The notes under the pieces are model-generated. The model was not told where the DNA came from. It saw only the letters and a list, made by a program, of their open reading frames with translations, and made no database searches. Both the position numbers and the translations under genes were made by a program. Shown here one piece after another: positions 1 to 64,000 of a stretch of 64,000 nucleotides of DNA (its first letter is position 1; each line of letters starts with the position of its first letter). The DNA comes from an uncultured Alphaproteobacteria bacterium (GTDB taxonomy: Bacteria; Pseudomonadota; Alphaproteobacteria; RF32; CAG-239), in NCBI GenBank assembly GCA_934254675.1, contig CAKQLP010000002.1, positions 15,731 through 79,730 of the forward strand. Direction: 5' to 3'.

Positions 1-1
1 A

Positions 2-847
2 GTGAAAGATAAAAACAATCGGGTGCACACAACCTTTTCGCAAACTGTGGTCAATACGGGGCGTTTGGCCTCATCTAATCCAAATTTGCAAAATATTCCA
101 AACCGCTCGGAAATTGGACGGAAAATTCGCTCGTGTTTTGTGGCGCGGAAGGGTTATAAAATTGTAGCTGCCGATTACAGCCAAATGGAGTTGCGTCTGT
201 TGGCGTCGGTGGCTGATGTAAAGGCTTTGAAAGAGGCTTTTGCCGCCGGAATCGATATTCACGCCGCCACAGCCGCTCGAGTGTTTGGATTAAAACCTGA
301 AGAAGTGGATAGAGAACACCGCAACCGCGCTAAAGCTATCAATTTTGGTATTGTCTATGGAATTTCTCAATTTGGTTTGGCTAAACAAATCGGCACCACT
401 AAGGAAATTGCCAAACAATATATAGATTCTTATTTTGCCGCAATGCCGGAAGTTAAAACCTATATGGAAAAGACCATAGCATTTGCCCGTAGTCATGGTT
501 ATGTTTTAACGCCGATGGGACGTAAATGCGCCGTGTTGGGGATTAATGATAAAAATCATCGTGTGGTTTCATTTGCCGAACGCGCGGCTATAAACGCGCC
601 AATACAGGGCGGGGCGGCCGATATTGTGAAATTGGCCATGCAAAAAGTTTTTCAGGCAATGAAAGTACATCAATTGGACGGGCGTTTGCTGTTGCAAGTG
701 CACGATGAATTGGTGCTGGAAGTAAAAGCCGAGCATGCTGGACAAACTGCCGCTTTATTGCAAAAAATTATGGAAGAGGCGGCTGATATGGCAGTAAAAA
801 TGGTGGTGGAAACCGGTGTTGGCGACACTTGGGCTTCTGCACATTAA
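2..847 (+). CDS. polA: DNA polymerase I, C-terminal polymerase domain (5'-truncated by window edge)
   Basis: ORF translation carries Pol I family A motifs (..DYSQMELRLLA.., ..INFGIVYGIS.., ..LLQVHDELVLE..). The ORF is open to the window start. Confidence 0.9.
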   Translation: MKDKNNRVHTTFSQTVVNTGRLASSNPNLQNIPNRSEIGRKIRSCFVARKGYKIVAADYSQMELRLLASVADVKALKEAFAAGIDIHAATAARVFGLKPEEVDREHRNRAKAINFGIVYGISQFGLAKQIGTTKEIAKQYIDSYFAAMPEVKTYMEKTIAFARSHGYVLTPMGRKCAVLGINDKNHRVVSFAERAAINAPIQGGAADIVKLAMQKVFQAMKVHQLDGRLLLQVHDELVLEVKAEHAGQTAALLQKIMEEAADMAVKMVVETGVGDTWASAH

Positions 848-984
848 AATAACAAAAAAATCCTATGTTTGAAACACAGGATTTTTTTGTTTAGTTTGTA
901 ATATTTTGATAAACAAAGTATGTGTTAACCTTTCAGTCATAAATTATGTCGTATAAAAGAAACAATAGATTAGAAGGAGAATGC

Positions 985-1530
985 AAAATGAAAAAATATT
1001 TGATAATTGCCGCCGGTTTGTTGGCCGCCGTTTCCGCAAATGCCGGAGAGTATCGTCCGTATGTCGGGTTTGACTATGTGAATATGACACCAAACTTAAA
1101 AGGCAGATATGAAAATACTCACGCCGATAACTATGATTTAGGAAGCTTGGCCGCCGGTGTAAAATTTGTTGACTATGGTTCAATAGAATTTTTTGCCGAA
1201 CGTTCAATGCGGGAAAAGAAAGTTTTGGGTTCAAATGTGGCTCGTAGCCGTTTTTATGGTTATGGCGCCGATATTTTGATTGATATGTATAATGTTTCGG
1301 ATGCCACAATTTTAGGTTCTGTCGGGTATGGACGAATTTCTTCAAACTTGAAGTACAATGGTAAAAGCGATAAAGATAAAACAAATGCGTTGCGTCTTGG
1401 CGTGGGCGGTGAAATTAATCCGACACCGGAATGGGGATTCCGCGCAATGTATCGTTATTCTCTGGCGGATGGTGACGCTTATAATAACAGCAAAGAATTT
1501 ACAATAGGCGCACGCTATTATTTTTATTAG
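985..1530 (+). CDS. outer-membrane beta-barrel protein (OmpA-like/porin-family)
   Basis: GGAG RBS precedes the ATG at 985. Signal peptide MKKYLIIAAGLLAAVSANA. Alternating amphipathic beta-strand pattern with a C-terminal aromatic residue (..RYYFY), typical of OM beta-barrels. Confidence 0.6.
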   Translation, partial: KMKKYLIIAAGLLAAVSANAGEYRPYVGFDYVNMTPNLKGRYENTHADNYDLGSLAAGVKFVDYGSIEFFAERSMREKKVLGSNVARSRFYGYGADILIDMYNVSDATILGSVGYGRISSNLKYNGKSDKDKTNALRLGVGGEINPTPEWGFRAMYRYSLADGDAYNNSKEFTIGARYYFY

Positions 1531-1611
1531 TTGGAAAATGAGCATTTTCTGAAAATTATGACGCTCGCACGATAGCTATGTGTGAGCGTCATAATTATTA
1601 TGTTTATCTTT

Positions 1612-2070
1612 TTATCTTTTCCGTTTTTTCTTAAAGAAATCTTGCAGTAATTGAGAACTTTCGGTGGCAAGGATGCCGTGTTCAATTTGCGGTCGGTGAT
1701 GGCATGTCGGTGCGTCAAAAAATTTTACGCCGCTGATGACCGCGCCGCCTTTTTCATCGGTTGCGCCAAAATAAAGATGTTTGATACGAGCAAAAGATAT
1801 TGCCGCCGCGCACATGGTGCATGGTTCTAAAGTAACATACATATCCATGTCCCAAAGGCGTGATTGTTTTAATTTTTTACAGGCTCTTTGAATGGCTAAA
1901 ATTTCAGCATGAGCCGTCGCGTCTCCATTGTGGGCGCTTTGATTGCGAGCCGCGGCTATGATTTCGTCTGTTTGTGGATTGACGACGATGGCGCCGATGG
2001 GAACTTCATCATTTTCAGCCGCTTCTTTGGCTAAATTTAAGGCTAAAAGCATATAATTTTCTTTTTCCAT
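1612..2070 (-). CDS. tadA: tRNA adenosine(34) deaminase
   Basis: CMP/dCMP-type deaminase zinc motifs HAEILAI and PCTMCAAAI. Size (152 aa) is typical of TadA. Confidence 0.85.
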   Translation of the reverse strand: MEKENYMLLALNLAKEAAENDEVPIGAIVVNPQTDEIIAAARNQSAHNGDATAHAEILAIQRACKKLKQSRLWDMDMYVTLEPCTMCAAAISFARIKHLYFGATDEKGGAVISGVKFFDAPTCHHRPQIEHGILATESSQLLQDFFKKKRKR

Positions 2071-2134
2071 AGTTTCACTCTTTTTTCATAAATTTCTGTT
2101 AGTATAACTAAAATTGTGTAAAAAGGAAGAAAAA

Positions 2135-2857
2135 ATGGCGGAAAGATTGGCAAAATTTATGGCTCGCAGCGGTGTATGTTCTCGCCGTGACGCTGAAAAA
2201 TTGATTGAACAAAAACGAGTTACCGTAAATGGTGAAATTATTGATACACCGGCTTTTAATGTTGATGGAACCGAAAAAATTTTATTGGATGGTGAAAAAC
2301 TGCCCGAAATTGAGCAAACTCGCCTATGGTTGTATCATAAACCTGCCGGATTGCTGACAACTCATAAAGATACCGAAGCCAGAGCAACGGTCTTTGACCA
2401 TTTGCCGGCCGGATTGCCTCGTGTTATCAGTGTCGGTCGTTTGGATTTGAATTCAGAAGGATTACTGTTGTTAACAAATAACGGAGAACTTTCCCGCAAG
2501 TTGGAATTGCCTGAAAATGGTTGGAGCCGTCGCTATAAGGTGCGTGTCCATGGTGTTGTTAATAAGAAAAAGTTGTCTGAACTAGCAGATGGAACGGTTA
2601 TCGATGGGATAAATTATGGACCGGTTAAGGCGGAATTAGAAAGCCAAAATGGAACAAACAGCTGGCTGATTGTTACTTTGAATGAAGGAAAAAACAGAGA
2701 AATACGTAAACTTATGAAATCTATCGGATTGGAAGTGGCGCGGCTTATTCGATTGTCTTATGGCCCATTTCAACTGGGTAGTTTGAAAAAAGGCGAGGTG
2801 CGGGAAATTCCTCAGAAAGTTTTGAAAGAACAATTAGGGAGTAAAATAAGCTTATGA
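2135..2857 (+). CDS. rRNA pseudouridine synthase, RsuA/RluB family with N-terminal S4 domain
   Basis: S4 RNA-binding region (RLAKFMARSGVCSRRDAEKLIEQKRVTVNG) and catalytic GRLD motif (VGRLDLNSEGLLLLTNNGEL). RBS is upstream of the ATG at 2135. Confidence 0.75.
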   Translation: MAERLAKFMARSGVCSRRDAEKLIEQKRVTVNGEIIDTPAFNVDGTEKILLDGEKLPEIEQTRLWLYHKPAGLLTTHKDTEARATVFDHLPAGLPRVISVGRLDLNSEGLLLLTNNGELSRKLELPENGWSRRYKVRVHGVVNKKKLSELADGTVIDGINYGPVKAELESQNGTNSWLIVTLNEGKNREIRKLMKSIGLEVARLIRLSYGPFQLGSLKKGEVREIPQKVLKEQLGSKISL

Positions 2858-3405
2858 GAATTGTGGCTGGACAATATCGTGGAAAAAAACTTTTTACTCC
2901 GGAAGGTAAAGACGTTCGTCCAACATCGGAACGAGCCAGAGAAGCTGTTTTTAATATATTAAATTCTCGTTGGGGGAGTGATTATAGTTTTATTCATTTA
3001 GCGGATATTTTCGCCGGAACGGGAGCGTTTGGCTTGGAAGCTTTGTCTCGCGGCGCTGCCTCTGTAACTTTAGTTGACAAAGACACGGCGCTGGCGCTGA
3101 AAAACGCTAAAATGTTTGTAAAAGAGCAAAATAGAATTAAAGTAGTAAGAGCCGATGCCTTGAATTTACCTAAATTACAAACCAAATTTAATGTAGTTTT
3201 TATGGATGCGCCTTATGCGAAAGGTTTGACAGAAGAAGTTTTAAAGCAATTGATTGCTAAGGAATGGTTGAGTGAAAATTTTTTGTGTATTGTTGAAATC
3301 AGATGCGATGAACATATTGATATTCCAAAAGAATATGAAGTTGTTGATGAACGGGAATATGGTTTGGCAAAAATTTTATTTTTAGAGTCCAAAAATGTAA
3401 AATAA
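2854..3405 (+). CDS. rsmD: 16S rRNA (guanine966-N2)-methyltransferase-like (RsmD family)
   Basis: N-terminus MRIVAGQYRGKKL..P.G..RPT..R.REA.FN and the DAPY motif region (FMDAPYAKG). Start overlaps the previous gene by 4 nt (ATGA-type coupling). Confidence 0.7.
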   Translation: MRIVAGQYRGKKLFTPEGKDVRPTSERAREAVFNILNSRWGSDYSFIHLADIFAGTGAFGLEALSRGAASVTLVDKDTALALKNAKMFVKEQNRIKVVRADALNLPKLQTKFNVVFMDAPYAKGLTEEVLKQLIAKEWLSENFLCIVEIRCDEHIDIPKEYEVVDEREYGLAKILFLESKNVK

Positions 3406-3470
3406 TTGTTATTTTTTGTCGAAAATTGGTTGCGAATATGAAAAAAATATGGTAGTTTATAAGAAAGACA

Positions 3471-5729
3471 ATGGAAAAAGAGGTTATTATGGCAAACGTT
3501 TTATTAGAAAATACAAATGTTTTTGAATTGAAGCCGGAATATCAAGTTGAGGCATTGCGTAAAAGATTTGGTGCTGAACAAAATGCTCTTAAAGGGAGTT
3601 ATAATTCCAATGTGGTTGAAAAACATCGTATTCAAGGCGCTTATGAAGATTTTGTTTCGGATAAAGACGCAACGTTTGATTATGACCAATTGAGTTTGCT
3701 GTCCTATAAAGACGAATTGGAAGATGCTCAGCATCAAGTTATTGAAAAAGCAGCAAACAGACGTGGTGAAATGGAATTGCTGGATAAATATGACACTTCT
3801 TTTGCTTCACTTTATCAAATTAAAGAGCAAAGTGAAAAGTCAGGAGAAAAAGTCTCTTTTTCATTTAAGGAAGTCAGTCAGGATTATCCGGCTGGGATTA
3901 TCACTCAAGAACAATATTATGAAATGGGGGCAAACCCTAAGGGAGAAGTTAAACAATTGGCTTTGCAGGTGAAATTGCCTGAAGGCGAGCGTTTTGATTT
4001 ATTAATGCCGCCATATGACAAGCCGGGTGATGACAATAAAAAAGTTAAAGCTCAAATTGCCTTTGATGAAGATGCTTTGCAAGCTTTAAATGCCGATAAA
4101 TTAGCAAAAATAATGGATTTTTGCGAGAGCCATGGATTATCGACATTTCAAATGGATGTTCCATATTCTTTTGATGGAAATATTGATGCCGAAGAAAAAA
4201 TGGGAGCTTTGTTGCAGCAATTAAAAGAACAAGCATCTCAAAAAGAAATAATCGCTATGCAAAATGAGGCTCATAATATAGAAAACAGCAAGAACAATGC
4301 GTTAAATAATACAAAAAATGTTCAAGAAGATGCCCAGAACACGCATGCTTTATATGATGAACCTCAGCAACAGGAAGTTATTGAAACAGATTCTTTAGCG
4401 CAAAGCAATGAAGCTTCAAATTCAGTTGAAATGCCGATGGCGCAAAAAAAAACAAAACCCGAAAAGACTCAAAGTGACGCTGAAGCAGGATTTGAGAAAT
4501 TTTTAGAAGGTGGTTTGCGTAAAAGTCGGGGCTTTTCTTATTTTAAGGAAACTTCTTTTTCCGGTTGGACAAAATATATTGTATATGACAAGGCTGATAG
4601 GGATAATCGCAAAAAAGACGGAAGAAAAGATAAAAGCGGTGAGGCTAAATTCACATATAGTTTTAAACTGTTTGTAAAAAAAGAAAAAGGCCAATTTCGT
4701 TTTGCCTATCGGACTCCGGGAAATAAAAAAATAGATGATTCCGTGGTTAACGGAATGGTTGGTCAATTTAAAGATTTAGGGATTAAACGCGTGCGTTTTC
4801 CGGATGGTTTGCAAGATGCTGAAAAGAAACTTTGGCGAATTGCTTTGGCTGAAAACGGTATTGTTCCGGTTGGTATGGGATTGGACAAGGCTAAGGCCGA
4901 AGGCATGTTGAAAGCGGCAAAAGAAAAATTATCGGCGGAAGCTTATATTCAGTATAGGTATAAGTTGGCATTGCAAATGGAAAAAGATAATTTAAAAAAA
5001 GGAAAAACAGTTTCTCCATCGGAGCAAGATTTTATCGACAGTATCAAAAACAGTCAGAAATATATGGCGTTTACAGAAGGATATGGCGGAAAACTTAAAG
5101 GAATGTTGCGAGACAGTTTGGATGCCGCGGATATAAACCATGATGACGGCGCGATTGAAAAAGCTGCCGCATATATGGCGATGCGCCGTTTGTTTGATGT
5201 TTATAAAGAAACTGTTGACCATGCGGATATTTTAGGCAGCCAAAACCTAAGCAATGAGGAAAAGCAAAAAATTAAAGTTGCCGGTTTAACAGGACAAGTC
5301 AGCGAATTTAATCCGGAACAAATGGGACAGTTGTATGAAATTATGAAAATAAAAAGCAAAGCTGATGCCAAAAAAGAAATAGATGAAGGTTTGTTGGATA
5401 CACGTGATGTGAATAACAAAGGTTCAAAAGGCGCAAAGCGTGCTGATAATGTGATTATTAAAGAAGTTTTTGACGGTGCCCGCAATCGTTTTGAAAAGGT
5501 CAATGAAATTTTGGCTCCGCTTGGTGTTGATGAAATTAGTTTTCCAAAATCTTTCGGACGTTTACATTATGATAACTTTTATAAAGAGCATCCGGAATTT
5601 CAAAGAAGAGCTCCGCAGCAAAGCAATACGCCACAGCAAACAAATCCAGCACCTTCCAAATCTGCTGAAAACAGCCACAAAGTAAAAGCGTTTGTTCAAA
5701 ACTATCATACCGCAAAAGGGAGAGAATAG
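3471..5729 (+). CDS. large hypothetical protein (752 aa), K/E/D-rich, no signal peptide, no recognisable domain
   Basis: Long uninterrupted ORF with a good purine-rich RBS region. No Walker A, protease or nuclease motif found by eye. Confidence 0.6.
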   Translation: MEKEVIMANVLLENTNVFELKPEYQVEALRKRFGAEQNALKGSYNSNVVEKHRIQGAYEDFVSDKDATFDYDQLSLLSYKDELEDAQHQVIEKAANRRGEMELLDKYDTSFASLYQIKEQSEKSGEKVSFSFKEVSQDYPAGIITQEQYYEMGANPKGEVKQLALQVKLPEGERFDLLMPPYDKPGDDNKKVKAQIAFDEDALQALNADKLAKIMDFCESHGLSTFQMDVPYSFDGNIDAEEKMGALLQQLKEQASQKEIIAMQNEAHNIENSKNNALNNTKNVQEDAQNTHALYDEPQQQEVIETDSLAQSNEASNSVEMPMAQKKTKPEKTQSDAEAGFEKFLEGGLRKSRGFSYFKETSFSGWTKYIVYDKADRDNRKKDGRKDKSGEAKFTYSFKLFVKKEKGQFRFAYRTPGNKKIDDSVVNGMVGQFKDLGIKRVRFPDGLQDAEKKLWRIALAENGIVPVGMGLDKAKAEGMLKAAKEKLSAEAYIQYRYKLALQMEKDNLKKGKTVSPSEQDFIDSIKNSQKYMAFTEGYGGKLKGMLRDSLDAADINHDDGAIEKAAAYMAMRRLFDVYKETVDHADILGSQNLSNEEKQKIKVAGLTGQVSEFNPEQMGQLYEIMKIKSKADAKKEIDEGLLDTRDVNNKGSKGAKRADNVIIKEVFDGARNRFEKVNEILAPLGVDEISFPKSFGRLHYDNFYKEHPEFQRRAPQQSNTPQQTNPAPSKSAENSHKVKAFVQNYHTAKGRE

Positions 5730-5751
5730 AGCGATATTTGAAAATTAAAAG

Positions 5752-5792
5752 AAAAATCTCTGGCTTTATATTCAAAGGCAGAGATTTTTCTT
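5752..5792. terminator. bidirectional Rho-independent terminator between convergent genes
   Basis: Hairpin AAATCTCTG-(N16)-CAGAGATTT, flanked by an A-run on the 5' side and a T-run on the 3' side. Confidence 0.5.
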
Positions 5793-6110
5793 TTAGCTAA
5801 AAATTACTTTCCAGCGATAAGGGGATGAAGTCTTGGGGTGAAAGGTGTATCCGACAATTTTGTTTTTGTTGGTGATAATACGCCACACGCCAGGAACTAA
5901 AGATACAATTTCTAAAACGGGATACTTTCCGGCAATCCAAGTTGTTTTGGAACGAAATTTCCCATTGAAGTTTGCATGTTCCACTTTTACGCTGACATGT
6001 TGATGTTTTTTGAGCTGCAAAAAAATTTTTTTGTTTTCCTTCAGCTCGTTGATTTCAAAATTTTGAACCATAATAATAAGATTTAGTCCAACAAAATAGT
6101 TTAAATGCAC
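5793..6110 (-). CDS. hypothetical protein (105 aa)
   Basis: ORF only. No motif recognised. Confidence 0.3.
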   Translation of the reverse strand: MHLNYFVGLNLIIMVQNFEINELKENKKIFLQLKKHQHVSVKVEHANFNGKFRSKTTWIAGKYPVLEIVSLVPGVWRIITNKNKIVGYTFHPKTSSPYRWKVIFS

Positions 6111-6270
6111 GATAGCTATAAAACATTATTTTCTAAAAGTAAAGTTGTTTAGCAAAAAATATATTAAAAATTGTTTATTCGTGTAAGAATTTTATAGAAA
6201 AGCTTGGTAAAAAATTGTTGACACTGCTTTTTTTGCAGTCTAGGATACAAATATATTAGGGAGTGTTGTC

Positions 6271-7842
6271 ATGGGATTGCGCTTTGCCGATTTAACATAT
6301 TCTGATAAAGAATTGGAACAAGATGCCATACATTATTTGAAAGAACAAGTGTATGAACCATCATATGCGGACAAGGTTAAAGCTTTTATTGCTGAAGATG
6401 TGGCAGATTTCAAGCGCAACTATGACGATGATGAAAATGTTTTCTTGAATTTATTTTATGATGAGTTTCGTAGCGGCTATGTGCCGATGGATGATCGTAA
6501 AATTTCCAACACAAATTTTCAGAAACTAACAAATGTTTTGGAAAAAGTTTTAGAGCGTTATGATGTGCCTGAAGATGATGTTGAGCGCTATGCTTTTATG
6601 TTGGACACAGAGTTTAGAAAAAACGCTTTTTGCTCGCATATGGAACCTTATTTTGCGGAATTAGATGCTGTGATAGCAACCGTAATGGTTGGATATTCCC
6701 GTAATCCGTTGTTCTCTATATATTCAATTGCTCGAGAATGGTGCATGGCTATGCATTTGAAAAAAATGTATCCGCAGCTGGTCAGAAAATTTGGTTATAA
6801 ATATCAACGGATATGTTATGATTATTCTGGAGAAGAACGATTAAAAAAACTTGTTGATTTTAAAGATAAATATCAGCACACATTTAAGAATATTGGTATA
6901 TTACGGGCAATTCATTCCAGTGTTTTTGCTTATGCGTATTTATATTTGAAAGCGGTGTTGACCAAAGAAGTTATCACGGCGGAAAATTTTATTTTAGATA
7001 GTTCTTCTTCAAAAATAACACTGTTATTGCAAGGTGAATCTATTACAAATTTTGATTTTCCTGTTACAAAATATGTCCTGAACAAGTTTAAAGAAGGAAT
7101 GTATGAAGATTTTTTGACGGAAGACGGAAAAATTAAATGGGATGCTCTGTATATTTTTACGTTTAATGCTATAAAAGATGCAGGTTTTGAAGGTATTCAC
7201 TTTTTTGGCTTTGACAGTATTGAAGCTAAAACCATACGTTCTTTTTGGAATAAAAGCGCCAATATGCAGAGCATGTTAAAAATATTGCGAAAATTGGCTT
7301 TGGAAAATAACAATCCGGTGTTTAATCGCCTGATAGAAGGGTGTGAATATCGTTTGGGACGGCCAGATAAAGCCAAAGAAAAAATGGAACAATTTATTGA
7401 AGATACGCGTCGAATTATGGCAGCTAGATCTTATGAGTTAACAAAACCGAGAACTATGGCGCAAGAACTGATTTCGGCTTTTCCTTCAGTATTTCTTGTT
7501 TATTTTCAGTGGCATCATAATTTTAGAAATATTTATCCAAAGTTTCCTGAGCGAGAAGCGCGTAAAAAAGACGAATTGCAAACAAAACTGAAACGAGATA
7601 CCGAGTTAAAAGAATTGGTTGCAAAACAAGCCGATAAATGGAAGCCTGTTCAAGAAAATGGTATTAAAGATATTGTTAGAAATAGTGTGCCAGAAGATAA
7701 ATTACGCGCTATTTTGGAAAATAAACAGCGAACAATGGCTGAAATGTCTCAGGAAAAACGTCGAGAGCAGTTTCAAGAACAAAATGCAGATAAGGCTTTG
7801 CGTACAGCGGAGCTTATGCGCCGTATGAATCAGAATTCTTGA
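6271..7842 (+). CDS. hypothetical protein (523 aa), charged C-terminal region, no signal peptide
   Basis: Long ORF with AGGGAG RBS. TTGACA-N17-TAGGAT promoter-like sequence at about 6220-6250. No known domain recognised. Confidence 0.6.
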   Translation: MGLRFADLTYSDKELEQDAIHYLKEQVYEPSYADKVKAFIAEDVADFKRNYDDDENVFLNLFYDEFRSGYVPMDDRKISNTNFQKLTNVLEKVLERYDVPEDDVERYAFMLDTEFRKNAFCSHMEPYFAELDAVIATVMVGYSRNPLFSIYSIAREWCMAMHLKKMYPQLVRKFGYKYQRICYDYSGEERLKKLVDFKDKYQHTFKNIGILRAIHSSVFAYAYLYLKAVLTKEVITAENFILDSSSSKITLLLQGESITNFDFPVTKYVLNKFKEGMYEDFLTEDGKIKWDALYIFTFNAIKDAGFEGIHFFGFDSIEAKTIRSFWNKSANMQSMLKILRKLALENNNPVFNRLIEGCEYRLGRPDKAKEKMEQFIEDTRRIMAARSYELTKPRTMAQELISAFPSVFLVYFQWHHNFRNIYPKFPEREARKKDELQTKLKRDTELKELVAKQADKWKPVQENGIKDIVRNSVPEDKLRAILENKQRTMAEMSQEKRREQFQEQNADKALRTAELMRRMNQNS

Positions 7843-9563
7843 TAATTTATTTTGTATAAAATATCTTTAGAACCAGTATTTATTTTTTCCAGCCATGGAT
7901 AAATTTGTTTGCCTGTTATGATTTTACCGTAAAATTTATCAATATTTTTATCTGGATAGATATAGTATTGGGAGTTAGAAAAATAACGATACGGAAGAAA
8001 TATATATTGAATTTGGTGTTTCTGCAATAACCTTTTTATTTCGGTTTCATCGGTTGAAAAGAATATTTTGTGATTGTCGGCTATGCCGGCGACGGCCGAG
8101 TGATAAGGTATGGCTACTGTTTTTATATTTTTATCAAAAATGAATTGAGGGGAGGCAAAGCGATCAGTTAAAATCACACTATTTTGCGGAATTTCTTCTG
8201 ATTTTATTGGATGTAAAGGTTCATATCTGAATGATGCTAATAAAAATAAAGCGGTGCAAATATAACCGAATGCTAAATATTTTGTATTTTGAGTTTTATA
8301 AGTTTTAAATAATAGTTTGTTGATAAAAATATTGTTTAAATAAGCTAAAATGCATAGTTCGTACAGAATAAAACGTTCTATAAAAAGGGATAGAAAACTA
8401 AAAAATACAAATAAAAATGCTAAATTAATTTCAATAGTGTGATTTTTTTGCGGTTTATAAAATAAAATCATCAATACTAAGACTGTTTCAAAAACAATCA
8501 TTTCTATCAAATAAACAAAGTGCCAAAGAGGTTTCATTTCTGTTATATATGGTAAAAAAGAATTTTTTATATTTTCATCATAAATTGAAGCGAAAATGAT
8601 AGATGTATTGAAAACATAACAGATGAATGTGAGAGAAACGGCTCCGCAGACAAGTGTGCCGAAAATTTTAGCAGATATTTTTTTTAGCTTAAACCAATAT
8701 AGTGTGTTAAACGAACTGTAAATTAAAAAAGTTATAACCACATGAATTGCTGAAAGTCTCGTGTTTTCAAAGCTGAAATAGCCTCTATAAGGGGGATTGA
8801 GAAGCCATGCTAAAATTGTTGCAATAAAAAGTCCTAAAGTGTAAGTTTTAATTGCATTTAATGAAATTTTATTAAACAGCCAGTTGAGAAAAAGCAGTCC
8901 TAAAATTGCAGCAACGAAAATAAATCCTTCCACGGCAGAAGAAATCCAGATGCCGCAGCCGGCTAGAATGCCGGCAAAAAATAAAAGGCGAAAACGCTCT
9001 TTGGCTAAGTTTAGCAAAACAGCGCTTATGTTATAGGCGAAAAATAAAAATATGACAGAATGGTGATCAGGTCGGTTAAAGTCAAAAACATTATTAAATT
9101 TAGTGAAAAAAGCAAACGAGAGGATAAAACTGAAAAGTAGAATTTTTGGCGTTTGTTTGACAAAGGGTTTTAATCCCCAAAAGACGACAATTAGACTTAA
9201 AGCCAAACAAAGCGGAGATAGAGCCATGCCGCTATAAAATATAGCTTCTTTAAGTGAAAAAAACGGTATCAGCGGTAAGGCTAAGATAGTCCAAATTATA
9301 TCCAATAGACGGGTAAAATGTAAAATTTCACCAAACGGATAATTTCCATAAGGATAAATCTGTTCATACCAACTGAAATTTTGCAACCAATAAATGATGC
9401 GGGTGGCATGGGTGTAACAATCTGTGCCAACATAAAATAATTTGTGAAATTGAATATATGTCAGAAGAATATCACCGCATGTGTAAATAGCGGTTATTCC
9501 CAAAATCCATAAATAAAGATGTTTTACAAAACAGTTGGCTGTTTGGGTTTGCACTTTGTTCAT
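7830..9563 (-). CDS. polytopic membrane protein (577 aa), possibly GT-C-type glycosyltransferase-like
   Basis: About 12 predicted hydrophobic helices followed by a ~130-aa soluble C-terminal domain. Abuts mtnN on the same strand (9563/9564), suggesting co-transcription. Family assignment is tentative. Confidence 0.45.
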   Translation of the reverse strand: MNKVQTQTANCFVKHLYLWILGITAIYTCGDILLTYIQFHKLFYVGTDCYTHATRIIYWLQNFSWYEQIYPYGNYPFGEILHFTRLLDIIWTILALPLIPFFSLKEAIFYSGMALSPLCLALSLIVVFWGLKPFVKQTPKILLFSFILSFAFFTKFNNVFDFNRPDHHSVIFLFFAYNISAVLLNLAKERFRLLFFAGILAGCGIWISSAVEGFIFVAAILGLLFLNWLFNKISLNAIKTYTLGLFIATILAWLLNPPYRGYFSFENTRLSAIHVVITFLIYSSFNTLYWFKLKKISAKIFGTLVCGAVSLTFICYVFNTSIIFASIYDENIKNSFLPYITEMKPLWHFVYLIEMIVFETVLVLMILFYKPQKNHTIEINLAFLFVFFSFLSLFIERFILYELCILAYLNNIFINKLLFKTYKTQNTKYLAFGYICTALFLLASFRYEPLHPIKSEEIPQNSVILTDRFASPQFIFDKNIKTVAIPYHSAVAGIADNHKIFFSTDETEIKRLLQKHQIQYIFLPYRYFSNSQYYIYPDKNIDKFYGKIITGKQIYPWLEKINTGSKDILYKINYQEF

Positions 9564-10235
9564 CTAGGTAAGACTTTCTAATAATTTAGATAGTAGTTCA
9601 ATTGATTTCTGGGCGGTATTTTGCCAGAACTCGGCGTATTGTTGTTCTGAAAAAGGATGCCCCGGAATATCACTGATTTGCCGCAGACAAAGCAGCGGAG
9701 TTTGATAAATATAACAAGTTTGAGCAATGGCCGCGCTTTCCATATCCACAGCCAAAGCAGTTGGAAAATTATGAGTAATTGCGTCAAGTTCTTTTTTTTC
9801 GGTTATAAATTTATCTCCGCAACAAATAAGCCCATGTTTGAATTTGGAGAGTTTTGCGACAAGTTTCGGTTCTGAGTGGTAGGTGGCTGGAAATTCTTGA
9901 ATTTGTCCATAGGCATTTGGTTCTCCGCACCAAACGTCGTGGTAGGTGATATCTGAACCAATGATATATTCGCCGATATGCAGCTGATTGCTTAGTCCGC
10001 CGGAAATACCGATATTGAGAATAGCGTCTGGAGCGAAGGTTTCTATTAAATCTGCGGTGCAAAGTGCCGCGTTTACTTTACCAATACCGGAAACAACGGC
10101 AAAAAGCTCACAATTTTTGAATATTCCGTGGTAAAAGGAATGTTTTTTTCCTTGCGTTAAGGCAAAGTCAGATACAATTGAAGCAAAAAGCTCAAGTTCT
10201 TTGTTCATAGCAAATATAACGCCGATTTTTTTCAT
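9564..10235 (-). CDS. mtnN: 5'-methylthioadenosine/S-adenosylhomocysteine nucleosidase
   Basis: PNP/UDP family features of Pfs: MKKIGVIFAM..E.., ..VSGIGKVNAA.., ..DMESAAIAQ... Confidence 0.8.
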   Translation of the reverse strand: MKKIGVIFAMNKELELFASIVSDFALTQGKKHSFYHGIFKNCELFAVVSGIGKVNAALCTADLIETFAPDAILNIGISGGLSNQLHIGEYIIGSDITYHDVWCGEPNAYGQIQEFPATYHSEPKLVAKLSKFKHGLICCGDKFITEKKELDAITHNFPTALAVDMESAAIAQTCYIYQTPLLCLRQISDIPGHPFSEQQYAEFWQNTAQKSIELLSKLLESLT

Positions 10236-10404
10236 GATTAACACTCCTTTGATTTTAGGATAATAAATTGTAAAATATTTAGCAACATAAAACTTGACAA
10301 TGCACAGAATGTAAGGTTAATAATTGTGTAGCGGGAATGACAACTGCAATGTGGATTTATAACCAACTTGTCCAGCAGTCAAATGGACTAAAAAGGAGAA
10401 AAAA

Positions 10405-11403
10405 ATGATAAAAACAGCTGAAGCTGTGTCTTTGGGACACCCTGATAAAATTGCCGACTATATTTCAAGTTATATTTTGGACAGATGTTTGGAACAAGAT
10501 GCATCTGTACGTTATGGCGTTGAAGTTATGGTAAAAAATCAAACCGTGGTATTGGGTGGAGAAATCAGCGGTAAAATTTCGTTTGAGTTTATGGAAGAAC
10601 ATGTTCGTCAGGCTGTGCGTGAAATCGGGTATGATGAGAGATATGCAAAAATTTGGGGGAATAACGCTATTGACGCCGATAAATTGCGTGTTTTGGATTT
10701 GATTAGCTGTCAATCATCTGAAATTGCCCAAGGCGTGGCTCAAGATGGCTGGGGAGACCAAGGCGTTTTTGTCGGCTATGCGTGTCAAGGCGTTGGTAAT
10801 ATTCCGACGGAATTATATATGGCGCGGCATTTGTGTAAAGCTTTGTATGAAAAGGCTCGTTTAAGTGATAATTTAGGATTGGATATTAAAACCCAGATTT
10901 GTATGGATAAAGGTAAGATAAAAACTGCTGTGGTAGCAATTCCTATGAAGCAACAGGAGGAATTGCGTCTGTTTGTCGCTGAAGTTTTAGGGCAAGAACC
11001 GGAAAAACTGATTATTAATGGTACGGGGATATATACTTGCCATTCCAGCGTGGCTGATTGCGGTGTTACCGGACGCAAATTGGCCTGCGATTTTTATGGA
11101 GCATCTTGTCCGATTGGCGGCGGTTCTCCATGGACTAAAGACGCCAGTAAGGCTGATTTAACACTGAATTTGTATGCGCGGCGTTTGGCTGTCCAAAATT
11201 TGGCGGATAATGACGAGGCTTTTGTTTATTTGGCATCTTGCATTGGACATCCTGAGTTGTTAAACGCAGTTTTGACAACGCGAAAAGCTGATAAATCTTA
11301 TGATAAAACATTGTCGGTCGAAAGCCGTCCGTCAATATTAATTGAGCGCTTGGGCTTAAATAAGCCCGTTTTTGCCAAATTTTGTCGTGAAGGCTTAGTT
11401 TAA
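10405..11403 (+). CDS. metK: S-adenosylmethionine synthetase (compact 332-aa form)
   Basis: GHPDKIAD, GWGDQG and TGRKLACDFYG...GGGSPWTKD motifs align with bacterial MetK. The protein is shorter than the ~385-aa canonical enzyme. It is divergent from mtnN. Confidence 0.75.
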   Translation: MIKTAEAVSLGHPDKIADYISSYILDRCLEQDASVRYGVEVMVKNQTVVLGGEISGKISFEFMEEHVRQAVREIGYDERYAKIWGNNAIDADKLRVLDLISCQSSEIAQGVAQDGWGDQGVFVGYACQGVGNIPTELYMARHLCKALYEKARLSDNLGLDIKTQICMDKGKIKTAVVAIPMKQQEELRLFVAEVLGQEPEKLIINGTGIYTCHSSVADCGVTGRKLACDFYGASCPIGGGSPWTKDASKADLTLNLYARRLAVQNLADNDEAFVYLASCIGHPELLNAVLTTRKADKSYDKTLSVESRPSILIERLGLNKPVFAKFCREGLV

Positions 11404-11469
11404 TGCCGCTTGACAAGCTGAGTTGATTGCCGTATTTTGTCCTCAAGTTTTTAATTTGAGGACATTTTA

Positions 11470-13743
11470 TTGATGGAAAAACAAGAACTGTTGGCACCAG
11501 CCGGAGATATTGAAGCCGGCTATGCCGCTCTTTATTATGGGGCAGATGCGGTCTATTTGGGATTACCAAAATTTTCGGCCAGGGCGACCGCTACCAATTT
11601 TGATGAACCGGCGTTAAATGAGTTTACCGCGTATGCTCATCATTTGAAACGCAAAGTTTACGCGGCGATAAACACGGTTTTGCAAGAAGATGAATTGTCT
11701 GATTTGTTGCAAATGCTTGATATGTGCGTGCGTTGCCATATAGATGGTGTAATTTTACAAGATTTGGGCGTGGCTCGGGTGATGCGTGAAAAATATCCGC
11801 AGATAGAACGTCATGCCAGCACGCAAATGGCTGTGCATAATAAAGAAGGCGCTCTATTTTTACAAAAAATGGGATTTAAACGGGTCGTTTTAGCCCGAGA
11901 ACTGACGTTGGCCGAAATTAAGGAAATTGCCGCTATTCCAAATTTGGAAACCGAAGCTTTTATTCATGGCGCACTTTGCTACTCTTATAGCGGGTTGTGT
12001 CAATTTTCTGCTTTGGAATATGGACGTAGCGCTAATCGTGGAAAATGTTTATATCCCTGTCGTTCTAGTTTTGAGTGTGATGGAAAAAAAGCTCATTTTT
12101 TCTCAATGAAGGATATGGCTTTGCAAGAAAAAGTATTGCAAATGCCTGTAACATCATTAAAAATTGAAGGACGTAAAAAATCGGCATTGTATGTGGCGTC
12201 TGTGACAGATTATTATCGTCGGATTTTAGATGGCAAAGGGGCGGATATTGTTTGTGAAGAGCATATTAAGCAAATTTTTTCTCGTCCATGGTGCCAATTT
12301 CATTTTGAGGGTAAAAATAAAGATATTATAGATCGTGATTTTGTTGGGCATCGTGGTTTGTCTGTGGGCAAAGTTGAAGGATGCGAGAATGGATGGTTGC
12401 GTTTTAAAACGTCACATAAAATTTCTCGCCACGATGGGTTGCAGATAGATATTCCAAGTATGGAAAAACCATTTGGCTTCTCGGTGCAAAAAATACGTGT
12501 GAATAGGCAAAATGTTTTTGAGGCAAAAGCAAATAATATTGTTGAGGTGGAATTGCCTCACCAATGTCCAAAACTTGATAAAGGATGGATAATTTATTTA
12601 GCTTCGTCAAGTGAGGTAAAAGGGGCTTATCATTATGAAAAACCTAAAGCAGAATTATATCGAAATACCAATAATATAAATGTTGATGTTAATGTTTTAG
12701 ATAATAAGATAACAGCTTCATCCGGTGTTTATAGTGTTTCTGTTGAGGGTAACTTTACACCGGCAAATAATCCGCAAAAAAGTATTGAGGCAATTAGAAC
12801 AGCATTTGCTAAAACCGGTGATACAAACTTTAACTTGGTTGAATTACATATTGAAAATCCAAATAATTTATTTACACCATCGTCTTTACTAAATGAACTG
12901 CGGAGAAATCTTTATGGGCAAATTAAGTTTGAACAACCAATAGTGGATTTGCCAAAGACGGAGGTTCGTCAAAAAATAAATTGGCAACCTAAATTTGCAG
13001 TAAAAGTTGACGATATTAATTGTTTGAAAAAAATTGATTTAAATAATATAAGTGAAATCATTTATTTAATAAATCCAAATAGTGATTTAAGCTGTTTAAG
13101 CAAATTGCCTAAAAACAAAGTGAGGATTGCTTTGCCGGCAGTTTGTCGTCATCCGAAACTGTATGCGGATATTATTGCCAATCTGCTTGCCGGTGGCTAT
13201 AAAAAATGGGAGGTCGCCAACTACTGGGCTTTAGATGTTTTGCCATTGAATCAATTGGATATTAGTTTTGATTCGTCTTTGTATATGTTGAATACTCAGG
13301 CAATAGCTATGGCCGAGGAAATAGGTGCTTCGCAAATTACATTATCACTTGAAGATACAAAATTAAATATTTGTAAATTAATAGAAAAATCATCATTAAA
13401 AACAAGCCTTGTTATATATCAGGATGTTCCTTTATTTACAAGTGTCGGCTGTATTCGAGATAATCTTTGCCGCAGTTGTCAGCATGAAGAAAAATGGTTT
13501 GATTTAGCGAAAGACGGGCACAAATATAAAGCATTATCTCGGGATTGCCAAATAATGTTGTTTGATGCAAAACCATATTGCGTGGCATCCGAAGCAAAGG
13601 ATATGCAACCGGATTATTTTCGAATGGATTTTTGCTATTATCCATATACGGCTGAAAATGTTTTGAATATTGTTAATAAATTAGTTAAATTTAATGATGT
13701 ATCTAATTGCATTAAAGGAAATTTTATTAATAATAATATTTGA
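11470..13743 (+). CDS. U32 family peptidase (long form with C-terminal extension)
   Basis: N-terminal ELLAPAGD..A..GADAVYLG, typical of peptidase U32 (collagenase-like). Confidence 0.8.
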   Translation: MMEKQELLAPAGDIEAGYAALYYGADAVYLGLPKFSARATATNFDEPALNEFTAYAHHLKRKVYAAINTVLQEDELSDLLQMLDMCVRCHIDGVILQDLGVARVMREKYPQIERHASTQMAVHNKEGALFLQKMGFKRVVLARELTLAEIKEIAAIPNLETEAFIHGALCYSYSGLCQFSALEYGRSANRGKCLYPCRSSFECDGKKAHFFSMKDMALQEKVLQMPVTSLKIEGRKKSALYVASVTDYYRRILDGKGADIVCEEHIKQIFSRPWCQFHFEGKNKDIIDRDFVGHRGLSVGKVEGCENGWLRFKTSHKISRHDGLQIDIPSMEKPFGFSVQKIRVNRQNVFEAKANNIVEVELPHQCPKLDKGWIIYLASSSEVKGAYHYEKPKAELYRNTNNINVDVNVLDNKITASSGVYSVSVEGNFTPANNPQKSIEAIRTAFAKTGDTNFNLVELHIENPNNLFTPSSLLNELRRNLYGQIKFEQPIVDLPKTEVRQKINWQPKFAVKVDDINCLKKIDLNNISEIIYLINPNSDLSCLSKLPKNKVRIALPAVCRHPKLYADIIANLLAGGYKKWEVANYWALDVLPLNQLDISFDSSLYMLNTQAIAMAEEIGASQITLSLEDTKLNICKLIEKSSLKTSLVIYQDVPLFTSVGCIRDNLCRSCQHEEKWFDLAKDGHKYKALSRDCQIMLFDAKPYCVASEAKDMQPDYFRMDFCYYPYTAENVLNIVNKLVKFNDVSNCIKGNFINNNI

Positions 13744-13831
13744 TATTAATATGGTTGTTAAAAAATGCACTCGTATTTTTACTAATACAAGTGCATTTTA
13801 TTTTCAGTAATTTTTTTATGTCAAAAAATGG

Positions 13832-14890
13832 TTATAAAGATTGCAATATTGCATCTATACCCAGTTGGTGATGAAACAAAATTATAAAGTAGATTAAAGC
13901 TGAAAAAATTGCAAAAATAACCAAAATATTAATATAGACTGATGATTTTTTAGGCAAGGTTCCTTTTAATCCTTCATCGCAAGCATAGCTGATATAGATG
14001 CGGCAAGCAGATATAATGTAAAGAGGCCTAAAAATAAGCATGATAACCAATAACGCTACAATCATAGGAATGCCGGCATATTTATAAAAAGAATACATGT
14101 CGTTCTTGGCTGGAATATCATCCAGAAAGGCAAAGAATAATATTGTACCAATATAACATCCAATACCGACAATCCAACAGATTAAAGAATATCCTAAACG
14201 TAATTTTATTAGAGGTAAAAAACGTTTTTTGGCGAGATTGAGAGAATCTTGGCATGCTTCTTTAAATGACCTTCCAAATAAAAGAGCCGGTACAAAACCA
14301 AGAGTTAACATTTTCCATATTTGATAAATTATTTCATTATAAGCTCGTACCGACGCAGGTGTTCTATTATTTTTTTTAGGCAGGCGTTCTATAATTCGTT
14401 TTATGGTCCACCAACCATCTATCCATGAAAAAATCCAGATTGTTCCACTGTGTTTTAAGGCAATTTTGAAACAATCTGTGAATGTTGATTCTTTGTTTTG
14501 AAAGCGCAAAATACAAGAGGCGTTCATACATGCCGTTAAAATACCTAAAGGGTATGCCGCAAGACCAACGCAAGCTAAAGACCACAACCATAAAATTAAA
14601 TCAGCATATTTATTGTAAGAGTCTCCGTTTTCTGCTTTTTCCCAAATTTCTTCAGGTATCCAGCTTAGCACTTGTACCCATATATAATAGGCAAGAACAA
14701 TACAGCCCCATTGCAAAAGCGCAAAAACAATATTTTCTTTTTCTGTTAAAACAAAGCGCAATGAAGTGGCTATGCTTCTGAAAAAGCCGCCGACTGAGCC
14801 AAAGTATCCGGGATTTTCGGAAAAATCTATTTCCTTGTATGCTTTTAATTTCAGATTGTTTAATTCATTTTTTATTGGGATAAGGGACAT
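13832..14890 (-). CDS. hypothetical integral membrane protein (352 aa)
   Basis: Multiple hydrophobic segments. No recognised motif. Confidence 0.45.
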   Translation of the reverse strand: MSLIPIKNELNNLKLKAYKEIDFSENPGYFGSVGGFFRSIATSLRFVLTEKENIVFALLQWGCIVLAYYIWVQVLSWIPEEIWEKAENGDSYNKYADLILWLWSLACVGLAAYPLGILTACMNASCILRFQNKESTFTDCFKIALKHSGTIWIFSWIDGWWTIKRIIERLPKKNNRTPASVRAYNEIIYQIWKMLTLGFVPALLFGRSFKEACQDSLNLAKKRFLPLIKLRLGYSLICWIVGIGCYIGTILFFAFLDDIPAKNDMYSFYKYAGIPMIVALLVIMLIFRPLYIISACRIYISYACDEGLKGTLPKKSSVYINILVIFAIFSALIYFIILFHHQLGIDAILQSL

Positions 14891-14949
14891 GAGTTTTCTC
14901 CAAGGCTAATAATTTTTTAAATAGTACATAAATATTAAGTGAGTTGCAA

Positions 14950-14980
14950 TGAAAAACGCCCCAGAAAAGGGGCGTTGTGT
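14950..14980. terminator. Rho-independent terminator
   Basis: AACGCCCC-agaaaa-GGGGCGTT hairpin with flanking A/T runs. Confidence 0.5.
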
Positions 14981-15000
14981 AAAAAAATAAACCAGCTAAA

Positions 15001-15264
15001 TTAAATATCTAGGGCTTTACGATATGTGTCAACAACCAATTCTTGTTCATCACGATCAGCAGCGTTCATTTTGCGTAATTTTAAAACTGTCCGCATAGCC
15101 TTGACATCAAATCCGGCAGATTTTGCTTCGGCAAAAATATCGCGGATGTCGCTTTGAATACCTTTTTTTTCTTCTTCCAAACGTTCAATGCGTTCAATCA
15201 GCGAGCGCAAACGATCAACGGCAACACCGCCGACTTCTGTTGTTACATTTTCTTCAGCCATTGT
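15001..15264 (-). CDS. GapR-like DUF2312 family DNA-binding protein
   Basis: The segment IERIERLEEEKKGIQSDIRDIFAEAKSAGFDVKAMRTVLKLRK matches the conserved core of the DUF2312/GapR family, which is mostly alphaproteobacterial. Confidence 0.65.
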   Translation of the reverse strand, partial: TMAEENVTTEVGGVAVDRLRSLIERIERLEEEKKGIQSDIRDIFAEAKSAGFDVKAMRTVLKLRKMNAADRDEQELVVDTYRKALDI

Positions 15265-15409
15265 TTTTCTCCTATAAAAATTTTCTTTCCAGTTTGTAGC
15301 AAACAAAAATACTTTTGACAAGTGTAATTTTTATCTAAATATTCTCTTTAAACTAATAAGTTTTTAACCTATATGGGTATATAGTTGTACTAAATTAATT
15401 TTTTTAGAG

Positions 15410-16840
15410 GTGAAAACAATGCCAATAGATACACATACAAAAATTTTAGCAACCGTCGGTCCGGCCACAGCATCGGAAGAAATGTTGGAAAAATTGGTTC
15501 AGTCCGGCGTGGACGCTTTTCGTTTTAACTTTAGTCATGGCACGCATGAAGAACATGCCGAGCGTTATCAAACCGTGCGTAAACTGGCAGAAAAGTATCG
15601 CAGACATTTGACGGTTATTGCCGATATGCAAGGACCAAAACTAAGGGTTGGAACATTTAAATCTGATAAAGTTCTGCTAAAAAATGGTAGCGTTTTTGTG
15701 TTGGATATGAATGATGAACCAGGGGATGAAACCCGTGTTATGCTTCCGCATAAAGAAATTTTTGAAGCGGTAAAAGCCGGAGATATGCTGTTATTAAATG
15801 ATGGCAATATTGAATTAAAAGTTCTCAAAAAAGATGGTTATAAAATGGAAACGGAAGTTGTTGTGGGTGGCTATTTGTCCGCACATAAGGGTGTAAATTT
15901 ACCAAATGTGAAATTGCCGATTTCCGCTATTACCGAAAAAGATAAAATAGATTTGCAATTTGCTCTTTCTTTGGGCGTGGACTGGATTTGCCTTTCTTTT
16001 GTTCAAAGTGTAGAAGATGTCCGCATGGCTCGTAAGTTGATAGATGGCAAAGCTTGGATTATTTCAAAGTTAGAAAAGCCAAGTGCTATTGATGAACTTG
16101 ACGATATTGTAAAGGAATCTGACGGAATTATGGTTGCTCGTGGTGATTTGGGGGTTGAATGCCCAATCCAGACAGTTCCTATTTTGCAAAAGCGTATTGT
16201 TAAAACATGTCGAAAATATGCCAGACCGGTAATTGTGGCCACTCAGATGTTGGAGTCTATGATTGGGAACCCGACACCGACAAGAGCAGAAGTTTCTGAT
16301 GTCGCTACCGCGGTTTATGACGGTGCTGATGCGGTTATGCTGTCGGCCGAAACGGCAACCGGCGGATATCCAGCGGAAACGGTTTCAATGATGCACAATA
16401 TTATTACACAGGTTGAAAATGATCGCACTTATTATTCATGTATTCAGCGTGATAAAGATTTGTCCGGTTGTGAAGATATGGCTGATGCCATTACTTATGC
16501 GGCCAGTGAAATGTCTGATGTTCTTCCGAATGTTGCCGCTGTTGTAACTTATACAGTGTCTGGATTTACAACTTTGTCTATGGCACGCGAACGTCCTGAT
16601 TTACCGATTTTGGCCGTGACTAATTCATTAGAGGTGGCTCGTCGTATGGGTATTGTTTGGGGTGTTAAGAGTTTTGTTAAAAATGAAACATTCCAAAATT
16701 TTGACGGGATGGAACAAACAGCAATTGATGTTGCGGCAGAAAGTCATTTAGGAAAAAAAGGTGACTATTTGATTATTACCGCCGGATATCCAATCGGTCA
16801 TAAAGGTATGACAAATTTAATACATACCGTTCAAATATAA
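15410..16840 (+). CDS. pyk: pyruvate kinase
   Basis: TKILATVGPA N-terminus and MVARGDLGVE motif. Length 476 aa. Confidence 0.9.
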   Translation: MKTMPIDTHTKILATVGPATASEEMLEKLVQSGVDAFRFNFSHGTHEEHAERYQTVRKLAEKYRRHLTVIADMQGPKLRVGTFKSDKVLLKNGSVFVLDMNDEPGDETRVMLPHKEIFEAVKAGDMLLLNDGNIELKVLKKDGYKMETEVVVGGYLSAHKGVNLPNVKLPISAITEKDKIDLQFALSLGVDWICLSFVQSVEDVRMARKLIDGKAWIISKLEKPSAIDELDDIVKESDGIMVARGDLGVECPIQTVPILQKRIVKTCRKYARPVIVATQMLESMIGNPTPTRAEVSDVATAVYDGADAVMLSAETATGGYPAETVSMMHNIITQVENDRTYYSCIQRDKDLSGCEDMADAITYAASEMSDVLPNVAAVVTYTVSGFTTLSMARERPDLPILAVTNSLEVARRMGIVWGVKSFVKNETFQNFDGMEQTAIDVAAESHLGKKGDYLIITAGYPIGHKGMTNLIHTVQI

Positions 16841-16858
16841 TGTAGTTTGAATAGTGAT

Positions 16859-16899
16859 ATTTCCTTATGGATATAAAGGCCATAAGGAAATATTTTTTT
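16859..16899. terminator. bidirectional Rho-independent terminator (pyk / MATE convergent pair)
   Basis: TTTCCTTATGG-(N9)-CCATAAGGAAA hairpin followed by T7. Confidence 0.55.
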
Positions 16900-18247
16900 A
16901 AATATTCAAAGATTTATGTGTATGGTTTTGCCAAAAATAAAATAAGACAACAACTAAAAAAGTAAATGTTTCCGAAATTGGCATGGCAAGCCATATACCC
17001 TTTGTACCCATAAGTTTTGGTAAAAGAATAAATGCGGGAACTAAAAATATAAATCCGCGAAACAAGGCGAAAAAAAGAGCAGGTCTTATTTTTTCTAAGC
17101 TTTGAAAATAGCCAATAACTGTTAGATTGATTATAAAACAGACAAAACCAGTCGCAAAATAAGGAAAACCATGTATAGCCAGTTGGGCTGCCGGACTGTC
17201 GTTTTGTAGAAATAGACCAACCATGAATGACGGAAAAACACAAAAGATTGTTGTAACAAGCATGCCGCAAACCAAAGCTGTTGTTAAGGCCAATTTTACA
17301 GTAGATTGCACTCTGTCGTGGAACCCTAAACCATAATTATAGCTGATAATCGGTTGGGCCGACTGGGCAATGGCATTACCGACCATAAAAACAAATGGTG
17401 TGTAATAACAGCAAACACCAAAAGCGCCTACACCGGCATCACCTAAATATTTCATAAATATCTGGTTGCCTGTAAACATCAAAATGGCCATAGTGGCTTC
17501 GCCAATCATGGCTGAAGAGCCAATTCGGCATTGATTAACAATGCCTTTGGCAAATAAAGGAAAGCCTCGTAAGTTAATTTGAATAGGGTATAATTTGAGA
17601 TTTTTGGCTTTGTATAATAAATAACACAGAGTCAGAATTCCGCCAACAATCGTTGCTATGGTTGTCGCTAACGCGGCTCCCATGACACCCATGTGAAGTG
17701 GAAACATGAATAGCCAATCTAAAAACGTATTAATAACAGCTTCAATAATTGTAAGCCACATGGCTAATTGCGGAGCTCCGTCCAAACGGATGATAAACAG
17801 GCCTAACGATGACCACATTAGAAAAACAAATGATGGTAAAATCCAAAGCAGGTAAGTTTTTACATGGTTTAACAAATAATCGGAAGAGCCTAAAATATAA
17901 GCAGTTTTATCAGGAAAAAACAGCATCAATCCGGAAAGGCAAAGAGCAAAAATAGAAACGAATAATAAAGATTGTGACACATTGAGCCGTGCCAGTTTTA
18001 TTTTGCCTTTAGCTAATGCCAACGAAGCAATGACTGAACTACCGATACCCGCCATTAATCCAATTCCGGTAAATATCATAAAAAGAGGCGCTGTGATGTT
18101 TATGGCGGCAATGCCGTCGCTGCCGACACTTTGACCGACAAACATGCCGTCAATAGCTGTAAAGGTACATATGCTAATCATACCGAACAATGTCGGAATA
18201 AAAATTTTTTGAAATAAAACTGAGATATTTTCTGTACCAAAGTTCAT
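16898..18247 (-). CDS. MATE family efflux transporter
   Basis: 449 aa with 12 TM segments and MATE-type repeats (..GNAIAQSAQPIISYNYG..). Confidence 0.8.
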   Translation of the reverse strand: MNFGTENISVLFQKIFIPTLFGMISICTFTAIDGMFVGQSVGSDGIAAINITAPLFMIFTGIGLMAGIGSSVIASLALAKGKIKLARLNVSQSLLFVSIFALCLSGLMLFFPDKTAYILGSSDYLLNHVKTYLLWILPSFVFLMWSSLGLFIIRLDGAPQLAMWLTIIEAVINTFLDWLFMFPLHMGVMGAALATTIATIVGGILTLCYLLYKAKNLKLYPIQINLRGFPLFAKGIVNQCRIGSSAMIGEATMAILMFTGNQIFMKYLGDAGVGAFGVCCYYTPFVFMVGNAIAQSAQPIISYNYGLGFHDRVQSTVKLALTTALVCGMLVTTIFCVFPSFMVGLFLQNDSPAAQLAIHGFPYFATGFVCFIINLTVIGYFQSLEKIRPALFFALFRGFIFLVPAFILLPKLMGTKGIWLAMPISETFTFLVVVLFYFWQNHTHKSLNI

Positions 18248-18393
18248 AAAATCACCATAAAATAAAGTAGCTTAAATATAAAAAAAAGACCGGTATAATA
18301 ATTGGTTTTGCCCAGTCATCTTATCCGGCTTCAAACCTCCGATGAGGAATATAAAACTGTTATCAGCCTATATATAAGCAATATTTAAAAGTG

Positions 18394-19110
18394 TCAAGCA
18401 TCTTTGTTCGCATCGTTTTCCAACTCGTGGTCGTCGATGGAATAGCCGGTGGCGCGAATGGTGCGGATATAGTCGGAGCCAAATTCGTTGAGGGCTTTGC
18501 GCAAGCGGCGGATATGCACATCTACGGTGCGGGTTTCAACATATACGCTGTTTCCCCAGACTTCGCGCAACAAATCTTCACGAGAAAAAACATGGCGCGG
18601 GTTGGCAATTAATAATTTTAAAATTCTAAATTCGGTTGGTCCTAAACGCACATAATTTTCGCCGCGAAAAACTTTTTTCTCAATAGTATCCAAGCGGATA
18701 TCTTGAAAGATGTATTCTTTTTGGGTTAATTGCGAAGTGGTGCTGACACGGCGCAAATTGGTTTTTATGCGTGCTAAAAGTTCAGGAATGGAAAAAGGTT
18801 TGGTCACATAATCATCTGCACCGGCCGAAAGTCCGATAACCTTGTCTTCTTCCTGACTTTTTGCTGTCAGCATGATAATCGGAATGCTTTTTAAATCTGG
18901 ATTATTACGAATGATTTTACAGAGTTCCAAACCAGACATTTCCGGTAGCATCCAGTCCAATAAAATCAACGATGGCAAATGTTTTTCCACAGCAGTCAGC
19001 ACGCGGTTTCCGTGAGAAACTGTGATTGTTGTGTAACCATTTTTTTCCAAGTTATATTTCAGTAAAAGGGCAATCGCCTGTTCATCTTCAACAATCATTA
19101 TTGTCGCCAT
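18394..19110 (-). CDS. phoB: OmpR/PhoB-family winged-helix response regulator (PhoB-like)
   Basis: Receiver motifs (IMIVEDE, LILLDWMLP, KS at ..LTAKS..) and a C-terminal wHTH (VYVETRTVDVHIRRLRKAL) very similar to PhoB. No adjacent histidine kinase. Confidence 0.75.
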   Translation of the reverse strand: MATIMIVEDEQAIALLLKYNLEKNGYTTITVSHGNRVLTAVEKHLPSLILLDWMLPEMSGLELCKIIRNNPDLKSIPIIMLTAKSQEEDKVIGLSAGADDYVTKPFSIPELLARIKTNLRRVSTTSQLTQKEYIFQDIRLDTIEKKVFRGENYVRLGPTEFRILKLLIANPRHVFSREDLLREVWGNSVYVETRTVDVHIRRLRKALNEFGSDYIRTIRATGYSIDDHELENDANKDA

Positions 19111-19760
19111 TATTTTTCTCCCGCTAGATGTAGTTGACGGATAATTTCCGTTGGATTGTCGCTTTTAAATATGGCGGAACCGGCCACTAGTGTGTCAGCT
19201 CCTTGTTTTACGCAAAGTTTGGCTGTTTCAATATTGATTCCGCCGTCAACTTCTATTGTTATGTTGCGTGAACCGACAATCTTTTTGGCTTCGGCTATTT
19301 TCGGTAACATGTTTTGCATAAATTTTTGTCCGCCAAACCCCGGTTCCACTGTCATAATCAGGATATTATCTATATCTTCCAAAAACGGGCGTAAAATTTG
19401 CACCGGAGTATCTGGTTTTACAGAGACACCGGCTTTTAGTCCGACAGATTTTATTTGCGCTAAAACCGAATGTAAATTTTGACAGGCTTCATAATGTACA
19501 GTTATCAAATCTGCTCCGCTTGTTAAAAATTGCGGCAAAAATTTTTCTGGATTTTCAACCATTAAATGAGCGTCAAAAAAAAGTCGGCTTTGAGGTCTCA
19601 ATTGTTTTATCATATTCGCGCCAAAGCTTAAATTTGGCACAAAATGACCATCCATAATATCCAAATGCAACCAATCGGCTCCATTTTTTTCCACATTTGC
19701 CACTTCGTCCGCCAAATGTCCAAAGTCTGCCGCTAAAAGACTAGGTGCCACTAAAACCAT
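19110..19760 (-). CDS. rpe: ribulose-phosphate 3-epimerase
   Basis: MVLVAPSLLAADF...HLDIMDGHFVPN...HLMV motifs. Confidence 0.9.
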   Translation of the reverse strand: MVLVAPSLLAADFGHLADEVANVEKNGADWLHLDIMDGHFVPNLSFGANMIKQLRPQSRLFFDAHLMVENPEKFLPQFLTSGADLITVHYEACQNLHSVLAQIKSVGLKAGVSVKPDTPVQILRPFLEDIDNILIMTVEPGFGGQKFMQNMLPKIAEAKKIVGSRNITIEVDGGINIETAKLCVKQGADTLVAGSAIFKSDNPTEIIRQLHLAGEK

Positions 19761-19883
19761 ATTTGTCTCCTTACTTTTCTTATTTTTGAGATTAAACTTA
19801 AAAGATTAAATAGTCGTAAACGTTGATTTCGTTTATTGAATGATTATGTATTATTCCGTTCAATTAAAAAAAGGAGAGATACA

Positions 19884-20375
19884 ATGGGTGAAATGGCTAA
19901 AAAAATTGTAAAAATGGATTTAGACGAATTATTAAAAGTTTTAAATGAGGCATACTCTGAAGAATGGTTGGCCTATTATCAATATTGGCTGGGGGCAAAA
20001 TTGGCGTATGGACCGGAACGTCCCAGCGTGGTGAAAGAGTTTGAAGAACACGCCGGCGAAGAGTTAAAGCACGCGGATTGGTTGGCTAATCGAATTTTGC
20101 AACTTGGCGGAACACCGGCAATCAGTCCGGAAGAATGGGGGCGCTTGGCGCATTGTAAATATATGCCTCCAAAATCAGCTGAAGTTCTTGCTTTGGTTAA
20201 AGATAATTTGGCGGCCGAACGTTGCGCAATTGATCGTTACCAGCGTTTGTGCGATATGACTGAGGGTAAAGACCATGAAACTTTTCGCATTTCCCGCAAA
20301 ATACTTAAAGAAGAACTGGAACATGAACAGGAAATGGAGGATTTTGTGGCAGATCTAAAAGACAAACATATTTAG
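19884..20375 (+). CDS. ferritin-like (bacterioferritin/Dps-like) domain protein
   Basis: Four-helix-bundle ferritin-like di-iron ligand pattern (E..H...E...E..H). AAGGAG RBS precedes the ATG at 19884. Confidence 0.55.
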   Translation: MGEMAKKIVKMDLDELLKVLNEAYSEEWLAYYQYWLGAKLAYGPERPSVVKEFEEHAGEELKHADWLANRILQLGGTPAISPEEWGRLAHCKYMPPKSAEVLALVKDNLAAERCAIDRYQRLCDMTEGKDHETFRISRKILKEELEHEQEMEDFVADLKDKHI

Positions 20376-20498
20376 GATAAGGCTAAATTTCAGTATATTA
20401 ATTGCTGTTTTATGTATTAAAACGGCAATTAATTTTTTATACAGTTAAAAGCCGTGCAGAAATTATAAAAGTCGGTTGATTATTGGAATTATTCAGCT

Positions 20499-21821
20499 AT
20501 GATGTCGCGTATGATTGATATGATGCCGGAAATAAAAGAATATACTGTCAGCGAAATTTCTGCCGCTATTAAAAAGTTGGTGGAAAATTCGTTTGCGTTT
20601 GTACGCGTTAAAGGCGAAATTTTTGGAGCTAAACGCGCGGATTCCGGCCATTGGTATTTATCGCTGAAAGATGAAAATTCGTTGCTTGCCGCTGTTTGTT
20701 GGCGCGGTGTGGCAAATACTCTGCCGCTGAAAATTGAAGACGGCATAGAAGTAATTGCCAGTGGGCGCATTACCACTTTTAACGGGCGTTCATCGTATCA
20801 ATTGGTGATAGAAAAACTGGAAATTGCCGGCGAAGGGGCGTTGCTGAAACTTTTGGAAGAGCGCAAACAAAAGTTTTTGGCCGAAGGGCTGTTTGCGCAA
20901 GAACATAAAAAGCCTATTCCTTATTTGCCGCAAACAATCGGGGTGATTACCAGTCCAACCGGTGCGGTTATCCGAGATATTATCCATCGGGTGCGTGATC
21001 GTTTTCCTACTCGAATTATCGTGTGGCCGACGCCGGTACAGGGTGAGGGAGCGGCGGAGAAGATAGCCGCAGCCATAAAAGGCTTTAATGCGTTGCCTTT
21101 AGGTGACAAAAATCGTCCGGATGTGTTGATTGTGGCGCGCGGTGGCGGTAGTTTGGAAGATTTGTGGCCGTTTAATGAAGAAGTTGTGGTGCGGGCGGTG
21201 TATGATTCTGTTATTCCGTTGATTTCGGCGGTGGGACATGAAACCGACACCATGCTTATTGACTATGCGGCGGATTTGCGTGCGCCGACTCCGACCGGTG
21301 CGGCAGAATTGGCGGTTCCGGTAAAAAAAGATATATACAATACCTTGCTGACGGCGGATTTGCGCATGCAAAACGCAGTTACGCGCTATATGAATGAATT
21401 TAAGCAATATGTGGAGGCGTTGGGACGTGGAATTCCGCCGTTGGAGCAGTTAATACTGGAAAATCAGCAAAAAATAGATGATAGAAGCGAACGGTTGAAA
21501 TTGGCGTTTGCAAATTTGCTAAAAGATAAAGATAATTTGTTAAAATTGACGAATTTGAAACCTTTTTATATTAAGAATCTGCTGGAAGTCAAAAATGAAA
21601 AACTGAAGAATTTGGCTTTACGATTGGATTCAGTCTCGGTGGAATCAGTGCTGAAACGTGGATTTGCTTGGGTTTCGGACGGACAATTTAAAACGTTGTA
21701 TTCCGCTACGCAAGCCAAACGCTGTGATGAGTTGCATATTCGATTTGTAGATGGAATCGTAAAAGTAAAAATGATGGAGAAACACAATGCCGTTCAAGGC
21801 GATTTGTTTGACAATTTGTAG
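20499..21821 (+). CDS. xseA: exodeoxyribonuclease VII large subunit
   Basis: OB-fold N-terminus (VRVKGEI.....SGHWYLSLKDE) and a central XseA catalytic region. The true start may be the internal ATG at 20520. Confidence 0.85.
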   Translation: MMSRMIDMMPEIKEYTVSEISAAIKKLVENSFAFVRVKGEIFGAKRADSGHWYLSLKDENSLLAAVCWRGVANTLPLKIEDGIEVIASGRITTFNGRSSYQLVIEKLEIAGEGALLKLLEERKQKFLAEGLFAQEHKKPIPYLPQTIGVITSPTGAVIRDIIHRVRDRFPTRIIVWPTPVQGEGAAEKIAAAIKGFNALPLGDKNRPDVLIVARGGGSLEDLWPFNEEVVVRAVYDSVIPLISAVGHETDTMLIDYAADLRAPTPTGAAELAVPVKKDIYNTLLTADLRMQNAVTRYMNEFKQYVEALGRGIPPLEQLILENQQKIDDRSERLKLAFANLLKDKDNLLKLTNLKPFYIKNLLEVKNEKLKNLALRLDSVSVESVLKRGFAWVSDGQFKTLYSATQAKRCDELHIRFVDGIVKVKMMEKHNAVQGDLFDNL

Positions 21822-22620
21822 TTTGTTGGCGGCTATACCGGCCAAGGCTTTGACAATGTGCGGAGCGGCTCAGCAGGGCGGAATTATTCGGCTACAAGAT
21901 GAAAATTTGGCCGAGGTTAAGCTAAACGGCAAAACGTATAACGCAGATAAAAACGGCGAACTGGCAATTGCTTTTGGCCGTGACGCCGAATTGCAACAGC
22001 CACTGAAAATTTTTTATAAAGACGGCTCAATGCAAACTTATAATTTGCAGATAGCCCAAATAAAATGGGATGTGCAAAAAGTTGATGGTTTGCCGACTTC
22101 TAAAGTTGCTCCGGCGCAAACCGATTGGGCGGCTATTCAAAAAGAGCAAAAAGACGTGGGCGGCGCGCTGAATGAATTTAGCGTGTCGGATAACTGGAAA
22201 GCCGATATGTTGAAGCCGGCGGAAGGACGTACCAGCGGAAATTTTGGCGGACAGCGCATTATGAACGGACAAAAGAAAAATCCGCATCAAGGGTGGGATA
22301 TTGCTGTGCCGGAGGGAACAGAAATTAAATCTCCGGCCGACGGAATGGTTACTTTAAGCGACGGGCCATATTTTTATAGCGGCAATGTGGTGGTTTTGGA
22401 ACACGGACAAAACTTGAGCACGGTTTATGCGCATTTGCAAAAAACTTTGGTGCACACCGGCGATAAAGTGCAAAAAGGACAGATTATCGGTTTGGCTGGT
22501 AAAACCGGCAGAGCGACCGGACCGCATTTGCATTGGGGAGCTTCACTGAATGGCGTGCGTTTTGACGCCAAAAATCTGTTGAATTTTTATAATAAAGACT
22601 GCAAAATAATAGAGGATTAA
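21787..22620 (+). CDS. M23 family metallopeptidase (secreted)
   Basis: Signal peptide. HxxxD and HLHW motifs (GWDIAVPEGT..., PHLHWGASLNG). Confidence 0.75.
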   Translation: MPFKAICLTICSLLAAIPAKALTMCGAAQQGGIIRLQDENLAEVKLNGKTYNADKNGELAIAFGRDAELQQPLKIFYKDGSMQTYNLQIAQIKWDVQKVDGLPTSKVAPAQTDWAAIQKEQKDVGGALNEFSVSDNWKADMLKPAEGRTSGNFGGQRIMNGQKKNPHQGWDIAVPEGTEIKSPADGMVTLSDGPYFYSGNVVVLEHGQNLSTVYAHLQKTLVHTGDKVQKGQIIGLAGKTGRATGPHLHWGASLNGVRFDAKNLLNFYNKDCKIIED

Positions 22621-22621
22621 A

Positions 22622-23452
22622 ATGACTACTTTCCATTTGACAATGTTGGCTTTGCTACAAGGAATTACTGAATTTTTGCCAGTGAGTTCCTCTGGGCATC
22701 TGATTTTGTTTTCTAAATTTACGACCTTTCCTGATCAAGGGTTGGAAATTGACGTAGCCTTGCATATTGGCTCGGTTATCGCTGTTATGATTTATTTTTG
22801 GCGAGATATTTGGTATATGGCGGTTGGGGTTGCTAAAAGCAGATTACTGCCGGATTTTAAAATATATGGCAGTAAAATGTTTTATTTGGTGCTGATAGCA
22901 ACCATTCCGGCACTTCTTTGCGGAGCGGCTTTAAAGTTTATGGGAACGGAAGAACTTCGCAGTACAAAGCTTATCGGGTGGAATATACTGTTGTATGGCT
23001 TGTTGCTGTGGGTTATTGATAAAATGTCGCTTACGGCTTTGAAAATCCGTAATTTAGAAGTTAAAGACGCGATTTTAATCGGCTTGGCGCAATGCTTAGC
23101 TTTGCTTCCTGGGACAAGCCGCTCGGGCATAACCATTACAATGGGAAGATTTTTGGGCTTGGAACGACGCGAAGCAGCTAAATTTTCTATGTTGCTGTCT
23201 ATTCCGACAATTATCGCCGCCGGCTTGGTCGAAGGCTATGAAATATGGCAAAGCGGTGATGTTGGACTGATTTTGAGAGCTTGCGATGGAGTGCTTTATT
23301 CATTTGGCTTTTCGCTATTGGCTATATTTGTACTGATGCAATGGCTCAAAAAATGGTCGTTTTTTCCGTTTGTTTTATATCGTGTGGCTTTGGGGACGGC
23401 CTTGCTTTTGGACGCTTATGGAATTTATGATGTCAAAGCGTTGTTTGCTTAA
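22622..23452 (+). CDS. uppP: undecaprenyl-diphosphate phosphatase
   Basis: BacA/UppP motifs: LLQGITEFLPVSSSGHL and GTSRSGITIT. Confidence 0.85.
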   Translation: MTTFHLTMLALLQGITEFLPVSSSGHLILFSKFTTFPDQGLEIDVALHIGSVIAVMIYFWRDIWYMAVGVAKSRLLPDFKIYGSKMFYLVLIATIPALLCGAALKFMGTEELRSTKLIGWNILLYGLLLWVIDKMSLTALKIRNLEVKDAILIGLAQCLALLPGTSRSGITITMGRFLGLERREAAKFSMLLSIPTIIAAGLVEGYEIWQSGDVGLILRACDGVLYSFGFSLLAIFVLMQWLKKWSFFPFVLYRVALGTALLLDAYGIYDVKALFA

Positions 23453-23502
23453 AAACATCTTGACAAGAAAATAAAATACGTCTATAAGTTTTGCTGTTAA
23501 AT

Positions 23503-23589
23503 GCTCTGGTGGCGGAATTGGTAGACGCGCATGCTTCAGGTGCATGTGGGAGGTCTCCCGTGGAGGTTCAAGTCCTCTTCAGAGCACCA
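23503..23589 (+). tRNA. tRNA-Leu (anticodon CAG), type II with long variable arm
   Basis: Hand-folded cloverleaf: 7-bp acceptor stem, anticodon loop TTCAGGT, T-loop GTTCAAGTC, 3' ACCA. Closely parallels E. coli tRNA-Leu(CAG). Confidence 0.9.
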
Positions 23590-23640
23590 TTTTTAGCTCC
23601 TTGCAATAAAGGGGCTTTTTTATTTTATTAGGTTGTTAAC

Positions 23641-24642
23641 ATGGAAAAAGAAACTGCGGCAGAACAACTTTTAAAATGGTATGATAAAAACGGCAGAAAT
23701 TTGCCGTGGCGCGTTAAAGGAGGGGCTCATCCCAGTCCGTATGTTATTTTAGTTTCAGAGTTAATGCTTCAACAAACAACGGTTAAAACTGTGATACCGT
23801 ATTTTGAAAAATTTATGAAGCGTTTTCCAACGATAAAAGATTTAGCAATTGCGGATGAAGAAGAAGTTTTGCAATATTGGCAAGGATTGGGATATTATTC
23901 GCGAGCCCGTTCTTTACATAAAACGGCGCAGATGATTTTTGAAAAATATAATGGAATTTTTCCTCAGAAAAAAGTCGATGTTCTAAAGTTAAAAGGAATT
24001 GGTCCTTATACGGCCGCAAGCTTTTTAGCACTGGCGTTTAATTTGCCGGAAACTGTGGTGGATGGAAATGTTGTTCGGATTGTTTGCAGATTGTTTCATC
24101 TTACCCAGCCTGTGAATCAAATAAAAGATATTATTCGGCAAAAAGCGGAGAGCTTAAACCAAACATCTCGTGCCGCGGATTATTCTTCGGCGATTATGGA
24201 TTTGGGCGCGTTAATCTGTACGCCAAAAAATCCGCAATGCTTGTTATGTCCATGGCAAGATTTGTGCCAATCTAAAAATGAGTTGGATTTAGAGCAAATT
24301 CCAAAAATTGAAAAAATTATAAAAAAAGAGCAAAAAGCTAAAGTTTTTGTGATTGTAAACAACAAAAACGAGTTATTTATTCGTAAGAGAATGGAAAAAG
24401 GTTTGCTTTTTGGCATGTATGAATTTCCATGGGGTGAAAATGTGGAATTTGCCAATGCTCAAGACAGTGGATTAACTGTAACGCATGTATTTACACATAT
24501 AAAGTTGGTTTTGCAAATTTACACATTGAAATCAGAAAATGTCGAAATGAATGGAAATTTTACTTCAAAAGATAATCTAAAAAATTATCCGATGTCAACT
24601 TTAATGAAAAAAGTTTTAAAAATGTGGAGTGAAAAATGTTAA
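23641..24642 (+). CDS. mutY: A/G-specific adenine DNA glycosylase
   Basis: HhH-GPD motif region (LKGIGPYTAASFLALAF) and 4Fe-4S cluster cysteines (C..P.C..CPW...C), plus a C-terminal NUDIX-like domain. Confidence 0.85.
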   Translation: MEKETAAEQLLKWYDKNGRNLPWRVKGGAHPSPYVILVSELMLQQTTVKTVIPYFEKFMKRFPTIKDLAIADEEEVLQYWQGLGYYSRARSLHKTAQMIFEKYNGIFPQKKVDVLKLKGIGPYTAASFLALAFNLPETVVDGNVVRIVCRLFHLTQPVNQIKDIIRQKAESLNQTSRAADYSSAIMDLGALICTPKNPQCLLCPWQDLCQSKNELDLEQIPKIEKIIKKEQKAKVFVIVNNKNELFIRKRMEKGLLFGMYEFPWGENVEFANAQDSGLTVTHVFTHIKLVLQIYTLKSENVEMNGNFTSKDNLKNYPMSTLMKKVLKMWSEKC

Positions 24643-24813
24643 AGTATATAGATTATAAAAAGGATAGTTTATCCTAAAATTGTAAATGAGGAAAACAACG
24701 AACTTTATGATTTGATGAAAGAAGTTTTTCGCTGATAGTTTGATTTAGAGTTAAATAGAGCCTCTTGTTAATGACGACAAGAGTTTTTTTATATTTATTA
24801 GGGAGAAAAATAG

Positions 24814-25410
24814 ATGATATATGGATATGTAAGAGTCTCGACAGATAAGCAAACATTGGAAAATCAAAAGTTTGAAATTAATAATTTTTGTCAGAATGAA
24901 AAAATTAAAGTTGAAAAGTGGGTAACAGAAACCATTAGCGGAACTAAAGATTTTGAAAAACGAAAACTTGGAAAATTACTAAAAAAGCTCAGAAAAGATG
25001 ATATTTTGATATGTTCTGAAATTTCACGTTTAGGACGTAATTTGCTGCAAATCATGACAATACTTAATTTTTGCATGAAAAAGGAAGCGCAGGTTTGGAC
25101 AATTAAAGATAATTATCGATTAGGTGTTGATATTCAAAGCAAAGTGCTGGCTTTTGCATTTTCGTTATCGGCAGAAATAGAACGAAATTTGATTAGTCAA
25201 AGAACAAAGGAAGCTTTGGCTCGACTCAAGGCCAATGGCCAAAAGTTGGGTCGAGTTTTGGGAAGCAAAAATAAGAAGCATATTTTAGACGGCAAAGAGC
25301 AAAGTGTTTTGCAGCTTATAAACAAAGGTGTTCCTAAAACTAAAGTGGCAAGAATACATGGTGTTAGTGTTTACACAATCTATAAATTTTTAAAAAATAG
25401 CTATAAATAA
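24814..25410 (+). CDS. small serine recombinase (resolvase/DNA invertase family)
   Basis: N-terminal catalytic motif MIYGYVRVSTDKQ.. and a C-terminal HTH (VARIHGVSVYTIYKFLK). 198 aa. Confidence 0.8.
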   Translation: MIYGYVRVSTDKQTLENQKFEINNFCQNEKIKVEKWVTETISGTKDFEKRKLGKLLKKLRKDDILICSEISRLGRNLLQIMTILNFCMKKEAQVWTIKDNYRLGVDIQSKVLAFAFSLSAEIERNLISQRTKEALARLKANGQKLGRVLGSKNKKHILDGKEQSVLQLINKGVPKTKVARIHGVSVYTIYKFLKNSYK

Positions 25411-25449
25411 AAAAAAAATCGAAGATGCAATCTCCGATTTTTTTTATAT

Positions 25450-25525
<76 letters not shown>

Positions 25526-25626
25526 ATGAACAGTTAAGACGTACACTTGATAACATAAAGACCTCAGCTTGTCAATATAATTTTAATAAATATTTTGTCA
25601 AAATAATATTTTTTAGAAAATATTGT

Positions 25627-26256
25627 TTAATTGTCAAACGGCGGTGCCATATCTGATGAATTAAAATTTATATGTTTCAGATAATTATACAGTGTTTTAC
25701 GATTACAGTTTAATATTTGAGCAATTTTGCTTTTAGGGGTATTATTTTTTAATAAAAGAAAAATTTTGTGATTGTGAGAATCTAGGATATGCCTATTGTT
25801 TTTACGTCCCGAAGGGCGGCCGAGCGGATGTCCTTCATTACGAAGTCGGTTTAAGGCTTCTTTGGTTCGTTGGCTAATAAGATTTCTTTCTATTTCAGCG
25901 GATAAGCCAAATGCAAACGCCAACACTTTACTTTGGATGTCAGAACCTAATCGGTAATTATCTTTAATTGTCCAAATAAGGACGCCTTTATTTAAACAAA
26001 AATTTAGAATGCTCATAACTTGAAAAAGGTTTCGACCTAATCTGGACAGTTCCGAAGCTATAAGAATATCTTTTTCTGAAAGTGTTTGGAGTAAGTTTCC
26101 TAATTTTCGTTTGTTTAATTCTTGAGTTGCGCTAATTGTTTCCATAATCCATCGGTCTATTTTTATTTTTTCTTTTTTGCAAAATTTTTCGATTTCATAT
26201 TTTTGATTTTTTGTAGTTTGCTTATCTGTGCTGACGCGAATATAACCATATATCAT
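25627..26256 (-). CDS. small serine recombinase (resolvase/DNA invertase family), paralog of 24814..25410
   Basis: MIYGYIRVSTDKQ.. catalytic N-terminus. Roughly 60-65% aa identity to the neighbouring recombinase, with a C-terminal HTH. Confidence 0.8.
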   Translation of the reverse strand: MIYGYIRVSTDKQTTKNQKYEIEKFCKKEKIKIDRWIMETISATQELNKRKLGNLLQTLSEKDILIASELSRLGRNLFQVMSILNFCLNKGVLIWTIKDNYRLGSDIQSKVLAFAFGLSAEIERNLISQRTKEALNRLRNEGHPLGRPSGRKNNRHILDSHNHKIFLLLKNNTPKSKIAQILNCNRKTLYNYLKHINFNSSDMAPPFDN

Positions 26257-26403
26257 GACTGTTTTCCCCAGTGGTCGTTTTTGTTGAAAAGAATAAAATT
26301 AAAATGTTTTTGATTGTTTACAAAGCAAACAACAAGCTTGTAAATAGTCAAAACAATGCTTATCATTTTTCTGTTTAATATCTTTATCCATTGGAGAAAA
26401 CAA

Positions 26404-29400
26404 ATGAAGCTCAAACTGAATAAAAGACAATTGTTTTATGGATTGTTTATTACTGTATCTGTGATTGCGGGAGTTCTCACAGGCGTTTATTTTAGCGGTG
26501 AATATATTTTGGGTAAGGATAAACTGGAAATTGCTAAAATCGGCAAGATAGATGTTCCGGCACCAACTAACTACGGAGAAAACGGAACAGTTTATCCTCA
26601 GCCTTTGTCCGTGACTTTTAATACTTCTGTGGCGGCTTTGGATAAAATAGGGCAGAATATAAAAAACGGCATAAATATTCAGCCTGATATCCGAGGCAGT
26701 TGGCAATGGATTAGCGGTGATTGCTTAATATTTACACCGGAAACGGATTGGTTGCCGAACACGTCATATAAAGTGACGATGAGTAAAAAAATTTTTAGTC
26801 CGCAAATCAAAATTGACAGTTATGACTTTCGTTTTAATTCTCCGGAATTTGTAGGAAATGTTATTGCTTCGGATTTTTATGAAGATCCACGGGAACTAAA
26901 AAACAAATCGGTTACAGCCAGTTTTAAATTTACATATCCGTTGGATATAAAGGATTTGAAAAAAAATATTCAAATAAAAACCGTTGGCGGAGAAGATTAT
27001 GATTTTGATTATAAGCTGGAAGAACATAACACAGTTCTGCATATAGTTTCAAAACCTGTAAAAATTAAAGATGAAGAAGATTTTGCTAAAATAAATATTC
27101 AAAAATTGGGCAATGCGTATAATCAAAAATTGTTGAAAAACACATTGGAAACAACGGTTAAGATTCCAAGCAGCACGACTTTTTTTAAAATTAAAAGGAT
27201 TTTTTCTGAAATTGTTAGAAATCCTCAAAAAAATAATAATCCCGAACAAATTTTAACGGTTGAGTTTACAACAGCGGTTAACCAAGAAGAATTGGCTCAA
27301 GCATTAAAGTTAAAATATTCAAAAGAAGATTGCTCGGTTTTGAGAGAAAAATTGTCTAAAAATCAGATTTCCGAAACGGAAGATTTAAATTTAGAAAATG
27401 TTTCTCAAACTCAAACAGATGCAAAAACTCAAATGTTTAAATATGACAGTTTTGAAAATAAAGGCTGTTTGCTGGCTTTAATAGACAATAATTTAACGTC
27501 GATTGAAGGATTTAAACTGGGAAAAGAAGACTCTGTGTCCGCAACGGCGGTTAACATGGCTTTTTATCCTCTGGAAGCTGATATGGCGTTTGACGGTGCA
27601 ATCCTTTCTTTGCAAGGCAGTAGAAAAATTGGCTTTATATCCAGAGGAGTTAAAGAATTGGATGTGGATATTGCCAGAATTAAAGAAAGTGATTTGAATC
27701 ATTTAGTTACACAAACTTATGGAAATTTTGAAAAACCGAATTTTGAATATTATAATTTTTCTGAAGAAGATATTGCTGAGATTTTTCATAAAAAATTACC
27801 TATAATTTCAAAAAATCCGGCGGAAGCGAATTATTCATCTTTGGACTTAAATGAATATTTAGAAAATAGGAAAGGTGTGTTTTTGCTATCTATTTATGGT
27901 AAAAACGGACAAAAATCGAGTTATAAAAATCGACGTTTATTGTTAATGACTGATTTGGGAATTGTGGTGAAAGATAATGTTGATAAAACTCATGATGTTT
28001 TTGTTTCTAATATTGCTTTGGAACAGCCTGTTGTCGGCGCCGATGTTCAAGTTTTAGGAAAAAATGGTCAGCCGGTGCTGACAGCTGTCACAGATAAAAA
28101 CGGGGTGGCAAAATTAGGCGATTTTTCAGCATTTACAAATGAAAAATCAGCAGTTGTTTATAAGGTTATAAAAGATGGGGATATTTCTTTTTTGCCTATT
28201 AATAAAGAAGACCGAATGCTGAATATGTCGCGTTTTGATGTTGGCGGAGACTATATAGACAGTGGTAATGATGCGCAAAATTCATTAAAAGGGTATATTT
28301 TCAGTGATAGAGGCGTTTATCGACCTTCGGAAACCGGACATTTGGGAATTTTGGTGCGTCAAGCAAATTTAACTATACCTCAGCAGCTTCCTTTGGATTT
28401 AATAATCCGCAAACCAAATGGTGAAATTTTTGCAACCCAGAAACTTTTGAGCAATGCCGATGGCTTTATGTCCTATGATTTTGTTTTGCCTGAAACGGTA
28501 TTGACAGGGGTGTATTCTGCCGAACTTTGGCTTAATGGAAAAGATAATCAGTCAATGTTTGTCGCTTATTCTTTTTTTAGAGTGGAAGAGTTTATGCCGG
28601 ACACCATGAAAATAAAAGCGGAAATTTCTCAAAGTTTTTCACAAGGATGGTATAATAATAAAACTTTAACGATTGACGCGGATTTGCAAAATTTATATGG
28701 AATTCCTGCGGCCGGCCATGTTTTACAAACAGAATACAATCTGATGCCGGTAGATTTTAGTTTTGAGTCCTATAAAGAATATAAATTCTGTAATCCTTAT
28801 CAGGAAAATAAAGTGAAAACGCTAAAGGATACTTTGCCTGATGTAAAAACAGATAGTGACGGAAAAGCTGAAATATCTATCAATTTGAGTGATTTTACAC
28901 AAGGAATGTACAAAATACATGTCAATATAGACGGTTTGGAAAACGGTGGAGCCCGTGGTGTTGGCACAAGCGTTTCAGCTTATGTTTCTCCGGCGGATTA
29001 TTTAATTGGCTGGAAAACCGATGGAAAACTGGACTATATTTATAAAGGGGCTGAACGAAAAGTAGATTTGATAGCTGTAAATAATGAACTGCAAACAATT
29101 GAACTGAAAAATCTGTCGCTGAAATTGATGAAAAAAAATTATGTGTCCGCATTGGTGGAGCAAAATAACGGAACATATCAATATCAAACAGTGTCTAAAG
29201 AAATATTGGTTAAAAAATCACCATTAATTATTTCAGCTTTAGGATTTAGTCAAAATTTGGAAACGTCGGAAGCAGGGGATTATGTTTTACTTGTTTGCGA
29301 TAATGTCAGCGGAAAAATTTTGGCCAAAATTGATTATTCTGTGTCTGGAGAAATGAATACGACGCAAAAAATAGATAAAAACACTCAATTGGGGGTAAAA

Positions 29401-31908
29401 CTTGATAAAAAAGAATACAATGCTGGTGAAACAATAAAAATGCAAATATCCGCGCCGTATCAGGGATATGGATTAATTACAATTGAACGCGACAGTGTAT
29501 ATGCTTATAAATGGTTTAAAATGGATAGTCTGACGAAAAATGAGGAAATTGTTTTGCCGAAGGATGTTGAGATAAACGCTTATGTCAATATAGCGGTATT
29601 TCGTTCTTTGAGTTCTTCAGATATTTATCTGTCTCCGCTAAGTTATGCAACAGTTCCATTCAGTATAAATAAGGAAAATAGAAAATTGGATATAGAGTTG
29701 GAGGTTCCGCAAAAAATTAAATCAGGCGGCGATTTACAGGTAAAATATAAAACAGCACAGGATGCTAAAATAATTATTTATGGCGTAAATGAAGGTATTT
29801 TGCAGGTGAGCCGATATAATATGCCGAATTTACTGGATATTTTTATGGCCAAAAGAGCGTTGCGAGTGATTACATCACAGATTATGGATTTAGTTATGCC
29901 AGATATTCGTTTTTTCCGCAATTTAAGTTCAAGCGGTGGAGATGGCGGCGAATCTGATGATTTTTTGAATCGAAATTTAAATCCATTTGCCCGTAAAACC
30001 GATAAGCCTGTTGCTTTTTGGAGCGGAATACTTCAAAGTGACGGCAATGAAAACGTGTATTCTTATCATGTTCCTGAAACATTTAACGGAAAAATAAAAA
30101 TTATGGCTGTGGCCGTGTCTAAAGATAAATTTGGCAGCGCAGATAAATCTGTTTTGGTTCAAAGCGACTTTGCGCTTGTTCCGTCAGGTCCATACAATGT
30201 GACGCCAAGCGATGAATTTATTGTCGGTTTGAGTGTTGGAAATCTTTTGGATAATTTGGATGATAAAGTTGCTGTAAATGTGTCATCAGAAGATGATTTT
30301 GAATTTGTGGGCGACACGCAACAAATTGTGAATTTACCAGCTCAAAAAGAAACGTTTTTGAACTTTCGTTTGAAAGCCGGACCAAAATTGGGGGCAAAAA
30401 CAATTTTATTTACTGTGCAAAGTCTAAGTGATGCAAGTCGAAAGGCTGTTATGCCGTTTAATTTAAGTGTTCGTTCCGCATCGCCTTATAGCAGTAAATT
30501 TGATATGGGATTGGCTAAATCTTCATATTCTCCGAGTGATGTTGAAAATATGTATGATGAATATCGTGTACAAAAAATATCGGCGTCTTCTTCACCTTTG
30601 GTTTTTGCGCAAGGATTGTTGCAGTATCTAAATAAATATCCGCATTATTGCACCGAACAAACGGTTAGCAAAATTTTTCCGGCAATGGAATTGTTTTTTA
30701 AATCTCCGGAACTATTAAACGGAATGGACGTTTACACGTTATTTGATGATGCAATGCGTGTTTTGCGGGAACGTCAAGCCATTAATGGTGGTTTCGCTTC
30801 TTGGAATAGTGACGTTTTAGACGTTAACACAAGAGATTCTTTATATGCCTCTCATTTTTTGGTTTTAGCCAAAAAACATGGATTTAATGTTCCTGAATAT
30901 ATGCTAAATTCCGCTTTATCTTATTGTGAAAGTGTTGCCGCGCTTCAGCCGAGTGATGAAAATGATATATATCCGGCGTATGCTTCCTATATTTTAACGT
31001 TGAATGGAAACATAACAACAAATTATTTGCTGAATTTGGAAGAATTTTATAAGGCGGAATTTGCCAAAGATTGGCAAAAAAATATAAGCACTGTCTTTTT
31101 GGCGGCAAGCTATAAACTTTTGCAAGATGAAAAACATGCTTCTTTATTGTTTGGGCAATATGAAGATACTTCAAATGCAACGGCAAACGCTATGAATATT
31201 TATCTGACAGCTAAGCATTTTCCGGAAAAAATGAAAACATTGACTAAAAATAGTGTAGAGCAATTATTAAAGCCTTTGTCTGAGGGAAATTTTACGACTT
31301 ATTCTGCTGGATGGTCCGTTTTGGCATTGAATGCGTTTAACCAAATGGAAAAAGATAAAGAAATTGAATTTTCTCCATTGAAATCCAAAGCAGATCCTTT
31401 TCCGACAATGTATTACACGCCAGAAACAAAGAATATAAAAGTTTCGGCTCCGTATCCTTTTTATTATGTAAATGCGCAGCAGGGTTTTTCAAAAAATTTG
31501 AACATAAAAGCTTATTCAAATGGATTGGAAGTGAGTAAAACATATTTTGATAGAAACGGGCAAATTGCAACGCATGCTAAACTGGGTGACGTTTTAACTG
31601 TTAAAGTAAATTATCGCAGTAATGATAAAGAACCTATATTTGATGTCGCTTTTGTTGATTTGTTTGCCGGATGCTTTGAAATGGTGGATAATTCTTTGGA
31701 AACCGGAAAAGATACAACCAACTCTGAAATTAGAGAAGACAGGGTAAATGTATATGCTCCGGCATTTGTGTATGAACAATCTTTCAGTTATAAAGTTAAA
31801 GTTGTTGCGGAAGGCACGTTTATTTTACCGGCGGTTTATGCTTCAGCAATGTACCAACCTTTGGCGCGTGCAAATTCCACTATGTCTAAGATAGTTGTCG
31901 GGGAATAA
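26404..31908 (+). CDS. alpha-2-macroglobulin family protein with intact CTEQ thioester
   Basis: About 1830 aa with an N-terminal signal-anchor and MG-domain-like repeats. Thioester motif YCTEQTVSK lies near the C-terminal third. Immediately followed by pbpC. Confidence 0.85.
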   Translation: MKLKLNKRQLFYGLFITVSVIAGVLTGVYFSGEYILGKDKLEIAKIGKIDVPAPTNYGENGTVYPQPLSVTFNTSVAALDKIGQNIKNGINIQPDIRGSWQWISGDCLIFTPETDWLPNTSYKVTMSKKIFSPQIKIDSYDFRFNSPEFVGNVIASDFYEDPRELKNKSVTASFKFTYPLDIKDLKKNIQIKTVGGEDYDFDYKLEEHNTVLHIVSKPVKIKDEEDFAKINIQKLGNAYNQKLLKNTLETTVKIPSSTTFFKIKRIFSEIVRNPQKNNNPEQILTVEFTTAVNQEELAQALKLKYSKEDCSVLREKLSKNQISETEDLNLENVSQTQTDAKTQMFKYDSFENKGCLLALIDNNLTSIEGFKLGKEDSVSATAVNMAFYPLEADMAFDGAILSLQGSRKIGFISRGVKELDVDIARIKESDLNHLVTQTYGNFEKPNFEYYNFSEEDIAEIFHKKLPIISKNPAEANYSSLDLNEYLENRKGVFLLSIYGKNGQKSSYKNRRLLLMTDLGIVVKDNVDKTHDVFVSNIALEQPVVGADVQVLGKNGQPVLTAVTDKNGVAKLGDFSAFTNEKSAVVYKVIKDGDISFLPINKEDRMLNMSRFDVGGDYIDSGNDAQNSLKGYIFSDRGVYRPSETGHLGILVRQANLTIPQQLPLDLIIRKPNGEIFATQKLLSNADGFMSYDFVLPETVLTGVYSAELWLNGKDNQSMFVAYSFFRVEEFMPDTMKIKAEISQSFSQGWYNNKTLTIDADLQNLYGIPAAGHVLQTEYNLMPVDFSFESYKEYKFCNPYQENKVKTLKDTLPDVKTDSDGKAEISINLSDFTQGMYKIHVNIDGLENGGARGVGTSVSAYVSPADYLIGWKTDGKLDYIYKGAERKVDLIAVNNELQTIELKNLSLKLMKKNYVSALVEQNNGTYQYQTVSKEILVKKSPLIISALGFSQNLETSEAGDYVLLVCDNVSGKILAKIDYSVSGEMNTTQKIDKNTQLGVKLDKKEYNAGETIKMQISAPYQGYGLITIERDSVYAYKWFKMDSLTKNEEIVLPKDVEINAYVNIAVFRSLSSSDIYLSPLSYATVPFSINKENRKLDIELEVPQKIKSGGDLQVKYKTAQDAKIIIYGVNEGILQVSRYNMPNLLDIFMAKRALRVITSQIMDLVMPDIRFFRNLSSSGGDGGESDDFLNRNLNPFARKTDKPVAFWSGILQSDGNENVYSYHVPETFNGKIKIMAVAVSKDKFGSADKSVLVQSDFALVPSGPYNVTPSDEFIVGLSVGNLLDNLDDKVAVNVSSEDDFEFVGDTQQIVNLPAQKETFLNFRLKAGPKLGAKTILFTVQSLSDASRKAVMPFNLSVRSASPYSSKFDMGLAKSSYSPSDVENMYDEYRVQKISASSSPLVFAQGLLQYLNKYPHYCTEQTVSKIFPAMELFFKSPELLNGMDVYTLFDDAMRVLRERQAINGGFASWNSDVLDVNTRDSLYASHFLVLAKKHGFNVPEYMLNSALSYCESVAALQPSDENDIYPAYASYILTLNGNITTNYLLNLEEFYKAEFAKDWQKNISTVFLAASYKLLQDEKHASLLFGQYEDTSNATANAMNIYLTAKHFPEKMKTLTKNSVEQLLKPLSEGNFTTYSAGWSVLALNAFNQMEKDKEIEFSPLKSKADPFPTMYYTPETKNIKVSAPYPFYYVNAQQGFSKNLNIKAYSNGLEVSKTYFDRNGQIATHAKLGDVLTVKVNYRSNDKEPIFDVAFVDLFAGCFEMVDNSLETGKDTTNSEIREDRVNVYAPAFVYEQSFSYKVKVVAEGTFILPAVYASAMYQPLARANSTMSKIVVGE

Positions 31909-34228
31909 GTTGAGAGGATGTGTCCGCAAATTATATCAGAACGTGTTTATTCGTTTTGCTTTGCTTTTATTATTGATTACTACGGTCGTTTATATTCTTG
32001 TCCCAAAGCCGGATTTGTACAACAAATACAGTTTTTCCAGCGCTGTTTATGATACAAACGGCAAACTGCTTAAACTCTCTTTGAGCAACGATGATAAATA
32101 TCGATTGTTTGTTTCTTTGCAAAATGTTCCAATTGAAGCCCGTCAGGCTTTGTTATTATACGAAGATCAATATTTTTATTATCATATCGGAGTTAATCCG
32201 TTTAGTCTATTTCGGGCAATTTTAGCAATGTCAAGCGGAGGAAGACGCCAAGGCGCGTCAACAATAACCATGCAAGTGGCGCGCATTGTGTTTCAGATAA
32301 ATTCAACCTCTTTTTTAGGAAAAATAGAGCAAATATTCCGTGCACTGCAAATTGAATTATTTTATAGCAAAAATGAAATTCTTGAAGCTTATTTTAATTT
32401 GGCGCCCTATGGTGGAAATATTGAAGGCATCGGGGCGGCGGCGTTAATCTATTTTCAACAAAACGCTGATAAACTTAATTTACCACAGATTTTGGCATTG
32501 ACAGTAATACCTCAAAATCCATCTAAACGTTCTTTGCTGACAGAGATTAATCGTAAACAGAATAGTGTTGCGTATCAAAGAATAAAAAATATATGGCTTG
32601 AAAAATATCAACATTCCCAAAATGAATATTTAAATCTTCCTTTGTCATCATCAGTATATTTGCCAGATAACGCATCGCATTTTACTCGAAGAATGTTTGC
32701 CGCTTATCAGGGTGAAATAAAGACGACATTAAATCTGAATTATCAAAAAGATTTGGAAGACATTATTCGCCGATATGTGGCTGAACAACGGCAAAAAGGT
32801 GTGTTCAATGCATCAGCCCTATTGTTAGATAGTCAAGACATGTCTGTTTTGGCTTATGTCGGTTCAGCAGATTTTTATAATAAAAACATTTCAGGACAAG
32901 TTGATGGTATAGTTGCCCGCCGTTCTCCCGGTTCAACGCTAAAACCCTTTGTTTATGCCTTAGCTTTGGAGCAGGGATTGATACATCCTTTGAGTATGCT
33001 TAAAGATGTTCCCAGCCGATATGGATTTTATTCTCCGGAAAATTTTGACCATACTTATTATGGTCTTTTAAATGCAACGAGAGCTTTGACATTAAGCAGA
33101 AATATTCCGGCGGTGGAACTTTTAATGCAAGTTGGTGAGAAAAATTTTTATGAATTGTTAAAAAAATGTGGGGTTAACTTGCCCAAAAAAGCGGATTATT
33201 ATGGTTTAGCGATGGCATTGGGCGGTGTCGAGGTGTCCATGGAAAATTTAGCCTCAATGTATGCTATGCTTGCCAATAATGGAAAATTTTCAAACATTGT
33301 TTTTCTAAAAAGCGAAAGTGCGGATTTTCAGCAATTGTTATTGCCTGAAGCGGCTTTTCTAACACGTTACATGTTGTTTCAAAATGAAAGCATAGATAAA
33401 AATTTGTCAAAGTCCATTAAAAGAAAAGCTATTTCCGCCGCATGGAAAACCGGAACTTCGTTTAGTTATAAAGATGCTTGGACAGCAGGAATTTTTGGAA
33501 AATATGTGTTAGTTGTGTGGCTTGGTAATTTTAATGGAAAATCCAATTCTGCTTTTGTGGGTAGAAAACTGGCTGCGCCTTTATTCTTTAGGATAGCCAG
33601 AAGATTTATGGATAAGAATTTATTGTCGTCTTATAAAGACGAAACAGAATATTTAAATTTGGCTAAAGTTAAAGTTTGTCAGGATACGGGAGATTTAGCT
33701 ACGGAATTTTGCTATAAAACAGTTGAAACCTATTTTATTCCCGGGGTGACTTCAATTAAAAATTCAAATATTACCCGTTTGATTCCTATTGATAAAAAAA
33801 GCGGGTTGAGAGCTTGCCGACACACTCCGCCGCAAACGGAACTCAAAAGCTATAATTTTTGGCCGTCAGAGATATTGTCTGCATATCAAAAAGCTGGAAT
33901 AAATTTGCAAAAACCGCCGGCGTTTAAAGAAAATTGTCAAAATGTGGAAGATTTTGTTCAAGGAACACCTCCAAAAATATTGAGACCATATAATGGAGAA
34001 AAAATTTTACTCAGTTCTTTGCAAGGCGGAAAAATTTTGGCTGAGGCGACTGTTGACGCGGATACTAATGAAGTTTACTGGTTTATAAATAACCGGTTAT
34101 GCGGAGTTTCTAAAGCTAATGAAATTTATGAAATAACTCCTCCTCAATATGGTCGCTTAGAAGTTAAAGCCGTAGATGGCTTGGGGCGGCAGACAGCTGT
34201 TTCAATACAGATACAGTCATTAAATTAA
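31895..34228 (+). CDS. pbpC: penicillin-binding protein 1C (bifunctional transglycosylase/transpeptidase)
   Basis: GT51 motifs (EDQYFYYHIGVNP, RQGASTITMQ). Transpeptidase motifs STLKPF (SxxK), SRN and KTGTS. Overlaps the a2m stop by 14 nt. Confidence 0.85.
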   Translation: MSGNKLRGCVRKLYQNVFIRFALLLLLITTVVYILVPKPDLYNKYSFSSAVYDTNGKLLKLSLSNDDKYRLFVSLQNVPIEARQALLLYEDQYFYYHIGVNPFSLFRAILAMSSGGRRQGASTITMQVARIVFQINSTSFLGKIEQIFRALQIELFYSKNEILEAYFNLAPYGGNIEGIGAAALIYFQQNADKLNLPQILALTVIPQNPSKRSLLTEINRKQNSVAYQRIKNIWLEKYQHSQNEYLNLPLSSSVYLPDNASHFTRRMFAAYQGEIKTTLNLNYQKDLEDIIRRYVAEQRQKGVFNASALLLDSQDMSVLAYVGSADFYNKNISGQVDGIVARRSPGSTLKPFVYALALEQGLIHPLSMLKDVPSRYGFYSPENFDHTYYGLLNATRALTLSRNIPAVELLMQVGEKNFYELLKKCGVNLPKKADYYGLAMALGGVEVSMENLASMYAMLANNGKFSNIVFLKSESADFQQLLLPEAAFLTRYMLFQNESIDKNLSKSIKRKAISAAWKTGTSFSYKDAWTAGIFGKYVLVVWLGNFNGKSNSAFVGRKLAAPLFFRIARRFMDKNLLSSYKDETEYLNLAKVKVCQDTGDLATEFCYKTVETYFIPGVTSIKNSNITRLIPIDKKSGLRACRHTPPQTELKSYNFWPSEILSAYQKAGINLQKPPAFKENCQNVEDFVQGTPPKILRPYNGEKILLSSLQGGKILAEATVDADTNEVYWFINNRLCGVSKANEIYEITPPQYGRLEVKAVDGLGRQTAVSIQIQSLN

Positions 34229-34231
34229 AAA

Positions 34232-34262
34232 AAGCTCCGGAGTTTTGTGACTCGGAGCTCTA
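34232..34262. terminator. bidirectional Rho-independent terminator
   Basis: GCTCCGAG-tttgtgac-CTCGGAGC hairpin with flanking A/T runs. Confidence 0.5.
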
Positions 34263-34265
34263 AAA

Positions 34266-34667
34266 TTAAAACACCTCTTGAACGCCGGAAGTGTAAATCA
34301 CCTGTTCCGGAGAAAGGGTCTTGAGTTTCATTTTCTTTGCCACCACGTCGAGTAAATCTCTGGGAGGAGTTTTAACGTAAAGTGACGAAGAAAGTTCAAA
34401 TAGAGTTTGTTTGATAAAATCTATTTGATGCTGTACATTTTTGGAAGGTTGCAAATCATTCAACTTTTTCAAATACTTAGTCAAGATTTTGGCAAAGTCG
34501 TTTTTGTCATCCGTGTGAAAAGCCAGAATGTTCACGGTGTTATCTTCAGAACGCACCGTACCCAGCCAAATAAAATCACATTGTGTCGGGAGAGAGGTAT
34601 CAGGAACCATTAATGTTCCGACAAACGTGACTAAATGTTTTGTGTTGTTAGGACCTTTTACTTCCAT
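34266..34667 (-). CDS. hypothetical protein (133 aa)
   Basis: ORF only. Confidence 0.35.
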   Translation of the reverse strand: MEVKGPNNTKHLVTFVGTLMVPDTSLPTQCDFIWLGTVRSEDNTVNILAFHTDDKNDFAKILTKYLKKLNDLQPSKNVQHQIDFIKQTLFELSSSLYVKTPPRDLLDVVAKKMKLKTLSPEQVIYTSGVQEVF

Positions 34668-34839
34668 AAAAAATAATTTAGCAGGCGTTTATCTTTAAAT
34701 GAATACGTTTGCCTAAAGCGTATCAGACATAATAAAAAACAAAAATATAAAATATTGAGCATAAATTAACTGAAAAATATATTTTTGTCAATAAGCTAAG
34801 TCATAAAAAAAATGCCAGAGACTGACATTTTTTTTACAA

Positions 34840-36069
34840 TTATTCATAGCGCAAAGCATTAATCGGATTTAATAAAGAAGCTTTGTAGGCTGGAAAAAAG
34901 CCAAACAGCAAACCGACAATGCCGGAAAAACTAAATGGCAATATTACATAAAATGTTGATATTGCCGCGGAAAGCGATGTCAGTTTCGGCAGAATATATA
35001 CTCCGGAAACACCAATTATCACTCCGATTAAACCACCGATTAAAGACAAAATCAGTGCTTCCATTAAAAACTGCAAGCGAATATCCCAACGTTTTGCGCC
35101 AATAGCCATACGAATGCCTATTTCTCTGGTGCGTTCGGTTACGGAAACAAGCATAATATTCATAATGCCAATGCCGCCCACAAGCAACGATATGGAAGCT
35201 ATTGAGCCCAGCAGAATAGTCATGATTTTGGTGGAATTTTGCATCATTTCCATAAATTGAGTTAAGTTCATAATGGTAAAATCATCATCTTTGGTCAGCC
35301 CGAGATTATGGCGTTGGCGCAAAAGTGCGGTAATTTCATCTTGCGATGTGTAGGTGCTTTCGGCATCATAGGCCTGTAACATCAGCATATTCACCATATC
35401 CGGAAATTGTGTGCCGGAAATCTTTTTTTGCACGGTGCTGAGCGGCAAATAGACCATATCGTCCTGATCTTGCCCCGGACCGCTTTGTCCGCGGGTGGTG
35501 AGTGCGCCGATAACGGTGAACGGCAGACCTTTAATTCGAATTGTTTTTCCCAGCGGGTCAATATCGCCGAACAACTCTTTAACCACAGTCTGACCGAGAA
35601 TGGCTACTTTGTTTGCGTTTTTTACATCAGCGTCCGAAAAATCGCGCCCGAAAGCCAATTCCCATTCTTTAATTTCAAAATAGCGGTTGTCTGTTCCCAC
35701 AATATTTGTGGCCCAGTTTGTGTTGCCATAAACAATTTGTCCGCTGTCGTTGACTACCGGTACGGCCAGATGAATAGCCGGAATTTTATTTTGAATGGCA
35801 TCGGCATCGCCGTTTTTTAAGGTTGGTTGCGAGCCGTGTCCCATTCTTGCGCCGCCGGAAGTCGATGAGCCGGAGCGAATCATAATCAAATTTGTTCCCA
35901 TACTGCGCATTTCTTTTTGAATGGAAAGCTGTGCGCCGTTACCGATGGCCAACATCACAATCACGGCGGCCACACCGATGATTATGCCCAAACTGGTTAA
36001 AACCGAGCGCATTTTGTTGGCCTGAATTGCCCGAATGGCTATTTTATAAATTGTTTTTAATTCAATCAT
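34840..36069 (-). CDS. ABC transporter permease, MacB/FtsX family
   Basis: N-terminal TM helix, large periplasmic domain and C-terminal FtsX-type 3-TM bundle. Overlaps the ATPase gene by 4 nt. Confidence 0.8.
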   Translation of the reverse strand: MIELKTIYKIAIRAIQANKMRSVLTSLGIIIGVAAVIVMLAIGNGAQLSIQKEMRSMGTNLIMIRSGSSTSGGARMGHGSQPTLKNGDADAIQNKIPAIHLAVPVVNDSGQIVYGNTNWATNIVGTDNRYFEIKEWELAFGRDFSDADVKNANKVAILGQTVVKELFGDIDPLGKTIRIKGLPFTVIGALTTRGQSGPGQDQDDMVYLPLSTVQKKISGTQFPDMVNMLMLQAYDAESTYTSQDEITALLRQRHNLGLTKDDDFTIMNLTQFMEMMQNSTKIMTILLGSIASISLLVGGIGIMNIMLVSVTERTREIGIRMAIGAKRWDIRLQFLMEALILSLIGGLIGVIIGVSGVYILPKLTSLSAAISTFYVILPFSFSGIVGLLFGFFPAYKASLLNPINALRYE

Positions 36070-36770
36070 TTTTGAGTTCTTTTCTGGTTTATAATGTCGG
36101 AATGAATTTCGCCGTCAACAATTTTGATGATACGTTTGGCGAATAAGGCGATATCTTCTTCGTGGGTTACAAGAATTATGGTGCGGTGTAAATTTTCATT
36201 AAGTTTGCTAAACAAATCCATAATTTCCACACTCATTTTGGTGTCAAGATTTCCTGTCGGTTCATCGGCAAAAATAATCGGAGCTTCATTAACAATGGCG
36301 CGAGCTATGGCCACGCGCTGTTGTTGTCCGCCGGAAAGTTGGTTGGGTTGATGGTGCATACGCTCATGCAAGCCAACGCTGTTCAAGGCTTTTTCGGCGC
36401 GTTCTTTACGTTCTTTATCGTCTATTCCGGCATAAATCATTGGTAATTCAACATTTTCAAGAGCCGAAGTGCGTGAAAGCAAGTTAAAACCTTGAAAGAC
36501 AAATCCGATTTTACGATTGCGGATTTCGGCCAGTTCATCACCGCTTAAATGTTCGATGTTTTCGCCATCTAAAACATATTCACCTGAAGTTGGGGTGTCC
36601 AAACAGCCCAAAATGTTCATCAATGTTGACTTTCCCGAGCCGGAAGGCCCCATAATAGCCACAAATTCACCGGCTTTAATCTCTAGATTTATTCCTTTCA
36701 AAATCTCTAAATCAAAACCATCCAAAGGATAACTTTTATGAATATTTTTCAGTTGTATCAGCGGGTTCAT
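36066..36770 (-). CDS. ABC transporter ATP-binding protein (MacB/LolD type)
   Basis: Walker [10 protein letters not shown], signature [14 protein letters not shown], Walker [13 protein letters not shown]. Confidence 0.85.
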
Positions 36771-37924
36771 CAGTGAGGCATCCTAAATTTCATTTTTTTG
36801 GCGTCAGCGGCGGAAGTTTCTTTAGAAACAATAACTTCATCACCGATTTTTAAGGAACTTTCTAAAATTTGCGTGTTATCATCGTCGCTTACTCCGATTT
36901 TTACGGTGACGCGTTCCGGTCTGCCGTTTTTAATAATCCAAACTCCGCGGTCTTTATAGCGTTTGGCCTTGTCGCTGTCGTCGATATAAAAACGCAAAGC
37001 TTGGTTAGGAACAAGCATCACGTTTTTTTCTTCGGCGGTAATAATTTCAACATTGGCGGTCATTCCCGGTTTTAATTTCAAATCGGTGTTATCTATGCCG
37101 ATAACCACTGTATAAGTTACCACATTTGAGGTAGTGATGGCTTCGTTGCGAACTTGAGTTACTGTGCCGTAAAAATAATCGTCAGCATAGCTGTCAACTG
37201 TGAAACGCACTTGTTGACCTTCTTTGACTTTGGCAATATCCGCTTCAACAACCGAGGCTTCAATTTGCATTTTGGTTAAGTCTTCGGCCACCGAAAAAAT
37301 TTCAGGCGTTTCAAAACTTGCCGCCACGGTTTGTCCGACTTCCACGGATTTAGAAATGACAATGCCGTCAACCGGAGCTTTAATTTCAGTATAAGAAAGT
37401 TCGGTTTGCGCCGAATTTAAGGAAGCTTGCGCTTGTTTGACCTGCGCTTGTTCCAGTGCCAATTGAGCCACGGAATTGTCATAGTCACGCTCGGCCGCCT
37501 CCAAGTCTTTTTCGGTGGAATATTTGGAAGCGTTCAGTTTGGAAATGCGATTTAAGGCTTTTTTATAGTATTTAATGTTGTTTTCTTCAACGGCGACCTG
37601 TGCTTTGGCTATGTCCAAAGCGGCTTCACGCTGTTGGACAGTGGCTTTGGCGTTTTCTTGGTCAATCAGGGCTAAGAGTTGTCCCTTTTTAACAACAGAG
37701 TTATAATCGACATAAATTTCAGCAATGCGTCCCGAAGCCTGAGAACCGACAGAAACTGTGGAAAGCGGATTGATTGTGCCGGAAGCGGTTATGCTCTCCA
37801 TAATGTCACCATTTTCAATTTTTTGCGTTTTATAAACCATACTGTCGGTATCGCGGTTCATAAGTTTATAACTGACACTCACAATAATCAGCAGGGCAGT
37901 GCCGTAAATCAAGTACTTTTTCAT
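36770..37924 (-). CDS. efflux periplasmic adaptor subunit (HlyD/MacA family)
   Basis: Signal-anchor, coiled-coil hairpin region and beta-barrel/lipoyl domains. First gene of a three-gene operon with the ABC genes. Confidence 0.8.
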   Translation of the reverse strand: MKKYLIYGTALLIIVSVSYKLMNRDTDSMVYKTQKIENGDIMESITASGTINPLSTVSVGSQASGRIAEIYVDYNSVVKKGQLLALIDQENAKATVQQREAALDIAKAQVAVEENNIKYYKKALNRISKLNASKYSTEKDLEAAERDYDNSVAQLALEQAQVKQAQASLNSAQTELSYTEIKAPVDGIVISKSVEVGQTVAASFETPEIFSVAEDLTKMQIEASVVEADIAKVKEGQQVRFTVDSYADDYFYGTVTQVRNEAITTSNVVTYTVVIGIDNTDLKLKPGMTANVEIITAEEKNVMLVPNQALRFYIDDSDKAKRYKDRGVWIIKNGRPERVTVKIGVSDDDNTQILESSLKIGDEVIVSKETSAADAKKMKFRMPH

Positions 37925-38149
37925 TTTATAACCTTTCGCTTAATAATTAAGGTTCAATATAAAAAATAATTTGTAAAAAATCCATATTTTTTGTGGCGTA
38001 ATCACTAAAAATATGTGCAAAAAATGGTATGGAAAAAAATGGAATATATCAGTTTATTAACATTGCGGTGTGCTGGTATTAAAAAAAAGGCTTTATTTTT
38101 TTGATTTTTCTGTTATATATAAATCGGTTAAAGTGTAACCCTGTCTTAT

Positions 38150-39424
38150 TTGAGGAATAATTTTTTGAAAAAACTTTTGAAGAAAAATAAGTTCAAATTT
38201 AAGAAACAAAAGGTTCTTTATGCGGAAAAGAAGCCTTTTTTGGCTGATAAGGAAATTATATTCCGTAGCAACGGAAGAGCTAAAGTATTTAATATTTCTC
38301 ACCGTTTACAAGTGTTTGCGTTGATGCTGTTTGCGGCGGTTTTTGCGTGGTCGGGTTATAATTATTATTTTTATCACGTTTCGGCAAAAATTATTCATCA
38401 CAAAGATAAAGAACTGGGAAAAACACGCGACGCTTATATTGATTTGATGTCTGACGTGACGGCTTTGCAAAATAATTTGAAAAATGTGGTTTCTTCAATT
38501 GATGAAGCCGGAGATGGTCTGAAAGAAATAGAAAATTATAAAGAAAAAGCAATGGTTGTTGAAGATAAAATTAAACAAATTGCCGATTCTGAAAGTTGGA
38601 TTGACGCCGATAAGGTAGAAGAAAAAGTGACCAAAAAAGAAGCGTTGTTGCAAAAAGATTTGGTGCAGACCGAAAATAACCAACTAAAACAAAAAATAGA
38701 AGAATTGGGCGGTAAAATCACCAATTTGCAAGAAACCGTAAAAGGATTGGAAACAGCTGAAATCGCTATTTTAGATAAAATTCATAAACTTTCAGGTCGG
38801 GAAATTGAGCAAATTAAAAGTTCTTTGACGCAAATTAATAAATCACTTAAAGATAAAAATCGTTATTTTAATCCGCTTTCAAACATTAAAGAAGGTAAGG
38901 GCGGGGCTTTTGAGCCGGCGCAAGGCATGAAAATTGAAAATAAAGAATTGCTAAAAAAAATGTCGGCGACTTTTCAACAAATAGATACATTAGAAAATTA
39001 TAAGCGGGCAATGAAAAACGTGCCGCTGGGAAAACCGGTTTACCGCTATCAATTAAGTTCATCTTATGGCACGCGTCAAGACCCGTTTAAGGCTTATTTG
39101 GCTAACCATAAGGGCTTGGATATGCGGGCGGCGGCGGGCAGTCGTATTTCCGCTCAGGCCGCCGGTAAGGTAACATCGGCCGGATATCAAAAAAACGGCT
39201 ATGGCAATTTGGTGGTGGTTGACCACGGCAATGGTTTTGTGACAAAATATGCACATATGCGCAAAATTTATGTTAAAACAGGGGACAAAGTGGCTTATAA
39301 TCAAGCTTTGGGTGAAGTCGGACGCACCGGCCGCGCCACAGGAAATCATTTGCACTATGAAGTATTGTATCGTGGGGCAAATGTGAATCCGGCTGCTTTT
39401 ATAACCTTGAACAGCCTGAATTAA
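38150..39424 (+). CDS. coiled-coil M23/LytM-domain peptidase (EnvC/DipM-like)
   Basis: Long coiled-coil region followed by a C-terminal M23 domain (GLDMRAAAGSRISAQAAGKV..., NHLHYEVLYRGANVNP). Confidence 0.75.
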   Translation: MRNNFLKKLLKKNKFKFKKQKVLYAEKKPFLADKEIIFRSNGRAKVFNISHRLQVFALMLFAAVFAWSGYNYYFYHVSAKIIHHKDKELGKTRDAYIDLMSDVTALQNNLKNVVSSIDEAGDGLKEIENYKEKAMVVEDKIKQIADSESWIDADKVEEKVTKKEALLQKDLVQTENNQLKQKIEELGGKITNLQETVKGLETAEIAILDKIHKLSGREIEQIKSSLTQINKSLKDKNRYFNPLSNIKEGKGGAFEPAQGMKIENKELLKKMSATFQQIDTLENYKRAMKNVPLGKPVYRYQLSSSYGTRQDPFKAYLANHKGLDMRAAAGSRISAQAAGKVTSAGYQKNGYGNLVVVDHGNGFVTKYAHMRKIYVKTGDKVAYNQALGEVGRTGRATGNHLHYEVLYRGANVNPAAFITLNSLN

Positions 39425-39434
39425 GGAGATTGAA

Positions 39435-39932
39435 ATGAGAAGTTTAAAACGTTTAATTTATTTGAAAATAGCTCGAATGAGCAGGGGCTCCAATACTCCT
39501 GTGCCAAGCATTATCAGCTGTGACACCAAAATAAAAGGCGATATCTGGGGCGGTGACACAATTCATATTGACGGCAAATTAGAAGGCAATATCATGTGCA
39601 ATGAAGTGATTATCGGCACGCGCGGCTATATTGTGGGCGACATCAAAGCCAAATCATTGAGTGTTTATGGCACAGTTAACGGCATTATCGACACGGATGA
39701 ACTGTTTATAGCCAACAACGCGCGTTTAATTGGAAACGCTTATTACAATAAAATTGCTTTGGAGCCCGGAGCGTATATTGAAGGCAATTGCATGCCGCGT
39801 TCACGTCGTCCGGAAGCGCAGCCGAGACCATCTGTCAGCCAAGCGCAAGCAAAAGCGCAAGAACAGCCAAAAACAGAGCCGAAGCCGACTGAAAGCAAAA
39901 CAGTAGAAACTTCGTTAAAAGCTGTGAAATAA
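39435..39932 (+). CDS. bactofilin family cytoskeletal protein
   Basis: DUF583/bactofilin beta-helical repeats (IGTRGYIVGDIKAKSLSVYGTVNGII..) with a Pro/Gln-rich C-terminal tail. Confidence 0.75.
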   Translation: MRSLKRLIYLKIARMSRGSNTPVPSIISCDTKIKGDIWGGDTIHIDGKLEGNIMCNEVIIGTRGYIVGDIKAKSLSVYGTVNGIIDTDELFIANNARLIGNAYYNKIALEPGAYIEGNCMPRSRRPEAQPRPSVSQAQAKAQEQPKTEPKPTESKTVETSLKAVK

Positions 39933-40411
39933 TGGCGGGAAAAAGTAAAAAAGCGGATTATATTTCTACCGGTCAGGTGGCGCAAAACCGACGGGCGCAT
40001 TTTGATTATATCATAGACGAAGTTTTTCAGGCCGGTTTGGTTTTAACCGGAACAGAGGTTAAATCACTGCGCTTGGGGCACGCCAATATCAATGACGCTT
40101 ATGGCATTGTTGAAAAAGGCGAACTATATATGTCTAACATTTTTATTGCCGAATATGTTAATAAAGGATATGAAAGCCACGTTGAACGACGTAACCGCAA
40201 ATTGTTGCTTCATCATAAAGAAATTGTAAAAATTCAAAATTCTTTAGCGAGAAAAGGCACGACCTTGATTGCCATGAAACTATATTTTGACAATCATGGC
40301 AGAGCAAAGTTGGAAATAGGTTTGGGACGGGGTAAAAAGCTTTATGATAAACGGGAAACGGCGAAGGAGCGTGATTGGAATCGTGAAAAATCTCGGTTGA
40401 TGGCTCATTAA
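39932..40411 (+). CDS. smpB: SsrA-binding protein
   Basis: SmpB-like 159-aa protein with a basic C-terminal tail. Start overlaps the bactofilin stop. Confidence 0.9.
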   Translation: MAGKSKKADYISTGQVAQNRRAHFDYIIDEVFQAGLVLTGTEVKSLRLGHANINDAYGIVEKGELYMSNIFIAEYVNKGYESHVERRNRKLLLHHKEIVKIQNSLARKGTTLIAMKLYFDNHGRAKLEIGLGRGKKLYDKRETAKERDWNREKSRLMAH

Positions 40412-40550
40412 TGTTTTTGAGAAAACAATATTTTAATTTAAGGGGATAAACTTGTTTGGTTTATTTCCTTTTTTTGTTAAGCGCGGGCTGAGAAAATACT
40501 GCCGTTGAAATGTTTTAGAATCAGCAAACAAATTGGTTGGCTGAAAACAT

Positions 40551-40590
40551 AAAAAAAGAAACGTCCAAGTTAGGAGCAAGGACGTTTCGG
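40551..40590 (-). terminator. Rho-independent terminator of pilin-like gene 1
   Basis: GAAACGTCC-(N13)-GGACGTTTC hairpin followed on the minus strand by TTTCTTTTTTT. An identical hairpin follows pilin-like gene 2. Confidence 0.55.
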
Positions 40591-40687
40591 AGAAAAACCG
40601 CCGTAATGAGAGTGAAAACCGGCGATTATCGGAAAAGCCGAACGATTGAAACCCAAAGGTTTCTATAACCGTTAAGCTTTTCCAAAC

Positions 40688-41482
40688 TCAGTAAAACTTC
40701 CATAAAATGGAGTTTGCGTTTGCTGTTGAACTACAAGCTTTTGCCGCTTCAGCAACATTCATTGGCGTTTTTTGGGTAGTACCATTAACACATGCCGCCA
40801 TTGGTGTTGCTGTAGGTGTTGCTGTAGGTGTTGCAGGTGCAGGTGTTTCAGGTGTATTTAATTCCATATTGGCAGAGGCGAGTGCCGTGCCGTTTCCGCC
40901 AATGTTGTTTGATGCTGAACTAGCAGTAACTGAACCACCTGAGCAAGTTATTGATTGAACACCTGCAGAATCAGCGGTTTGTTCCGCACCAGAAGCTACA
41001 ATGCCGACTAAACCGGAAGAATAGCCGGAACCCCAATCATTGGTCGCCAAGGTCACGCAGGCTTCTTTCGGCAAGCCATTCATGATAACAAAAAATCCTC
41101 TGTTAGTCCCACTATCTGATCCGGCATCCATTCCGGTAACTGTGCCGGCACCGATAACAACCGAACCCAAGAAAGCGTTTTGAAGTTTTTTTCCTGTGGT
41201 TGAATTTGTACTATCCGCAATTTGCAGTTCATCCGGCACCACACCCATATGAATAGCCGAATCATTATCCAACCCGCTGTAATTTTGTTGTTGCGCGTAC
41301 AAAGTTCTGATGTTGGTCACAATCATGGCGACGTTGTCCGCAACTTTGTTTGTTTTAAATTTAGTCATGGCTTTTGAATAGCCGGCAATACCGCCAACGC
41401 TCAAAACGCCGATAATGGCCAGTACGCCCAACATTTCAATCATTGAACGGCCTGACTGTTCTTCATATTTATAATTATTCAT
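40688..41482 (-). CDS. type IV pilin-like protein (prepilin N-terminal domain), Thr/Pro-repeat containing
   Basis: Class III signal (..EEQSG|RSMIEMLGVLAIIGVLSVGGIAGY) with Glu at +5 and a hydrophobic alpha1 helix. C-terminal (ATPT)n repeats. The paralog at 47285 shares its first ~60 aa. Confidence 0.7.
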   Translation of the reverse strand: MNNYKYEEQSGRSMIEMLGVLAIIGVLSVGGIAGYSKAMTKFKTNKVADNVAMIVTNIRTLYAQQQNYSGLDNDSAIHMGVVPDELQIADSTNSTTGKKLQNAFLGSVVIGAGTVTGMDAGSDSGTNRGFFVIMNGLPKEACVTLATNDWGSGYSSGLVGIVASGAEQTADSAGVQSITCSGGSVTASSASNNIGGNGTALASANMELNTPETPAPATPTATPTATPMAACVNGTTQKTPMNVAEAAKACSSTANANSILWKFY

Positions 41483-41753
41483 TGTTTTCTCTTCCATAAT
41501 TCTTGTTAACACAAAAAAAGCCACCGATAAGGCAGCTGGAAGTTGGAAACTACTGATCAAAAAATAGTGTAGCATGTTAGCTATGTACATAGCCTATTTT
41601 GCTACCTTCCAGCCATATGACCAGAAGGCACGCACAAAATTTACGCCCTTGTACAAAGACGTTTGACCAAAGAGGTTTCCACACCCCAGACAGACTATCA
41701 TCCATCCATCTATCACTCTAACAAAGATGTTTGATAATGTAAAGAATATTTTT

Positions 41754-41996
41754 TTAATTATCCTTTTCATGTTTGCTGACATCTTGTTTTTCCAAGGCGG
41801 GGTTAGCTTTGGAATGTTCAATTTTGACTATTTCCGTGTGATAGTGGTCAACAATGTGCAGAAGTTTGTGCCAAAAACCTTCCTCGTAGGCAACAATAGT
41901 TCCCCATACAGCCATAATAAACATTAGTACGGTGGAAATACTTTCAGCTATGTCCAATTTTTCTTTTAGCGTGTATTTTTGTTTTGTGTTTTGCAT
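41754..41996 (-). CDS. small hypothetical membrane protein (80 aa)
   Basis: ORF with one hydrophobic helix. Weak evidence. Confidence 0.25.
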   Translation of the reverse strand: MQNTKQKYTLKEKLDIAESISTVLMFIMAVWGTIVAYEEGFWHKLLHIVDHYHTEIVKIEHSKANPALEKQDVSKHEKDN

Positions 41997-42148
41997 ATTA
42001 AATAAATAGGCATTTTATTTTTTAAAACAAGGTTGTTGTTTGGAATGACCAAGTGGTTAAGGGCAATGGTGATTTTATCGGCGCTTTCAAAATAAAATTT
42101 CGCCTTTACATCAAATAAGAAAGCTTGTTTTTATTTAATACTTTTTCC

Positions 42149-42832
42149 TTAAATCGCGGCAAAATGCTTTTTGATAAGCTGATGAATTTCAAGCATGTTG
42201 TCGCTGACGGCAAAAGCGCCGTTGTGGCGGCAAGCCGCGGCATATTCAGGCGTGTTGTGCCCTGTGGCGCCAATGTAGGCTATAACCGGAATGTTTGCCG
42301 CTTTGGCCGCTTTTACACCGGCTAGAGAATCTTCAACAACCAGACATTGCGCCGGTTCAAAATTCATTTGGCGGGCGGCGTATAGAAAAATGTCCGGCGC
42401 CGGCTTGCCGTTTGGCACCATATAGGCGGTAAACGTGTTTTTATTGTTAAAATACTTGTCCAATCCCAATTTGAATGTTTTTTTGTTATGTTTTTCAATT
42501 GTGGCGCCGGTGGCAACGCATTGCGCAAAGTTTTTATCGTCTAAAATTTGCTCGATGTTTTCGGTTAGAGTTAGTTCGGACGCAATTAAACGATCTTCGT
42601 TTTGGTGAATTTCTTGCCAAAAATTGTCATTCAGTTTCAGTTCCGGAAAATCATGCGCCAGCAAATCGACTTTTGTTTTGTCGGCTTTACCCTCCAGATA
42701 ACGTTTTTGCTGTTCTGGCGTCAGGGTGAAATTGTATAGTTTTTTCAAGGTGTCAACCCAGTTTTGCACCCACAAATGCTCGCTGTCGGCTAAAACGCCG
42801 TCAAAGTCCCAAATGATTAAATTTTTAGTCAT
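42149..42832 (-). CDS. HAD-superfamily hydrolase (subfamily IA, phosphatase/phosphomutase-like)
   Basis: Motif I (DFDGVLADSE), motif II (T) and motif III/IV (K...EDSLAGVKAAKAA). Overlaps the upstream GT gene by 8 nt. Confidence 0.8.
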   Translation of the reverse strand: MTKNLIIWDFDGVLADSEHLWVQNWVDTLKKLYNFTLTPEQQKRYLEGKADKTKVDLLAHDFPELKLNDNFWQEIHQNEDRLIASELTLTENIEQILDDKNFAQCVATGATIEKHNKKTFKLGLDKYFNNKNTFTAYMVPNGKPAPDIFLYAARQMNFEPAQCLVVEDSLAGVKAAKAANIPVIAYIGATGHNTPEYAAACRHNGAFAVSDNMLEIHQLIKKHFAAI

Positions 42833-44459
42833 GTTCTTTATCCTGTGTTTTTGTTCGATATTCGTCTTTTAAAATCATTAATTGTTCAATCTCGGTTGTT
42901 TTGTAATATTTGTTGATAAGTTCTTGATTCCATATATAGGCGTCAACGCTCGGAATTTTAACCATTAAGTCCGTCAAAGCGTAGTCCGGAATGTTTACAT
43001 TTTGATAAAGTCGAACCAAATCGGCGTTATATTCATACAATTTTTTAGCTCGCCGCTCATTAAGCGGGGTATTTGTGTAGTCTTTTGCAAAGATGACAGC
43101 CGGCATCTTTTGGGTTATCAGCGTGTCCAGATTGTTTTTTTTGCCAAAATTTATTTCATAGATATAACCGATGTCGTTAAGCTGAAACCAGACATAAGAA
43201 GGATCGGGACGAAACAGGTTATAGATGCAGTTGTCGGCGTTGAAAACCGTTTCGTCAGGCGAAGTATTCTTAATAACATAATCCGCCATCCTTAAAACAG
43301 TCGTGCTGGAATTTTTGCTCGGTTCGTTGGTATAGATGAATGAGGCGAAAATGATACAGGAAATTCCAAGAGCCGTGTGATAAAGCTTGTTTTTGAGTGG
43401 CGTGTCGTGCTTGAAAAAAGAGCAGGCAATGACAATGGCGGCAAGTTCAAAAAACAATGAAAAATAATGCACATACGGTGAAAATGTCAGCAATCGTATG
43501 CCGAGTTCGGCAAAAAGCAAAAAAATGATACATTTGCTGTAAATGGTATTATAAGATAAAAAAACGGGATAGAAAAGAATTGCCGCGCAACTAAATAGAA
43601 TTATGGAGGGCGTAAGAGTTATTGTTGCATATCCCAGTGTTGTCGGCATGTTTATTATTGTGTTCAGCGGAGTTGTTTTTATAATGTGAAAGCCATAATA
43701 AACGGGAATAAGACTGTTGAGCTTGTAATTTAATTCAAAATAAAGCGCAAACATATTGTGCCAAAAAAGCCATGCCGTAAAAATGCCGAATAAAAGCAAC
43801 GGCAAACAAAGCGCTTTAAAAAAATCTTGGTATTTTATTTGTTTTTTTATAAGCGCGTGAAAAATAAAAGCTCCCAAGAAAAACAGCAAGAGAATGATTT
43901 TTTGCAAAAAGAAAAAAGAGAGCGTGAACAAGGCAAATGAAATTGTTAATTTAATTGATTGTTTTGTTTCAAAATACCTGAATAAAAAATATAAACCGCT
44001 CCAAAAACAGAGATTCATAAAAACATCTGGTCGGAATTCAACAAAATTTCGGCTTAAATAATCTCCGCAACCAAAAAGCAAAAGAGCCAAAACCCATTGT
44101 TTGCCGGTTCCAAAATAACGTGTAATGATTTTATAAATGAAAAACCAACTTGTCAAAACGGCTAAAAAAACGGAAAAACGAGCCACATAATAGACATTGA
44201 CATTGTCAAACATAAAACCAGTGATGGGCGCAAACAAATACCATAACAGCGGGTTATGATGTTCAAAAAAATCAAGATAAGGCGTTTTTCCGCTCCAAAC
44301 AAGCCACGACGCGTGTATATGCTCCAGTTCATCAACATTCAACAAACCGCTGTTTGTAAAAAGATGAGCCAAAGTTTGCGCCATAAATAACAAAATGAAA
44401 AGTGTGTTTAATAAGTTTTTTGATGACGGGAGTTTTATTTTAGCTTTTAGTTGTTCCAT
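42825..44459 (-). CDS. ArnT/PMT-family (COG1807-like) GT-C membrane glycosyltransferase
   Basis: First periplasmic loop NVDELEHIHASWLVWSGKTPYLDFFEHHNPLLWYL matches the DE....ML.SGDW..P.L....YFEKPPL.YW signature of ArnT/PMT_2 enzymes. Multiple TM helices and a C-terminal soluble domain. Confidence 0.6.
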   Translation of the reverse strand: MEQLKAKIKLPSSKNLLNTLFILLFMAQTLAHLFTNSGLLNVDELEHIHASWLVWSGKTPYLDFFEHHNPLLWYLFAPITGFMFDNVNVYYVARFSVFLAVLTSWFFIYKIITRYFGTGKQWVLALLLFGCGDYLSRNFVEFRPDVFMNLCFWSGLYFLFRYFETKQSIKLTISFALFTLSFFFLQKIILLLFFLGAFIFHALIKKQIKYQDFFKALCLPLLLFGIFTAWLFWHNMFALYFELNYKLNSLIPVYYGFHIIKTTPLNTIINMPTTLGYATITLTPSIILFSCAAILFYPVFLSYNTIYSKCIIFLLFAELGIRLLTFSPYVHYFSLFFELAAIVIACSFFKHDTPLKNKLYHTALGISCIIFASFIYTNEPSKNSSTTVLRMADYVIKNTSPDETVFNADNCIYNLFRPDPSYVWFQLNDIGYIYEINFGKKNNLDTLITQKMPAVIFAKDYTNTPLNERRAKKLYEYNADLVRLYQNVNIPDYALTDLMVKIPSVDAYIWNQELINKYYKTTEIEQLMILKDEYRTKTQDKEHD

Positions 44460-44520
44460 TTTTTTGCCTTATTATATTCTAAATGTAGCATAAAAGAATA
44501 TTGGCGGAGAGTCAATTTAT

Positions 44521-45270
44521 ATGTATTTGGATTTTGCAAAAATACCAATTTATGCACTGGTTTTGAAAAAATGTCTTACATGGATTGAAAATATTTTATA
44601 TAACATATTAGGTGTTATGTATTTAGAGGAAATAATGTTTTTAAATAATTTCTTTGAAAAATTTTCCGGTCGGTTGTGTTGGAATGTTAACTTTTTTACT
44701 TTTTTAGAAGTTTTTCTTATAATTCTGACGCCGTTTATGGTGAAATATGCCAATCCCGAATTGTTTATAGAAGGGAATGTCGTTGAAAATTTGCAGTTGG
44801 TTATACTGGTTGTGGCGTTTTGCGTGGCATTTAGAGCGCCAAAAGATAAAAAAATGTTTAGAGCATTGGCGTTGGTCGTTATTTTGCTGCTGATGCGCGA
44901 AACAAATTTGGGGCGAGGGTATTTTTGTGCAAAATATTTGTCACCAGAGGATATTTGTCGTTGGAAAAATCTAAAATATGGTTTTTTTGTGGAACCTTTG
45001 CGCAATTTGTACGGGCTATTCATTTTGTATTATGTTTGGCGGCAAAAGGTTTATAAAGTTGTGGGGCAATATATGTTGAAAGCGCCGTTATTTGTTTGGG
45101 ATTTGAGCATTTTTGTCGGTGCGGTTGTAACAGCCACTTTGGCGGAGTGGCCGCAAATTGATAATGAAATTTTGGAAGAATCTTGTGAAACTTTGATGTA
45201 TGTTGCGTTTTTGAATTGTTTATACCGCTATGAACGATGTAAAATTAAAAATAGTGAAATTGGTGATTAA
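44521..45270 (+). CDS. hypothetical membrane protein (249 aa)
   Basis: Several hydrophobic helices. Divergent from the GT-C gene. Confidence 0.4.
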   Translation: MYLDFAKIPIYALVLKKCLTWIENILYNILGVMYLEEIMFLNNFFEKFSGRLCWNVNFFTFLEVFLIILTPFMVKYANPELFIEGNVVENLQLVILVVAFCVAFRAPKDKKMFRALALVVILLLMRETNLGRGYFCAKYLSPEDICRWKNLKYGFFVEPLRNLYGLFILYYVWRQKVYKVVGQYMLKAPLFVWDLSIFVGAVVTATLAEWPQIDNEILEESCETLMYVAFLNCLYRYERCKIKNSEIGD

Positions 45271-45301
45271 GATTTTTAGTTTGTTCAATAAATTTAATGA
45301 C

Positions 45302-45336
45302 ATAAAAAAACAGCCTCGATGCAAATAGAATCGAAG
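45302..45336. terminator. bidirectional Rho-independent terminator
   Basis: CAGCCTCGAT-(N10)-ATCGAAGCTG hairpin with flanking A/T runs. Confidence 0.45.
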
Positions 45337-45348
45337 CTGTTTAAATTT

Positions 45349-45561
45349 TTAGCCAATAATGTGGAAACAGTGCAAGATTAAACCGATAATGGCGCATAAT
45401 GCTAAAAATAAAACCATTATCAGTCCGGAAATATCCGGCGCGGTTTTTAATGTGTCATCAAGTTTATGTTGGCGAATTTTTTTGTCAACATAAAGACCGA
45501 CTGCCAAAAGAATGAAGTAGCAAACAATAACCACACTCCAAAAAATAGTTGTAGGACTCAT
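45349..45561 (-). CDS. small two-TM membrane protein (70 aa)
   Basis: ORF with two hydrophobic segments. Confidence 0.3.
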   Translation of the reverse strand: MSPTTIFWSVVIVCYFILLAVGLYVDKKIRQHKLDDTLKTAPDISGLIMVLFLALCAIIGLILHCFHIIG

Positions 45562-45673
45562 AACAATAATTTTAATAATACAAATTTAGTTTTATAAATA
45601 GATTATTTTTTATTTTTTGTCAATAAATTAAGTAAAAAAAATAGCCATAGGTTTCAAAACCCAAGGCATTCTT

Positions 45674-45895
45674 TTAGCAACAAAACAGTCCGACTTTTGT
45701 TAAAATAAAGCCTGTTGCCGCAATCAAAAGCGCATAAACGCAGATGAATGTTTTGGTAAAGTCCCCACGATTTGGAGACGCGGTATTCTTTTGCGTTGCG
45801 TAACGATCTTTGTTTTCTCGGCGATTAATAATAATGCTGAAAACAGCAGCGGCTGAAAGAGCGGCAAGAACGAGAATACCAAAAAATAATCCCAT
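45674..45895 (-). CDS. small two-TM membrane protein (73 aa)
   Basis: ORF with two hydrophobic segments. Confidence 0.3.
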   Translation of the reverse strand: MGLFFGILVLAALSAAAVFSIIINRRENKDRYATQKNTASPNRGDFTKTFICVYALLIAATGFILTKVGLFCC

Positions 45896-46037
45896 AATGT
45901 TAAAAAAATTTAGTTAAATAATTAATAAATAATTCAAATTCGGCGCATAAATTAGCATGATTTTTTTTATTGTCAATAAATAAATGCTAATGTAATGTGA
46001 ATTTTAATGATTATATACGCATATGGAGGAAAAAATA

Positions 46038-46913
46038 ATGAAAAAGATTTTATTTTTTGCTGTTGCTTGTTTAACAGCTTGTCATCAAGAAAATAATTTG
46101 ACGACGGAACATTTGGATATTACTTTGGAAAATGAAAAAGCTGAAACCCAAATCACGGTTGACTATCCGCAAAGTATAAATAATGGAAATTTAGATGCGC
46201 TCAGACAGCAGGTTGTGACATTTGTGTTGCCAAATTACTCTGAAAGTTTGGAAAATGGCGCTGATATTTTTAAGCAGTTTGCGGAAGAAAAAAATAAAAT
46301 GCTGTCAGCGGATAATGATTTTGGAATGGCTATGAAATTTGCTTATAACGGAAACATTTTATTGGTGGCGCAAAATGAAAAATTTGCGACATTTACCTTG
46401 GATGCTTATATTTATACCGGTGGCGCGCATGGTATGCCAATTTGGTCGTCTAAGACTTTGCGTAAAACAGACGGAATGATTTTGAATGATAAATTATTGA
46501 ATGAAAAAGTTAATTCAGAGGCGTTCAAAAAACTTTTGGAGCAAGGTGTTAAGACTTATTTTACAGTGCAAAAAGGGGCTTTTTATCAGTGCGATTTTCA
46601 ATCGGATAAATTACAAAGCGAGATATTTGAAAATTATAAAATAGATGATTTGCCTTTGCCGCAAGAAAAGCCGTTTTTAACAAAAAATGGCGTGGGTTTT
46701 GTTTATATGCCGTATGAAATTTCTTGGTATGCCAATGGGCGGATAGCGTTTGTTTTACCATATTCGCAAATGACAGATTATATGTCTGAAGATGCTTTGA
46801 ATTTGGTGAAAAATGTTAATAAAAATGGCAAAATCGAAGCTTATGTCGATGAACAAACTCGACAGAAATATCAAGATTATTTGGCTCAGCCTGAACATAA
46901 AATCTGTCAATAA
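46038..46913 (+). CDS. DUF3298/DUF4163-like lipoprotein (RsiV/PdaC-type fold)
   Basis: GGAGG RBS. Lipobox LTAC. ITVDYPQ... and YIYTGGAHGMP motifs characteristic of the DUF4163-DUF3298 pair. Confidence 0.6.
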   Translation: MKKILFFAVACLTACHQENNLTTEHLDITLENEKAETQITVDYPQSINNGNLDALRQQVVTFVLPNYSESLENGADIFKQFAEEKNKMLSADNDFGMAMKFAYNGNILLVAQNEKFATFTLDAYIYTGGAHGMPIWSSKTLRKTDGMILNDKLLNEKVNSEAFKKLLEQGVKTYFTVQKGAFYQCDFQSDKLQSEIFENYKIDDLPLPQEKPFLTKNGVGFVYMPYEISWYANGRIAFVLPYSQMTDYMSEDALNLVKNVNKNGKIEAYVDEQTRQKYQDYLAQPEHKICQ

Positions 46914-46944
46914 GATATTTGGAAAAGGTGTTTTTCCCTGTCAT

Positions 46945-47175
46945 TCTCGGACATGCTTTATTAAACACATTTTAAATGTCATTTTCGGATGTGTTCTTAC
47001 TTTTTTCATGTCATTCTCGGACGTGTTCCGAGAATCCATATAAAATGATAAAGGAATGGATGGATCCTCGGGTCAAGCCCGAGGATGACGATAAATAATA
47101 AAGGATGACATAATAAAAAAAACACCCGAGGATGACGCAATAAAAAATACTCAAGGGATGACATTGAAGAGAGAG
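46945..47175. repeat. cluster of short GC-rich palindromic/direct repeats in AT-rich intergenic DNA
   Basis: TGTCATTCTCGGACRTG x3. Perfect palindromes ATTCTCGGAcgtgtTCCGAGAAT and CCTCGGGtcaagCCCGAGG. Direct repeats RGGATGACR x4 at about 21-27 bp spacing. Confidence 0.6.
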
Positions 47176-47284
47176 ACTATAACTAAAGTCATATAACTAT
47201 TAGAATATTGTTTTAAATATTAAAATGTGTTTTAATAATAATATAATGTGCAAATTAACATTATATTATTTAAGGAGAAAAACA

Positions 47285-47917
47285 ATGAATATGATGAAAA
47301 CAAATGAAACCGGTCGTTCCATGATTGAAATGCTCGGTGTTTTGGCGATTATCGGTGTGCTGTCCGTTGGTGGTATTGCCGGCTATTCCAAAGCTATGAA
47401 CAAATTTAAAACAAACAAGGTTGCAGATAATGTGTCTATGATTGTGACCAACATCAGAACCTTGTACGCGCAACAAAATAATTATGCGGGTTTAAATAAT
47501 ATAACAGCTATTCAAATGGGCGTTGTTCCAGATGAATTGGGTACAGACACTACTTCAGGTACTTTAACAAATGCCTTTTTAGGTGGTGTTAATATTGGCA
47601 CAGCAACAGTTACCAGTTTGGATGCTGGTACATCTGGCGCCAATAGAGGATTCTTTTTAACCATGAACGGTTTGACTAAAGAAGCGTGCGTGACCTTGGC
47701 CGCCAATGACTGGGGTTCCGGTTATTCCGCCGGTTATGTGGGAATGACTGTTTCTGGCTCGGCTCAAACTAGTTATAACACGTCATTTGCTGTAAATTGC
47801 ACGGATCGTGGAGCAGCTAAATGGTGTGCAAGCCAAGGACCGATGCAGGTTTCTCAAGCGGCCACTGGTTGTTCTGCCACTGGAAACACAAATTCGATTA
47901 CTTGGGTATTCTACTGA
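47285..47917 (+). CDS. type IV pilin-like protein, paralog of 40688..41482
   Basis: AAGGAG RBS. Signal ..NETG|RSMIEMLGVLAIIGVLSVGGIAGYSKAM. C-terminus NSITWVFY versus NSILWKFY in the paralog. Confidence 0.7.
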   Translation: MNMMKTNETGRSMIEMLGVLAIIGVLSVGGIAGYSKAMNKFKTNKVADNVSMIVTNIRTLYAQQNNYAGLNNITAIQMGVVPDELGTDTTSGTLTNAFLGGVNIGTATVTSLDAGTSGANRGFFLTMNGLTKEACVTLAANDWGSGYSAGYVGMTVSGSAQTSYNTSFAVNCTDRGAAKWCASQGPMQVSQAATGCSATGNTNSITWVFY

Positions 47918-48005
47918 GTTTGGAAACGCATGACGGCTTGAGCGATATCCGATAGCCGCCATGTCTCCAAAGACTGCCGTTACTCTCATTGTGGCAGTTT
48001 TCTCC

Positions 48006-48045
48006 GAAACGTCCTTGCTCCTAACTCGGACGTTTCTTTTTTTGT
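48006..48045 (+). terminator. Rho-independent terminator of pilin-like gene 2
   Basis: GAAACGTCC-(N13)-GGACGTTTC followed by TTTTTTT. Identical stem to the pilin-1 terminator. Confidence 0.55.
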
Positions 48046-48183
48046 ATATAACATATTGAATAGTGAAATATTTTTTTGGCTTTTTAACATAGACATTAGG
48101 TCTAAAACCGCTTTAATTTGTTAAAAAATCCTTTATATTTTCTTTATATTATTTTTACTTTTTTTAGCAAAAGGAGGTCACCA

Positions 48184-48375
48184 ATGAAAACGCATACCTT
48201 TGCCAACGTTATTATACATGATTTGTCGTCAAAATCTCGTTTGCATGACAATTTTGAAATTAGCCGCGGAATTATCAGCGAGCTGGTTGAAGGCTGGAAT
48301 AAAAATATTTATGTTATTCCTAATCAAGCATTGCATTTATATAGCGAAAAGACAAAAAAATATTTGTATATGTAA
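48184..48375 (+). CDS. small hypothetical protein (63 aa)
   Basis: Strong AAGGAGG RBS 7 nt upstream of the ATG. Confidence 0.3.
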   Translation: MKTHTFANVIIHDLSSKSRLHDNFEISRGIISELVEGWNKNIYVIPNQALHLYSEKTKKYLYM

Positions 48376-48502
48376 AAAAATTTGTTCGCGACTCCTTAAT
48401 TTTAGGTAAAAATCTTGTCAAGATGTCTTTTATTTTAGATTTAAAACCTTCTAACATTGCTTATATCAGTTTCACAACAATTATTTTTATATGAGGTGAA
48501 AA

Positions 48503-48775
48503 ATGAATACAGCAAAAAATAAACAAACATCGGAATTGAAAAACTATCTTTATTTTGCCGGAACAATCTATGACAGTTTTGAGGCGTTGGAAGAGACCTT
48601 GGGAAAATTAAAACTGGAACGTCCGTTGTTTTTGCTTTATATGGCTAAAAAAGCCTATGCCGAAGAAGTGTTTGCCGCCGCTGGTGAAAAACAAGAAAAA
48701 TTAGAAGATGTGATGATGATGCCGCCGTCACAGATAAAACTGCGTTCTTGCGAATATCCGCGCCGTTTGCAATAG
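48503..48775 (+). CDS. hypothetical protein (90 aa)
   Basis: ORF with a GAGGTG RBS. Confidence 0.35.
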   Translation: MNTAKNKQTSELKNYLYFAGTIYDSFEALEETLGKLKLERPLFLLYMAKKAYAEEVFAAAGEKQEKLEDVMMMPPSQIKLRSCEYPRRLQ

Positions 48776-48854
48776 CTTTTAAATCGATTTATTCTTTTAT
48801 TGCATTTTACTGAAACTGTGCCATTATAATTCCTAAAAAATAAGGAGAATTATA

Positions 48855-50051
48855 ATGAACGGCAAAGTGATAATTTTGATGATGGATTCATTTGGTGTTG
48901 GCGGCGCGCCCGACGCGGTCGCCTTTGCCAATGCGGGTGCGAACACTTTTGCGCATATTGTGCAAAAACAAGGCGGACTGAATGTGCCAAATTTGGCTTA
49001 TTTGGGGTTGCAAACTGTCGGTTTTGAAGCTAGCGGCGAAAAAACAGAGTTAAATTGTGCCGGACAACCGGCTTTTTCTGTCGGGCATAAATTCGGACAT
49101 GCTAAAGAAATCAGCAAAGGCAAAGACACAACCTCCGGACACTGGGAAATGGCCGGAACACCTGTTTTGTTCGATTGGGGATATTTTAAGCCAGATTATC
49201 CATCTTTTCCACCGGAGCTGATTGCGGAAATTTGCGCCAAAGGTGGCATTGAGGGAATTTTGGGCAATAAAGCCGCTTCCGGCACGGCAATTATCGAAGA
49301 ATTGGGCGAAGAACACCTCAAAACCGGCAAGCCGATTTTTTATACTTCTGCCGACAGCGTGTTGCAAATTGCCTGTCACGAACAACATTTTGGCTTGGAG
49401 CGGCTGTATAACCTTTGCGAAGTCGCTTTTGCGGCGGCTAAGCCGTATAATATTGCTCGAATTATTGCCCGTCCGTTTGTTGGTGAGCGTAAGGGCGAAT
49501 TTATGCGGACAAAGAATCGCCACGATTATTCGGTTACGCCGCCGGAAGTCACCGTTTTGAATAAGGCGGCCAACGCCGGACACGAGGTTATTTCTGTGGG
49601 AAAAATCAGAGATATTTACGCCGGTTCGGGAATAACGCAAGCGTATAAAGCCAGTGGATTGGAAGAATTGTGGAACGTGACGCTGGAACAGGTGAAAGCC
49701 GCTCCGCAAAATGCCATTGTTTTTACAAACTTTGTCGATTTTGATATGGTTTATGGTCATCGCCGCGATGTTGCCGGTTATGCCAAAGGTTTGGAATATT
49801 TTGACAGCCGACTGCCGGAATTGCTTCCGTTGCTTGGTGAAAACGATATTGTCTTTATTACCGCCGACCATGGTTGTGACCCGACTTATTCCGGAACAGA
49901 CCACACGCGGGAACAAGTGCCAGTTTTGATGTTTGGAAAAAAAGTACAGACGCAAAATATCGGACAACGCCGGACTTATGCGGATATCGCCCAGACAATT
50001 TGCGCTTTTTACAGATTAGAACCTATGAATTTTGGAGAAAGCTTTTTATGA
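48855..50051 (+). CDS. deoB: phosphopentomutase
   Basis: N-terminus [17 protein letters not shown] and metal-binding motifs (TADHGCDPT). 398 aa. Confidence 0.85.
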
Positions 50052-50809
50052 GTTGGCAATCATCTAATCTGTCGCCGAAAAAACATTGCTTTTTTGGTGC
50101 GGAAGGCGGCGTGTCGCAAGGAAAATATGCTTCGTTGAACACCAATTACAACAGTTTGGATTCTAAGGTTGCTGTTCGGCAAAATTTTGAAATTATCACG
50201 GCGTTTTTCAAAAAAAACTATGAGGATATGTTTACTCTTAATCAAGGGGTTTCCAATAAAGTTGTCGAGGCGGATTTGCCTCAGCAATTCAGCATAACGG
50301 CAGACGGCGCGGTAACGACAAATCCAAATATTTTGCTTGGCATAAAAACAGCCGATTGCGCGCCGGTGCTGTTGGCTGACTATAAGCACGGAGTTATTGG
50401 AGCGGCGCACGCCGGTTGGCGCGGGGCTTATAAAGGCGTGGTGGAAAATACGATTTCTCTGATGCAAAGACGCGGGGCGGTTTTGACGGATATTGCGGTT
50501 GCAATAGGACCTTGTATGCAACAAGCGTCGTTTGAAGTGGCTGAGGACATGAAAGCTTGTTTGTTGGCTGAAAATTTACAAAATGAAAAGTATTTTCATC
50601 AGGGTAAAGACGCTAGCCACTTTTATTTTGATTTAAGCGGCTATTTGGAAGATAAAATTAAACGGCAGGGGATTGACAATGTGGTTAATTCGCGTATAGA
50701 TACCTATCCGGCGGAAAACGGCTATTTCAGTTATCGCCGCAATACCCATCTGCGGCTGATAGAACAACCGCGGGATTATCCGACACAATATTCTTTTATT
50801 TGCTTATAG
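50048..50809 (+). CDS. pgeF: YfiH/PgeF family protein (DUF152; purine nucleoside phosphorylase/laccase-domain protein)
   Basis: CAPVLLAD....GAAHAGWRG motif. ATGA start/stop overlap with deoB. Confidence 0.7.
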
Positions 50810-50817
50810 AGGGTAAA

Positions 50818-51525
50818 ATGAGAACGAAAATGCTTCCTTATTTTAATGAACGGCCAAGCAAAGTCAGCGCGTTGGTGTTGCATTGCAGTGCGCACGATAC
50901 AGAGGATATGATAGCTGTTTTGCAAAAAGAAGAACTCAGCGCGCATTATGTTGTTGGGCTGAATGGCGATGTTGTTCAGCTGGTGCCCGAGGAAAAACGC
51001 GCTTGGCACGCTGGTATAAGTTTGTGGCGTGAGTTTGAAAATTTGAACCATAATTCTGTTGGAATCGAGATTAGTTCGCTGTCTATGGGGCAGGAACCTT
51101 ATAGCGAAAAACAAATAAAAAGCGTTATGGAACTGTGTCAGGAAATAATTAAGCGGCATCAGATTCCGGCGCGAAATGTGGTGGGACATTCGGATATTGC
51201 TCCAACGCGAAAACCAGATCCGGGGGTGGCGTTTCCGTGGAAATTGTTGGCGGAAAACGGCGTCGGTTTGTGGTATGACTTGCAAGATGCGGAAAAAATA
51301 GCCGAGAATAATCCGGAAATTTTGCTCAAGAGAATCGGCTATAATACCGAAAATTTGCCGGCGGCGATGACGGCTTTTTGTCGGCATTTTGTTCCGCAAG
51401 AAGTGGAAATACGGCAAGACATACATGCTTTGTTGCAACATCCGTATGATGAAAATTTTAGGTTAGATGAAAAATATTTGCCGATTTTGAAGGCGTGTTG
51501 TGCGGCGTATCAAAAAACAAAATAA
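50818..51525 (+). CDS. N-acetylmuramoyl-L-alanine amidase, AmpD-like (Amidase_2)
   Basis: Amidase_2 zinc ligands (H in LVLHCSAH, AHYVVGLNG, ..RAWHAG.., ..GHSDIAPTRKPDPG). Confidence 0.75.
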   Translation: MRTKMLPYFNERPSKVSALVLHCSAHDTEDMIAVLQKEELSAHYVVGLNGDVVQLVPEEKRAWHAGISLWREFENLNHNSVGIEISSLSMGQEPYSEKQIKSVMELCQEIIKRHQIPARNVVGHSDIAPTRKPDPGVAFPWKLLAENGVGLWYDLQDAEKIAENNPEILLKRIGYNTENLPAAMTAFCRHFVPQEVEIRQDIHALLQHPYDENFRLDEKYLPILKACCAAYQKTK

Positions 51526-51642
51526 TAAAAATTGATAGCTAATGCCCTGACAAAATATAAAAAATGTTTGACAAAAAACAAGCCGCGTGATAAATAAATA
51601 ATGTTTTAATATCATTATGTTTTATCTTTAATTTTTATTACC

Positions 51643-52128
51643 ATGAATTTTAAAAAACTCGTTCAGGATTTTTATCGAATCTTGAAAACTCTTCCAAACT
51701 ATGGAAAAGTTTTGGCTGTCGCTTCGGTGGCAACGCTGTATGTGGCTATTAATCCAAGTGTTAAATGGCCAACTGTTATGGGGTATGAGTATAACTGGGT
51801 TAGAGAACGTGATGGTAAAATGGTTTATGCTTTGCGTACTAAGCTTGCCGCAAACCAAAAACCTACAACTTACGTTAATACCGGAACAGAACCACATCCC
51901 GGTGATGAAATCGTGATTATCAAGGTGCATGACCGCAAAAAGCCGTATTTCTTTCGCCATGAATTTGGTAAGGGATATAGGCGTTGGGAAGAAGCAATTT
52001 ACGATTATCGAAAATCGCAAAAGCGAAAAAGAATGATTGTTTCATTCCTTTTTTCTACCGGTCTTTGTCTGGCATCTTACCCAGGGTTGGTGAGACGTAT
52101 GCTCGCTCTTATTCCTAAGGGAAAATAA
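51643..52128 (+). CDS. hypothetical protein (161 aa)
   Basis: TTGACA-N17-TAAATA promoter-like sequence upstream. Terminator hairpin at 52137-52163. Confidence 0.4.
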   Translation: MNFKKLVQDFYRILKTLPNYGKVLAVASVATLYVAINPSVKWPTVMGYEYNWVRERDGKMVYALRTKLAANQKPTTYVNTGTEPHPGDEIVIIKVHDRKKPYFFRHEFGKGYRRWEEAIYDYRKSQKRKRMIVSFLFSTGLCLASYPGLVRRMLALIPKGK

Positions 52129-52282
52129 ATTTAAAAAAACGCCTGATTCGGGCGTTTTTTTGTGCAAAAAATAAAATTGTAAAAAAAATTGCCAAAATTA
52201 AACAAAAAACTTGACAATAAAATAAATTGAGATAATATGAAACTGTTTCTTGTATTATTTAACTATATTTAAATTTATTGTT

Positions 52283-52696
52283 ATGAAAAGGTTTTTTTCT
52301 TTCGTTGTGATTTTTTGTCTCAGCGTTGTCTTGTTTTCATCTTGTGGTGGAAGCAAAAAGGACGGCAGTGAAGGGTACACTCAAAAGGAACTCTTCCACA
52401 GCAGTGAACGTTACGATGCTTTAAAGTATCTCAACCGTCTTAACTGGTGTAAGGCCGGTCCTGACGGAAAGGTCTTTTTAGGCTCGGTTGACAATGGTAT
52501 TGATATAACCGATTTGCGGTATGTCAATGCCCCCGAAGTAGTACCAACCTCTACTGATCAGGTTGTGGTTTGGAAACACGGCAAGCAGTTTCTTCTTGTT
52601 AAATGTGATGAGAACGTGCCTGTGATGTCTCGTGTTCGCGTGGCTCAGGATTGGTGCCGAGATAACTTTGGCGATGAACCGCAAACCCTTGAATAG
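52283..52696 (+). CDS. hypothetical lipoprotein (137 aa)
   Basis: Signal peptide with lipobox FSSC. Terminator hairpin AGAGAAAGT-ctatgaa-CTTTCTCT plus T-run at 52716-52745. Confidence 0.4.
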   Translation: MKRFFSFVVIFCLSVVLFSSCGGSKKDGSEGYTQKELFHSSERYDALKYLNRLNWCKAGPDGKVFLGSVDNGIDITDLRYVNAPEVVPTSTDQVVVWKHGKQFLLVKCDENVPVMSRVRVAQDWCRDNFGDEPQTLE

Positions 52697-52922
52697 GTTA
52701 TTTGAAAAGAGAAAGTCTATGAACTTTCTCTTTTTTTCTTTTAATCTTTAAACTTATTGAGGATATGTTTCTAAATATTTAGTTTTAATCGTCTTGAAAA
52801 GAATAAAAAACAATATAAATAAAAAGTGTTCAAAGTGAAACGGCGATTGTTTTTAAGCAATTAAATTCTAAGTCGGCATTTTGAACCACGAGTTTAACAG
52901 CGTATGATAAAAAAATTTAAGT

Positions 52923-52996
52923 AATTAAATACTTTTATGATACAAAGACGAACTCGGAAGACCTTATAATTTGATGTATGATAAAAGTATTTAATT
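52923..52996. repeat. 20-bp near-perfect inverted repeat (stem 20, loop 34)
   Basis: AATTAAATACTTTTATGATA ... TATGATAAAAGTATTTAATT (one mismatch) in the AT-rich spacer upstream of tRNA-Thr. Confidence 0.5.
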
Positions 52997-53113
52997 GTTA
53001 ATATTAATTTTTTAACAATCTTTTAGAATCACAAATAAAGGTATTAGAACCGAAGGAGAGTAGAGGAATATTCCTTTGCTCTCCGATTTTTATAAAATTT
53101 TGAAAAAAAACAG

Positions 53114-53148
53114 TTGACAATCGAAAATGTACAGTATATAAAAACTTT
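53114..53148 (+). promoter_or_regulatory. sigma70-like promoter for tRNA-Thr
   Basis: TTGACA-17 bp-TATAAA ending about 9 bp before the tRNA 5' end. Confidence 0.45.
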
Positions 53149-53157
53149 CAGTTGAAC

Positions 53158-53233
53158 GCCAACATAGCTCAGTTGGTAGAGCTACTGATTTGTAATCAGT
53201 GGGTCGGGAGTTCGAGTCTCTCTGTTGGCACCA
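53158..53233 (+). tRNA. tRNA-Thr (anticodon TGT)
   Basis: Hand-numbered cloverleaf: acceptor 1-7/66-72 fully paired, D-stem GCTC/GAGC, anticodon stem ACTGA/TCAGT, loop TTTGTAA, T-loop TTCGAGT, 3' ACCA. Confidence 0.85.
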
Positions 53234-53299
53234 TTTCAAGCCTTGATTCATCAAGGTTTTTTTTATTTTAAACCATAGAAATGTCAAGAAAGAAAAATA

Positions 53300-53653
53300 A
53301 TGGAAAAATTACCGCATTTACATCATCATAATAAGGAAACGCATATTTTAGAAATTCCGTTGGAAAAAGCGTTTTTGCGTACGGCGGAAACATTTCAGCT
53401 TATTTCCGATGCGACCAGATTGAAAATTTTGTGGTTGCTGTGTCATAATGAAGTTTGTGTGAATAATATTGCCGTATTGGTTAAAATGAGCTCTCCGGCC
53501 GTATCCCATCATTTGCGTTTGTTAAAACAGGCTGGTTTGATTGAAAGTCGCCGCGAAGGTAAAGAAATGTATTATAAATTGGCGGAGACATCGGAAGCCG
53601 CATTGTTACACCGCGCTTTGGATGATATTTTGGACATCAAATGCCCATTATAA
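53300..53653 (+). CDS. ArsR/SmtB-family metalloregulatory transcriptional repressor
   Basis: wHTH core LKILWLLCHNEVCVNNIAVLVKMSSPAVSHHLRLLKQAGLIESRREG. His-rich N-terminus (LPHLHHHNKETH) and Cys pair CHNEVC near the alpha3 position. Confidence 0.75.
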   Translation: MEKLPHLHHHNKETHILEIPLEKAFLRTAETFQLISDATRLKILWLLCHNEVCVNNIAVLVKMSSPAVSHHLRLLKQAGLIESRREGKEMYYKLAETSEAALLHRALDDILDIKCPL

Positions 53654-53679
53654 AAACAATTAAAAGGGGAATGTCAGAT

Positions 53680-54123
53680 ATGAAAAAAGTGTTGTTAATT
53701 TTATTGTCATTTTTGTATGTTAGTAAGGTGGCGTTAGCGGAAGAATTAAATATTAATGAATATAAGCAAGTATTGACACAATGTTATAATAATTTTGAAC
53801 ATAATGAAAAGCGTTGTTCAGATTGGAATTCAAGATGTTTCAATCATCTTCAGGCGGAGCAAGAAAAACTGCAGAAATGTTATCAGAAAGTTGCTGTTAG
53901 TATTTTTACGGAATTTTATGATTTATCAAATGAAGATGCTCTGCAAAAATTTGATAATTATAAAAATTTTTTACAGATTGAGTATAAGTTTATTTATAGT
54001 GATTCAATTTATTGTAAGAAAAATAATTGTGGCATAGCACCAAATTTATATAGTGAATATGCCACAAGCCAAGGTTTATATAATTATATTAATAAAACAA
54101 TAAATTATATTGAAAATCAATAA
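53680..54123 (+). CDS. small secreted Cys-containing protein, paralog A of tandem family
   Basis: Signal peptide MKKVLLILLSFLYVSKVALAEE, nearly identical to paralog B. Shares a ..YC..N.CGI.P.. C-terminal motif with paralog C. Confidence 0.5.
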   Translation: MKKVLLILLSFLYVSKVALAEELNINEYKQVLTQCYNNFEHNEKRCSDWNSRCFNHLQAEQEKLQKCYQKVAVSIFTEFYDLSNEDALQKFDNYKNFLQIEYKFIYSDSIYCKKNNCGIAPNLYSEYATSQGLYNYINKTINYIENQ

Positions 54124-54145
54124 GTATTGCTTCTTCTTATTCAGT

Positions 54146-54227
54146 CTTATGCCGAGGAGGGGAAAGTTTTGTCAGACATACTGGAACATCTGATTTATAT
54201 GAATAATGTAAAAGACGGATACTAATC
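54146..54227 (+). repeat. 82-bp perfect copy of the 3' end of paralog C (56395..56476), out of frame downstream of paralog A
   Basis: CTTATGCCGAGGAGGGGAAAGTTTTGTCAGACATACTGGAACATCTGATTTATATGAATAATGTAAAAGACGGATACTAA occurs identically at both places. Confidence 0.7.
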
Positions 54228-54842
54228 AGAGATTTTTAATCCAACGCATTTTTCAAAGTCATCAATGGTATTTTGATGAAAATATTTTTCAGAATAAACA
54301 TTACCTGTTAGGCAATGTAATTTATCATTATTCTCTAATAAGCAATTCATTTTAGATGAATATTGTGAACTGCGTGAATCCTTAACTAGACAAGAACATT
54401 TTTCGCATTCATTTACATCTACGGTTTTATAATATGTTCCACATAATTCAGTACGATATTCATTATTTTTATAATGGCTTAAAAGATATTCTTCATCTTT
54501 ATGTGTATAACATTTTATATTATTTAAACTTTCGCCATCTATATTTTCACAGAAAAAACTTAAAATTTCTGTTTGTTTAGTTTGATTATTAGTAATTGTT
54601 CCAGAACAGCCAGCTGTTCCGCAATCATCTTCGGAATGCAAAGGACTAAGCCTCCAGAAAACATCTACCGATAAAGAATATTGTTTATAAATTCCTGTAT
54701 ATTCGCTTTCTAATTCTGAATTATTTTGACTTAAAATACTAGCTTGTTTCAGAATAAATGGACCACAAGGCCAATCTTGCGGCAAAGCATAAGCCTTACC
54801 GCAAAATATAACCGCAAATAAAATAATCAGACTATTTTTCAA
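54222..54842 (-). CDS. secreted Cys-rich protein (206 aa, 17 Cys)
   Basis: Signal peptide MKNSLIILFAVIFCGKAYA. Many Cys pairs (C..C, CEKCSC). No recognised domain. Confidence 0.45.
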   Translation of the reverse strand: MKNSLIILFAVIFCGKAYALPQDWPCGPFILKQASILSQNNSELESEYTGIYKQYSLSVDVFWRLSPLHSEDDCGTAGCSGTITNNQTKQTEILSFFCENIDGESLNNIKCYTHKDEEYLLSHYKNNEYRTELCGTYYKTVDVNECEKCSCLVKDSRSSQYSSKMNCLLENNDKLHCLTGNVYSEKYFHQNTIDDFEKCVGLKISD

Positions 54843-54929
54843 ATAATGTACTCTGTTTAGATTTATATTAAAATAAAAATATAATGAATTAGAAAAGAAA
54901 ACAAGGAATTTTTAGAGAGGCAAAATAAA

Positions 54930-54989
54930 CCTCTTGACTTTGTTTATATTAAAATTATTATAAAAACAATTAAAAGGGGAATATCAGAT
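54930..54989 (+). promoter_or_regulatory. conserved promoter/leader module of the tandem secreted-protein family (copy 1)
   Basis: CCTCTTGACTTTGTTTATATTAAAATTATTATAAAAACAATTAAAAGGGGAAT contains TTGACT-N17-ATTATA and a GGGGAA RBS. Near-identical copy at 55680..55741, partial copy at 53645..53679. Confidence 0.5.
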
Positions 54990-55442
54990 ATGAAAAAGGT
55001 GTTGTTGTTTTTATTGTCATTTTTGTATGTTAGTAAAGTGGCGTTAGCGGAAGAAATAGAGAAAACTAAGTTTGATAGTGTAGAGAAACAAATGGATAAA
55101 TATAAAAATGAATGCTTTAATAAATATGCTTTTCCCAAAGGAATTGATAATTATAGTATGTATAATGATGATATCAAAAACGGAGATTTTAGATATCATC
55201 AATGTTTAAAAAATGTTATTATTAGAAAAATAAAAGAAATATCATCTGCTGACGATGCGAAACTAATGATAGAAGATTTGAACAAAATACAAGATTCTTT
55301 TAGTGGCTTTTATTGGACATTGTACAATAGAAAAGATACGGGAGTATTTGGTAGAGGAATAAACGATGCCGTTCTAGGACGTCGTTTTGAGGACATCCTA
55401 GAAGACATTTTGTACTATCAATCTACATATAATATTGATTAA
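54990..55442 (+). CDS. small secreted protein, paralog B of tandem family
   Basis: Signal peptide MKKVLLFLLSFLYVSKVALAEE. 150 aa. Confidence 0.5.
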   Translation: MKKVLLFLLSFLYVSKVALAEEIEKTKFDSVEKQMDKYKNECFNKYAFPKGIDNYSMYNDDIKNGDFRYHQCLKNVIIRKIKEISSADDAKLMIEDLNKIQDSFSGFYWTLYNRKDTGVFGRGINDAVLGRRFEDILEDILYYQSTYNID

Positions 55443-55679
55443 GGATAATTTTTTAATAATTCTTGTGCTTTTTTACATTCATCTAAAAATCGTTGTTTTA
55501 TAGAATCTTGTACTTCAGGTGTGCTTTTACTGAAATATCTTTTGACATTGTATCGTTCGTTATAGATGAGGTTAATAATATCCTTATTGCTAAGAAGAGA
55601 AGCTCAAACCGCAGAAGATGGAAATACGGCATTAGAAAATAATGCAGAATCGGCTGAGTAATAAAGCTTTTTTGTGTTA

Positions 55680-55741
55680 AACCTCTTGACTTTATTTATA
55701 TTAAAATTATTATAAAAACAATTAAAAGGGGAATATTGGGT
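55680..55741 (+). promoter_or_regulatory. conserved promoter/leader module (copy 2)
   Basis: AACCTCTTGACTTTATTTATATTAAAATTATTATAAAAACAATTAAAAGGGGAATATTGGGT. Confidence 0.5.
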
Positions 55742-56476
55742 ATGAAAAAGGTGTTGTTGATTTTTTTATTGCTGTGTGGTAATAATGCTTGGGCTGATGT
55801 TTGCTATGATATTGGCGAACAGACGGCTGAGAAGGCTTTTAAGCTTATTCAACAGCAAAAAGAAATATATGAGTATTGTTCTCTTTGTGATAATGCCAAA
55901 CCAATTATTATTCCTGTTCAAAATGTAGTTAAAGGAAGTCCTATATCAGTTAATAATAAGAAACTTGATTTAGTTCATACTTATTACAAAAATAAAGGTA
56001 AATTTATAAATTTAGGAGTTGCATCAGGCTGTATTAAAGCCGGAGAATATAATATTGCAACAGAGCTGGCAGACTTGCCGGTTAAGCAGCCTACTGAAAT
56101 AGATTATCGTCAAATAAGTCGGCAGCAAATGAAAGATATTTTTGATAAATGCAGTAACTCAGCAAAAAGTGAAAAATCTACAATATCAGAAATAGAAAAA
56201 CAAAATAAGCAAATAAATAATTGTTTGATTGAAGTTATCAAAACAGAAATTAAAAAGGGATTTGACAATAACCAGCAAGCTCAAATGTTTAGTTATTTGG
56301 AGCAAGTTCATAAGTCTGTATTTAATTTCTATTACGGAATAGCAGCCGAGAGCAAATATTGCAGTGGGGAATGCGGAATAATGCCAAGTATTCAGCCTTA
56401 TGCCGAGGAGGGGAAAGTTTTGTCAGACATACTGGAACATCTGATTTATATGAATAATGTAAAAGACGGATACTAA
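55742..56476 (+). CDS. secreted Cys-containing protein, paralog C of tandem family (244 aa)
   Basis: Signal peptide MKKVLLIFLLLCGNNAWA. C-terminus ..KYCSGECGIMPSIQPYAEEGKVLSDILEHLIYMNNVKDGY, whose coding sequence is duplicated at 54146..54227. Confidence 0.5.
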   Translation: MKKVLLIFLLLCGNNAWADVCYDIGEQTAEKAFKLIQQQKEIYEYCSLCDNAKPIIIPVQNVVKGSPISVNNKKLDLVHTYYKNKGKFINLGVASGCIKAGEYNIATELADLPVKQPTEIDYRQISRQQMKDIFDKCSNSAKSEKSTISEIEKQNKQINNCLIEVIKTEIKKGFDNNQQAQMFSYLEQVHKSVFNFYYGIAAESKYCSGECGIMPSIQPYAEEGKVLSDILEHLIYMNNVKDGY

Positions 56477-56502
56477 TATAAAATTAATATCCGTCTTAAT
56501 AT

Positions 56503-57651
56503 TTATTTTATTCTAAACCGTTCAAATCTATTAGGTAATCCATGACTATATTCTTTATAGTTGGAGTTGCTGTTTGTTTCAATTTGATGTTCAAAATCAG
56601 CTTTTCTGAAATCAACAATTGCATTGTTGACACGTATAATTTCTTCAGGTGTCAAATTATTTAAAGCTCTTATTGTCTGAGAACCAAAGATACCATCTTC
56701 ATCAACTTGCATATTTGTTTGTTGGTTAATGGCTCTCTGAGCCCATTGAGCAGGAGCAGTTGGACTATGATTAAAAAATGAATCAAACATTATTTCTTGT
56801 AGTGTTGGAGCTATAATTTCTCCAATGCGATATTTATCAAAATAATCCAATCTAGCGATTTGCTTAACTTGGTCTCGTGTTATATCTTTAATATTATCAG
56901 GGTATTGCTCAGCTAATTCAGGATGTGCAATTTTAAATCTCTCCAAGGAACTTTGCTGAATCCCCATATTAGTAGGAGTATCAATACGATTATTCCTATC
57001 TTCATATCCACCTTCTTCTTCTAAGCTTTTATTTATAACTCTATTAAAAATAGCTGCTTTATTGTTTTCATTCGTAGTTTGATGATGTGAAACATTATTA
57101 AGTGTGGGTACTGGAGTTTTTATGTCATATTCAGAAATAGTACAAGTAGTTTTAGGTCTATTCCAAGAAAAAGTAGTTTGATTTTGCATTTTATTTGCTT
57201 CAGTGTTCCACGGAGTTGGTGTTTGGTTTAATGAAGTGTTGTTATTTTGTGTCAAGATATTATTTGACTGTCCAAAAGCCGTATTTTGCTGCTGGTTTGT
57301 CTGCGGAACCGGGGCTATTGTGCCAGAGTTCTGATACAGTCCATAGTTCTGATTTTTAAGCGAATTGGTGACGTTTTCAATATTATCACTGATGTTGGAG
57401 GAGCCGAAACCATAGTTATTAGCCGGATTGCCGCCCCAAAAGTTGTTGCTGTACTGCGGATAGTCTTGCGTTATGCCTTGATTGTTGTAGTTTTTTATCA
57501 GTTCATTTTCCCGATTAGTTCTCGCCATTTGATAAGATATTTCATCGCGTAATGAAAAATTTCTGTGGTCAACGCCGTAAGAATCTATTTTGTTTTCACC
57601 ATTTTCATAGCCTAATTGAGATTTAAAATTTCTGTACATATTTTTCTCCAA
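56503..57651 (-). CDS. GH108-like N-acetylmuramidase domain protein with PG-binding-like C-terminus and long N/Q-rich N-terminal region
   Basis: The ..LEEEGGYEDRNNRIDTPTNMGI.. segment matches the EGGY....D.GG.T..GI signature of GH108. The C-terminal ..VDEDGIFGSQTIRALNN.. resembles the PG_binding_3 module. Residues ~60-200 are low-complexity, N/Q/T/S-rich. No signal peptide. Confidence 0.5.
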   Translation of the reverse strand: MEKNMYRNFKSQLGYENGENKIDSYGVDHRNFSLRDEISYQMARTNRENELIKNYNNQGITQDYPQYSNNFWGGNPANNYGFGSSNISDNIENVTNSLKNQNYGLYQNSGTIAPVPQTNQQQNTAFGQSNNILTQNNNTSLNQTPTPWNTEANKMQNQTTFSWNRPKTTCTISEYDIKTPVPTLNNVSHHQTTNENNKAAIFNRVINKSLEEEGGYEDRNNRIDTPTNMGIQQSSLERFKIAHPELAEQYPDNIKDITRDQVKQIARLDYFDKYRIGEIIAPTLQEIMFDSFFNHSPTAPAQWAQRAINQQTNMQVDEDGIFGSQTIRALNNLTPEEIIRVNNAIVDFRKADFEHQIETNSNSNYKEYSHGLPNRFERFRIK

Positions 57652-57872
57652 ATTTTATTGTTTTTAGCTTATTAAATAATTTATTTCTTATTATATACGC
57701 GCGCAAAATTAAACCGCAAAGCCTTAATCAGCTGCAATCATAAAACAAGATAAATTATTTTAATGTGGTATTATTATCATAAATATCTTTTAAAGTCAAG
57801 TTTAAAATAAGAAAAATATAAAATATTCTAATTATGTAAAATAAATATATTATTCTATAGGTGGAAACATAA

Positions 57873-57921
57873 CTTGACAGAAACTTGTTTATGTAATACA
57901 ATTAAACAAATGTTTAATCGT
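57873..57921 (+). promoter_or_regulatory. promoter with overlapping 11-2-11 palindromic operator (ArsR/SmtB-type) upstream of the HMA/P-type ATPase operon
   Basis: TTGACA-17-TACAAT. The palindrome ACAATTAAACA-aa-TGTTTAATCGT (10/11 symmetric) overlaps the -10 and +1. Core TAAACA-NN-TGTTTA resembles the TGAACA-NN-TGTTCA core of SmtB/CzrA/CadC 12-2-12 operators. Confidence 0.5.
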
Positions 57922-57938
57922 TTAATCTGGAGGGTAAA

Positions 57939-58154
57939 ATGCGAAAAACATATCAATTGGAAGATTTGGATTGCGCCGTGTGTGCGGAAAAAATGGAAAA
58001 AGCCATAAAAGAACTTGAAGGAATTGAGTATGCCAATGTTAATTTTATAACACAAAAAATGACGATTGAAACAAGTCAGAACATTGAGGAAATGATGGAG
58101 AAAATTGTGAAATTAGTGGCAAAAATCGAACCCGACTGCACAATTGTATTATAG
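57939..58154 (+). CDS. heavy-metal-associated (HMA) domain metallochaperone (CopZ-like)
   Basis: 71 aa with the metal-binding motif LDCAVCAEK (CxxC) in a ferredoxin-like fold. Confidence 0.7.
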   Translation: MRKTYQLEDLDCAVCAEKMEKAIKELEGIEYANVNFITQKMTIETSQNIEEMMEKIVKLVAKIEPDCTIVL

Positions 58155-58162
58155 GTGGACAG

Positions 58163-60007
58163 ATGACTAAAAAATTACGTAAATTATTAAATAAAATTAT
58201 CATCGCGGCAGCGTTTTTCGGCTTTGCTTTTCTGCCGTTTCCGCCGCTCGTGACACTGCTTTGTTTTGCTGTGTCTTATGGCATTGTCGGGTTGCCGATT
58301 ATAAAGAAAGCCGTGAATAATATTAAAAACGGCGAAGTTTTTGATGAAAATTTTTTAATGACAATTGCCACTTTGGGGGCTGTCGCTTTGGGCGAATATC
58401 CCGAAGCGGTGGCTGTTATGCTGTTTTTCCAGATAGGAGAGTTTTTTCAAAGCTACGCGGTTAACCGCTCTCGCAAATCTATTGCCGCTTTGATGAATAT
58501 TCGGCCAGATTTTGCCAGAATACAGAAAAACGGCGAATGGATAAAAGTTAGTCCGGAAGAAGTAAAAAAAGGCGAGGTTATAGAAATTTATTCGGGTGAA
58601 AAAATTCCGCTAGATGGTGTGATTATCAGCGGAGTTTCCAGTTTGGACACATCTTCTTTGACAGGTGAAACGTTGCCGCGTGAAGTAAAAAAAGGCGACA
58701 ATGTTTTGAGCGGGAGCATCAATTTAGGCGGTGTTTTGTCGGTTAAAACCACAAGCGTTTATGCGGAATCCACAGTGGCTAAAATTTTAGATTTGGTGGA
58801 AAACGCCTCTTCTAAAAAAGCCGAGGTTGAAAACTTTATTTCAAAATTTGCGCGTTGGTACACGCCATCGGTGGTGATTGTGGCCGTTTTGTTGGCTTTT
58901 TTGCCGCCGGTATTCGGTGAAAGCTTGTCGGTTTGGGTATATCGCGCCATTACATTTTTGGTAATTTCCTGTCCTTGCGCGTTGGTGATATCTATCCCGC
59001 TCAGCTTTTTTGGCGGAATTGGCGCGGCTTCCAAATGTGGGATTTTGATAAAAGGCAGTAATTATTTAGAGGCGTTGGCGCAAACTGAAATCGTGGTGTT
59101 TGATAAAACCGGAACTTTAACCAAAGGCGAATTTGCGGTTGCGGAAATTAAGCCGGAAAATAATATTTCCAGCGCGGAATTGTTGGAAATTGCCGCACAT
59201 TTGGAAGCCTTTTCGGCGCATCCGATAGCGATTTCAATAAAAAAAGCTTATGGCAAAAAGCCTGATTTGCAACGGGTGTCCGATGTTAGAGATTATTTCG
59301 GTAAAGGTGTTTGCGGAAATTTTGATAAAGATGAAATTGTATTAGGAAACGCGCAAATAATGCGGGATAAAAGGGTGAAAGTACCGGAAGTTAACTCAAC
59401 CGGAACTATTGTTTATGTGCTGAAAAACGGACATTATCTAGGCTGTATTATTATTGAAGATAAAATCAAAGATGACGCACTATCCGCCATTAGACAACTG
59501 AAAAAATTGGGTGTTTCGCAAACTGTTATGTTGACCGGAGATAGAGAAAATAACGCTCAAAGCGTGGCGCAGAATCTTAATTTAGATAAATATTGTGCCG
59601 AATTGCTTCCGGCTGACAAAGTGCAAAAATTTGAGGAACTATTAGAAACTAAAAATTCCAAAGGAAAAGTTTTGTTTGTGGGAGATGGTATTAACGACGC
59701 GCCGGTTTTGGCTCGTTCGGATATCGGGGTGGCAATGGGCGGAATTGGCTCTGACGCGGCAATAGAGGCGGCTGATGTGGTGATTATGACCGACGAACCT
59801 TCAAAAATAGCCAAAGCTATTGAAATTTCGCAAAAAACATTGCGTTTGGTGCACGAAAACGTGGTGTTTATTTTGGCGGTGAAATTTGCGGTATTGGGTT
59901 TGGGGGCTATTGGCTATGCTTCTATTTGGGCGGCCGTGTTTGCCGATGTCGGGGTTTCTGTGCTCTCCATTTTGAACGCTATGCGCGCTTTAAGATTTTA
60001 TAAATAG
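58163..60007 (+). CDS. heavy-metal-translocating P1B-type ATPase (no fused HMA domain)
   Basis: TM CPC motif (SCPCALVIS), phosphorylation site DKTGTLT, GDGINDAP hinge. 614 aa. Confidence 0.85.
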   Translation: MTKKLRKLLNKIIIAAAFFGFAFLPFPPLVTLLCFAVSYGIVGLPIIKKAVNNIKNGEVFDENFLMTIATLGAVALGEYPEAVAVMLFFQIGEFFQSYAVNRSRKSIAALMNIRPDFARIQKNGEWIKVSPEEVKKGEVIEIYSGEKIPLDGVIISGVSSLDTSSLTGETLPREVKKGDNVLSGSINLGGVLSVKTTSVYAESTVAKILDLVENASSKKAEVENFISKFARWYTPSVVIVAVLLAFLPPVFGESLSVWVYRAITFLVISCPCALVISIPLSFFGGIGAASKCGILIKGSNYLEALAQTEIVVFDKTGTLTKGEFAVAEIKPENNISSAELLEIAAHLEAFSAHPIAISIKKAYGKKPDLQRVSDVRDYFGKGVCGNFDKDEIVLGNAQIMRDKRVKVPEVNSTGTIVYVLKNGHYLGCIIIEDKIKDDALSAIRQLKKLGVSQTVMLTGDRENNAQSVAQNLNLDKYCAELLPADKVQKFEELLETKNSKGKVLFVGDGINDAPVLARSDIGVAMGGIGSDAAIEAADVVIMTDEPSKIAKAIEISQKTLRLVHENVVFILAVKFAVLGLGAIGYASIWAAVFADVGVSVLSILNAMRALRFYK

Positions 60008-60058
60008 CAATTTTTTTTAGATACAGCCTTTCAAAAAGAAAGGCTGTATCTGATTTTA

Positions 60059-63000
60059 TTAAAAATTATATTTTAAATTAACATATCCTGTATGACTGAT
60101 AAAATCTTTCCTAAATTTCCCTTCATATCCAATATCACTTTCAATGTTATCAGATAAGTTAAAAGAGGTCTTTACTCCTGCTTCCAGTCCAAATTGTTTT
60201 AAGTTTTTTCCTTCTATAAAATAAGTTGAACCATTAGACAGAGATACAAAAGAATTTTCTTTATCAGTTACAATATCATATGTTGCGGTTAAATGAATTT
60301 CCGGACGCCAGTAAAGTACACTTTTTTCAAAACAGTTATAGATGTTCTTGCTTAATTTTATTCCTCCTAAAGCCGTTAAATAATTTAAATTATCCGATGA
60401 TACTTTCTGACCAATTTGATCTGTGTAACTATTTCTGCGAACATTATTATAGCGTAGTCCTGTTTCCGGGGTAATCTTAAAATCATAAATGTACGCATCA
60501 TATCCAGTTATGGCGTTAGCAGCAAGATTTTTTACATTATACTTAGCTGTATAATGGTTGTTTATAATAAATTTTTTTTCATTATAGTCAGACCAGTTAT
60601 ATATTGTCGCAAGATGCGCAAACCAATTATTTGGTTTATATTCTCCGTAAACAAAAGCCGTATTCGTATCAACATCAGCTTTTCTTTCATACGCATTTAT
60701 TTTGTCTGTTGTAAAAGCATAACCTATGCCGCTTTTTATTGTGTCGGTCAACTTTTTTTCTGCTCCGAGCATTATTCCAGAACTTTTAATATTAAAGCCG
60801 TAAATTTTGCCCATATCGTTTATTTTGGAATAGTTACCCAAAATTTGAACGAATACGGAGCCGTCATTAAATATATTATCTCCAGATGATAATCCATATT
60901 TACGATTTTTCGAAGAACTGTGAAGCCGATTTTCGATATTGTCAAAAATCTGATTATTTTTCAATAACATCATAGATTGTAAAACCGGACTGTCATTTGG
61001 AGCTAAGGACGTTAAGGCTTTATTCAGTTGAGACGCGTTATTTTGTGCTAAATCCGCTAAATTGTCAGCCAGTTGTTTCTGAATTCCGTCAGAAAATCTG
61101 TTATCGTCTATCCAAGCTTTTGCGGTGTTTTCATTGTTTGTTGTTCCGCCATTTTCGCGACTAACATCGCTTGCTTTTCGTTTAAGGCTGACAATGTAAT
61201 CTCCGGCAGTTGAACTTTTTTCAAAATGATACATATTGTTATCATAAACAGATGATAAATTGTCAACAAACGGATTTGCGCTGGAAAAAACGGAAATCGT
61301 TTTTTGGTTATTTGATATATCAACTAAGCCTTGAGCCAGTGTTAAATTTAATGTTCCACCATTTAAAACCAGCTTGTCAGCATATAAAGAACCATTTTTA
61401 TCCGTATTTACGGTTATATTTAGCATAGAGCCTTTGTTAAATTCCGCCTGCTTTAGAGTTATATGCTGTGTATCGATGTCTAAAATACCGCCATTAGCCT
61501 GAAATGTTTCAACAGATTTGAGTTCATCTCCGTTTTTAAGCTTTAGAACTCCGTTTTGCAAAGCAACGTTGTTTGCTGTAACATCAGCATTGAAGGATAT
61601 ATTTTTAGTCCCATTCAAAAAAATTGTACCATTTCCTGTTATTGCGGAATCAAAGATTATATTATGGTTTTCCGCATTTAATGTTAGAATGCCGTTATTG
61701 ATAATTGCGGCACCGTTAAAACCATAAAAAGATGTATCCGTGACAAACATTTCTTGTGTCGGTGATAAGGAGATTCCCTTGAAATTATTTCCATTGACAG
61801 ATTTTCCGCTACTACCGATAACCAATTCTGTTCCGGTTAATGCTCCTAAGTCACCGGAAAGAATTTCATCTTTTCCCATAACAAAGGATTTTTGTGCATT
61901 GGTGAAATGAACAGCCGTTTCAAGAGTGTTATCTTTGCCGAATTTTATTTTGTTTGCAACTGTGTCCACCATATATAGATAAGAATGATGCACATTTTCG
62001 CCGACAGTAATATCTAGAATATTGTTTAGTTTTATCAAATTGTTTTTAGTATCAATGGAAATTTCTGTAATGTTTTGGTCTGCATCATTCAAGATATTTA
62101 ACTTTTTTAGTTCTAAATAATTAGTGTTTGTTGTAGCGTTTGCCGTAAAAGAATCTAAAGTTTTCTGTTGCAAATCAATGTCAAGACCGATAGAGGCATT
62201 GTTGTGCAAGATTATGTCACTTAAATCTGTGTTTTTGATATTGTTATCACTTAAATCAATAAATCCGCCATAAATGTTAAATTTTGTTCCGGAAACAAGA
62301 GAGCCATAATAATCAAGGTTGTTTTGAGTGTTGTGTCCAAATTTTAATGTGCCATTGTATAAATTTAGTTCGTTTACGCCGATGGCGTTATTAAATTCCA
62401 CAACACCGTTTGTGGGAGCAATATCTGAATTATCTTGGGCAACACTGATATCTATATTATCTTTGTTTATATTTATGATTGAATCTGATTGAGATAAAGC
62501 ATCTTTTATTCCTTCAATGCCGTCATTAAAAGTGATATTTTTTTCACCGGCATTTAAATTGATTGTTCCGCCGGTGGTTTTTATGGCGTTTGATTTGCCA
62601 TTTGCAATATTACCGGTGAATTCTGTGGCTGAATCTTTTGCATAAATATTTATATTGCCTCCCCAATTGTAGATGGCTCCACCTTCTGTTGTCGCCGAAT
62701 TATTTAAAAAAGAGCCGCTGAGGCGATTTAGATTGCCCATATAATTTGTAATAACACCGCCTTGGCCTGAGGTGGTGTTATTAAAACTTTTGAAATTAGT
62801 GTTTGTGATATATAAATTTTGCGTTACACCCATACCTGAAATAATCAGTCCTTGATTAGTGTTGTTACCAACAACGGTATAATTATTTCCCTGAATAGAT
62901 AAAGATTGTCCATTAAGCGGGTTCAAATTTCCAGATAAATTTTCATCGCTTGTAAGTTCATAGGTTTTATCTGTTGATTGATTATCATCAACGGCTTTGG

Positions 63001-63127
63001 CTAAAGAACTGTAAGCGTGAGCAGACGCCGATATTGTTATAAAAGCAATGTTAATAATTGCGCACTTTTTTAAAACGGAAATATATTGTTTTTTTAATAA
63101 ACCCAGAGCTTTTCTAGTGTACCGCAT
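60059..63127 (-). CDS. autotransporter (type Va) outer-membrane protein with beta-helical passenger
   Basis: Signal peptide. Passenger rich in N/G/T repeats (..NGG.LN.., ..G.LN.N..). C-terminal ~280 aa beta-barrel ending ..VNLKYNF (terminal aromatic). Confidence 0.75.
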   Translation of the reverse strand: MRYTRKALGLLKKQYISVLKKCAIINIAFITISASAHAYSSLAKAVDDNQSTDKTYELTSDENLSGNLNPLNGQSLSIQGNNYTVVGNNTNQGLIISGMGVTQNLYITNTNFKSFNNTTSGQGGVITNYMGNLNRLSGSFLNNSATTEGGAIYNWGGNINIYAKDSATEFTGNIANGKSNAIKTTGGTINLNAGEKNITFNDGIEGIKDALSQSDSIININKDNIDISVAQDNSDIAPTNGVVEFNNAIGVNELNLYNGTLKFGHNTQNNLDYYGSLVSGTKFNIYGGFIDLSDNNIKNTDLSDIILHNNASIGLDIDLQQKTLDSFTANATTNTNYLELKKLNILNDADQNITEISIDTKNNLIKLNNILDITVGENVHHSYLYMVDTVANKIKFGKDNTLETAVHFTNAQKSFVMGKDEILSGDLGALTGTELVIGSSGKSVNGNNFKGISLSPTQEMFVTDTSFYGFNGAAIINNGILTLNAENHNIIFDSAITGNGTIFLNGTKNISFNADVTANNVALQNGVLKLKNGDELKSVETFQANGGILDIDTQHITLKQAEFNKGSMLNITVNTDKNGSLYADKLVLNGGTLNLTLAQGLVDISNNQKTISVFSSANPFVDNLSSVYDNNMYHFEKSSTAGDYIVSLKRKASDVSRENGGTTNNENTAKAWIDDNRFSDGIQKQLADNLADLAQNNASQLNKALTSLAPNDSPVLQSMMLLKNNQIFDNIENRLHSSSKNRKYGLSSGDNIFNDGSVFVQILGNYSKINDMGKIYGFNIKSSGIMLGAEKKLTDTIKSGIGYAFTTDKINAYERKADVDTNTAFVYGEYKPNNWFAHLATIYNWSDYNEKKFIINNHYTAKYNVKNLAANAITGYDAYIYDFKITPETGLRYNNVRRNSYTDQIGQKVSSDNLNYLTALGGIKLSKNIYNCFEKSVLYWRPEIHLTATYDIVTDKENSFVSLSNGSTYFIEGKNLKQFGLEAGVKTSFNLSDNIESDIGYEGKFRKDFISHTGYVNLKYNF

Positions 63128-63255
63128 TTATTCTCCTATACCATAAAATAAAAACATCCATTTAAAATCTAAGTAAATTATTTTTGTTAAAAATTAGTAA
63201 ATTAAAGTGTTGTTTATTGACTAAACGTATTGTACATTTAAGTTGTTTAACAAAA

Positions 63256-64000
63256 ATGAAAGAAAACTTGGGGAATACTTTGACAAAGCTGGATAAAGAA
63301 GAAATCGTCCGTCGCTTGAAAGACGATGCAGGACAAGACGAGCTTTTGGCCAAGGCGGATAAAGTCCGCCACGATTATGTTGGCGATGAAGTGCATTTGC
63401 GCGGGCTTATTGAATTTTCAAACATTTGTCGTAATAATTGCCTTTATTGCGGTATCAGACGGGATAATGCCCATCTTTGTCGCTATCGTATGGATGAAGA
63501 AGAGTTGATTGAAACAGCGCGGCGCGGTGTGGCGTTGGGTTTTAAGACTATTGTTATGCAATCCGGCGAGGATATGTATTATAACACAGAAAGAATGTGC
63601 CGCATTGTGGAAACTATTAAAAAATTTGATGTGGCGGTAACGCTTAGTATAGGGGAACGAACATACAAAGAATATAAAGCCTTTAAAGAGGCCGGAGCCG
63701 ACCGCTATTTGATGCGGATAGAAACAACAGATAAAGATTTGTATCATAAACTGGATCCGAATATGAGTTGGCAGAAACGCTATGAGTGTTTGCTTATGCT
63801 GAAAGAACTTGGTTATGAACTGGGTTCGGGGTGTATGGTTGGACTTCCGGAACAAAGTATTGAATCTATTGCCGATGATTTGCTGTTTTTGAAAGAACTT
63901 GAAGTGGATATGGCGGGAATTGGTCCGTTTATTCCGCACCAACACACGCCACTCAAAGATGCCGCCGGAGGTACTTTGGATTTGGCTTTGCGGACAATGG
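63256..64000 (+). CDS. hydE: [FeFe]-hydrogenase maturase HydE, radical SAM (3'-truncated by window edge)
   Basis: ATG at 63256 opens a frame running to the window end. Translation ..YVGDEVHLRGLIEFSNICRNNCLYCGIRRDN...IVMQSGED...GADRYLMRIETT...GSGCMVGLPEQ...DMAGIGPFIPH.. aligns almost residue-for-residue with Thermotoga HydE, including the CX3CX2C radical-SAM motif. Confidence 0.8.
   Translation, partial: MKENLGNTLTKLDKEEIVRRLKDDAGQDELLAKADKVRHDYVGDEVHLRGLIEFSNICRNNCLYCGIRRDNAHLCRYRMDEEELIETARRGVALGFKTIVMQSGEDMYYNTERMCRIVETIKKFDVAVTLSIGERTYKEYKAFKEAGADRYLMRIETTDKDLYHKLDPNMSWQKRYECLLMLKELGYELGSGCMVGLPEQSIESIADDLLFLKELEVDMAGIGPFIPHQHTPLKDAAGGTLDLALRTM

Follow-up and report, generated by a model that had tools for sequence, protein, structure and literature searches.

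The window, by which we mean the whole 64-kb stretch of DNA that was analysed, comes from an uncultured alphaproteobacterium and contains two complete type IVb-like pilin genes, 40688-41482(-), referred to here as pilA (A), and 47285-47917(+), referred to as pilB (B), with no third pilin copy. The 7.5-kb segment that they bound carries the following genes and repeats:

40688..41482, minus strand: pilA, a complete type IVb-like prepilin of 264 aa (Bundlin 2e-12, PilS_N 4e-11)
41754-41996, minus strand: 80-aa ORF upstream of the pilA promoter (ORF call)
42149-42832, minus strand: HAD-family hydrolase (Pfam HAD_2, 5.7e-24)
42825-44459, minus strand: PMT_2-family GT-C glycosyltransferase of 544 aa (PMT_2 27.4 bits, cut-off 26.1)
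44521..46913, mixed strands: block of inner genes without evident link to the pilins (ORF and Pfam calls)
within 44521..46913, plus strand: membrane protein of 249 aa
45349-45561, minus strand: small hydrophobic ORF
45674-45895, minus strand: small hydrophobic ORF
46023-46913, plus strand: PdaC/DUF3298 lipoprotein
46930..47170, no strand assigned: REP-like short-repeat cluster of TGTCATTCTCGGAC / CCCGAGGATGAC units and a palindrome (families D2 and D16)
47285..47917, plus strand: pilB, a complete type IVb-like prepilin of 210 aa (Bundlin and PilS_N)

The inner genes named in the initial annotation (glycosyltransferase, HAD protein, small membrane ORFs, DUF3298 lipoprotein and repeat cluster) were all recovered by ORF calling, Pfam and repeat searches, and the 80-aa ORF and the HAD and PMT_2 genes were each called in contig L001 and in other contigs from the same locus. 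The paralogy, coordinates and inverted geometry of the two pilins were also correctly described there, but the label "head-out" has to be replaced, as the genes are divergent and transcribed outward, with their 5' ends facing inward and their 3' ends outward (tail-out).

Both products exceed Pfam cut-offs of ~22 bits for the two type IVb domains, pilA with Bundlin at 48 bits and PilS_N at 43.5 bits, and pilB with PilS_N at 59.6 bits and Bundlin at 43 bits; the Pfam N_methyl motif scores under its cut-off. The pilA protein, whose start codon was set by comparing RBS-ATG positions across loci, has the prepilin motif G/RSMIE, an N-terminal hydrophobic helix and a variable C-terminal region, and it includes a Thr/Pro-rich stretch encoded at 40787-40858. 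Identity between the pilA and pilB proteins is 54% overall, rising to 73% across the ~170 N-terminal residues that align (pilB 1-163). A class III signal peptide is recognizable from Gly at -1, Glu at +5 and the ~20-residue hydrophobic helix that follows, and the segment G/RSMIEMLGVLAIIGVLSVGGIAGY is invariant in 16 of 16 aligned family members, as are Cys135, Cys172 and Cys196, which flank the hypervariable stretch. The closest solved relatives in the PDB are BfpA (3.5e-11), then TcpA and CofA. By these sequence features, pilA and pilB are assigned to the type IVb major-pilin (Bundlin/PilS_N) family of an uncultured gut alphaproteobacterium. They share with the type IVb major pilins (BfpA of EPEC, TcpA of V. 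cholerae, CofA of ETEC and PilS of Salmonella/R64) matches to both Pfam domains, the prepilin-motif residues at -1 (Gly) and +5 (Glu), a +1 residue other than Phe, the hydrophobic helix and the conserved C-terminal cysteines, whereas they differ from the known members in a short leader peptide (11-12 aa) with Arg at +1, and in forming a multicopy family dispersed in uncultured gut Alphaproteobacteria with no adjoining assembly operon. No NCBIfam equivalog matched the window pilins. More than 7,800 pilin homologues were found, and 131 pilin N-terminal matches, dispersed or in tandem arrays, occur in 87 sequence sources (the window and 86 loci); nearly all of these copies, including pilA and pilB, have a start codon, signal peptide and RBS. 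Neither a prepilin peptidase nor assembly machinery was detected in the Pfam-covered 10 kb on either side of the window locus. At the locus L003, one pilin paralogue has a Peptidase_A24 gene at a distance of 2.5 kb, and another adjoins a VirB8 gene.

Each pilin gene runs into a structured 3' untranslated region:

40549..40690, minus strand: pilA 3' UTR, four helices from the stop codon, with the terminator hairpin at 40558-40588 and U-run at 40551-40557 (covariance model R1, 124.6 bits)
47915..48045, plus strand: pilB 3' UTR, the same four-helix element, with the terminator hairpin at 48006-48036 and U-run at 48037-48043 (R1, 130.3 bits)

It had been proposed that both pilins are followed by the same terminator hairpin and further related sequence, and the similarity does extend past the hairpin: a 63-nt block of the two flanks is 92% identical, and the ~15 nt directly after the stop codon (TACTGAGTTTGGAAA) are identical in A and B, while the middle ~50 nt cannot be aligned as sequence and yet form the same helix. 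The hairpin arms GAAACGTCC/GGACGTTTC occur four times in the window, only at the two pilin 3' flanks, against an expectation of 0.32. The element is ~135 nt long and comprises a long bipartite hairpin (P1/P2), a hairpin P3 with the conserved loop ACUCUCAU, the linker UUUUCUCC, and P4, an intrinsic terminator whose loop UUGCUCCUAAC is conserved. The P4 stem has 9 bp (GAAACGUCC/GGACGUUUC) and is followed by 7 U, as in intrinsic terminators; all nine pairs can form in every one of 14 distinct sequences (100%), two of the nine with compensatory changes, and the stem is absent from a simple terminator scan because its 13-nt loop is larger than the 3-8 nt allowed. Alignment and covariation analysis of the flanks support the four-helix structure, with 92% of alignment cells paired compared with 34-56% in slid controls and with 10 compensatory pairs. 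Read on the sense strand of the pilins, the element has G-U pairs at positions that would be A-C mismatches on the reverse strand.

Across ~1.9 Mb of related DNA, the covariance model R1 detects 20 copies, and this distribution bears on whether the 3' flank could be generic repeated DNA (REP/MITE-like, an uptake sequence or a bidirectional terminator) that lies beside the pilins by chance. Such an origin might be suggested by the palindromic hairpin, which is flanked by T and A runs and could terminate transcription in both directions, and by the REP-like repeats nearby at 46930-47170, but all 20 matches begin exactly at a pilin stop codon, none occurs away from pilins in the ~1.9 Mb or in the remaining 63 kb of the window, and covariation is found in the helices upstream of the terminator, which together make a chance association highly improbable. 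The initial suggestion that the conserved 3' UTR could be a functional RNA is supported by the covariation and by the finding that the element occurs only after pilin stop codons. It is missing from most pilin loci of the family and belongs to one pilin subfamily, and the comparative analysis shows that it has been kept by selection acting on the sense-strand RNA. Judged from sequence alone, it would end transcription and protect the abundant pilin mRNA. Since its invariant loops are more conserved than a plain terminator or stabilizer would need, part of its function probably goes beyond those two roles, and the loops may bind some factor. In S. aureus, the regulatory 3' UTR of icaR pairs with the Shine-Dalgarno region of its own mRNA. 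The pilin 3' UTR is similar in presenting C/U-rich conserved single-stranded motifs (UUUUCUCC and CUCCU) within a structured UTR, and these are complementary to the GGAGAAAA-type RBS of pilA and pilB, as can be read directly in the sequences; unlike in icaR, the complementarity is short and shows no compensatory change, and pairing of the pilin 3' UTR with its own RBS is therefore speculation.

The 5' control regions of the two genes contain the following elements:

41715..41743, minus strand: sigma-70-type promoter for both leader and pilA (TTTACA-17-TAGAGT, the -10 preceded by TG; promoter scan)
41512..41710, minus strand: pilA 5' leader RNA of 199 nt, a candidate conditional transcription attenuator (model R2, 209.9 bits)
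41688-41707, minus strand: leader helix P0
41672-41687, minus strand: leader local hairpin
41621-41629, minus strand: leader segment S2
41605-41613, minus strand: leader segment S3
41535-41542, minus strand: leader segment S4
41513-41537, minus strand: leader terminator and U-run
41489-41495, minus strand: pilA RBS, downstream of the leader
47220..47247, plus strand: candidate simple pilB promoter (TTAAAA-16-TATAAT, AT-rich upstream; 10/12 matches in the promoter scan)

The structured pilA leader lies within the 7.5-kb segment and had been missed in the initial annotation. Promoter and leader are conserved together at unrelated loci, and the two promoter hexamers keep their positions across 10 loci of different genomic contexts. 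In an alignment of 33 leader sequences, 93.4% of cells are paired compared with 35-45% in slid controls, and compensatory changes are seen at 50 of 61 pairs, where this main-helix covariation was counted on model-fitted alignments and the alternative helices lay outside the model. RNAalifold predicts 54 pairs, 20 of them compensatory, and the single-sequence fold has z = -4.7. Three mutually exclusive helices are possible in the 3' half. The anti-antiterminator is formed by CCUUCUGG:CUGGAAGG and the antiterminator by GCUGGAAG:CUUCCAGC; these alternative helices are 98.5-98.9% paired, and the antiterminator (98.9%) contains four compensatory pairs, including a GGAUG/CAUCC double change, and shares 3 nt with the terminator, whose helix is 97% paired with a U-run after it. 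The distance from the terminator to the ORF is only 14-36 nt, and the promoter scan gives no evident second promoter in this gap. Covariation thus demonstrates a terminator/antiterminator architecture at the comparative level, and with such competing helices upstream of pilA it is predicted that pilA is made only when the terminator is bypassed.

The same leader is also found upstream of lipoprotein, outer-membrane-protein and glycosyltransferase genes in related bacteria, and tandem copies occur, so that it looks like a transcriptional on/off switch for cell-surface genes. Either a small ligand or an antitermination protein could provide the signal. Riboswitches with terminator and antiterminator helices control pili and other surface genes, an example being the c-di-GMP-II riboswitch upstream of pilA1 in Clostridioides difficile. 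The pilA leader resembles it in being a structured RNA between promoter and pilin gene with a terminator and a competing helix, and it resembles surface-gene riboswitches more generally in being common to other surface-related genes and in its tandem copies. It matches no Rfam 15 family in sequence or structure, the c-di-GMP classes included, and it differs from the C. difficile case in its host clade of uncultured Alphaproteobacteria. In the RfaH/ops, LoaP and Bacteroides UpxY systems, operons for surface structures undergo leader-dependent processive antitermination. Here too each unit lies behind a conserved leader that contains a terminator, and the downstream set of pilins, glycosyltransferases, outer-membrane proteins and lipoproteins is like the RfaH and UpxY regulons, though those systems use short DNA or RNA signals and the pilA leader is a ~200-nt covarying multi-helix RNA. 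A gathering-threshold scan of the window against Rfam 15 returned three tRNAs only, and scans at E<=10 of 40400-41800 and of positions 9650-10050 of L040 gave chance-level matches only; neither the leader nor the 3' UTR belongs to any Rfam 15 family, and the leader was previously uncatalogued. No leader was found with R2 upstream of pilB, where the upstream sequence is the same in L092 and L093. With its simple AT-rich promoter and no leader, pilB may be a differently regulated alternative to pilA.

The geometry of the locus had led to the suggestion that the segment is bounded by long inverted repeats and could undergo homologous inversion. Repeats (I1-I4) do bracket the segment, but they are only 72-98% complementary, the upper value applying to the 46-nt arms 40551-40596 / 47998-48043, and exact A/B identity extends over no more than 29 nt in the 3' UTR and 23 nt in the CDS. 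Nor are the first ~180 nt of the two coding regions near-identical as had been stated, for the DNA identity is 80% over 228 nt and 72% over 539 nt. Among the N-terminal 75 codons, 67 residues are identical, but 27 of these codons differ synonymously and third-position identity is 59%. Heavily diverged synonymous sites together with exact identity of at most 29 nt indicate that A and B have had no recent exchange.

About ten contigs from different gut metagenomes, with flanks 97-100% identical to those of the window (L001, L087-L093 and L214, with L002 and L216 partial), all have the gene order and orientation of the window, and no flipped order or A/B chimera was found at this locus among them; these are consensus assemblies, in which a rare minority isoform would not show. 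No integrase, resolvase or Piv-type Pfam family was found in the called genes within 10 kb on either side, where several small ORFs have no Pfam match. The collinearity of every covering contig, the absence of a Pfam-recognizable recombinase and the weak A/B homology mean that inversion of the segment as a programmed invertible element is not supported. The nearest precedents for it are the Piv inversion of Moraxella bovis/lacunata and the R64 shufflon, where a dedicated site-specific recombinase lies beside a short invertible segment whose junction is inside one pilin gene. Inverted alternative pilin segments are common to those systems and this locus, and inversion would likewise switch pilin type, but here two complete genes lie 5.8 kb apart with unrelated genes between them, and neither a nearby recombinase nor a second orientation was seen. 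A rare RecA-dependent inversion between the pilin genes or their 3' UTRs, acting as a low-frequency phase switch, was considered as well. In its favour are the real inverted arrangement, the exact matches of 29 and 23 nt, two 5' control regions that differ, so that a swap would have a phenotype, and the shuffling of 5' and 3' modules in evolution (in the paralogue L003b, below); were crossovers to occur in the coding regions, leader-controlled and leaderless promoters would be exchanged between two variable C-terminal regions. Homologous recombination is known to depend on minimal processing segments, however, which makes homology of 72-80%, interrupted every ~10-20 nt, a poor substrate, and in other species the paralogues are direct, tandem or far apart, so that the inverted geometry is not conserved. 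With none of the contigs flipped, we regard such an inversion as quite improbable. The 7.5-kb stretch is best explained as ordinary chromosome, bounded by chance by two diverged, complete pilins of a multicopy family.

The pilin genes themselves vary strongly between strains, with coding regions 48-88% identical within flanks that are ~99% identical. Sliding identity and mismatch maps locate the crossovers at two places, the conserved block encoding the N-terminus and the area around the stop codon or 3' UTR. At the pilB locus there are at least three allele classes (P0001, P0010 and P0019) in otherwise ~99% identical strains; in L091, the replaced tract runs from 47359 to 47911, and the CDS differs at 150 positions while the 3' UTR is 100% identical. 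The paralogue L003b is a mosaic with an A-like 5' end, a B-like middle and 3' CDS and an A-like distal 3' UTR, and P0004 consists of the N-terminal part of P0001 joined to the C-terminus and proximal 3' UTR of P0005. For L093, whose contig ends 49 nt past the stop codon, the chimeric allele may have been created during metagenome assembly, and a search for the donor of a 95-nt mosaic patch in the pilA of L091 found none. Divergent coding regions within ~99% identical flanks, together with the crossover sites, support recombination between pilin copies on an evolutionary scale, and comparison of the alleles shows them to be mosaics among strains and paralogues. Pilin diversity arises through homologous exchange of the variable middle and 3' portion of the CDS, the breakpoints lying within the block that encodes the conserved N-terminus and either at the stop codon or inside the 3' UTR.

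The gene conversion first proposed, between copies of the pilin for antigenic variation, is therefore supported as evolutionary history rather than as a programmed switch. In Neisseria, pilE/pilS antigenic variation involves a conserved Sma/Cla repeat 3' of the genes. If the N-terminal block and 3' flank were likewise dedicated recombination anchors, variable cassettes would move often between many pilin loci, including A and B. The likeness lies in the many pilin-related loci, the conserved N-terminal and variable C-terminal blocks, the mosaic alleles and the conserved sequence just 3' of the genes. The positions of the tract ends, one inside the conserved part of the 5' CDS and the other at the stop codon or in the 3' UTR, would also fit this reading. 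The Neisseria-type layout of an expression locus with promoterless truncated cassettes is not found here, since copies are near-universally full genes and no silent 5'-truncated cassette occurs among those examined. No G-quadruplex motif, (G3+N1-7)x4, is present on either strand in 40000-48500, and exchange is documented only between strains or paralogues over evolutionary time. The compensatory changes and G-U pairs of the 3' element indicate selection on RNA and not on DNA homology, and its absence from most family loci, like the divergence of A and B, argues against programmed exchange. Programmed conversion is accordingly unlikely. We favour, with a probability of roughly 0.7, an explanation that combines ordinary, non-invertible DNA with structured pilin 3' UTRs, a pilA attenuator and replacement of pilin alleles.

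Variation extends to the intervening DNA. The TGTCATTCTCGGAC / CCCGAGGATGAC repeat pattern matches only at 46930-47170, and this cluster varies in length among strains, with between-strain identity of 48-67% compared with ~99% in its flanks. It sits where the sister species has the leader, and L017, the sister species, carries PdaC and the 73-aa ORF elsewhere, downstream of deoB-yfiH-amidase.

The window (37% G+C) carries two pilin-like ORFs where the initial annotation placed them, and no third pilin copy; both match Pfam Bundlin and PilS_N above threshold, and in both the prepilin motif G|RSMIE precedes a hydrophobic helix.

40688-41482, minus strand: pilA, pilin-like ORF, 264 aa
47285-47917, plus strand: pilB, pilin-like ORF, 210 aa

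The genes are transcribed divergently with their 3' ends outermost, which reverses the "head-out" wording first used for them and leaves the accompanying description of their flanks standing. Overall the proteins share 54% identity, rising to 73% across ~170 aligned N-terminal residues (pilB residues 1-163). The 5' coding parts, which had been called near-identical over ~180 nt, share just 80% DNA identity across 228 nt, and of the 75 N-terminal codons 67 encode identical residues, 27 of those with synonymous differences, at a third-position identity of 59%. In the 3' flanks, the hairpin arms GAAACGTCC/GGACGTTTC have four matches against 0.32 expected, exclusively downstream of the two pilin genes, and the hairpin with its surroundings forms 46-nt arms at 98% complementarity. 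The similarity is not limited to this terminator hairpin, since the flanks share a 63-nt block at 92% identity and are identical for ~15 nt past the stop codon, with ~50 nt between these blocks that cannot be aligned as sequence. Because synonymous sites have diverged, the coding regions are only 80% identical, and the longest exact matches between the two copies are 29 nt (3' UTR) and 23 nt (coding region), the conservation lies at the protein level in the coding region and at the RNA level in the 3' flank, and not in concerted DNA identity. The original observation of a pilin pair with shared flanks was thus largely right.

Pilins of other species, and pilins at unrelated loci, are followed by the 3' UTR element too, and RNAalifold with manual inspection resolves four helices in it.

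P1: begins directly after the stop codon, GUUUGGAA/UUCCAAA
P2: interior, sequence-variable, always paired
P3: carries the conserved loop ACUCUCAU
P4: terminator, with the conserved loop UUGCUCCUAAC and a U-run

Within 1.44 Mb of pilin-seeded loci a covariance model of the element retrieves 15 copies, with 5 more in 0.44 Mb of other loci, and all of these copies start at a pilin stop codon; the element is confined to one pilin subfamily, and other pilins have plain terminators. In 14 distinct sequences, pairing reaches 92% of cells, compared with 34-56% in slid controls; compensatory changes affect ten pairs, as seen with GUCC/GGAC, GCCC/GGGC, and ACCC/GGGU in the terminator. The paired percentage of P3 drops to 78% in this alignment, where MAFFT sets the helix one column off for A-type sequences, which form their own CGCCG/CGGCG stem. 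The proposal that the conserved 3' UTR is a functional RNA, for which folding of the two flanks and a search for covariation had been suggested, is therefore supported by the structure, the compensatory pairs, and the placement of every copy at a pilin stop codon. We infer that the element terminates transcription and stabilizes the mRNA, and its invariant loops suggest an additional binding partner. A scan of the window for trans targets of these loops returned, at full length, just trivial antisense self-matches. The reverse strand of the 3' UTRs (40588-40670, plus strand; 47783-48006, minus strand) displays GGAG-N13-ATGAGAGT, resembling a ribosome-binding site plus start. An antisense ORF there (GGAG-N13-ATG) was considered and rejected, as the peptides encoded at the two genes, of 20 aa and 68 aa, bear no relation to each other and the G-U pairs of the element lie on, and favor, the pilin sense strand; the motif is probably incidental to the conserved C/U-rich loops. 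Complementarity also exists between the linker of each 3' UTR and the ribosome-binding region of the other gene, without covariation support: over 10 nt the pilA linker GUUUUUCUCC complements the pilB region GGAGAAAAAC, and over 8 nt the pilB linker GUUUUCUC complements the pilA region GAGAAAAC.

41489-41495: ribosome-binding region of pilA
47273-47283: ribosome-binding region of pilB
40589-40599: 3' UTR linker of pilA
47996-48006: 3' UTR linker of pilB

The most interesting content of the region is the pair of RNA elements, chiefly an attenuator-type leader upstream of pilA, where promoter, leader, and terminator-like hairpin lie 14-36 nt before the ORF; this arrangement is kept at unrelated loci.

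41743-41715: pilA promoter, TTTACA-17-TAGAGT
41537-41519: terminator-like hairpin of the pilA leader, with U-run

RNAalifold predicts 54 pairs in the leader, 20 of them with compensatory changes, and the window's copy folds at -75 kcal/mol (z = -4.7). The covariance model R2, built on this leader (198 positions, 61 pairs), has 38 matches at E<1e-5 in pilin-seeded loci, and in 33 sequences 93.4% of cells are paired, compared with 35-45% in slid controls, with compensatory changes at 50 of the 61 pairs. Two helices outside the model have even better support, namely a local hairpin GGGG/CCUC (98.5% paired) and the helix GCUGGAAG:CUUCCAGC (S3:S4, 41605-41613 with 41535-41542; 98.9% paired, including the double change GGAUG/CAUCC). 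The latter competes with leader helix P3 (CCUUCUGG:CUGGAAGG) and overlaps the 5' arm of the terminator by 3 nt, so that the leader has an anti-antiterminator, an antiterminator, and a terminator placed behind a multi-helix sensor domain, which is the anatomy of a riboswitch or a protein-dependent attenuator. For want of any compensatory change, the outer P1 of the first RNAalifold/covariance-model structure (GGGGU with ACUUC) was discarded; its place is probably taken by the local hairpin GGGG/CCUC and the S3:S4 helix. Rfam 15, scanned at gathering threshold over the whole window and at E<=10 with both RNA elements, yielded tRNAs and chance matches alone, and a full-text literature search found nothing on the pilin family, its UTRs, or the pili of the gut RF32/CAG-495 group; on this basis we describe the leader and the 3' UTR as uncatalogued RNA elements. 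One further leader copy (locus L084, 16241-16422) is followed by merely a 10-codon pilin remnant and looks like a decayed pilin locus.

At pilB the R2 model detects no leader; the gene is preceded by an AT-rich region with a promoter-like site (47220-47247), and this in turn by a strain-variable cluster of REP-like repeats. In the sister species represented by locus L017, R2 does find a leader at the deoB-adjacent pilin. The REP-like cluster (46930-47170) consists of short TGTCATTCTCGGAC and CCCGAGGATGAC units plus a GGATCCTCGGG...CCCGAGGATGAC palindrome, occurs in the window solely here, differs by indels between otherwise ~99% identical strains, and occupies the position of the sister species' pilin leader.

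Metagenome contigs were also scanned, independently of pilins, with a pattern from the leader core, and the matches were scored with R2. More than 50 genuine leaders resulted, of which about one-third precede pilins, and this unbiased scan rules out the pilin-specific leader that the pilin-seeded loci had suggested. The other leaders precede lipoproteins, signal-peptide proteins, XRE-type regulators, an Opacity-like outer-membrane beta-barrel protein, and glycosyltransferases (GT92/GT2, Gly_transf_sug/Caps_synth, RgpF), and given this range of genes the leader appears to mark a regulon of cell-surface genes. Two to four leaders may stand in tandem before a single gene (L096 257-1166, L132 1102-1547, L106 634-1071), which in L096 is that of the Opacity-like protein; such an arrangement is known from some tandem riboswitches. 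A more far-reaching reading, which is tentative and to which we give a probability of about 0.3, is that the leader belongs to a riboswitch class, or a class of protein-dependent antitermination RNA, that is new and in no catalogue. In uncultured gut Alphaproteobacteria it would switch a cell-surface regulon made up of type IVb pilins, surface glycosyltransferases, lipoproteins, and Opacity-like outer-membrane proteins, with the pilin-specific 3' UTR as a second regulatory RNA. The 3' UTR, with its invariant C/U-rich loops, might act for example as an anti-Shine-Dalgarno element or as a 3'-UTR-derived sRNA coordinating the choice of which pilin paralogue is made. The leader combines full terminator/antiterminator switch anatomy with unusually strong covariation ahead of many surface-antigen genes, and its signal, once found, would show how these bacteria remodel their surface and would add an orphan riboswitch or antitermination class.

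The inverted geometry of the pilin pair had also raised the possibility of homologous inversion of the 7.5-kb segment they bracket. The same locus is found in L001, L087, L088, L091, L092, and L214 and partially in L089, L090, L093, L002, and L216, contigs from different metagenome samples whose flanks are 97-100% identical to the window. Gene order and orientation are constant in all of them (SmpB>, <pilA, <orf80, <HAD, <PMT_2, mem249>, <s70, <s73, PdaC>, pilB>, o63>, o90>, deoB>), with the qualification that these are consensus assemblies, which rare inverted molecules could escape. There is no A/B chimera at the locus among these contigs and no Pfam-recognizable recombinase within +/-10 kb. 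In the sister species L017, whose DeoB protein is 90% identical, a pilin again adjoins deoB, PdaC lies beyond an amidase gene, and the SmpB and PMT_2 genes are missing from the 10 kb upstream; therefore, the 7.5-kb block is not a conserved unit. Pilin paralogues in other species are direct, tandem, or far apart. Inversion of the segment thus finds no support in these contigs. The inverted geometry is ordinary and should not be read as a phase-variation switch. The short-read contigs L002, L089, L093, and L216 tend to end at the pilin genes or a short way beyond them (~175-190 nt ahead of pilB, in the pilA N-terminal region, 49 nt past the pilB stop, and in the REP cluster), which is consistent with these blocks being genomic repeats, and chimeric joins there are possible.

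Gene conversion between pilin copies, the other proposal drawn from this geometry, is supported as evolutionary history only. Strains of the same species have flanks ~99-100% identical and pilin coding regions down to 48-88%. In L091, the 150 differing positions of pilB all fall in 47359-47911, the 3' UTR is identical to the window's, and the encoded allele (class P0010) is 76% identical to the window's protein; in L092 a third class (P0019) is 64% identical, the 3' UTR and flanks again being ~99% identical. The pilA gene of L091 has a dense 95-nt patch of differences (41183-41277), for which no identical donor was present among the loci examined, and length changes in its Thr/Pro repeat. The paralogue L003b, on a 558-kb contig in another context (between DUF1189 and GroEL), is 93-100% identical to the window's pilA over nt 1-180 and mostly 79-100% identical to pilB over nt 181-640 (67% in one gap-rich 60-column window), and its distal 3' UTR is nearer to that of pilA again. 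At the L093 pilB locus the 5' end is identical to the window's pilB and the 3' coding region and proximal 3' UTR match L003b at 100%, a mosaic that is possibly an assembly chimera, as the contig stops 49 nt past the stop codon. These alleles show that pilin modules have been shuffled by crossovers that fall within the conserved N-terminal block and near the stop codon or 3' UTR; pilA and pilB have had no recent exchange with each other. Because all copies are complete genes, a search found no G-quadruplex motif, and recent exchange between the two is lacking, a programmed switch is not shown. Alleles replaced sharply between conserved blocks make a concrete case in which the diversification of a commensal's surface antigens can be tested.

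pilB matches more than 7,800 database proteins, the single named one being annotated "type 4 pilus major pilin"; among solved structures, those nearest in sequence belong to the type IVb pilins BfpA (3.5e-11), TcpA, and CofA. The pilins, the GT-C protein, the lipoprotein, and the small ORFs all lack an NCBIfam equivalog. Species-representative genomes, when scanned, gave 564 relatives, nearly all in MAGs that bear the title uncultured Alphaproteobacteria and come from human and animal guts, and 131 pilin N-terminal matches were collected from 87 sequence sources (the window and 86 loci), with copies dispersed in unrelated contexts or in tandem arrays. In the family alignment the N-terminal ~65 residues are invariant, the core is conserved, and a hypervariable stretch lies between conserved cysteines. 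These poorly known gut bacteria have a large, fast-diversifying type IVb pilin family with two conserved RNA elements, and the pilins are likely to serve in colonization and to be targets of phages or of immunity. Just upstream of pilA (42149-44459, minus strand) are genes for a PMT_2-family GT-C glycosyltransferase and a HAD hydrolase, L019, L039, L042, and L044 likewise have PMT_2-like genes no more than 10 kb from pilins, and the pilA variable region contains TPETPAPATPTATPTATP (40787-40858, minus strand), whose length differs between strains; together, the neighboring enzymes and this Thr/Pro-rich stretch may indicate pilin O-glycosylation. In other MAGs of the clade, three to five pilin paralogues stand in tandem over a few kb (L011 10001-18369; also L010, L037, and L071), and neither leader nor 3' UTR element was detected at these arrays. 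Several alphaproteobacterial pilin contigs are binned under unrelated phyla, L012, L015, and L018 as [Ruminococcus] gnavus, L013 and L014 as Bacteroidaceae, and L046 as Lactobacillus sp., likely through binning contamination or mislabeling, and several of these also carry the leader and the 3' UTR. Finally, SmpB adjoins a pilin in two distant species as well (L042 9269-10612, L044 9271-10456), where the genes are divergent, whereas in the window they are convergent.

Follow-up and report, generated by a model that had tools for sequence, protein, structure and literature searches.

Does a membrane glycosyltransferase encoded between two pilin genes decorate those pilins, or does it serve another acceptor at the cell surface? 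The question is raised by a locus in a 64-kb window (the whole stretch of DNA analyzed here), which an earlier note, made from the sequence alone, had taken for a candidate pilin glycosylation system. A periplasm-facing GT-C enzyme, its operon with a HAD-IA hydrolase and the two pilins stood up to analysis; the analogy with the Pseudomonas enzyme TfpW and a conserved link to pilins did not. We give about an even chance to the reading that the locus encodes a clade-specific module for extracytoplasmic glycosylation in uncultured gut/rumen Alphaproteobacteria, with an envelope glycan preferred over the pilins as acceptor. The features are:

7830..9563, minus strand: second GT-C-like membrane protein, 577 aa; abuts mtnN (9564..10244, minus strand) with no gap
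40688..41482, minus strand: pilin 1, type IVb-like (Bundlin/PilS) prepilin, 264 aa (likely true coordinates)
41511..41705, minus strand: structured leader RNA of ~195 nt between small80 and pilin 1 (nhmmer, RNAalifold, covariance model)
41754..41996, minus strand: small80, 80-aa single-helix membrane protein, last gene of the GT-HAD unit
42149..42832, minus strand: HAD, HAD-IA (beta-phosphoglucomutase/YqaB/HxpB-like) phosphatase, 227 aa (HAD_2, TIGR01509)
42825..44459, minus strand: GT, GT-C fold glycosyltransferase, 544 aa, 11 TM helices, N-terminus inside (ORF, Pfam, AlphaFold, Foldseek)
44460..44634, no strand assigned: divergent GT/MEM intergenic (promoter) region, from a consensus scan only
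44635..45270, plus strand: MEM, six-helix membrane protein, 211 aa, divergent from GT (listed ORF start: 44521)
47285..47917, plus strand: pilin 2, paralog of pilin 1, 210 aa (likely true coordinates)

A GT-C glycosyltransferase with a conserved periplasmic face

The GT and HAD reading frames exist as the earlier note had stated, and both were recovered on the minus strand. The AlphaFold model of GT (pLDDT 84.8, pTM 0.88) was compared with the PDB by Foldseek, and all significant matches were GT-C enzymes (PglB, STT3, ArnT, PMT/PMT4, DPY19, ALG9, Emb and AftA). The best E-values went to protein oligosaccharyltransferases (PglB, E=2.4e-4), although identity to STT3, PglB and AglB is 11-12%, a likeness at the level of the fold only, and the best TM-score was obtained with ArnT (5ezm; 0.54/0.54 over 539 aligned columns). 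A C-terminal domain of ~165 aa, predicted to lie on the periplasmic side, is modeled as mixed alpha/beta. GT has the polytopic fold shared by the GT-C superfamily and conserved acidic residues in the first extracytoplasmic loop, and the fold assignment, judged from the model, is solid.

The loop-1 motif lies within residues 41-75 (NVDELEHIHASWLVWSGKTPYLDFFEHHNPLLWYL). In an alignment of the family (A1), the invariant residues are D43, E46, H47, P60, Y61, F64, H67 and H68 in loop 1, P144 in loop 2 (with the near-invariant D145 forming an RPD motif), Q186, N244, N248 and Y332, and the family is distinguished by the invariant motif D-x-x-E-H...P-Y-x-D-F-F-E-H-H-x-P-L-L-W-Y. D43, E46 and H47, invariant in 29/29 sequences, follow helix 1 on the Lys/Arg-poor side of the membrane: Lys and Arg make up 8/30 residues of the short cytoplasmic loops and 6/125 residues of the outer loops. 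By the positive-inside rule, all of the A1 invariant residues are predicted to fall outside the membrane on its periplasmic face, in agreement with the periplasmic location that had been expected for the acidic motif. The active site would consist of D43 as catalytic residue together with E46/H47 in the first periplasmic loop, the other invariants being placed in periplasmic loops 2-5.

GT had also been assigned to the ArnT/PMT_2 group on the strength of its loop-1 signature. Pfam PMT_2 (PF13231) does match, marginally, at 27.4 bits against a gathering cut-off of 26.1, and the loop-1 acidic residues are present, but the match covers residues 91-230 (helices 2-7) and leaves the loop-1 motif outside. 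Many GT homologues lack a precomputed PF13231 match. No other Pfam family and no NCBIfam family, ArnT included, was found at E<=0.1, and when PDB sequences were searched with the profile of the GT family, nothing relevant came up and no solved ArnT or PMT was matched. At the sequence level, the filing of GT under ArnT/PMT appears weak.

The second GT-C-like membrane protein does adjoin mtnN, as described before, but lies on the minus strand. Its 26 homologues are unnamed. Its family profile (A7) aligns with A1 over 467 columns (hhalign probability 89%, E=2.2e-6), which points to remote homology with the GT family; the single sequence gave no hhalign match to A1, so that the relation is seen only profile to profile. 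The reading frame matches TIGR04154 (archaeo_STT3) at E=1.5e-5, far below the cut-off of that model, and its C-terminus matches PDB 3vu0 (E=0.012).

Operon structure and conserved partners

The GT stop overlaps the HAD start by 8 nt (ATGACTAA), and the tight junction is conserved in relatives: HAD follows GT at 0-16 nt in the clade of >=50% identity plus one further locus (L016), with a gap of 0 nt in L001 and L004. HAD was recognized by Pfam HAD_2 (E=5.7e-24) and TIGR01509 (66.9 bits, cut-off 29.4) and carries the motifs of HAD subfamily IA, DFDG at residues 9-12 and EDS at 167. NCBIfam provides no equivalog-level assignment; among its models HAD best resembles general sugar-phosphate phosphatases. 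HAD is 71-85% identical among orthologous loci, where GT is 34-56% identical, and given this conservation and its likeness to general phosphatases, the coupling with GT may be a metabolic coincidence. Small80 has no match in Pfam or NCBIfam, and its homologues, present in 15 loci, stand behind the module in orthologous loci.

Upstream of GT, a predicted sigma-70-like site on the minus strand (44515..44487, from the consensus scan only) lies in the intergenic region from which MEM diverges. MEM is the constant gene of the module: it is adjacent and divergent in every GT-ortholog locus whose contig extends far enough, across GT identities of 34-56%. None of its 82 homologues is named or has a Pfam match. 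MEM itself matched nothing in Pfam or NCBIfam, and its AlphaFold model (pLDDT 82.7) found no fold match in the PDB by Foldseek (best E=0.57). In an alignment of the family (A2), the side predicted to face the periplasm bears many invariant acidic or polar residues and a Cys pair. MEM may be a donor flippase or an accessory subunit.

Small80 is also kept in the module, while HAD is restricted to closer GT relatives. Three distant loci without HAD (L014, L015 and L019) have directly after GT a gene for an NDP-sugar dehydratase/epimerase of the extended-SDR type. Beyond it, L014 and L019 encode UDP-galactopyranose mutase (Glf) and a tandem series of DUF4422 genes, which clustering puts at 4-5 per locus and of which one was confirmed by Pfam; the L015 contig ends past the SDR gene. 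Some relatives encode on the GT strand a nitroreductase-fold protein with a signal-peptide-like N-terminus. GT paralogs adjoin KdsB, MlaC and a PRK07208 FAD oxidoreductase, and some adjoin a TPR protein. In GTDB species genomes, here gut and rumen MAGs, the GT family numbers ~484 genes. Genomes carry several paralogs, often in tandem, and 637 clusters at 50% identity were obtained at E<=1e-30. Literature searches returned no paper on the GT family, on the pili of these bacteria or on the leader RNA described below.

The flanking pilins and the leader RNA of pilin 1

The flanking genes encode, as judged from their sequences, genuine type IV pilins, each with the signal peptide and the globular domain expected, and the GT/HAD pair does stand between them. 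Both have a class III signal in which G precedes RSMIEMLGVLAIIGVLSVGG, with predicted cleavage between G and RSMIE and Glu at +5. In the two pilins, Bundlin was matched at 2.5e-12 and 9.8e-11 and PilS at 4.8e-10 and 6.2e-16, with N_methyl below its Pfam cut-off. They are 67% identical (MAFFT alignment). Pilin 1 differs by an insertion of ~50 aa that contains a T/P-rich linker (TPETPAPATPTATPTATP); pilin 2 has neither this linker nor the leader RNA.

The earlier note had also read the Thr/Pro repeats and the Ser/Thr/Gly-rich composition of the pilins as signs of glycosylation. The linker is present and S+T+G amounts to 32-33% of both mature pilins, but S+T is 15-22% in all members of the pilin family and the linker occurs in pilin 1 alone among 123 members. 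We therefore rejected a high Ser/Thr content as evidence, and the linker as a signal for glycosylation throughout the family.

Between small80 and pilin 1 lies the structured leader RNA. A promoter-like site predicted by consensus scan (41743..41715) precedes it and an intrinsic terminator (41537..41519) ends it. Searches with nhmmer gave 24 instances, for which RNAalifold found a covarying structure of 52 pairs, 17 of them compensatory; the consensus pairing is formed in 97.7% of cells, compared with 32-44% when it is slid along the alignment. The covariance model matches at 189 bits, and Rfam contains no known family for this RNA, either at the gathering threshold or at E<=10. The leader sets pilin 1 apart as a unit with its own regulation and offers a testable new cis-regulator of pilin expression.

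Proposed function and the nature of the acceptor

The core of the proposed module is the divergent pair of MEM and GT, its GT strand being extended by HAD, small80 and, in some relatives, the nitroreductase-fold protein. From the fold, the predicted topology, the conserved residues, the operon structure and the conserved partners, we infer that GT would draw on a polyprenyl-phosphate-linked sugar donor at the outer face of the inner membrane and pass the sugar to an extracytoplasmic acceptor. HAD would act in the cytoplasm in a phosphosugar step of donor supply, its place being taken in distant orthologs by the NDP-sugar SDR enzyme. The locus contains no synthase for a lipid-linked donor (GT2 GtrB/ArnC-like or UbiA-like phosphoribosyltransferase) and no recognized flippase, nor were donor synthase genes seen in the rest of the window among the 25 of 48 Pfam families listed. 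A glycan of the cell envelope (LPS core, O-antigen or other surface polysaccharide) is in our judgment a more likely acceptor than the neighboring pilins. There is a precedent in the GT136 system, in which a GT-C enzyme, a HAD-type phosphatase and an optional SDR epimerase together make periplasmic side-branch additions to O-antigen (PMC11127046). Against an envelope glycan count the enrichment of pilin genes near module orthologs, the T/P linker of pilin 1, the TPR protein beside some GT paralogs and the best Foldseek E-values, which went to protein oligosaccharyltransferases.

It is possible, though we hold it to be rather unlikely, that GT moves a polyprenyl-phosphate-linked sugar onto Ser/Thr of the flanking pilins, or of a wider set of proteins, in the periplasm before assembly, with the linker of pilin 1 as prime target. 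The only two pilin-like genes of the window both lie within 3 kb of the module, and the sole T/P-rich pilin adjoins the operon. Among relatives, a pilin-like gene was found within ~5 kb in about 5/15 orthologous loci and about 2/65 paralog loci, and within 10 kb in 6/15 and 7/65, respectively; a fast-evolving pilin-like gene (group B) recurs downstream of the module in L008-L012. This enrichment stems from one clade, however, and may equal inherited synteny, and most of the pilin-like genes that relatives have close to the module are of a different, Cys-rich subfamily lacking Ser/Thr-rich tracts. Seen from the pilin side, a GT-family gene or MEM was present in the available flanks of only 2/79 related pilin loci, and in neither L087 nor L088, the nearest pilin relatives whose flanks are complete. 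Many pilin loci have instead conserved neighbors that are pilus-assembly-like by size and N-terminal sequence, with no GT-C gene. Pilin 1 furthermore has a promoter-like site, a leader RNA and a terminator of its own, which separate it from the operon. Co-occurrence of GT and pilin genes, which had been put forward as a check, thus holds for a part of the orthologous loci, but the invariant neighbor of GT is MEM. Since loose gene proximity alone backs the connection of the module with pilins, decoration of the pilins is possible but weakly supported.

A bolder version would see in MEM, GT, HAD and small80 a new O-glycosylation system for the type IVb-like pilins of gut Alphaproteobacteria, with a novel-fold six-helix partner and kept beside pilin cassettes that are switched by the previously undescribed riboswitch-like leader; we think this improbable. 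Were pilins the acceptor, no glycosylation system for type IVb-like pilins would, to our knowledge, have been described before this one.

Whichever the acceptor, the GT family is sizeable, confined to poorly known uncultured Alphaproteobacteria of the human and animal gut and without a characterized member. Phage susceptibility and immune recognition are governed by surface antigens (LPS, capsules, pili) that periplasmic GT-C enzymes shape, and a GT-C enzyme with an obligatory partner such as MEM could reveal a new component of donor delivery or acceptor presentation.

Comparison with known systems

TfpW, the D-arabinofuranosyl transferase of Pseudomonas group IV pilins, is like GT a GT-C enzyme with an acidic motif in periplasmic loop 1 and a pilin gene nearby, and its closest structural template is ArnT, which also gave the best TM-score for GT. 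Its gene directly follows pilA in every species, and the protein, of 646 aa, has a TPR domain at its C-terminus and carries the motifs DDX and YX6PFX7P (bioRxiv 10.1101/2020.04.19.049825). Set against this published description, GT is shorter (544 aa), has no TPR match in Pfam and lacks both the DD dipeptide of DDX (loop 1) and the Pro-rich motif YX6PFX7P (loop 4). The gene order here is GT, HAD, small80, leader RNA with terminator and then pilin 1, so that GT is not next to a pilin gene. Genes for a D-Araf donor (PPPRS, DprE1/E2) were not seen in the 64-kb window among the 25 of 48 Pfam families listed. We therefore rejected a TfpW-type assignment, and the claim that the locus follows the same logic as TfpW finds no support; the absence of all defining TfpW features also speaks against the pilins as acceptor.

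Membership in other known groups was likewise rejected: GT has neither WW nor WWD, and hence no WWDYG, as would mark STT3/PglB/AglB, and no Wzy_C domain (Pfam, E<=0.1) as in PglL/TfpO.

The GT136 system, in which periplasmic glycosylation from a polyprenyl-phosphate donor occurs as we propose here, invites a stricter reading: a three-component pentofuranose system in which HAD would strip the 5-phosphate from polyprenyl-phospho-ribose-5-phosphate, the SDR enzyme would epimerize the lipid-linked pentose and GT would add it to a surface glycan. In Citrobacter youngae, the GT-C enzyme ORF12 spans the membrane with 11 TM helices and depends on D31/E34 (and Y35), which closely follow helix 1, and its partners are ORF15 (a HAD-PRP::UbiA synthase with a phosphoribose phosphatase domain), the MATE flippase ORF14 and the SDR epimerase ORF13 (PMC11127046). 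GT shares with ORF12, which was compared by description, the 11 helices, the acidic residues after helix 1 (D43-x-x-E46-H47) and a HAD or SDR gene immediately downstream, a likeness in architecture only. The C-terminal domain differs, however, and MEM is an additional partner here, with no Pfam or fold match to UbiA-type enzymes and with its conserved acidic residues predicted to be periplasmic. The locus lacks a UbiA-type polyprenyl-phosphate phosphoribosyltransferase and a MATE gene, the only one in the window being 25 kb away, and HAD is free-standing and matches beta-PGM/YqaB/HxpB-type phosphatases rather than a fused PRP domain. We consider a pentofuranose system of this kind improbable.

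ArnT and PMT_2 enzymes (CAZy GT83/GT39) resemble GT in overall fold, in the marginal PMT_2 match and in the periplasmic acidic residue of loop 1; ArnT has 13 helices and GT 11. KdsB and MlaC next to some GT paralogs would suit an enzyme that, like ArnT or the rhizobial Rgt enzymes, modifies lipid A or Kdo with a cationic or acidic sugar, but this is very unlikely: GT matches no NCBIfam ArnT or other equivalog and no solved ArnT by sequence, and no arnA-F-like genes were found among the window ORFs scanned, the 25 of 48 Pfam families listed or the orthologous loci examined. The ArnT profile and arn operon that the earlier note had named as counter-evidence to pilin glycosylation were thus looked for and not found there, and we rejected an ArnT assignment.

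Streptococcal PgtC2, acting with GtrB, is a GT-C enzyme that O-glucosylates Ser/Thr-rich disordered regions from a polyprenyl-phosphate sugar (PMC12041528). It belongs to the YfhO family, occurs in Gram-positive hosts and has many membrane proteins as acceptors, and no GtrB-like synthase was seen here. The likeness lies in the type of acceptor, an extracytoplasmic Ser/Thr-rich linker such as pilin 1 carries; together with TfpW, PgtC2 illustrates that GT-C enzymes can O-glycosylate pilins and Ser/Thr-rich disordered regions.

Organisation of the locus

All open reading frames claimed in the earlier note were recovered by an ORF listing of the region, where the features are arranged as follows.

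40688..41482, minus strand: pilin 1
41511..41705, minus strand: leader RNA of about 195 nt, immediately upstream of pilin 1, with a terminator at 41537..41519
41754..41996, minus strand: small membrane protein, 80 aa
42149..42832, minus strand: HAD-IA hydrolase, 227 aa
42825..44459, minus strand: GT-C transferase, 544 aa
44635..45270, plus strand: six-helix membrane protein (MEM), divergent from the transferase
47285..47917, plus strand: pilin 2

The stop codon of the transferase gene and the start codon of the hydrolase gene overlap in ATGACTAA.

Fold and topology of the transferase

The transferase is a GT-C enzyme that faces the periplasm and represents an uncharacterised family specific to this lineage. 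Its earlier placement in the ArnT/PMT group from a first-loop motif is weakly backed: the match to Pfam PMT_2 is marginal (27.4 bits, cut-off 26.1; residues 91-230), and the motif itself lies outside it. There was no match among NCBIfam profiles, and no relative was detectable by sequence among solved structures. The AlphaFold model, built from 29 homologues, is confident (pLDDT 84.8, pTM 0.88), and a Foldseek search of the PDB returned exclusively GT-C enzymes at 10-14% identity, namely PglB (E=2.4e-4), human and yeast STT3, AglB, PIG-M, DPY19, ALG9, Pmt4, Emb, AftA and ArnT, the last with the best TM-score (0.54/0.54).

We read the model helices as a predicted topology of 11 membrane spans and a cytoplasmic N-terminus; Lys and Arg then make up 8 of 30 residues in the short inner loops and 6 of 125 in the outer loops. 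All invariant or near-invariant residues of the family then fall in outer loops or outer helix ends: D43, E46, H47, P60, Y61, F64, H67, H68, L71 and W73, P144 and the near-invariant D145 (RPD motif), Q186-K187, N244, N248 and Y332. The periplasmic location proposed for the DE motif is thus borne out under this positive-inside reading, with D43, E46 and H47 on the outer side. Such a layout is expected of a GT-C enzyme that draws its sugar from a lipid-phosphate carrier on the periplasmic side; judging from the fold, the donor would be a polyprenyl-phosphate sugar.

Distribution of the transferase family

The family is distinct and restricted to one lineage. A word-indexed search yielded 70 clusters, for which the best label was 'glycosyltransferase family 39 protein', in MAGs. 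GTDB species genomes contain 484 genes, every one from an uncultured alphaproteobacterium of gut or rumen; a single genome often has several of them, arranged in tandem. Among 1.84 billion representatives, the 50%-identity clusters number 637, 2498 and 5735 at E<=1e-30, 1e-10 and 1e-3, respectively. Paralogs lie next to a PRK07208 FAD oxidoreductase and MlaC, next to KdsB, or in tandem pairs whose neighbour is a TPR protein or NagB. The oxidoreductase (521 aa, PRK07208 family) lies directly upstream of the GT-C gene in 27 paralog loci (range L018-L085; e.g. L034 8287-9852), in a conserved GAPDH-PGK-...-MlaC-LeuRS neighbourhood.

A conserved gene module

We compared neighbourhoods by tblastn of the window proteins against 85 loci and clustering of the adjoining ORFs. 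The transferase, MEM, HAD-IA phosphatase and small membrane protein form a conserved module. A divergent MEM of about 205 aa lies directly upstream of every transferase ortholog where the contig allows, in L016 and the closer relatives the phosphatase gene comes next after the transferase at a junction of 0-16 nt, and the small membrane protein, with homologues in 15 loci, comes after the module in orthologous loci. Between the last two, many relatives carry a protein of nitroreductase fold whose N-terminus resembles a signal peptide. Within the orthologous clade the transferase is 34-56% identical and MEM 41-63%, far below the phosphatase (71-85% across relatives).

The HAD-IA identity given in the earlier note is clear from Pfam and NCBIfam (HAD_2, 5.7e-24; TIGR01509, 66.9 bits against a cut-off of 29.4), with the nucleophile motif DFDG at residues 9-12. 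Among its partial matches, beta-phosphoglucomutase, YieH and HxpB-type sugar-phosphate phosphatases score best, though no hit reaches equivalog level; the enzyme would act in donor supply. MEM has 82 homologues, clade-confined, none named and none with a Pfam domain, and itself matches no NCBIfam profile. Its model is confident (pLDDT 82.7, six helices), and nothing among PDB folds matched it. About 20 charged or polar residues are invariant (E46, E51, N52, Q54, R88, E89, N91 and R94 in the first half, then E120, R123, E171, D176, E178, E181, E182 and E185), and these, with the C98/C108 pair, are predicted by the positive-inside rule to lie on the periplasmic face. MEM may be a flippase or an accessory subunit.

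In the distant orthologs L014, L015 and L019, which lack the phosphatase, an extended-SDR nucleotide-sugar dehydratase/epimerase gene immediately follows the transferase. The L015 contig ends there; in L014 (2515-9366) and L019 (8466-15154) UDP-galactopyranose mutase and then tandem DUF4422 genes come after the SDR gene (four to five DUF4422 genes per locus by clustering, one verified by Pfam), a set that looks like a galactofuranose-type glycan cluster next to the MEM and transferase pair.

Pilin genes and their regulation

The flanking pilin genes, the only pilin-like genes in the window, are genuine: each has the G|RSMIE...hydrophobic helix signal with Glu+5 and matches to Bundlin and PilS domains. 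They are paralogs with 67% identity (MAFFT alignment). Pilin 1 carries an insertion of about 50 aa with TPETPAPATPTATPTATP; the Thr/Pro repeats noted earlier are present, but in pilin 1 alone among 123 family members.

A promoter-like site, a structured leader and an intrinsic terminator of its own precede pilin 1, which is therefore a separate regulatory unit and no simple operon member. With nhmmer, 24 instances of the leader RNA were found in 2.4 Mb searched, and a covariance model gave 21 hits, two of them divergent. They include the following.

L001: 851-1036 and 11310-11503
L009: 89-276 and 12694-12886
L011: 8138-8332
L012: 939-1136, minus strand
L087: 9772-9968
L096-L099, L101, L105 and L119: further instances

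In several species, every instance inspected singly or situated in a pilin-oriented locus comes shortly before a pilin-like gene; one instance, at L091 14928-15123, precedes a non-pilin ORF of 270 aa. The consensus has 52 base pairs in seven helices, with compensatory changes at 17 pairs. Of the cells, 97.7% are paired, against 32-44% when the partners are slid, and double-change cells number 68 against 6-11; observed values were reached by 0 of 500 shuffles on four of five measures and by 3 of 500 on the fifth. Folding of the window copy gives -63.7 kcal/mol (z=-3.6). On alignment inspection the terminator hairpin, too, appears to covary. Its 5' arm and the 3' strand of the closing helix overlap, as they do in attenuators of the riboswitch type, and this layout suggests a riboswitch-like attenuator. 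No Rfam 15 family matched, even at E<=10.

In place of the leader RNA, pilin 2 is preceded (46935..47165) by about six copies of a box of about 11 bp, CCGAGRATGAC, in both orientations, e.g. CCCGAGGATGAC at 47078 and 47125 and GTCATTCTCGGAC at about 46941 and 47010, including a perfect hairpin, TCCTCGGG-TCAAG-CCCGAGGA. The copies may form an array bound by a regulator or may be a small repeat element. Clustering also placed repetitive sequence ahead of the pilin genes of nine other loci.

Other genes in the window

Two paralogous serine recombinase genes (Resolvase and HTH_7; 24814..25410, plus strand, and 25627..26256, minus strand) converge with 3' ends face to face around tRNA-Ala (25450..25525), and may mark an invertase or integration hotspot. 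At 26356..34228 (plus strand), a large alpha-2-macroglobulin-like protein (1850 aa) and, after it, a PBP1C-type transglycosylase/transpeptidase make up the classic A2M-PbpC pair of bacteria, the window copy being identified by size and synteny; the pair is syntenic with the transferase module in L004, L012 and L013.

The second GT-C-like gene (7830..9563, minus strand) is contiguous with mtnN (9564..10244, minus strand), an MTA/SAH nucleosidase gene, so that its earlier description was right in substance. Its family, 26 homologues, all unnamed, is remotely related to the main one (hhalign probability 89%, E=2.2e-6) and the protein gives weak STT3/AglB-like signals. D88, R164-P165-D166-x-H168 and P486-Y487-H488 are invariant and D48 nearly so; at 65-70% identity in relatives, the protein is more conserved than the main transferase.

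The acceptor

We give an envelope glycan about an even chance of being the acceptor and rank it ahead of pilin, because distant orthologs lie in a glycan-biosynthesis setting, paralogs lie in an envelope setting, and the test made from the pilin side failed. Glycosylation of pilin, as the earlier note proposed, is doubtful. Seen from the transferase, the co-occurrence does exist: the window, L008, L009, L010 and L011 each have a pilin-like gene no more than about 5 kb from the module, and L012 has one 8 kb away, so that 5-6 of 15 orthologous loci qualify, compared with about 2 of 65 paralog loci at 5 kb or 7 of 65 at 10 kb. The recurrent neighbour in relatives is a fast-evolving, Cys-rich 'group B' pilin-like gene; the same position in the window holds a bundlin-like 'group A' pilin. 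Seen from the pilins the co-occurrence fails, since only 2 of 79 loci encoding window-pilin relatives in a metagenome scan have a family member or MEM (L099, MEM at 6 kb, at a contig end; L133, a paralog at 1.8 kb), and L087 and L088, the closest pilin relatives with long flanks, have neither. Many pilin loci contain tandem pilins and conserved neighbours absent from the window, which by size and N-terminal sequence look like pilus-assembly genes. The proximity is real but loose; it is limited to a single clade and does not hold in both directions.

Comparison with known systems

TfpW is encoded directly downstream of pilA in all species and has a C-terminal TPR domain and DDX and YX6PFX7P motifs (10.1101/2020.04.19.049825). 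The window transferase shares none of these features, and the TfpW-like logic attributed to the locus is not supported. ArnT membership, looked for as the finding that would speak against a pilin role, fails on profiles and on the gene context examined; STT3/PglB membership fails for want of WWDYG, and that of PglL/TfpO for want of Wzy_C. Streptococcal GT-C enzymes perform protein O-glycosylation of Ser/Thr-rich linkers (PMC12041528).

In the three-component GT136 system, an 11-TM GT-C enzyme with essential D31/E34 after helix 1, partnered by a HAD-family phosphoribose phosphatase domain, an optional SDR epimerase and a flippase, transfers pentofuranoses onto O-antigen in the periplasm (PMC11127046). 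The window locus differs in having no UbiA-type synthase and no MATE flippase, and is likened to it by architecture. With 11 TM segments, D-x-x-E-H after helix 1 and a HAD or SDR gene immediately downstream, it nevertheless has in GT136 the closest operon logic found for the module, a suggestive parallel.

Follow-up and report, generated by a model that had tools for sequence, protein, structure and literature searches.

What kind of locus strings together short genes that begin alike and then differ strongly? The question is raised by three consecutive plus-strand genes, at 53680, 54990, and 55742 of a 64,000-nucleotide stretch of DNA from an uncultured Alphaproteobacteria bacterium (hereafter "the window"), whose products A, B, and C all start with MKKVLL. 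An earlier note had described them as paralogous secreted proteins of no recognizable family, and had offered contingency loci, immunity/effector arrays, and variable antigens as explanations; the open reading frames and their common start are confirmed here. It had overlooked a GH108 gene, E, that is convergent with C. The presence of this toxin gene next to C explains the locus. Most likely the small secreted proteins protect this human-gut bacterium from cell-wall-degrading toxins, both its own and those of rival strains; loci of this type are familiar from bacterial warfare, but the protein families used here had not been annotated before. We put a probability of roughly 85% on the reading that the cassette holds the immunity genes of a polymorphic toxin locus, with C as the cognate antidote of E, with A, B, and a fourth protein, D, as orphans kept after toxin displacement, and with the shared 5′ modules serving expression and swapping.

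Anatomy of the Locus

The anatomy was computed directly from the DNA. A low-GC island (26–32% vs. 41–48%) lies between an ArsR-family regulator gene on the left flank (53300–53653, plus strand) and HMA / Cd-Zn P-type ATPase genes at 57939–60007, with which the regulator probably belongs. The regulator's stop codon (53651–53653) falls inside the 5′ module of A, of which only the 3′ half is present (53647–53679, plus strand; RBS AAAGGGG and spacer); identity to the B module starts at 53647, and the tail of the ArsR-family gene stands in place of the −35 half. A itself (53680–54123, plus strand) is a predicted secreted protein of 147 aa with the leader MKKVLLILLSFLYVSKVALA followed by EE. Next come an 89-nt remnant (54138–54226, plus strand) left by the 3′ end of an earlier C copy, 99% identical to 56389–56477, and, on the minus strand, D (54222–54842), a predicted secreted protein of 206 aa with a TTG start and a leader that ends in GKAYA before LP.

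The complete 5′ module of B (54926–54989, plus strand) contains TTGACT (54934) and TATTAT (54961) separated by 16 nt, the RBS AAAGGGG, and the ATG, and leads into a predicted secreted helical protein of 150 aa (54990–55442, plus strand). A toxin stump of 165 nt (55439–55603, minus strand), preceded by an in-frame stop, retains the final 55 codons of a toxin gene of the VgrG3-like lysozyme type. The module of C (55678–55741, plus strand) is likewise complete, with TTGACT (55686) and TATTAT (55713) at the same spacing, RBS, and ATG; C (55742–56476, plus strand) is a predicted secreted two-domain protein of 244 aa whose leader ends in NNAWA before DV. E, the predicted toxin, follows on the minus strand (56503–57639; 378 aa from MYRNF, in an ORF that extends to a TTG at 57651). 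Since two independent metagenome assemblies (L017 and L018) show this arrangement with identities of 99.9% and 100% along as much as 5.2 kb, it is not an assembly artefact; L019 also shares it by alignment, despite a called 32-aa ORF.

The other large ORFs of the window encode housekeeping proteins, an alpha-2-macroglobulin/PBP1C pair, and unknowns, with no T6SS genes (vgrG, hcp, PAAR, or adaptors) among them and no recombinase in the window. An Rfam scan gave only the tRNA-Thr gene and no leader RNA element.

Toxin E and Its N-Terminal Domain Family

E comprises an unannotated N-terminal domain (NTD) of ~95 aa (57355–57639), a linker rich in N, T, and Q, and a GH108 muramidase plus PG_binding_3 region (about 56578–57030). 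The C-terminal part matches Pfam GH108 (PF05838; E 9e-11, 42.6 bits vs. a cut-off of 21.2) as well as PG_binding_3, and carries the EGGY catalytic motif within ...EEEGGYEDRNNRID...; a signal peptide is absent. Such a protein would join the NTD, through a linker of low complexity, to a C-terminal killing domain that can be exchanged, and its N-acetylmuramidase and peptidoglycan-binding domains would act in the periplasm.

The NTD itself has no Pfam, NCBIfam, or PHROG match, including to the known T6SS targeting domains MIX, FIX, and PAAR. The family it defines was computed directly: an exhaustive HMM search gave 273 clusters at 50% identity, and a genome scan found 130 loci in reference genomes, almost all from gut or rumen Alphaproteobacteria and with several copies per genome. 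In all 150 matches listed (proteins of 60–740 aa) the NTD begins no later than about residue 50, in most cases at residue 1; it has 20 invariant positions among 55 proteins and is 57–99% identical among proteins with quite different C-terminal parts. Where those parts are recognizable (sets of 55 and 81 members), they are GH108, VgrG3-like_C, SLT, Pesticin, phage lysozyme, Tlde1/YkuD, PBECR2 nuclease, and SAA domains, which are mostly peptidoglycan hydrolases; most C-terminal parts in the family are unannotated. A constant N-terminal region joined to many alternative C-terminal domains is one hallmark of polymorphic toxins, and by its sequence relationships the NTD appears to head such a family.

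E could instead be a prophage endolysin, or a muramidase that serves housekeeping or assists secretion (TtsA / "secretion activator" type), with A–D acting as regulators or accessory factors of cell-wall remodelling. The catalytic part of E does resemble such enzymes: its PDB relatives are NMB1012- and TtsA-type GH108 proteins (2IS5, 2IKB, 6V40, 6V3Z), it matches a PHROG endolysin family, and it hits the NCBIfam "holin-associated N-acetylmuramidase" model at 42.9 bits, below the cut-off of 240. We nevertheless consider this quite improbable, as the same NTD sits on unrelated domains (nuclease, Tlde1, pesticin-type, and VgrG3-type lysozymes), genomes contain several copies, holin or phage genes are not found nearby, and the presence/absence and replacement seen between strains are typical of weapons.

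The NTD presumably serves trafficking. An ID[ST]YGVD motif may resemble a TonB box. No recurrent secretion apparatus emerged from a Pfam scan of 136 neighbouring ORFs at 57 loci, in which T6SS families were not among the 25 most frequent (a scan that covers linkage only), and clustering of neighbours in 80 loci gave only an HTH protein and immunity-like genes; a literature search on secretion systems of RF32-type gut Alphaproteobacteria returned nothing. The absence of a toxin-linked secretion apparatus counts against the immunity-array reading. A speculative idea, which we think has the odds against it, is that the NTD is a previously undescribed delivery route for dozens of periplasm-acting toxins, either as a diffusible colicin/pesticin-like bacteriocin or as the signal that marks cargo for an export system not yet recognised, in a family specific to gut/rumen Alphaproteobacteria, and that the 5′ modules form an integrase-free cassette-capture device that collects ready-to-express immunity genes.

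Small Proteins Pair with Specific Toxin Types

A pairing map was computed directly by tblastn over all loci and evaluated in 23 hand-picked locus groups. Classic GH108 toxins (GH108c) adjoin A at five loci (L006, L012, L026, L052, L068), with the genes convergent; a third GH108 type (GH108v3) adjoins a further small protein, F, at seven; toxins with a VgrG3-like lysozyme domain (VgrG3C) adjoin B at four; and the window-type GH108 (GH108w) adjoins C, also at four. At three loci (L001, L068, L102) D lies directly downstream, on the same strand, of a toxin whose unannotated C-terminal "KYQ" domain (GAIGKYQI...FKRIETRLRxFEK) has no Pfam or PDB match. The 23 adjacent pairs of these five types include no cross-pairing; label shuffling puts the chance of this at ~8e-14, too extreme a figure, given the common ancestry of the loci and the manual choice of groups. 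A second hallmark of polymorphic toxins, a gene adjacent to the toxin that co-varies with the toxin domain, is thus seen in 23 pairs. More distant GH108w-like toxins (28–31% identity; L037, L041, L067, L103) have no C-type neighbour beside them, which counts against the immunity-array reading.

Under the immunity-array reading, each immunity protein would inhibit, by binding, one specific toxin domain. C would neutralise E, and the orphans would have been directed against a different GH108 type (A; the GH108c toxin is absent from the window), the VgrG3-like lysozyme (B), and the unannotated KYQ domain (D), their own toxins having been displaced.

The Small Secreted Proteins

The leaders of A–D have an n-region, an h-region, and an AxA-type cleavage site, and the mature parts contain even numbers of Cys (six in A, two in B, eight in C, and 12 in D). 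For these reasons the four look, from their sequences, like periplasmic inhibitors, which Sec signal peptides would send to the periplasm. Some details reported earlier need correction: D has 13 Cys in all, not 17, and the leaders of A and B agree at 21 of 22 positions (I7 vs. F7) rather than being identical. The shared Cys motif YC..N.CGI.P survives in A and C as YC..xCG and is absent from B; a family alignment shows an invariant four-Cys framework common to A-type and C-type domains. "Paralogous" applies to the 5′ modules and only partly to the mature proteins, since hhalign joins B to the C-terminal domain of C at 92% probability (E 7e-7) but gives 13% for A vs. C and 15% for A vs. B.

C consists of an N-terminal alpha/beta domain followed by a 4-helix bundle. 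The earlier view that no recognised family includes these proteins was borne out at the sequence level: A–D gave nothing above noise in Pfam, NCBIfam, and PHROG scans, and PDB sequence searches with B, C, and a B-family profile found no match. Of the structure and profile comparisons, also proposed earlier, hhalign gave the link between B and C; Foldseek with a model of C against the PDB returned generic helical bundles only (best E 0.25). Similarity of B or C to TsiV3 is undetectable in sequence and without support in Foldseek.

A–D might also be periplasmic inhibitors of host or phage muramidases, akin to PliC/MliC/PliG or LprI and unconnected with the neighbouring toxin. This, too, has a low probability in our view: none of the four has a DUF1311 (PF07007), MliC, or PliC match in Pfam even at E ≤ 1, their families are restricted to genomes that bear NTD toxins, and neither co-variation with bacterial toxin C-terminal domains nor 3′-overlapping gene pairs would be expected of such inhibitors.

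Strain Variation and the Shared 5′ Module

Polymorphism among strains was likewise computed directly. Within the same species group the order is A-C-D-B-F-toxin(GH108v3) in L015, L016, and L025, A-B-toxin(VgrG3C) in L020, and B-F-A-toxin(GH108c) in L026. The comparison loci are mostly short-read metagenome assemblies or MAGs, in which repeats of 87–90 nt might give rise to chimeric joins. The main variants, however, occur in two or three independent assemblies.

Several remnants point to displacement. In L020 the toxin gene is intact, and the stump at 55439–55603 differs by one mismatch from its 3′ end; the product (P0058) has the same NTD and a VgrG3-like_C domain (Pfam E 3e-33; PDB 4NOO, E 1e-10), and the match marks the stump as the leftover of B's former cognate toxin gene. 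The C relic, which confirms the cassette-remnant DNA suspected earlier, abuts the 3′ end of D exactly as full-length C does elsewhere (C is convergent with D at this junction in L001, L015, and L025). B is 100% identical in L020, where it stands beside its toxin, and A is 94% identical in L026, also beside its toxin; the cognate copy of D, next to the toxin in L001, is only about 80% identical, and the copies at 96–97% in L015 and L025 are themselves orphans. Protection by A, B, and D would be directed at sister strains in which the corresponding toxins are still produced.

The 5′ module is a direct repeat of 90 nt that includes the upstream region and the first codons. As had been observed, the copies of B and C are nearly the same (93% identity) and A keeps the 3′ half, being alike from 53647 only (70% overall). 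Searching for the module, as suggested earlier, was productive within the species group only: the 25-mer TTATAAAAACAATTAAAAGGGGAAT occurs exactly three times in 64 kb, all at this array (shuffles expect 0), and the sister species (L029) has a related form, but the 25-mer is missing from all loci outside the group. The hexamers (TTGACT-16-TATTAT at 54934–54961 and 55686–55713) are promoter-like by consensus match alone, and in DNA this rich in AT they show no enrichment (34 found vs. 28 expected). We infer that every plus-strand immunity gene may be its own transcription unit, under a common promoter/RBS module of ~65 nt together with the opening codons of the leader, an arrangement that would give uniform expression independent of the toxin. 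The full promoter/RBS/leader unit is found on B and C in the window and on all the copies of A, B, C, and F that were inspected in related strains; no promoterless silent cassette was found among these, and the window's A is the sole case that lost the −35 half.

Comparison of strains for recombination, as the earlier note had proposed, showed cassettes reshuffled with breakpoints at the module; homology to L015, for example, stops at 55764, inside the leader codons of C. The modules are also mosaic, and their sequences do not follow the gene bodies: compared along 87 nt, the B module of the window is 8–10 nt away from its orthologues in L025/L015 but only 3 nt from their F modules, and the exact leader of B is found on another gene body as well. 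Both observations support a role of the conserved 5′ modules as recombination handles. The region upstream of E (57640–57826, minus strand) is conserved along with the segment that codes for the NTD, both in related strains and in related species, and L001, L025, and L026 align from 57076, 57301, and 57341, respectively, to 57814–57848; it is a probable right-hand homology anchor for module replacement. Together, the module and the conserved 5′ part of the toxin gene would offer homology for swapping, adding, and deleting toxin-tip and immunity modules.

Inverted repeats flanking the promoters are absent, as are phase-variable or simple-sequence repeats (TRF gave four to five trivial 2-copy AT-rich repeats). 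Conserved 5′ modules with variable bodies and cassette remnants, at a locus that varies among strains, would also suit a contingency locus or a variable surface or secreted antigen family, i.e., alternative forms of one exposed protein that evade host or phage by gene conversion or phase variation, but this is already largely refuted and highly improbable, given the missing simple-sequence repeats, full expression signals on all cassettes that leave no silent donor, bodies that are unrelated or very distant rather than variants of one protein, and a body type that follows one adjacent toxin type at 23 loci; of the options first offered, the immunity/effector array stands.

Comparison with Known Systems

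In the T6SS of Vibrio cholerae, sequential displacement of effector genes has produced arrays of orphan immunity genes (Kirchberger et al., 2017; PMC5361080). The present locus shares with those arrays one effector with its cognate immunity gene followed by older orphans, orphans near-identical to cognate genes of other strains (most closely for B and A, less so for D), persisting 3′ stumps of displaced effectors, and a conserved effector 5′ region as recombination anchor. It differs in that no T6SS cluster, VgrG, or adaptor is linked, the toxin is small and stand-alone with an unannotated NTD, the immunity genes are mostly convergent with the toxin (unusual for T6SS-type pairs, and a point against the immunity-array reading), and each plus-strand immunity gene has its own promoter/RBS/leader module, a second set of homology tracts. 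Unlike V. cholerae VgrG3/TsiV3 (PDB 4NOO, 4NSO, 4NSR), the toxin domain is fused to the NTD and not to a VgrG spike, and the partner of C is a GH108 enzyme rather than a VgrG3-type one.

Colicin M/Cmi, the ColM family, and pesticin/Pim are bacteriocins of modular build that attack peptidoglycan and are countered by periplasmic immunity proteins (Ghequire et al., 2018; PMC5821083). They resemble this locus, as predicted here, in their small modular toxins, with an N-terminal uptake part and a C-terminal cell-wall-targeting domain, in periplasmic, disulfide-bonded immunity proteins whose genes typically lie downstream in the opposite direction, and in chromosomal, recombination-prone loci; Pesticin-type domains occur within the NTD family. 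Unlike colicins and pyocins, the NTD has no homology to translocation or receptor domains, and no lysis gene or SOS box was identified here; agreement with diffusible bacteriocins of the colicin/pesticin type lies only in the architecture and in how the immunity genes are oriented. The constant head, variable tips, and tightly linked immunity genes are those of polymorphic toxin systems (Zhang et al., 2012; PMC3482391), although the NTD, in a comparison that covered Pfam, NCBIfam, and PHROG, matches none of their families. Orphan immunity genes also pile up in the acquired interbacterial defence islands of gut Bacteroidales (mentioned in PMC10470768); in contrast to those, the array here lies beside a toxin gene and not on a separate mobile island, and the window has no recombinase.

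Implications

The immunity-array reading proposes a function for several families of "hypothetical" secreted proteins, reveals a sizeable unannotated family of putative toxins in a little-studied, uncultured lineage of human-gut and rumen Alphaproteobacteria, and supplies a predicted matrix of toxin-antidote pairs for four or five peptidoglycan-hydrolase types. The locus would be a second, independent example of immunity arrays formed by effector displacement, outside T6SS clusters. We have come across no description of a portable promoter/leader module on each cassette for the systems compared above; the feature bears on how bacteria may accumulate defences against their neighbours' weapons.

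Array anatomy

The array spans positions 53641–56476 of the window. As the earlier note had described, it contains three consecutive plus-strand genes with a common start, A (53680–54123, 147 aa), B (54990–55442, 150 aa) and C (55742–56476, 244 aa), all of which open with MKKVLL. The repeated 5′ unit was also recovered, as a 90-nt direct repeat over the upstream region and first codons; the copies of this promoter/RBS module at B and C are 93% identical, and the copy at A is similar only from 53647 onward. Within the 64 kb, all three occurrences of the 25-mer TTATAAAAACAATTAAAAGGGGAAT are at the A/B/C array (0 expected by chance). The leaders of A and B had been called identical and match at 21 of 22 residues, while the divergent gene D (54222–54842, minus strand) encodes 13 cysteines, not 17. 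Cassette-remnant DNA is indeed present, in that 89 nt between A and D (54138–54226) are a 99% copy of the 3′ end of C. Beside B, positions 55439–55603 (minus strand) encode the last 55 residues of a VgrG3-like toxin, with a stop in front.

Simple paralogy of the mature proteins did not hold up: hhalign gave only 13–15% probability for A against B or C. A relationship was recovered between B and the C-terminal half of C (92% probability). The proposed shared cysteine motif, YC..xCG, is found in A and C and is absent from B, and an invariant four-Cys framework is common to A-type and C-type domains.

The array is a low-GC island (26–32% vs. 41–48%) with an ArsR-family regulator gene on one side and an HMA/Cd-Zn P-type ATPase pair on the other, and its gene order is matched at 99.9–100% in two independent metagenome assemblies (L017 and L018). 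The ArsR-family gene ends within the 3′ half of the module of A (stop codon 53651–53653), so that A is left without the −35 part; A may be expressed by read-through from the ArsR-family gene or from a weak promoter-like site at 53631–53660. A small lipoprotein gene near the array (52250–52696) has a homolog directly beside a toxin gene in a sister species (L001, 10860–11342), which suggests a related neighborhood for the island in both. Elsewhere in the window, a bacterial alpha-2-macroglobulin (1850 aa) is followed by a PBP1C-type penicillin-binding protein (26356–34228), a customary gene pair, and large ORFs of 752, 523 and 577 aa (3471–5729, 6271–7842 and 7830–9563) gave no Pfam match with E ≤ 1e-5.

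Probable toxin E and its N-terminal domain family

Gene E (56503–57639, minus strand) is convergent with C. The C-terminal part of its product is a GH108 muramidase with PG_binding_3 (Pfam 42.6 bits vs. a cut-off of 21.2), related to NMB1012 and TtsA in the PDB and also to a PHROG endolysin family. The first ~95 residues, here called the NTD, had no family match in Pfam, NCBIfam or PHROG and are followed by an N/T/Q-rich linker.

On contigs with homologs of C, a small family of 19 proteins among 5.8 billion, the NTD of E is found on proteins with differing C-terminal parts, each adjoining small secreted proteins. Scanning one genome per species returned 130 NTD loci, and an exhaustive HMM search gave 273 NTD clusters (50% identity). 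The 150 hits listed measure 60–740 aa, and in each of them the NTD begins no later than residue ~50, usually at residue 1. Nearly all loci are in MAGs labeled Alphaproteobacteria or proteobacteria (other bin labels in 3 of the 80 loci listed), often with several in one genome, and come from human gut (Hadza, Nepal and Brazilian cohorts), rumen and horse feces. Pfam scans covering one set of 55 members and one of 81 found GH108 in 11 members of each, and also recognized PG_binding_3, VgrG3-like_C, SLT, Pesticin, phage lysozyme, Tlde1/YkuD, PBECR2 nuclease and SAA; the majority of members carry no annotated C-terminal domain. Judged by sequence, the NTD family has the hallmarks of polymorphic toxins, and those of its warheads that can be recognized appear to be mostly directed at peptidoglycan, a periplasmic target. 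If E were instead a housekeeping or prophage muramidase and its neighbors regulators, one head type would not be expected to bear many alternative killing domains, nor the locus to be replaced between strains; we disfavor this explanation on both grounds.

The SAA-like (serum-amyloid-A-like) domain (PF00277, best E 1.8e-17) is an unexpected warhead, forming the C-terminal domain of three to four NTD toxins, with genes among loci L025–L104 (alignments A3 and A9 include examples), and likewise that of two neighboring ORFs. Directly upstream of the toxin in 15 of 80 loci (e.g., L009 8097–8897 and L060 9105–9881) is an XRE-like HTH protein with a conserved C-terminal “...FAPFREYF...” domain, absent from the window, which may be a dedicated regulator. 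At L012 5789–6829 (also L013 and L014), nothing but an in-frame stop divides a GH108 ORF from an NTD ORF that is truncated at its N terminus; upstream lie two intact NTD toxin genes in tandem with other tips, of which one precedes a multi-TM protein and one a split F-type gene, F being a fifth type of secreted protein.

Pairing of secreted proteins with toxin types

Reference toxin domains and mature A, B, C, D and F were mapped onto all loci by tblastn. A is found beside the “classic” GH108 type (L006–8, L012–14, L026, L052, L068), F beside a third GH108 type (L015/16/25, L035, L066, L067, L074, L079, L092), B beside a VgrG3-like lysozyme (L020, L046, L067, L089), and the C-type helical domain beside the GH108 type of the window (window, L004, L033, L034). 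D lies downstream on the same strand beside an unannotated “GAIGKYQI...” domain (L001, L068, L102). Wherever one of these secreted proteins directly adjoins a toxin domain, the toxin is always of one type, with no cross-pairings in 23 locus groups; label shuffling puts the chance of this at ~8e-14, which overstates the case, given the common ancestry of the loci and the hand-picking of the groups. The toxin beside B in L020 (P0058) is a bona fide VgrG3-like_C protein (Pfam E 3e-33; PDB 4NOO E 1e-10) bearing the same NTD as E. Toxins at only 28–31% identity to the window's GH108 type have neighbors other than C-type. That A–D might be anti-host lysozyme inhibitors is disfavored, as the Pfam scan gave no family match and it is toxins of bacteria with which they specifically pair.

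Predicted structures

AF2 models were built from family alignments. In the model of C (mean pLDDT 72), an alpha/beta domain forms the N-terminal part and a four-helix bundle (pLDDT 80–96) the C-terminal part; the model of B is a helical bundle (mean pLDDT 75, pTM 0.70). A DUF1311 protein (3GI7) and an uncharacterized Burkholderia protein (6AR7) also score in the fold comparison. Foldseek returned no significant match and sequence similarity is absent, so the resemblance is suggestive and falls short of proving homology. The N-terminal domain of C (55742–56086, residues ~19–115) is 58% identical in L004, vs. 41% for the helical domain, and is joined to C-type or A-type helical domains depending on the genome.

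Modules, orphans and strain variation

In the window the module stands in front of B and C, and in related strains it is present ahead of each A, B, C and F copy inspected; only A of the window lacks the −35 half. A related form occurs in a sister species. Over 87 nt, the B module of the window differs from those of its B orthologs in L025 and L015 at 8–10 nt and from the F modules of the same loci at only 3 nt. Moreover, the exact leader and eight mature residues of B are found on another, unrelated gene body (P0051, P0052). Such mosaicism and leader sharing suggest that modules recombine among themselves and act as cassette boundaries. The P0051/P0052 cassette type is ~151–155 aa, with a relative just upstream of C at L001 7529–7984.

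Only C has its cognate toxin, E, in the window. The toxin of B has been lost with its 3′ stump retained (one differing position from the intact L020 gene), and the C relic meets D at the same junction that full-length C forms with D in L001, L015 and L025. Strains were compared using assemblies with 94–100% identical cassette genes, representing the same species or very close relatives. Four orders were found: A-D-B-C-toxin of the window's GH108 type (window, L017, L018, L019), A-C-D-B-F-toxin of the third GH108 type (L015, L016, L025), A-B-toxin of the VgrG3-like type (L020), and B-F-A-toxin of the classic GH108 type (L026). Homology between the window and L015 stops at 55764, within leader codons. 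Every locus used for comparison comes from a metagenome assembly or MAG, and 87–90-nt repeats can mislead short-read assemblers; nonetheless, the main variants recur in independent samples. In L025 (CAKQLF010000008.1, 9826–14775), the GTDB representative genome, the island is ~97% identical at the nucleotide level and has different chromosomal surroundings, with an rpoC-like gene adjacent, which may reflect either mobility of the island or rearranged contigs. The L025 copy of B has a 215-nt internal deletion.

The earlier note had considered a contingency or antigenic-variation locus. We disfavor that reading: neither phase-variable repeats nor silent cassettes were found, and the gene bodies are unrelated, each tracking one toxin type.

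Proposed mechanism and likeness to known systems

From the computed anatomy, family, pairing, polymorphism and fold resemblance, we infer, as the best explanation, a scheme of export, binding, promoter activity, protective value and recombination. E would be exported and attack the peptidoglycan of competitors, and C, exported by its Sec leader (AWA|DV), would neutralize E in the periplasm of the producer and its siblings. A (ALA|EE), B (ALA|EE) and D (AYA|LP) would be retained antidotes against toxin variants of co-resident strains. Each plus-strand cassette would be expressed autonomously through TTGACT-16-TATTAT, with AAAGGGG as a strong ribosome-binding site and MKKVLL as the leader. The array could change in two ways: a new toxin-tip and immunity module may displace the old tip, anchored at the conserved NTD-coding 5′ region (57076–57826 is conserved across strain variants), or recombination may occur among modules and relic repeats.

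No secretion system was found among the large ORFs of the window. When the neighbors in 80 loci were clustered, only immunity-like genes and the HTH protein, which lies upstream of the toxin in 15 cases, emerged. In a Pfam scan of 136 neighboring ORFs from 57 loci, VgrG, Hcp, PAAR, adaptor, TpsB and T1SS were absent from the 25 most frequent families, and further toxin domains and housekeeping genes were present. Delivery by an unlinked T6SS or another system is possible. Colicin M/Cmi-type and pesticin-type bacteriocins (PMC5821083) are alike in small size, in having a low-complexity linker after an N-terminal head, in the pesticin-type and nuclease tips of this family, and in periplasmic immunity genes of opposite orientation.

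The closest model is the V. cholerae immunity arrays that arise from sequential T6SS effector displacement (PMC5361080). There too, orphans are identical or nearly so to cognate immunity genes of other strains, the 3′ ends of effectors persist as stumps, and the 5′ anchor is conserved. Unlike those arrays, that of the window lacks T6SS context, its toxin is small and stand-alone with an unannotated head, the immunity genes are mostly convergent, and each cassette carries a portable promoter/leader module. What may prove novel is chiefly how the NTD functions and what part the modules play.
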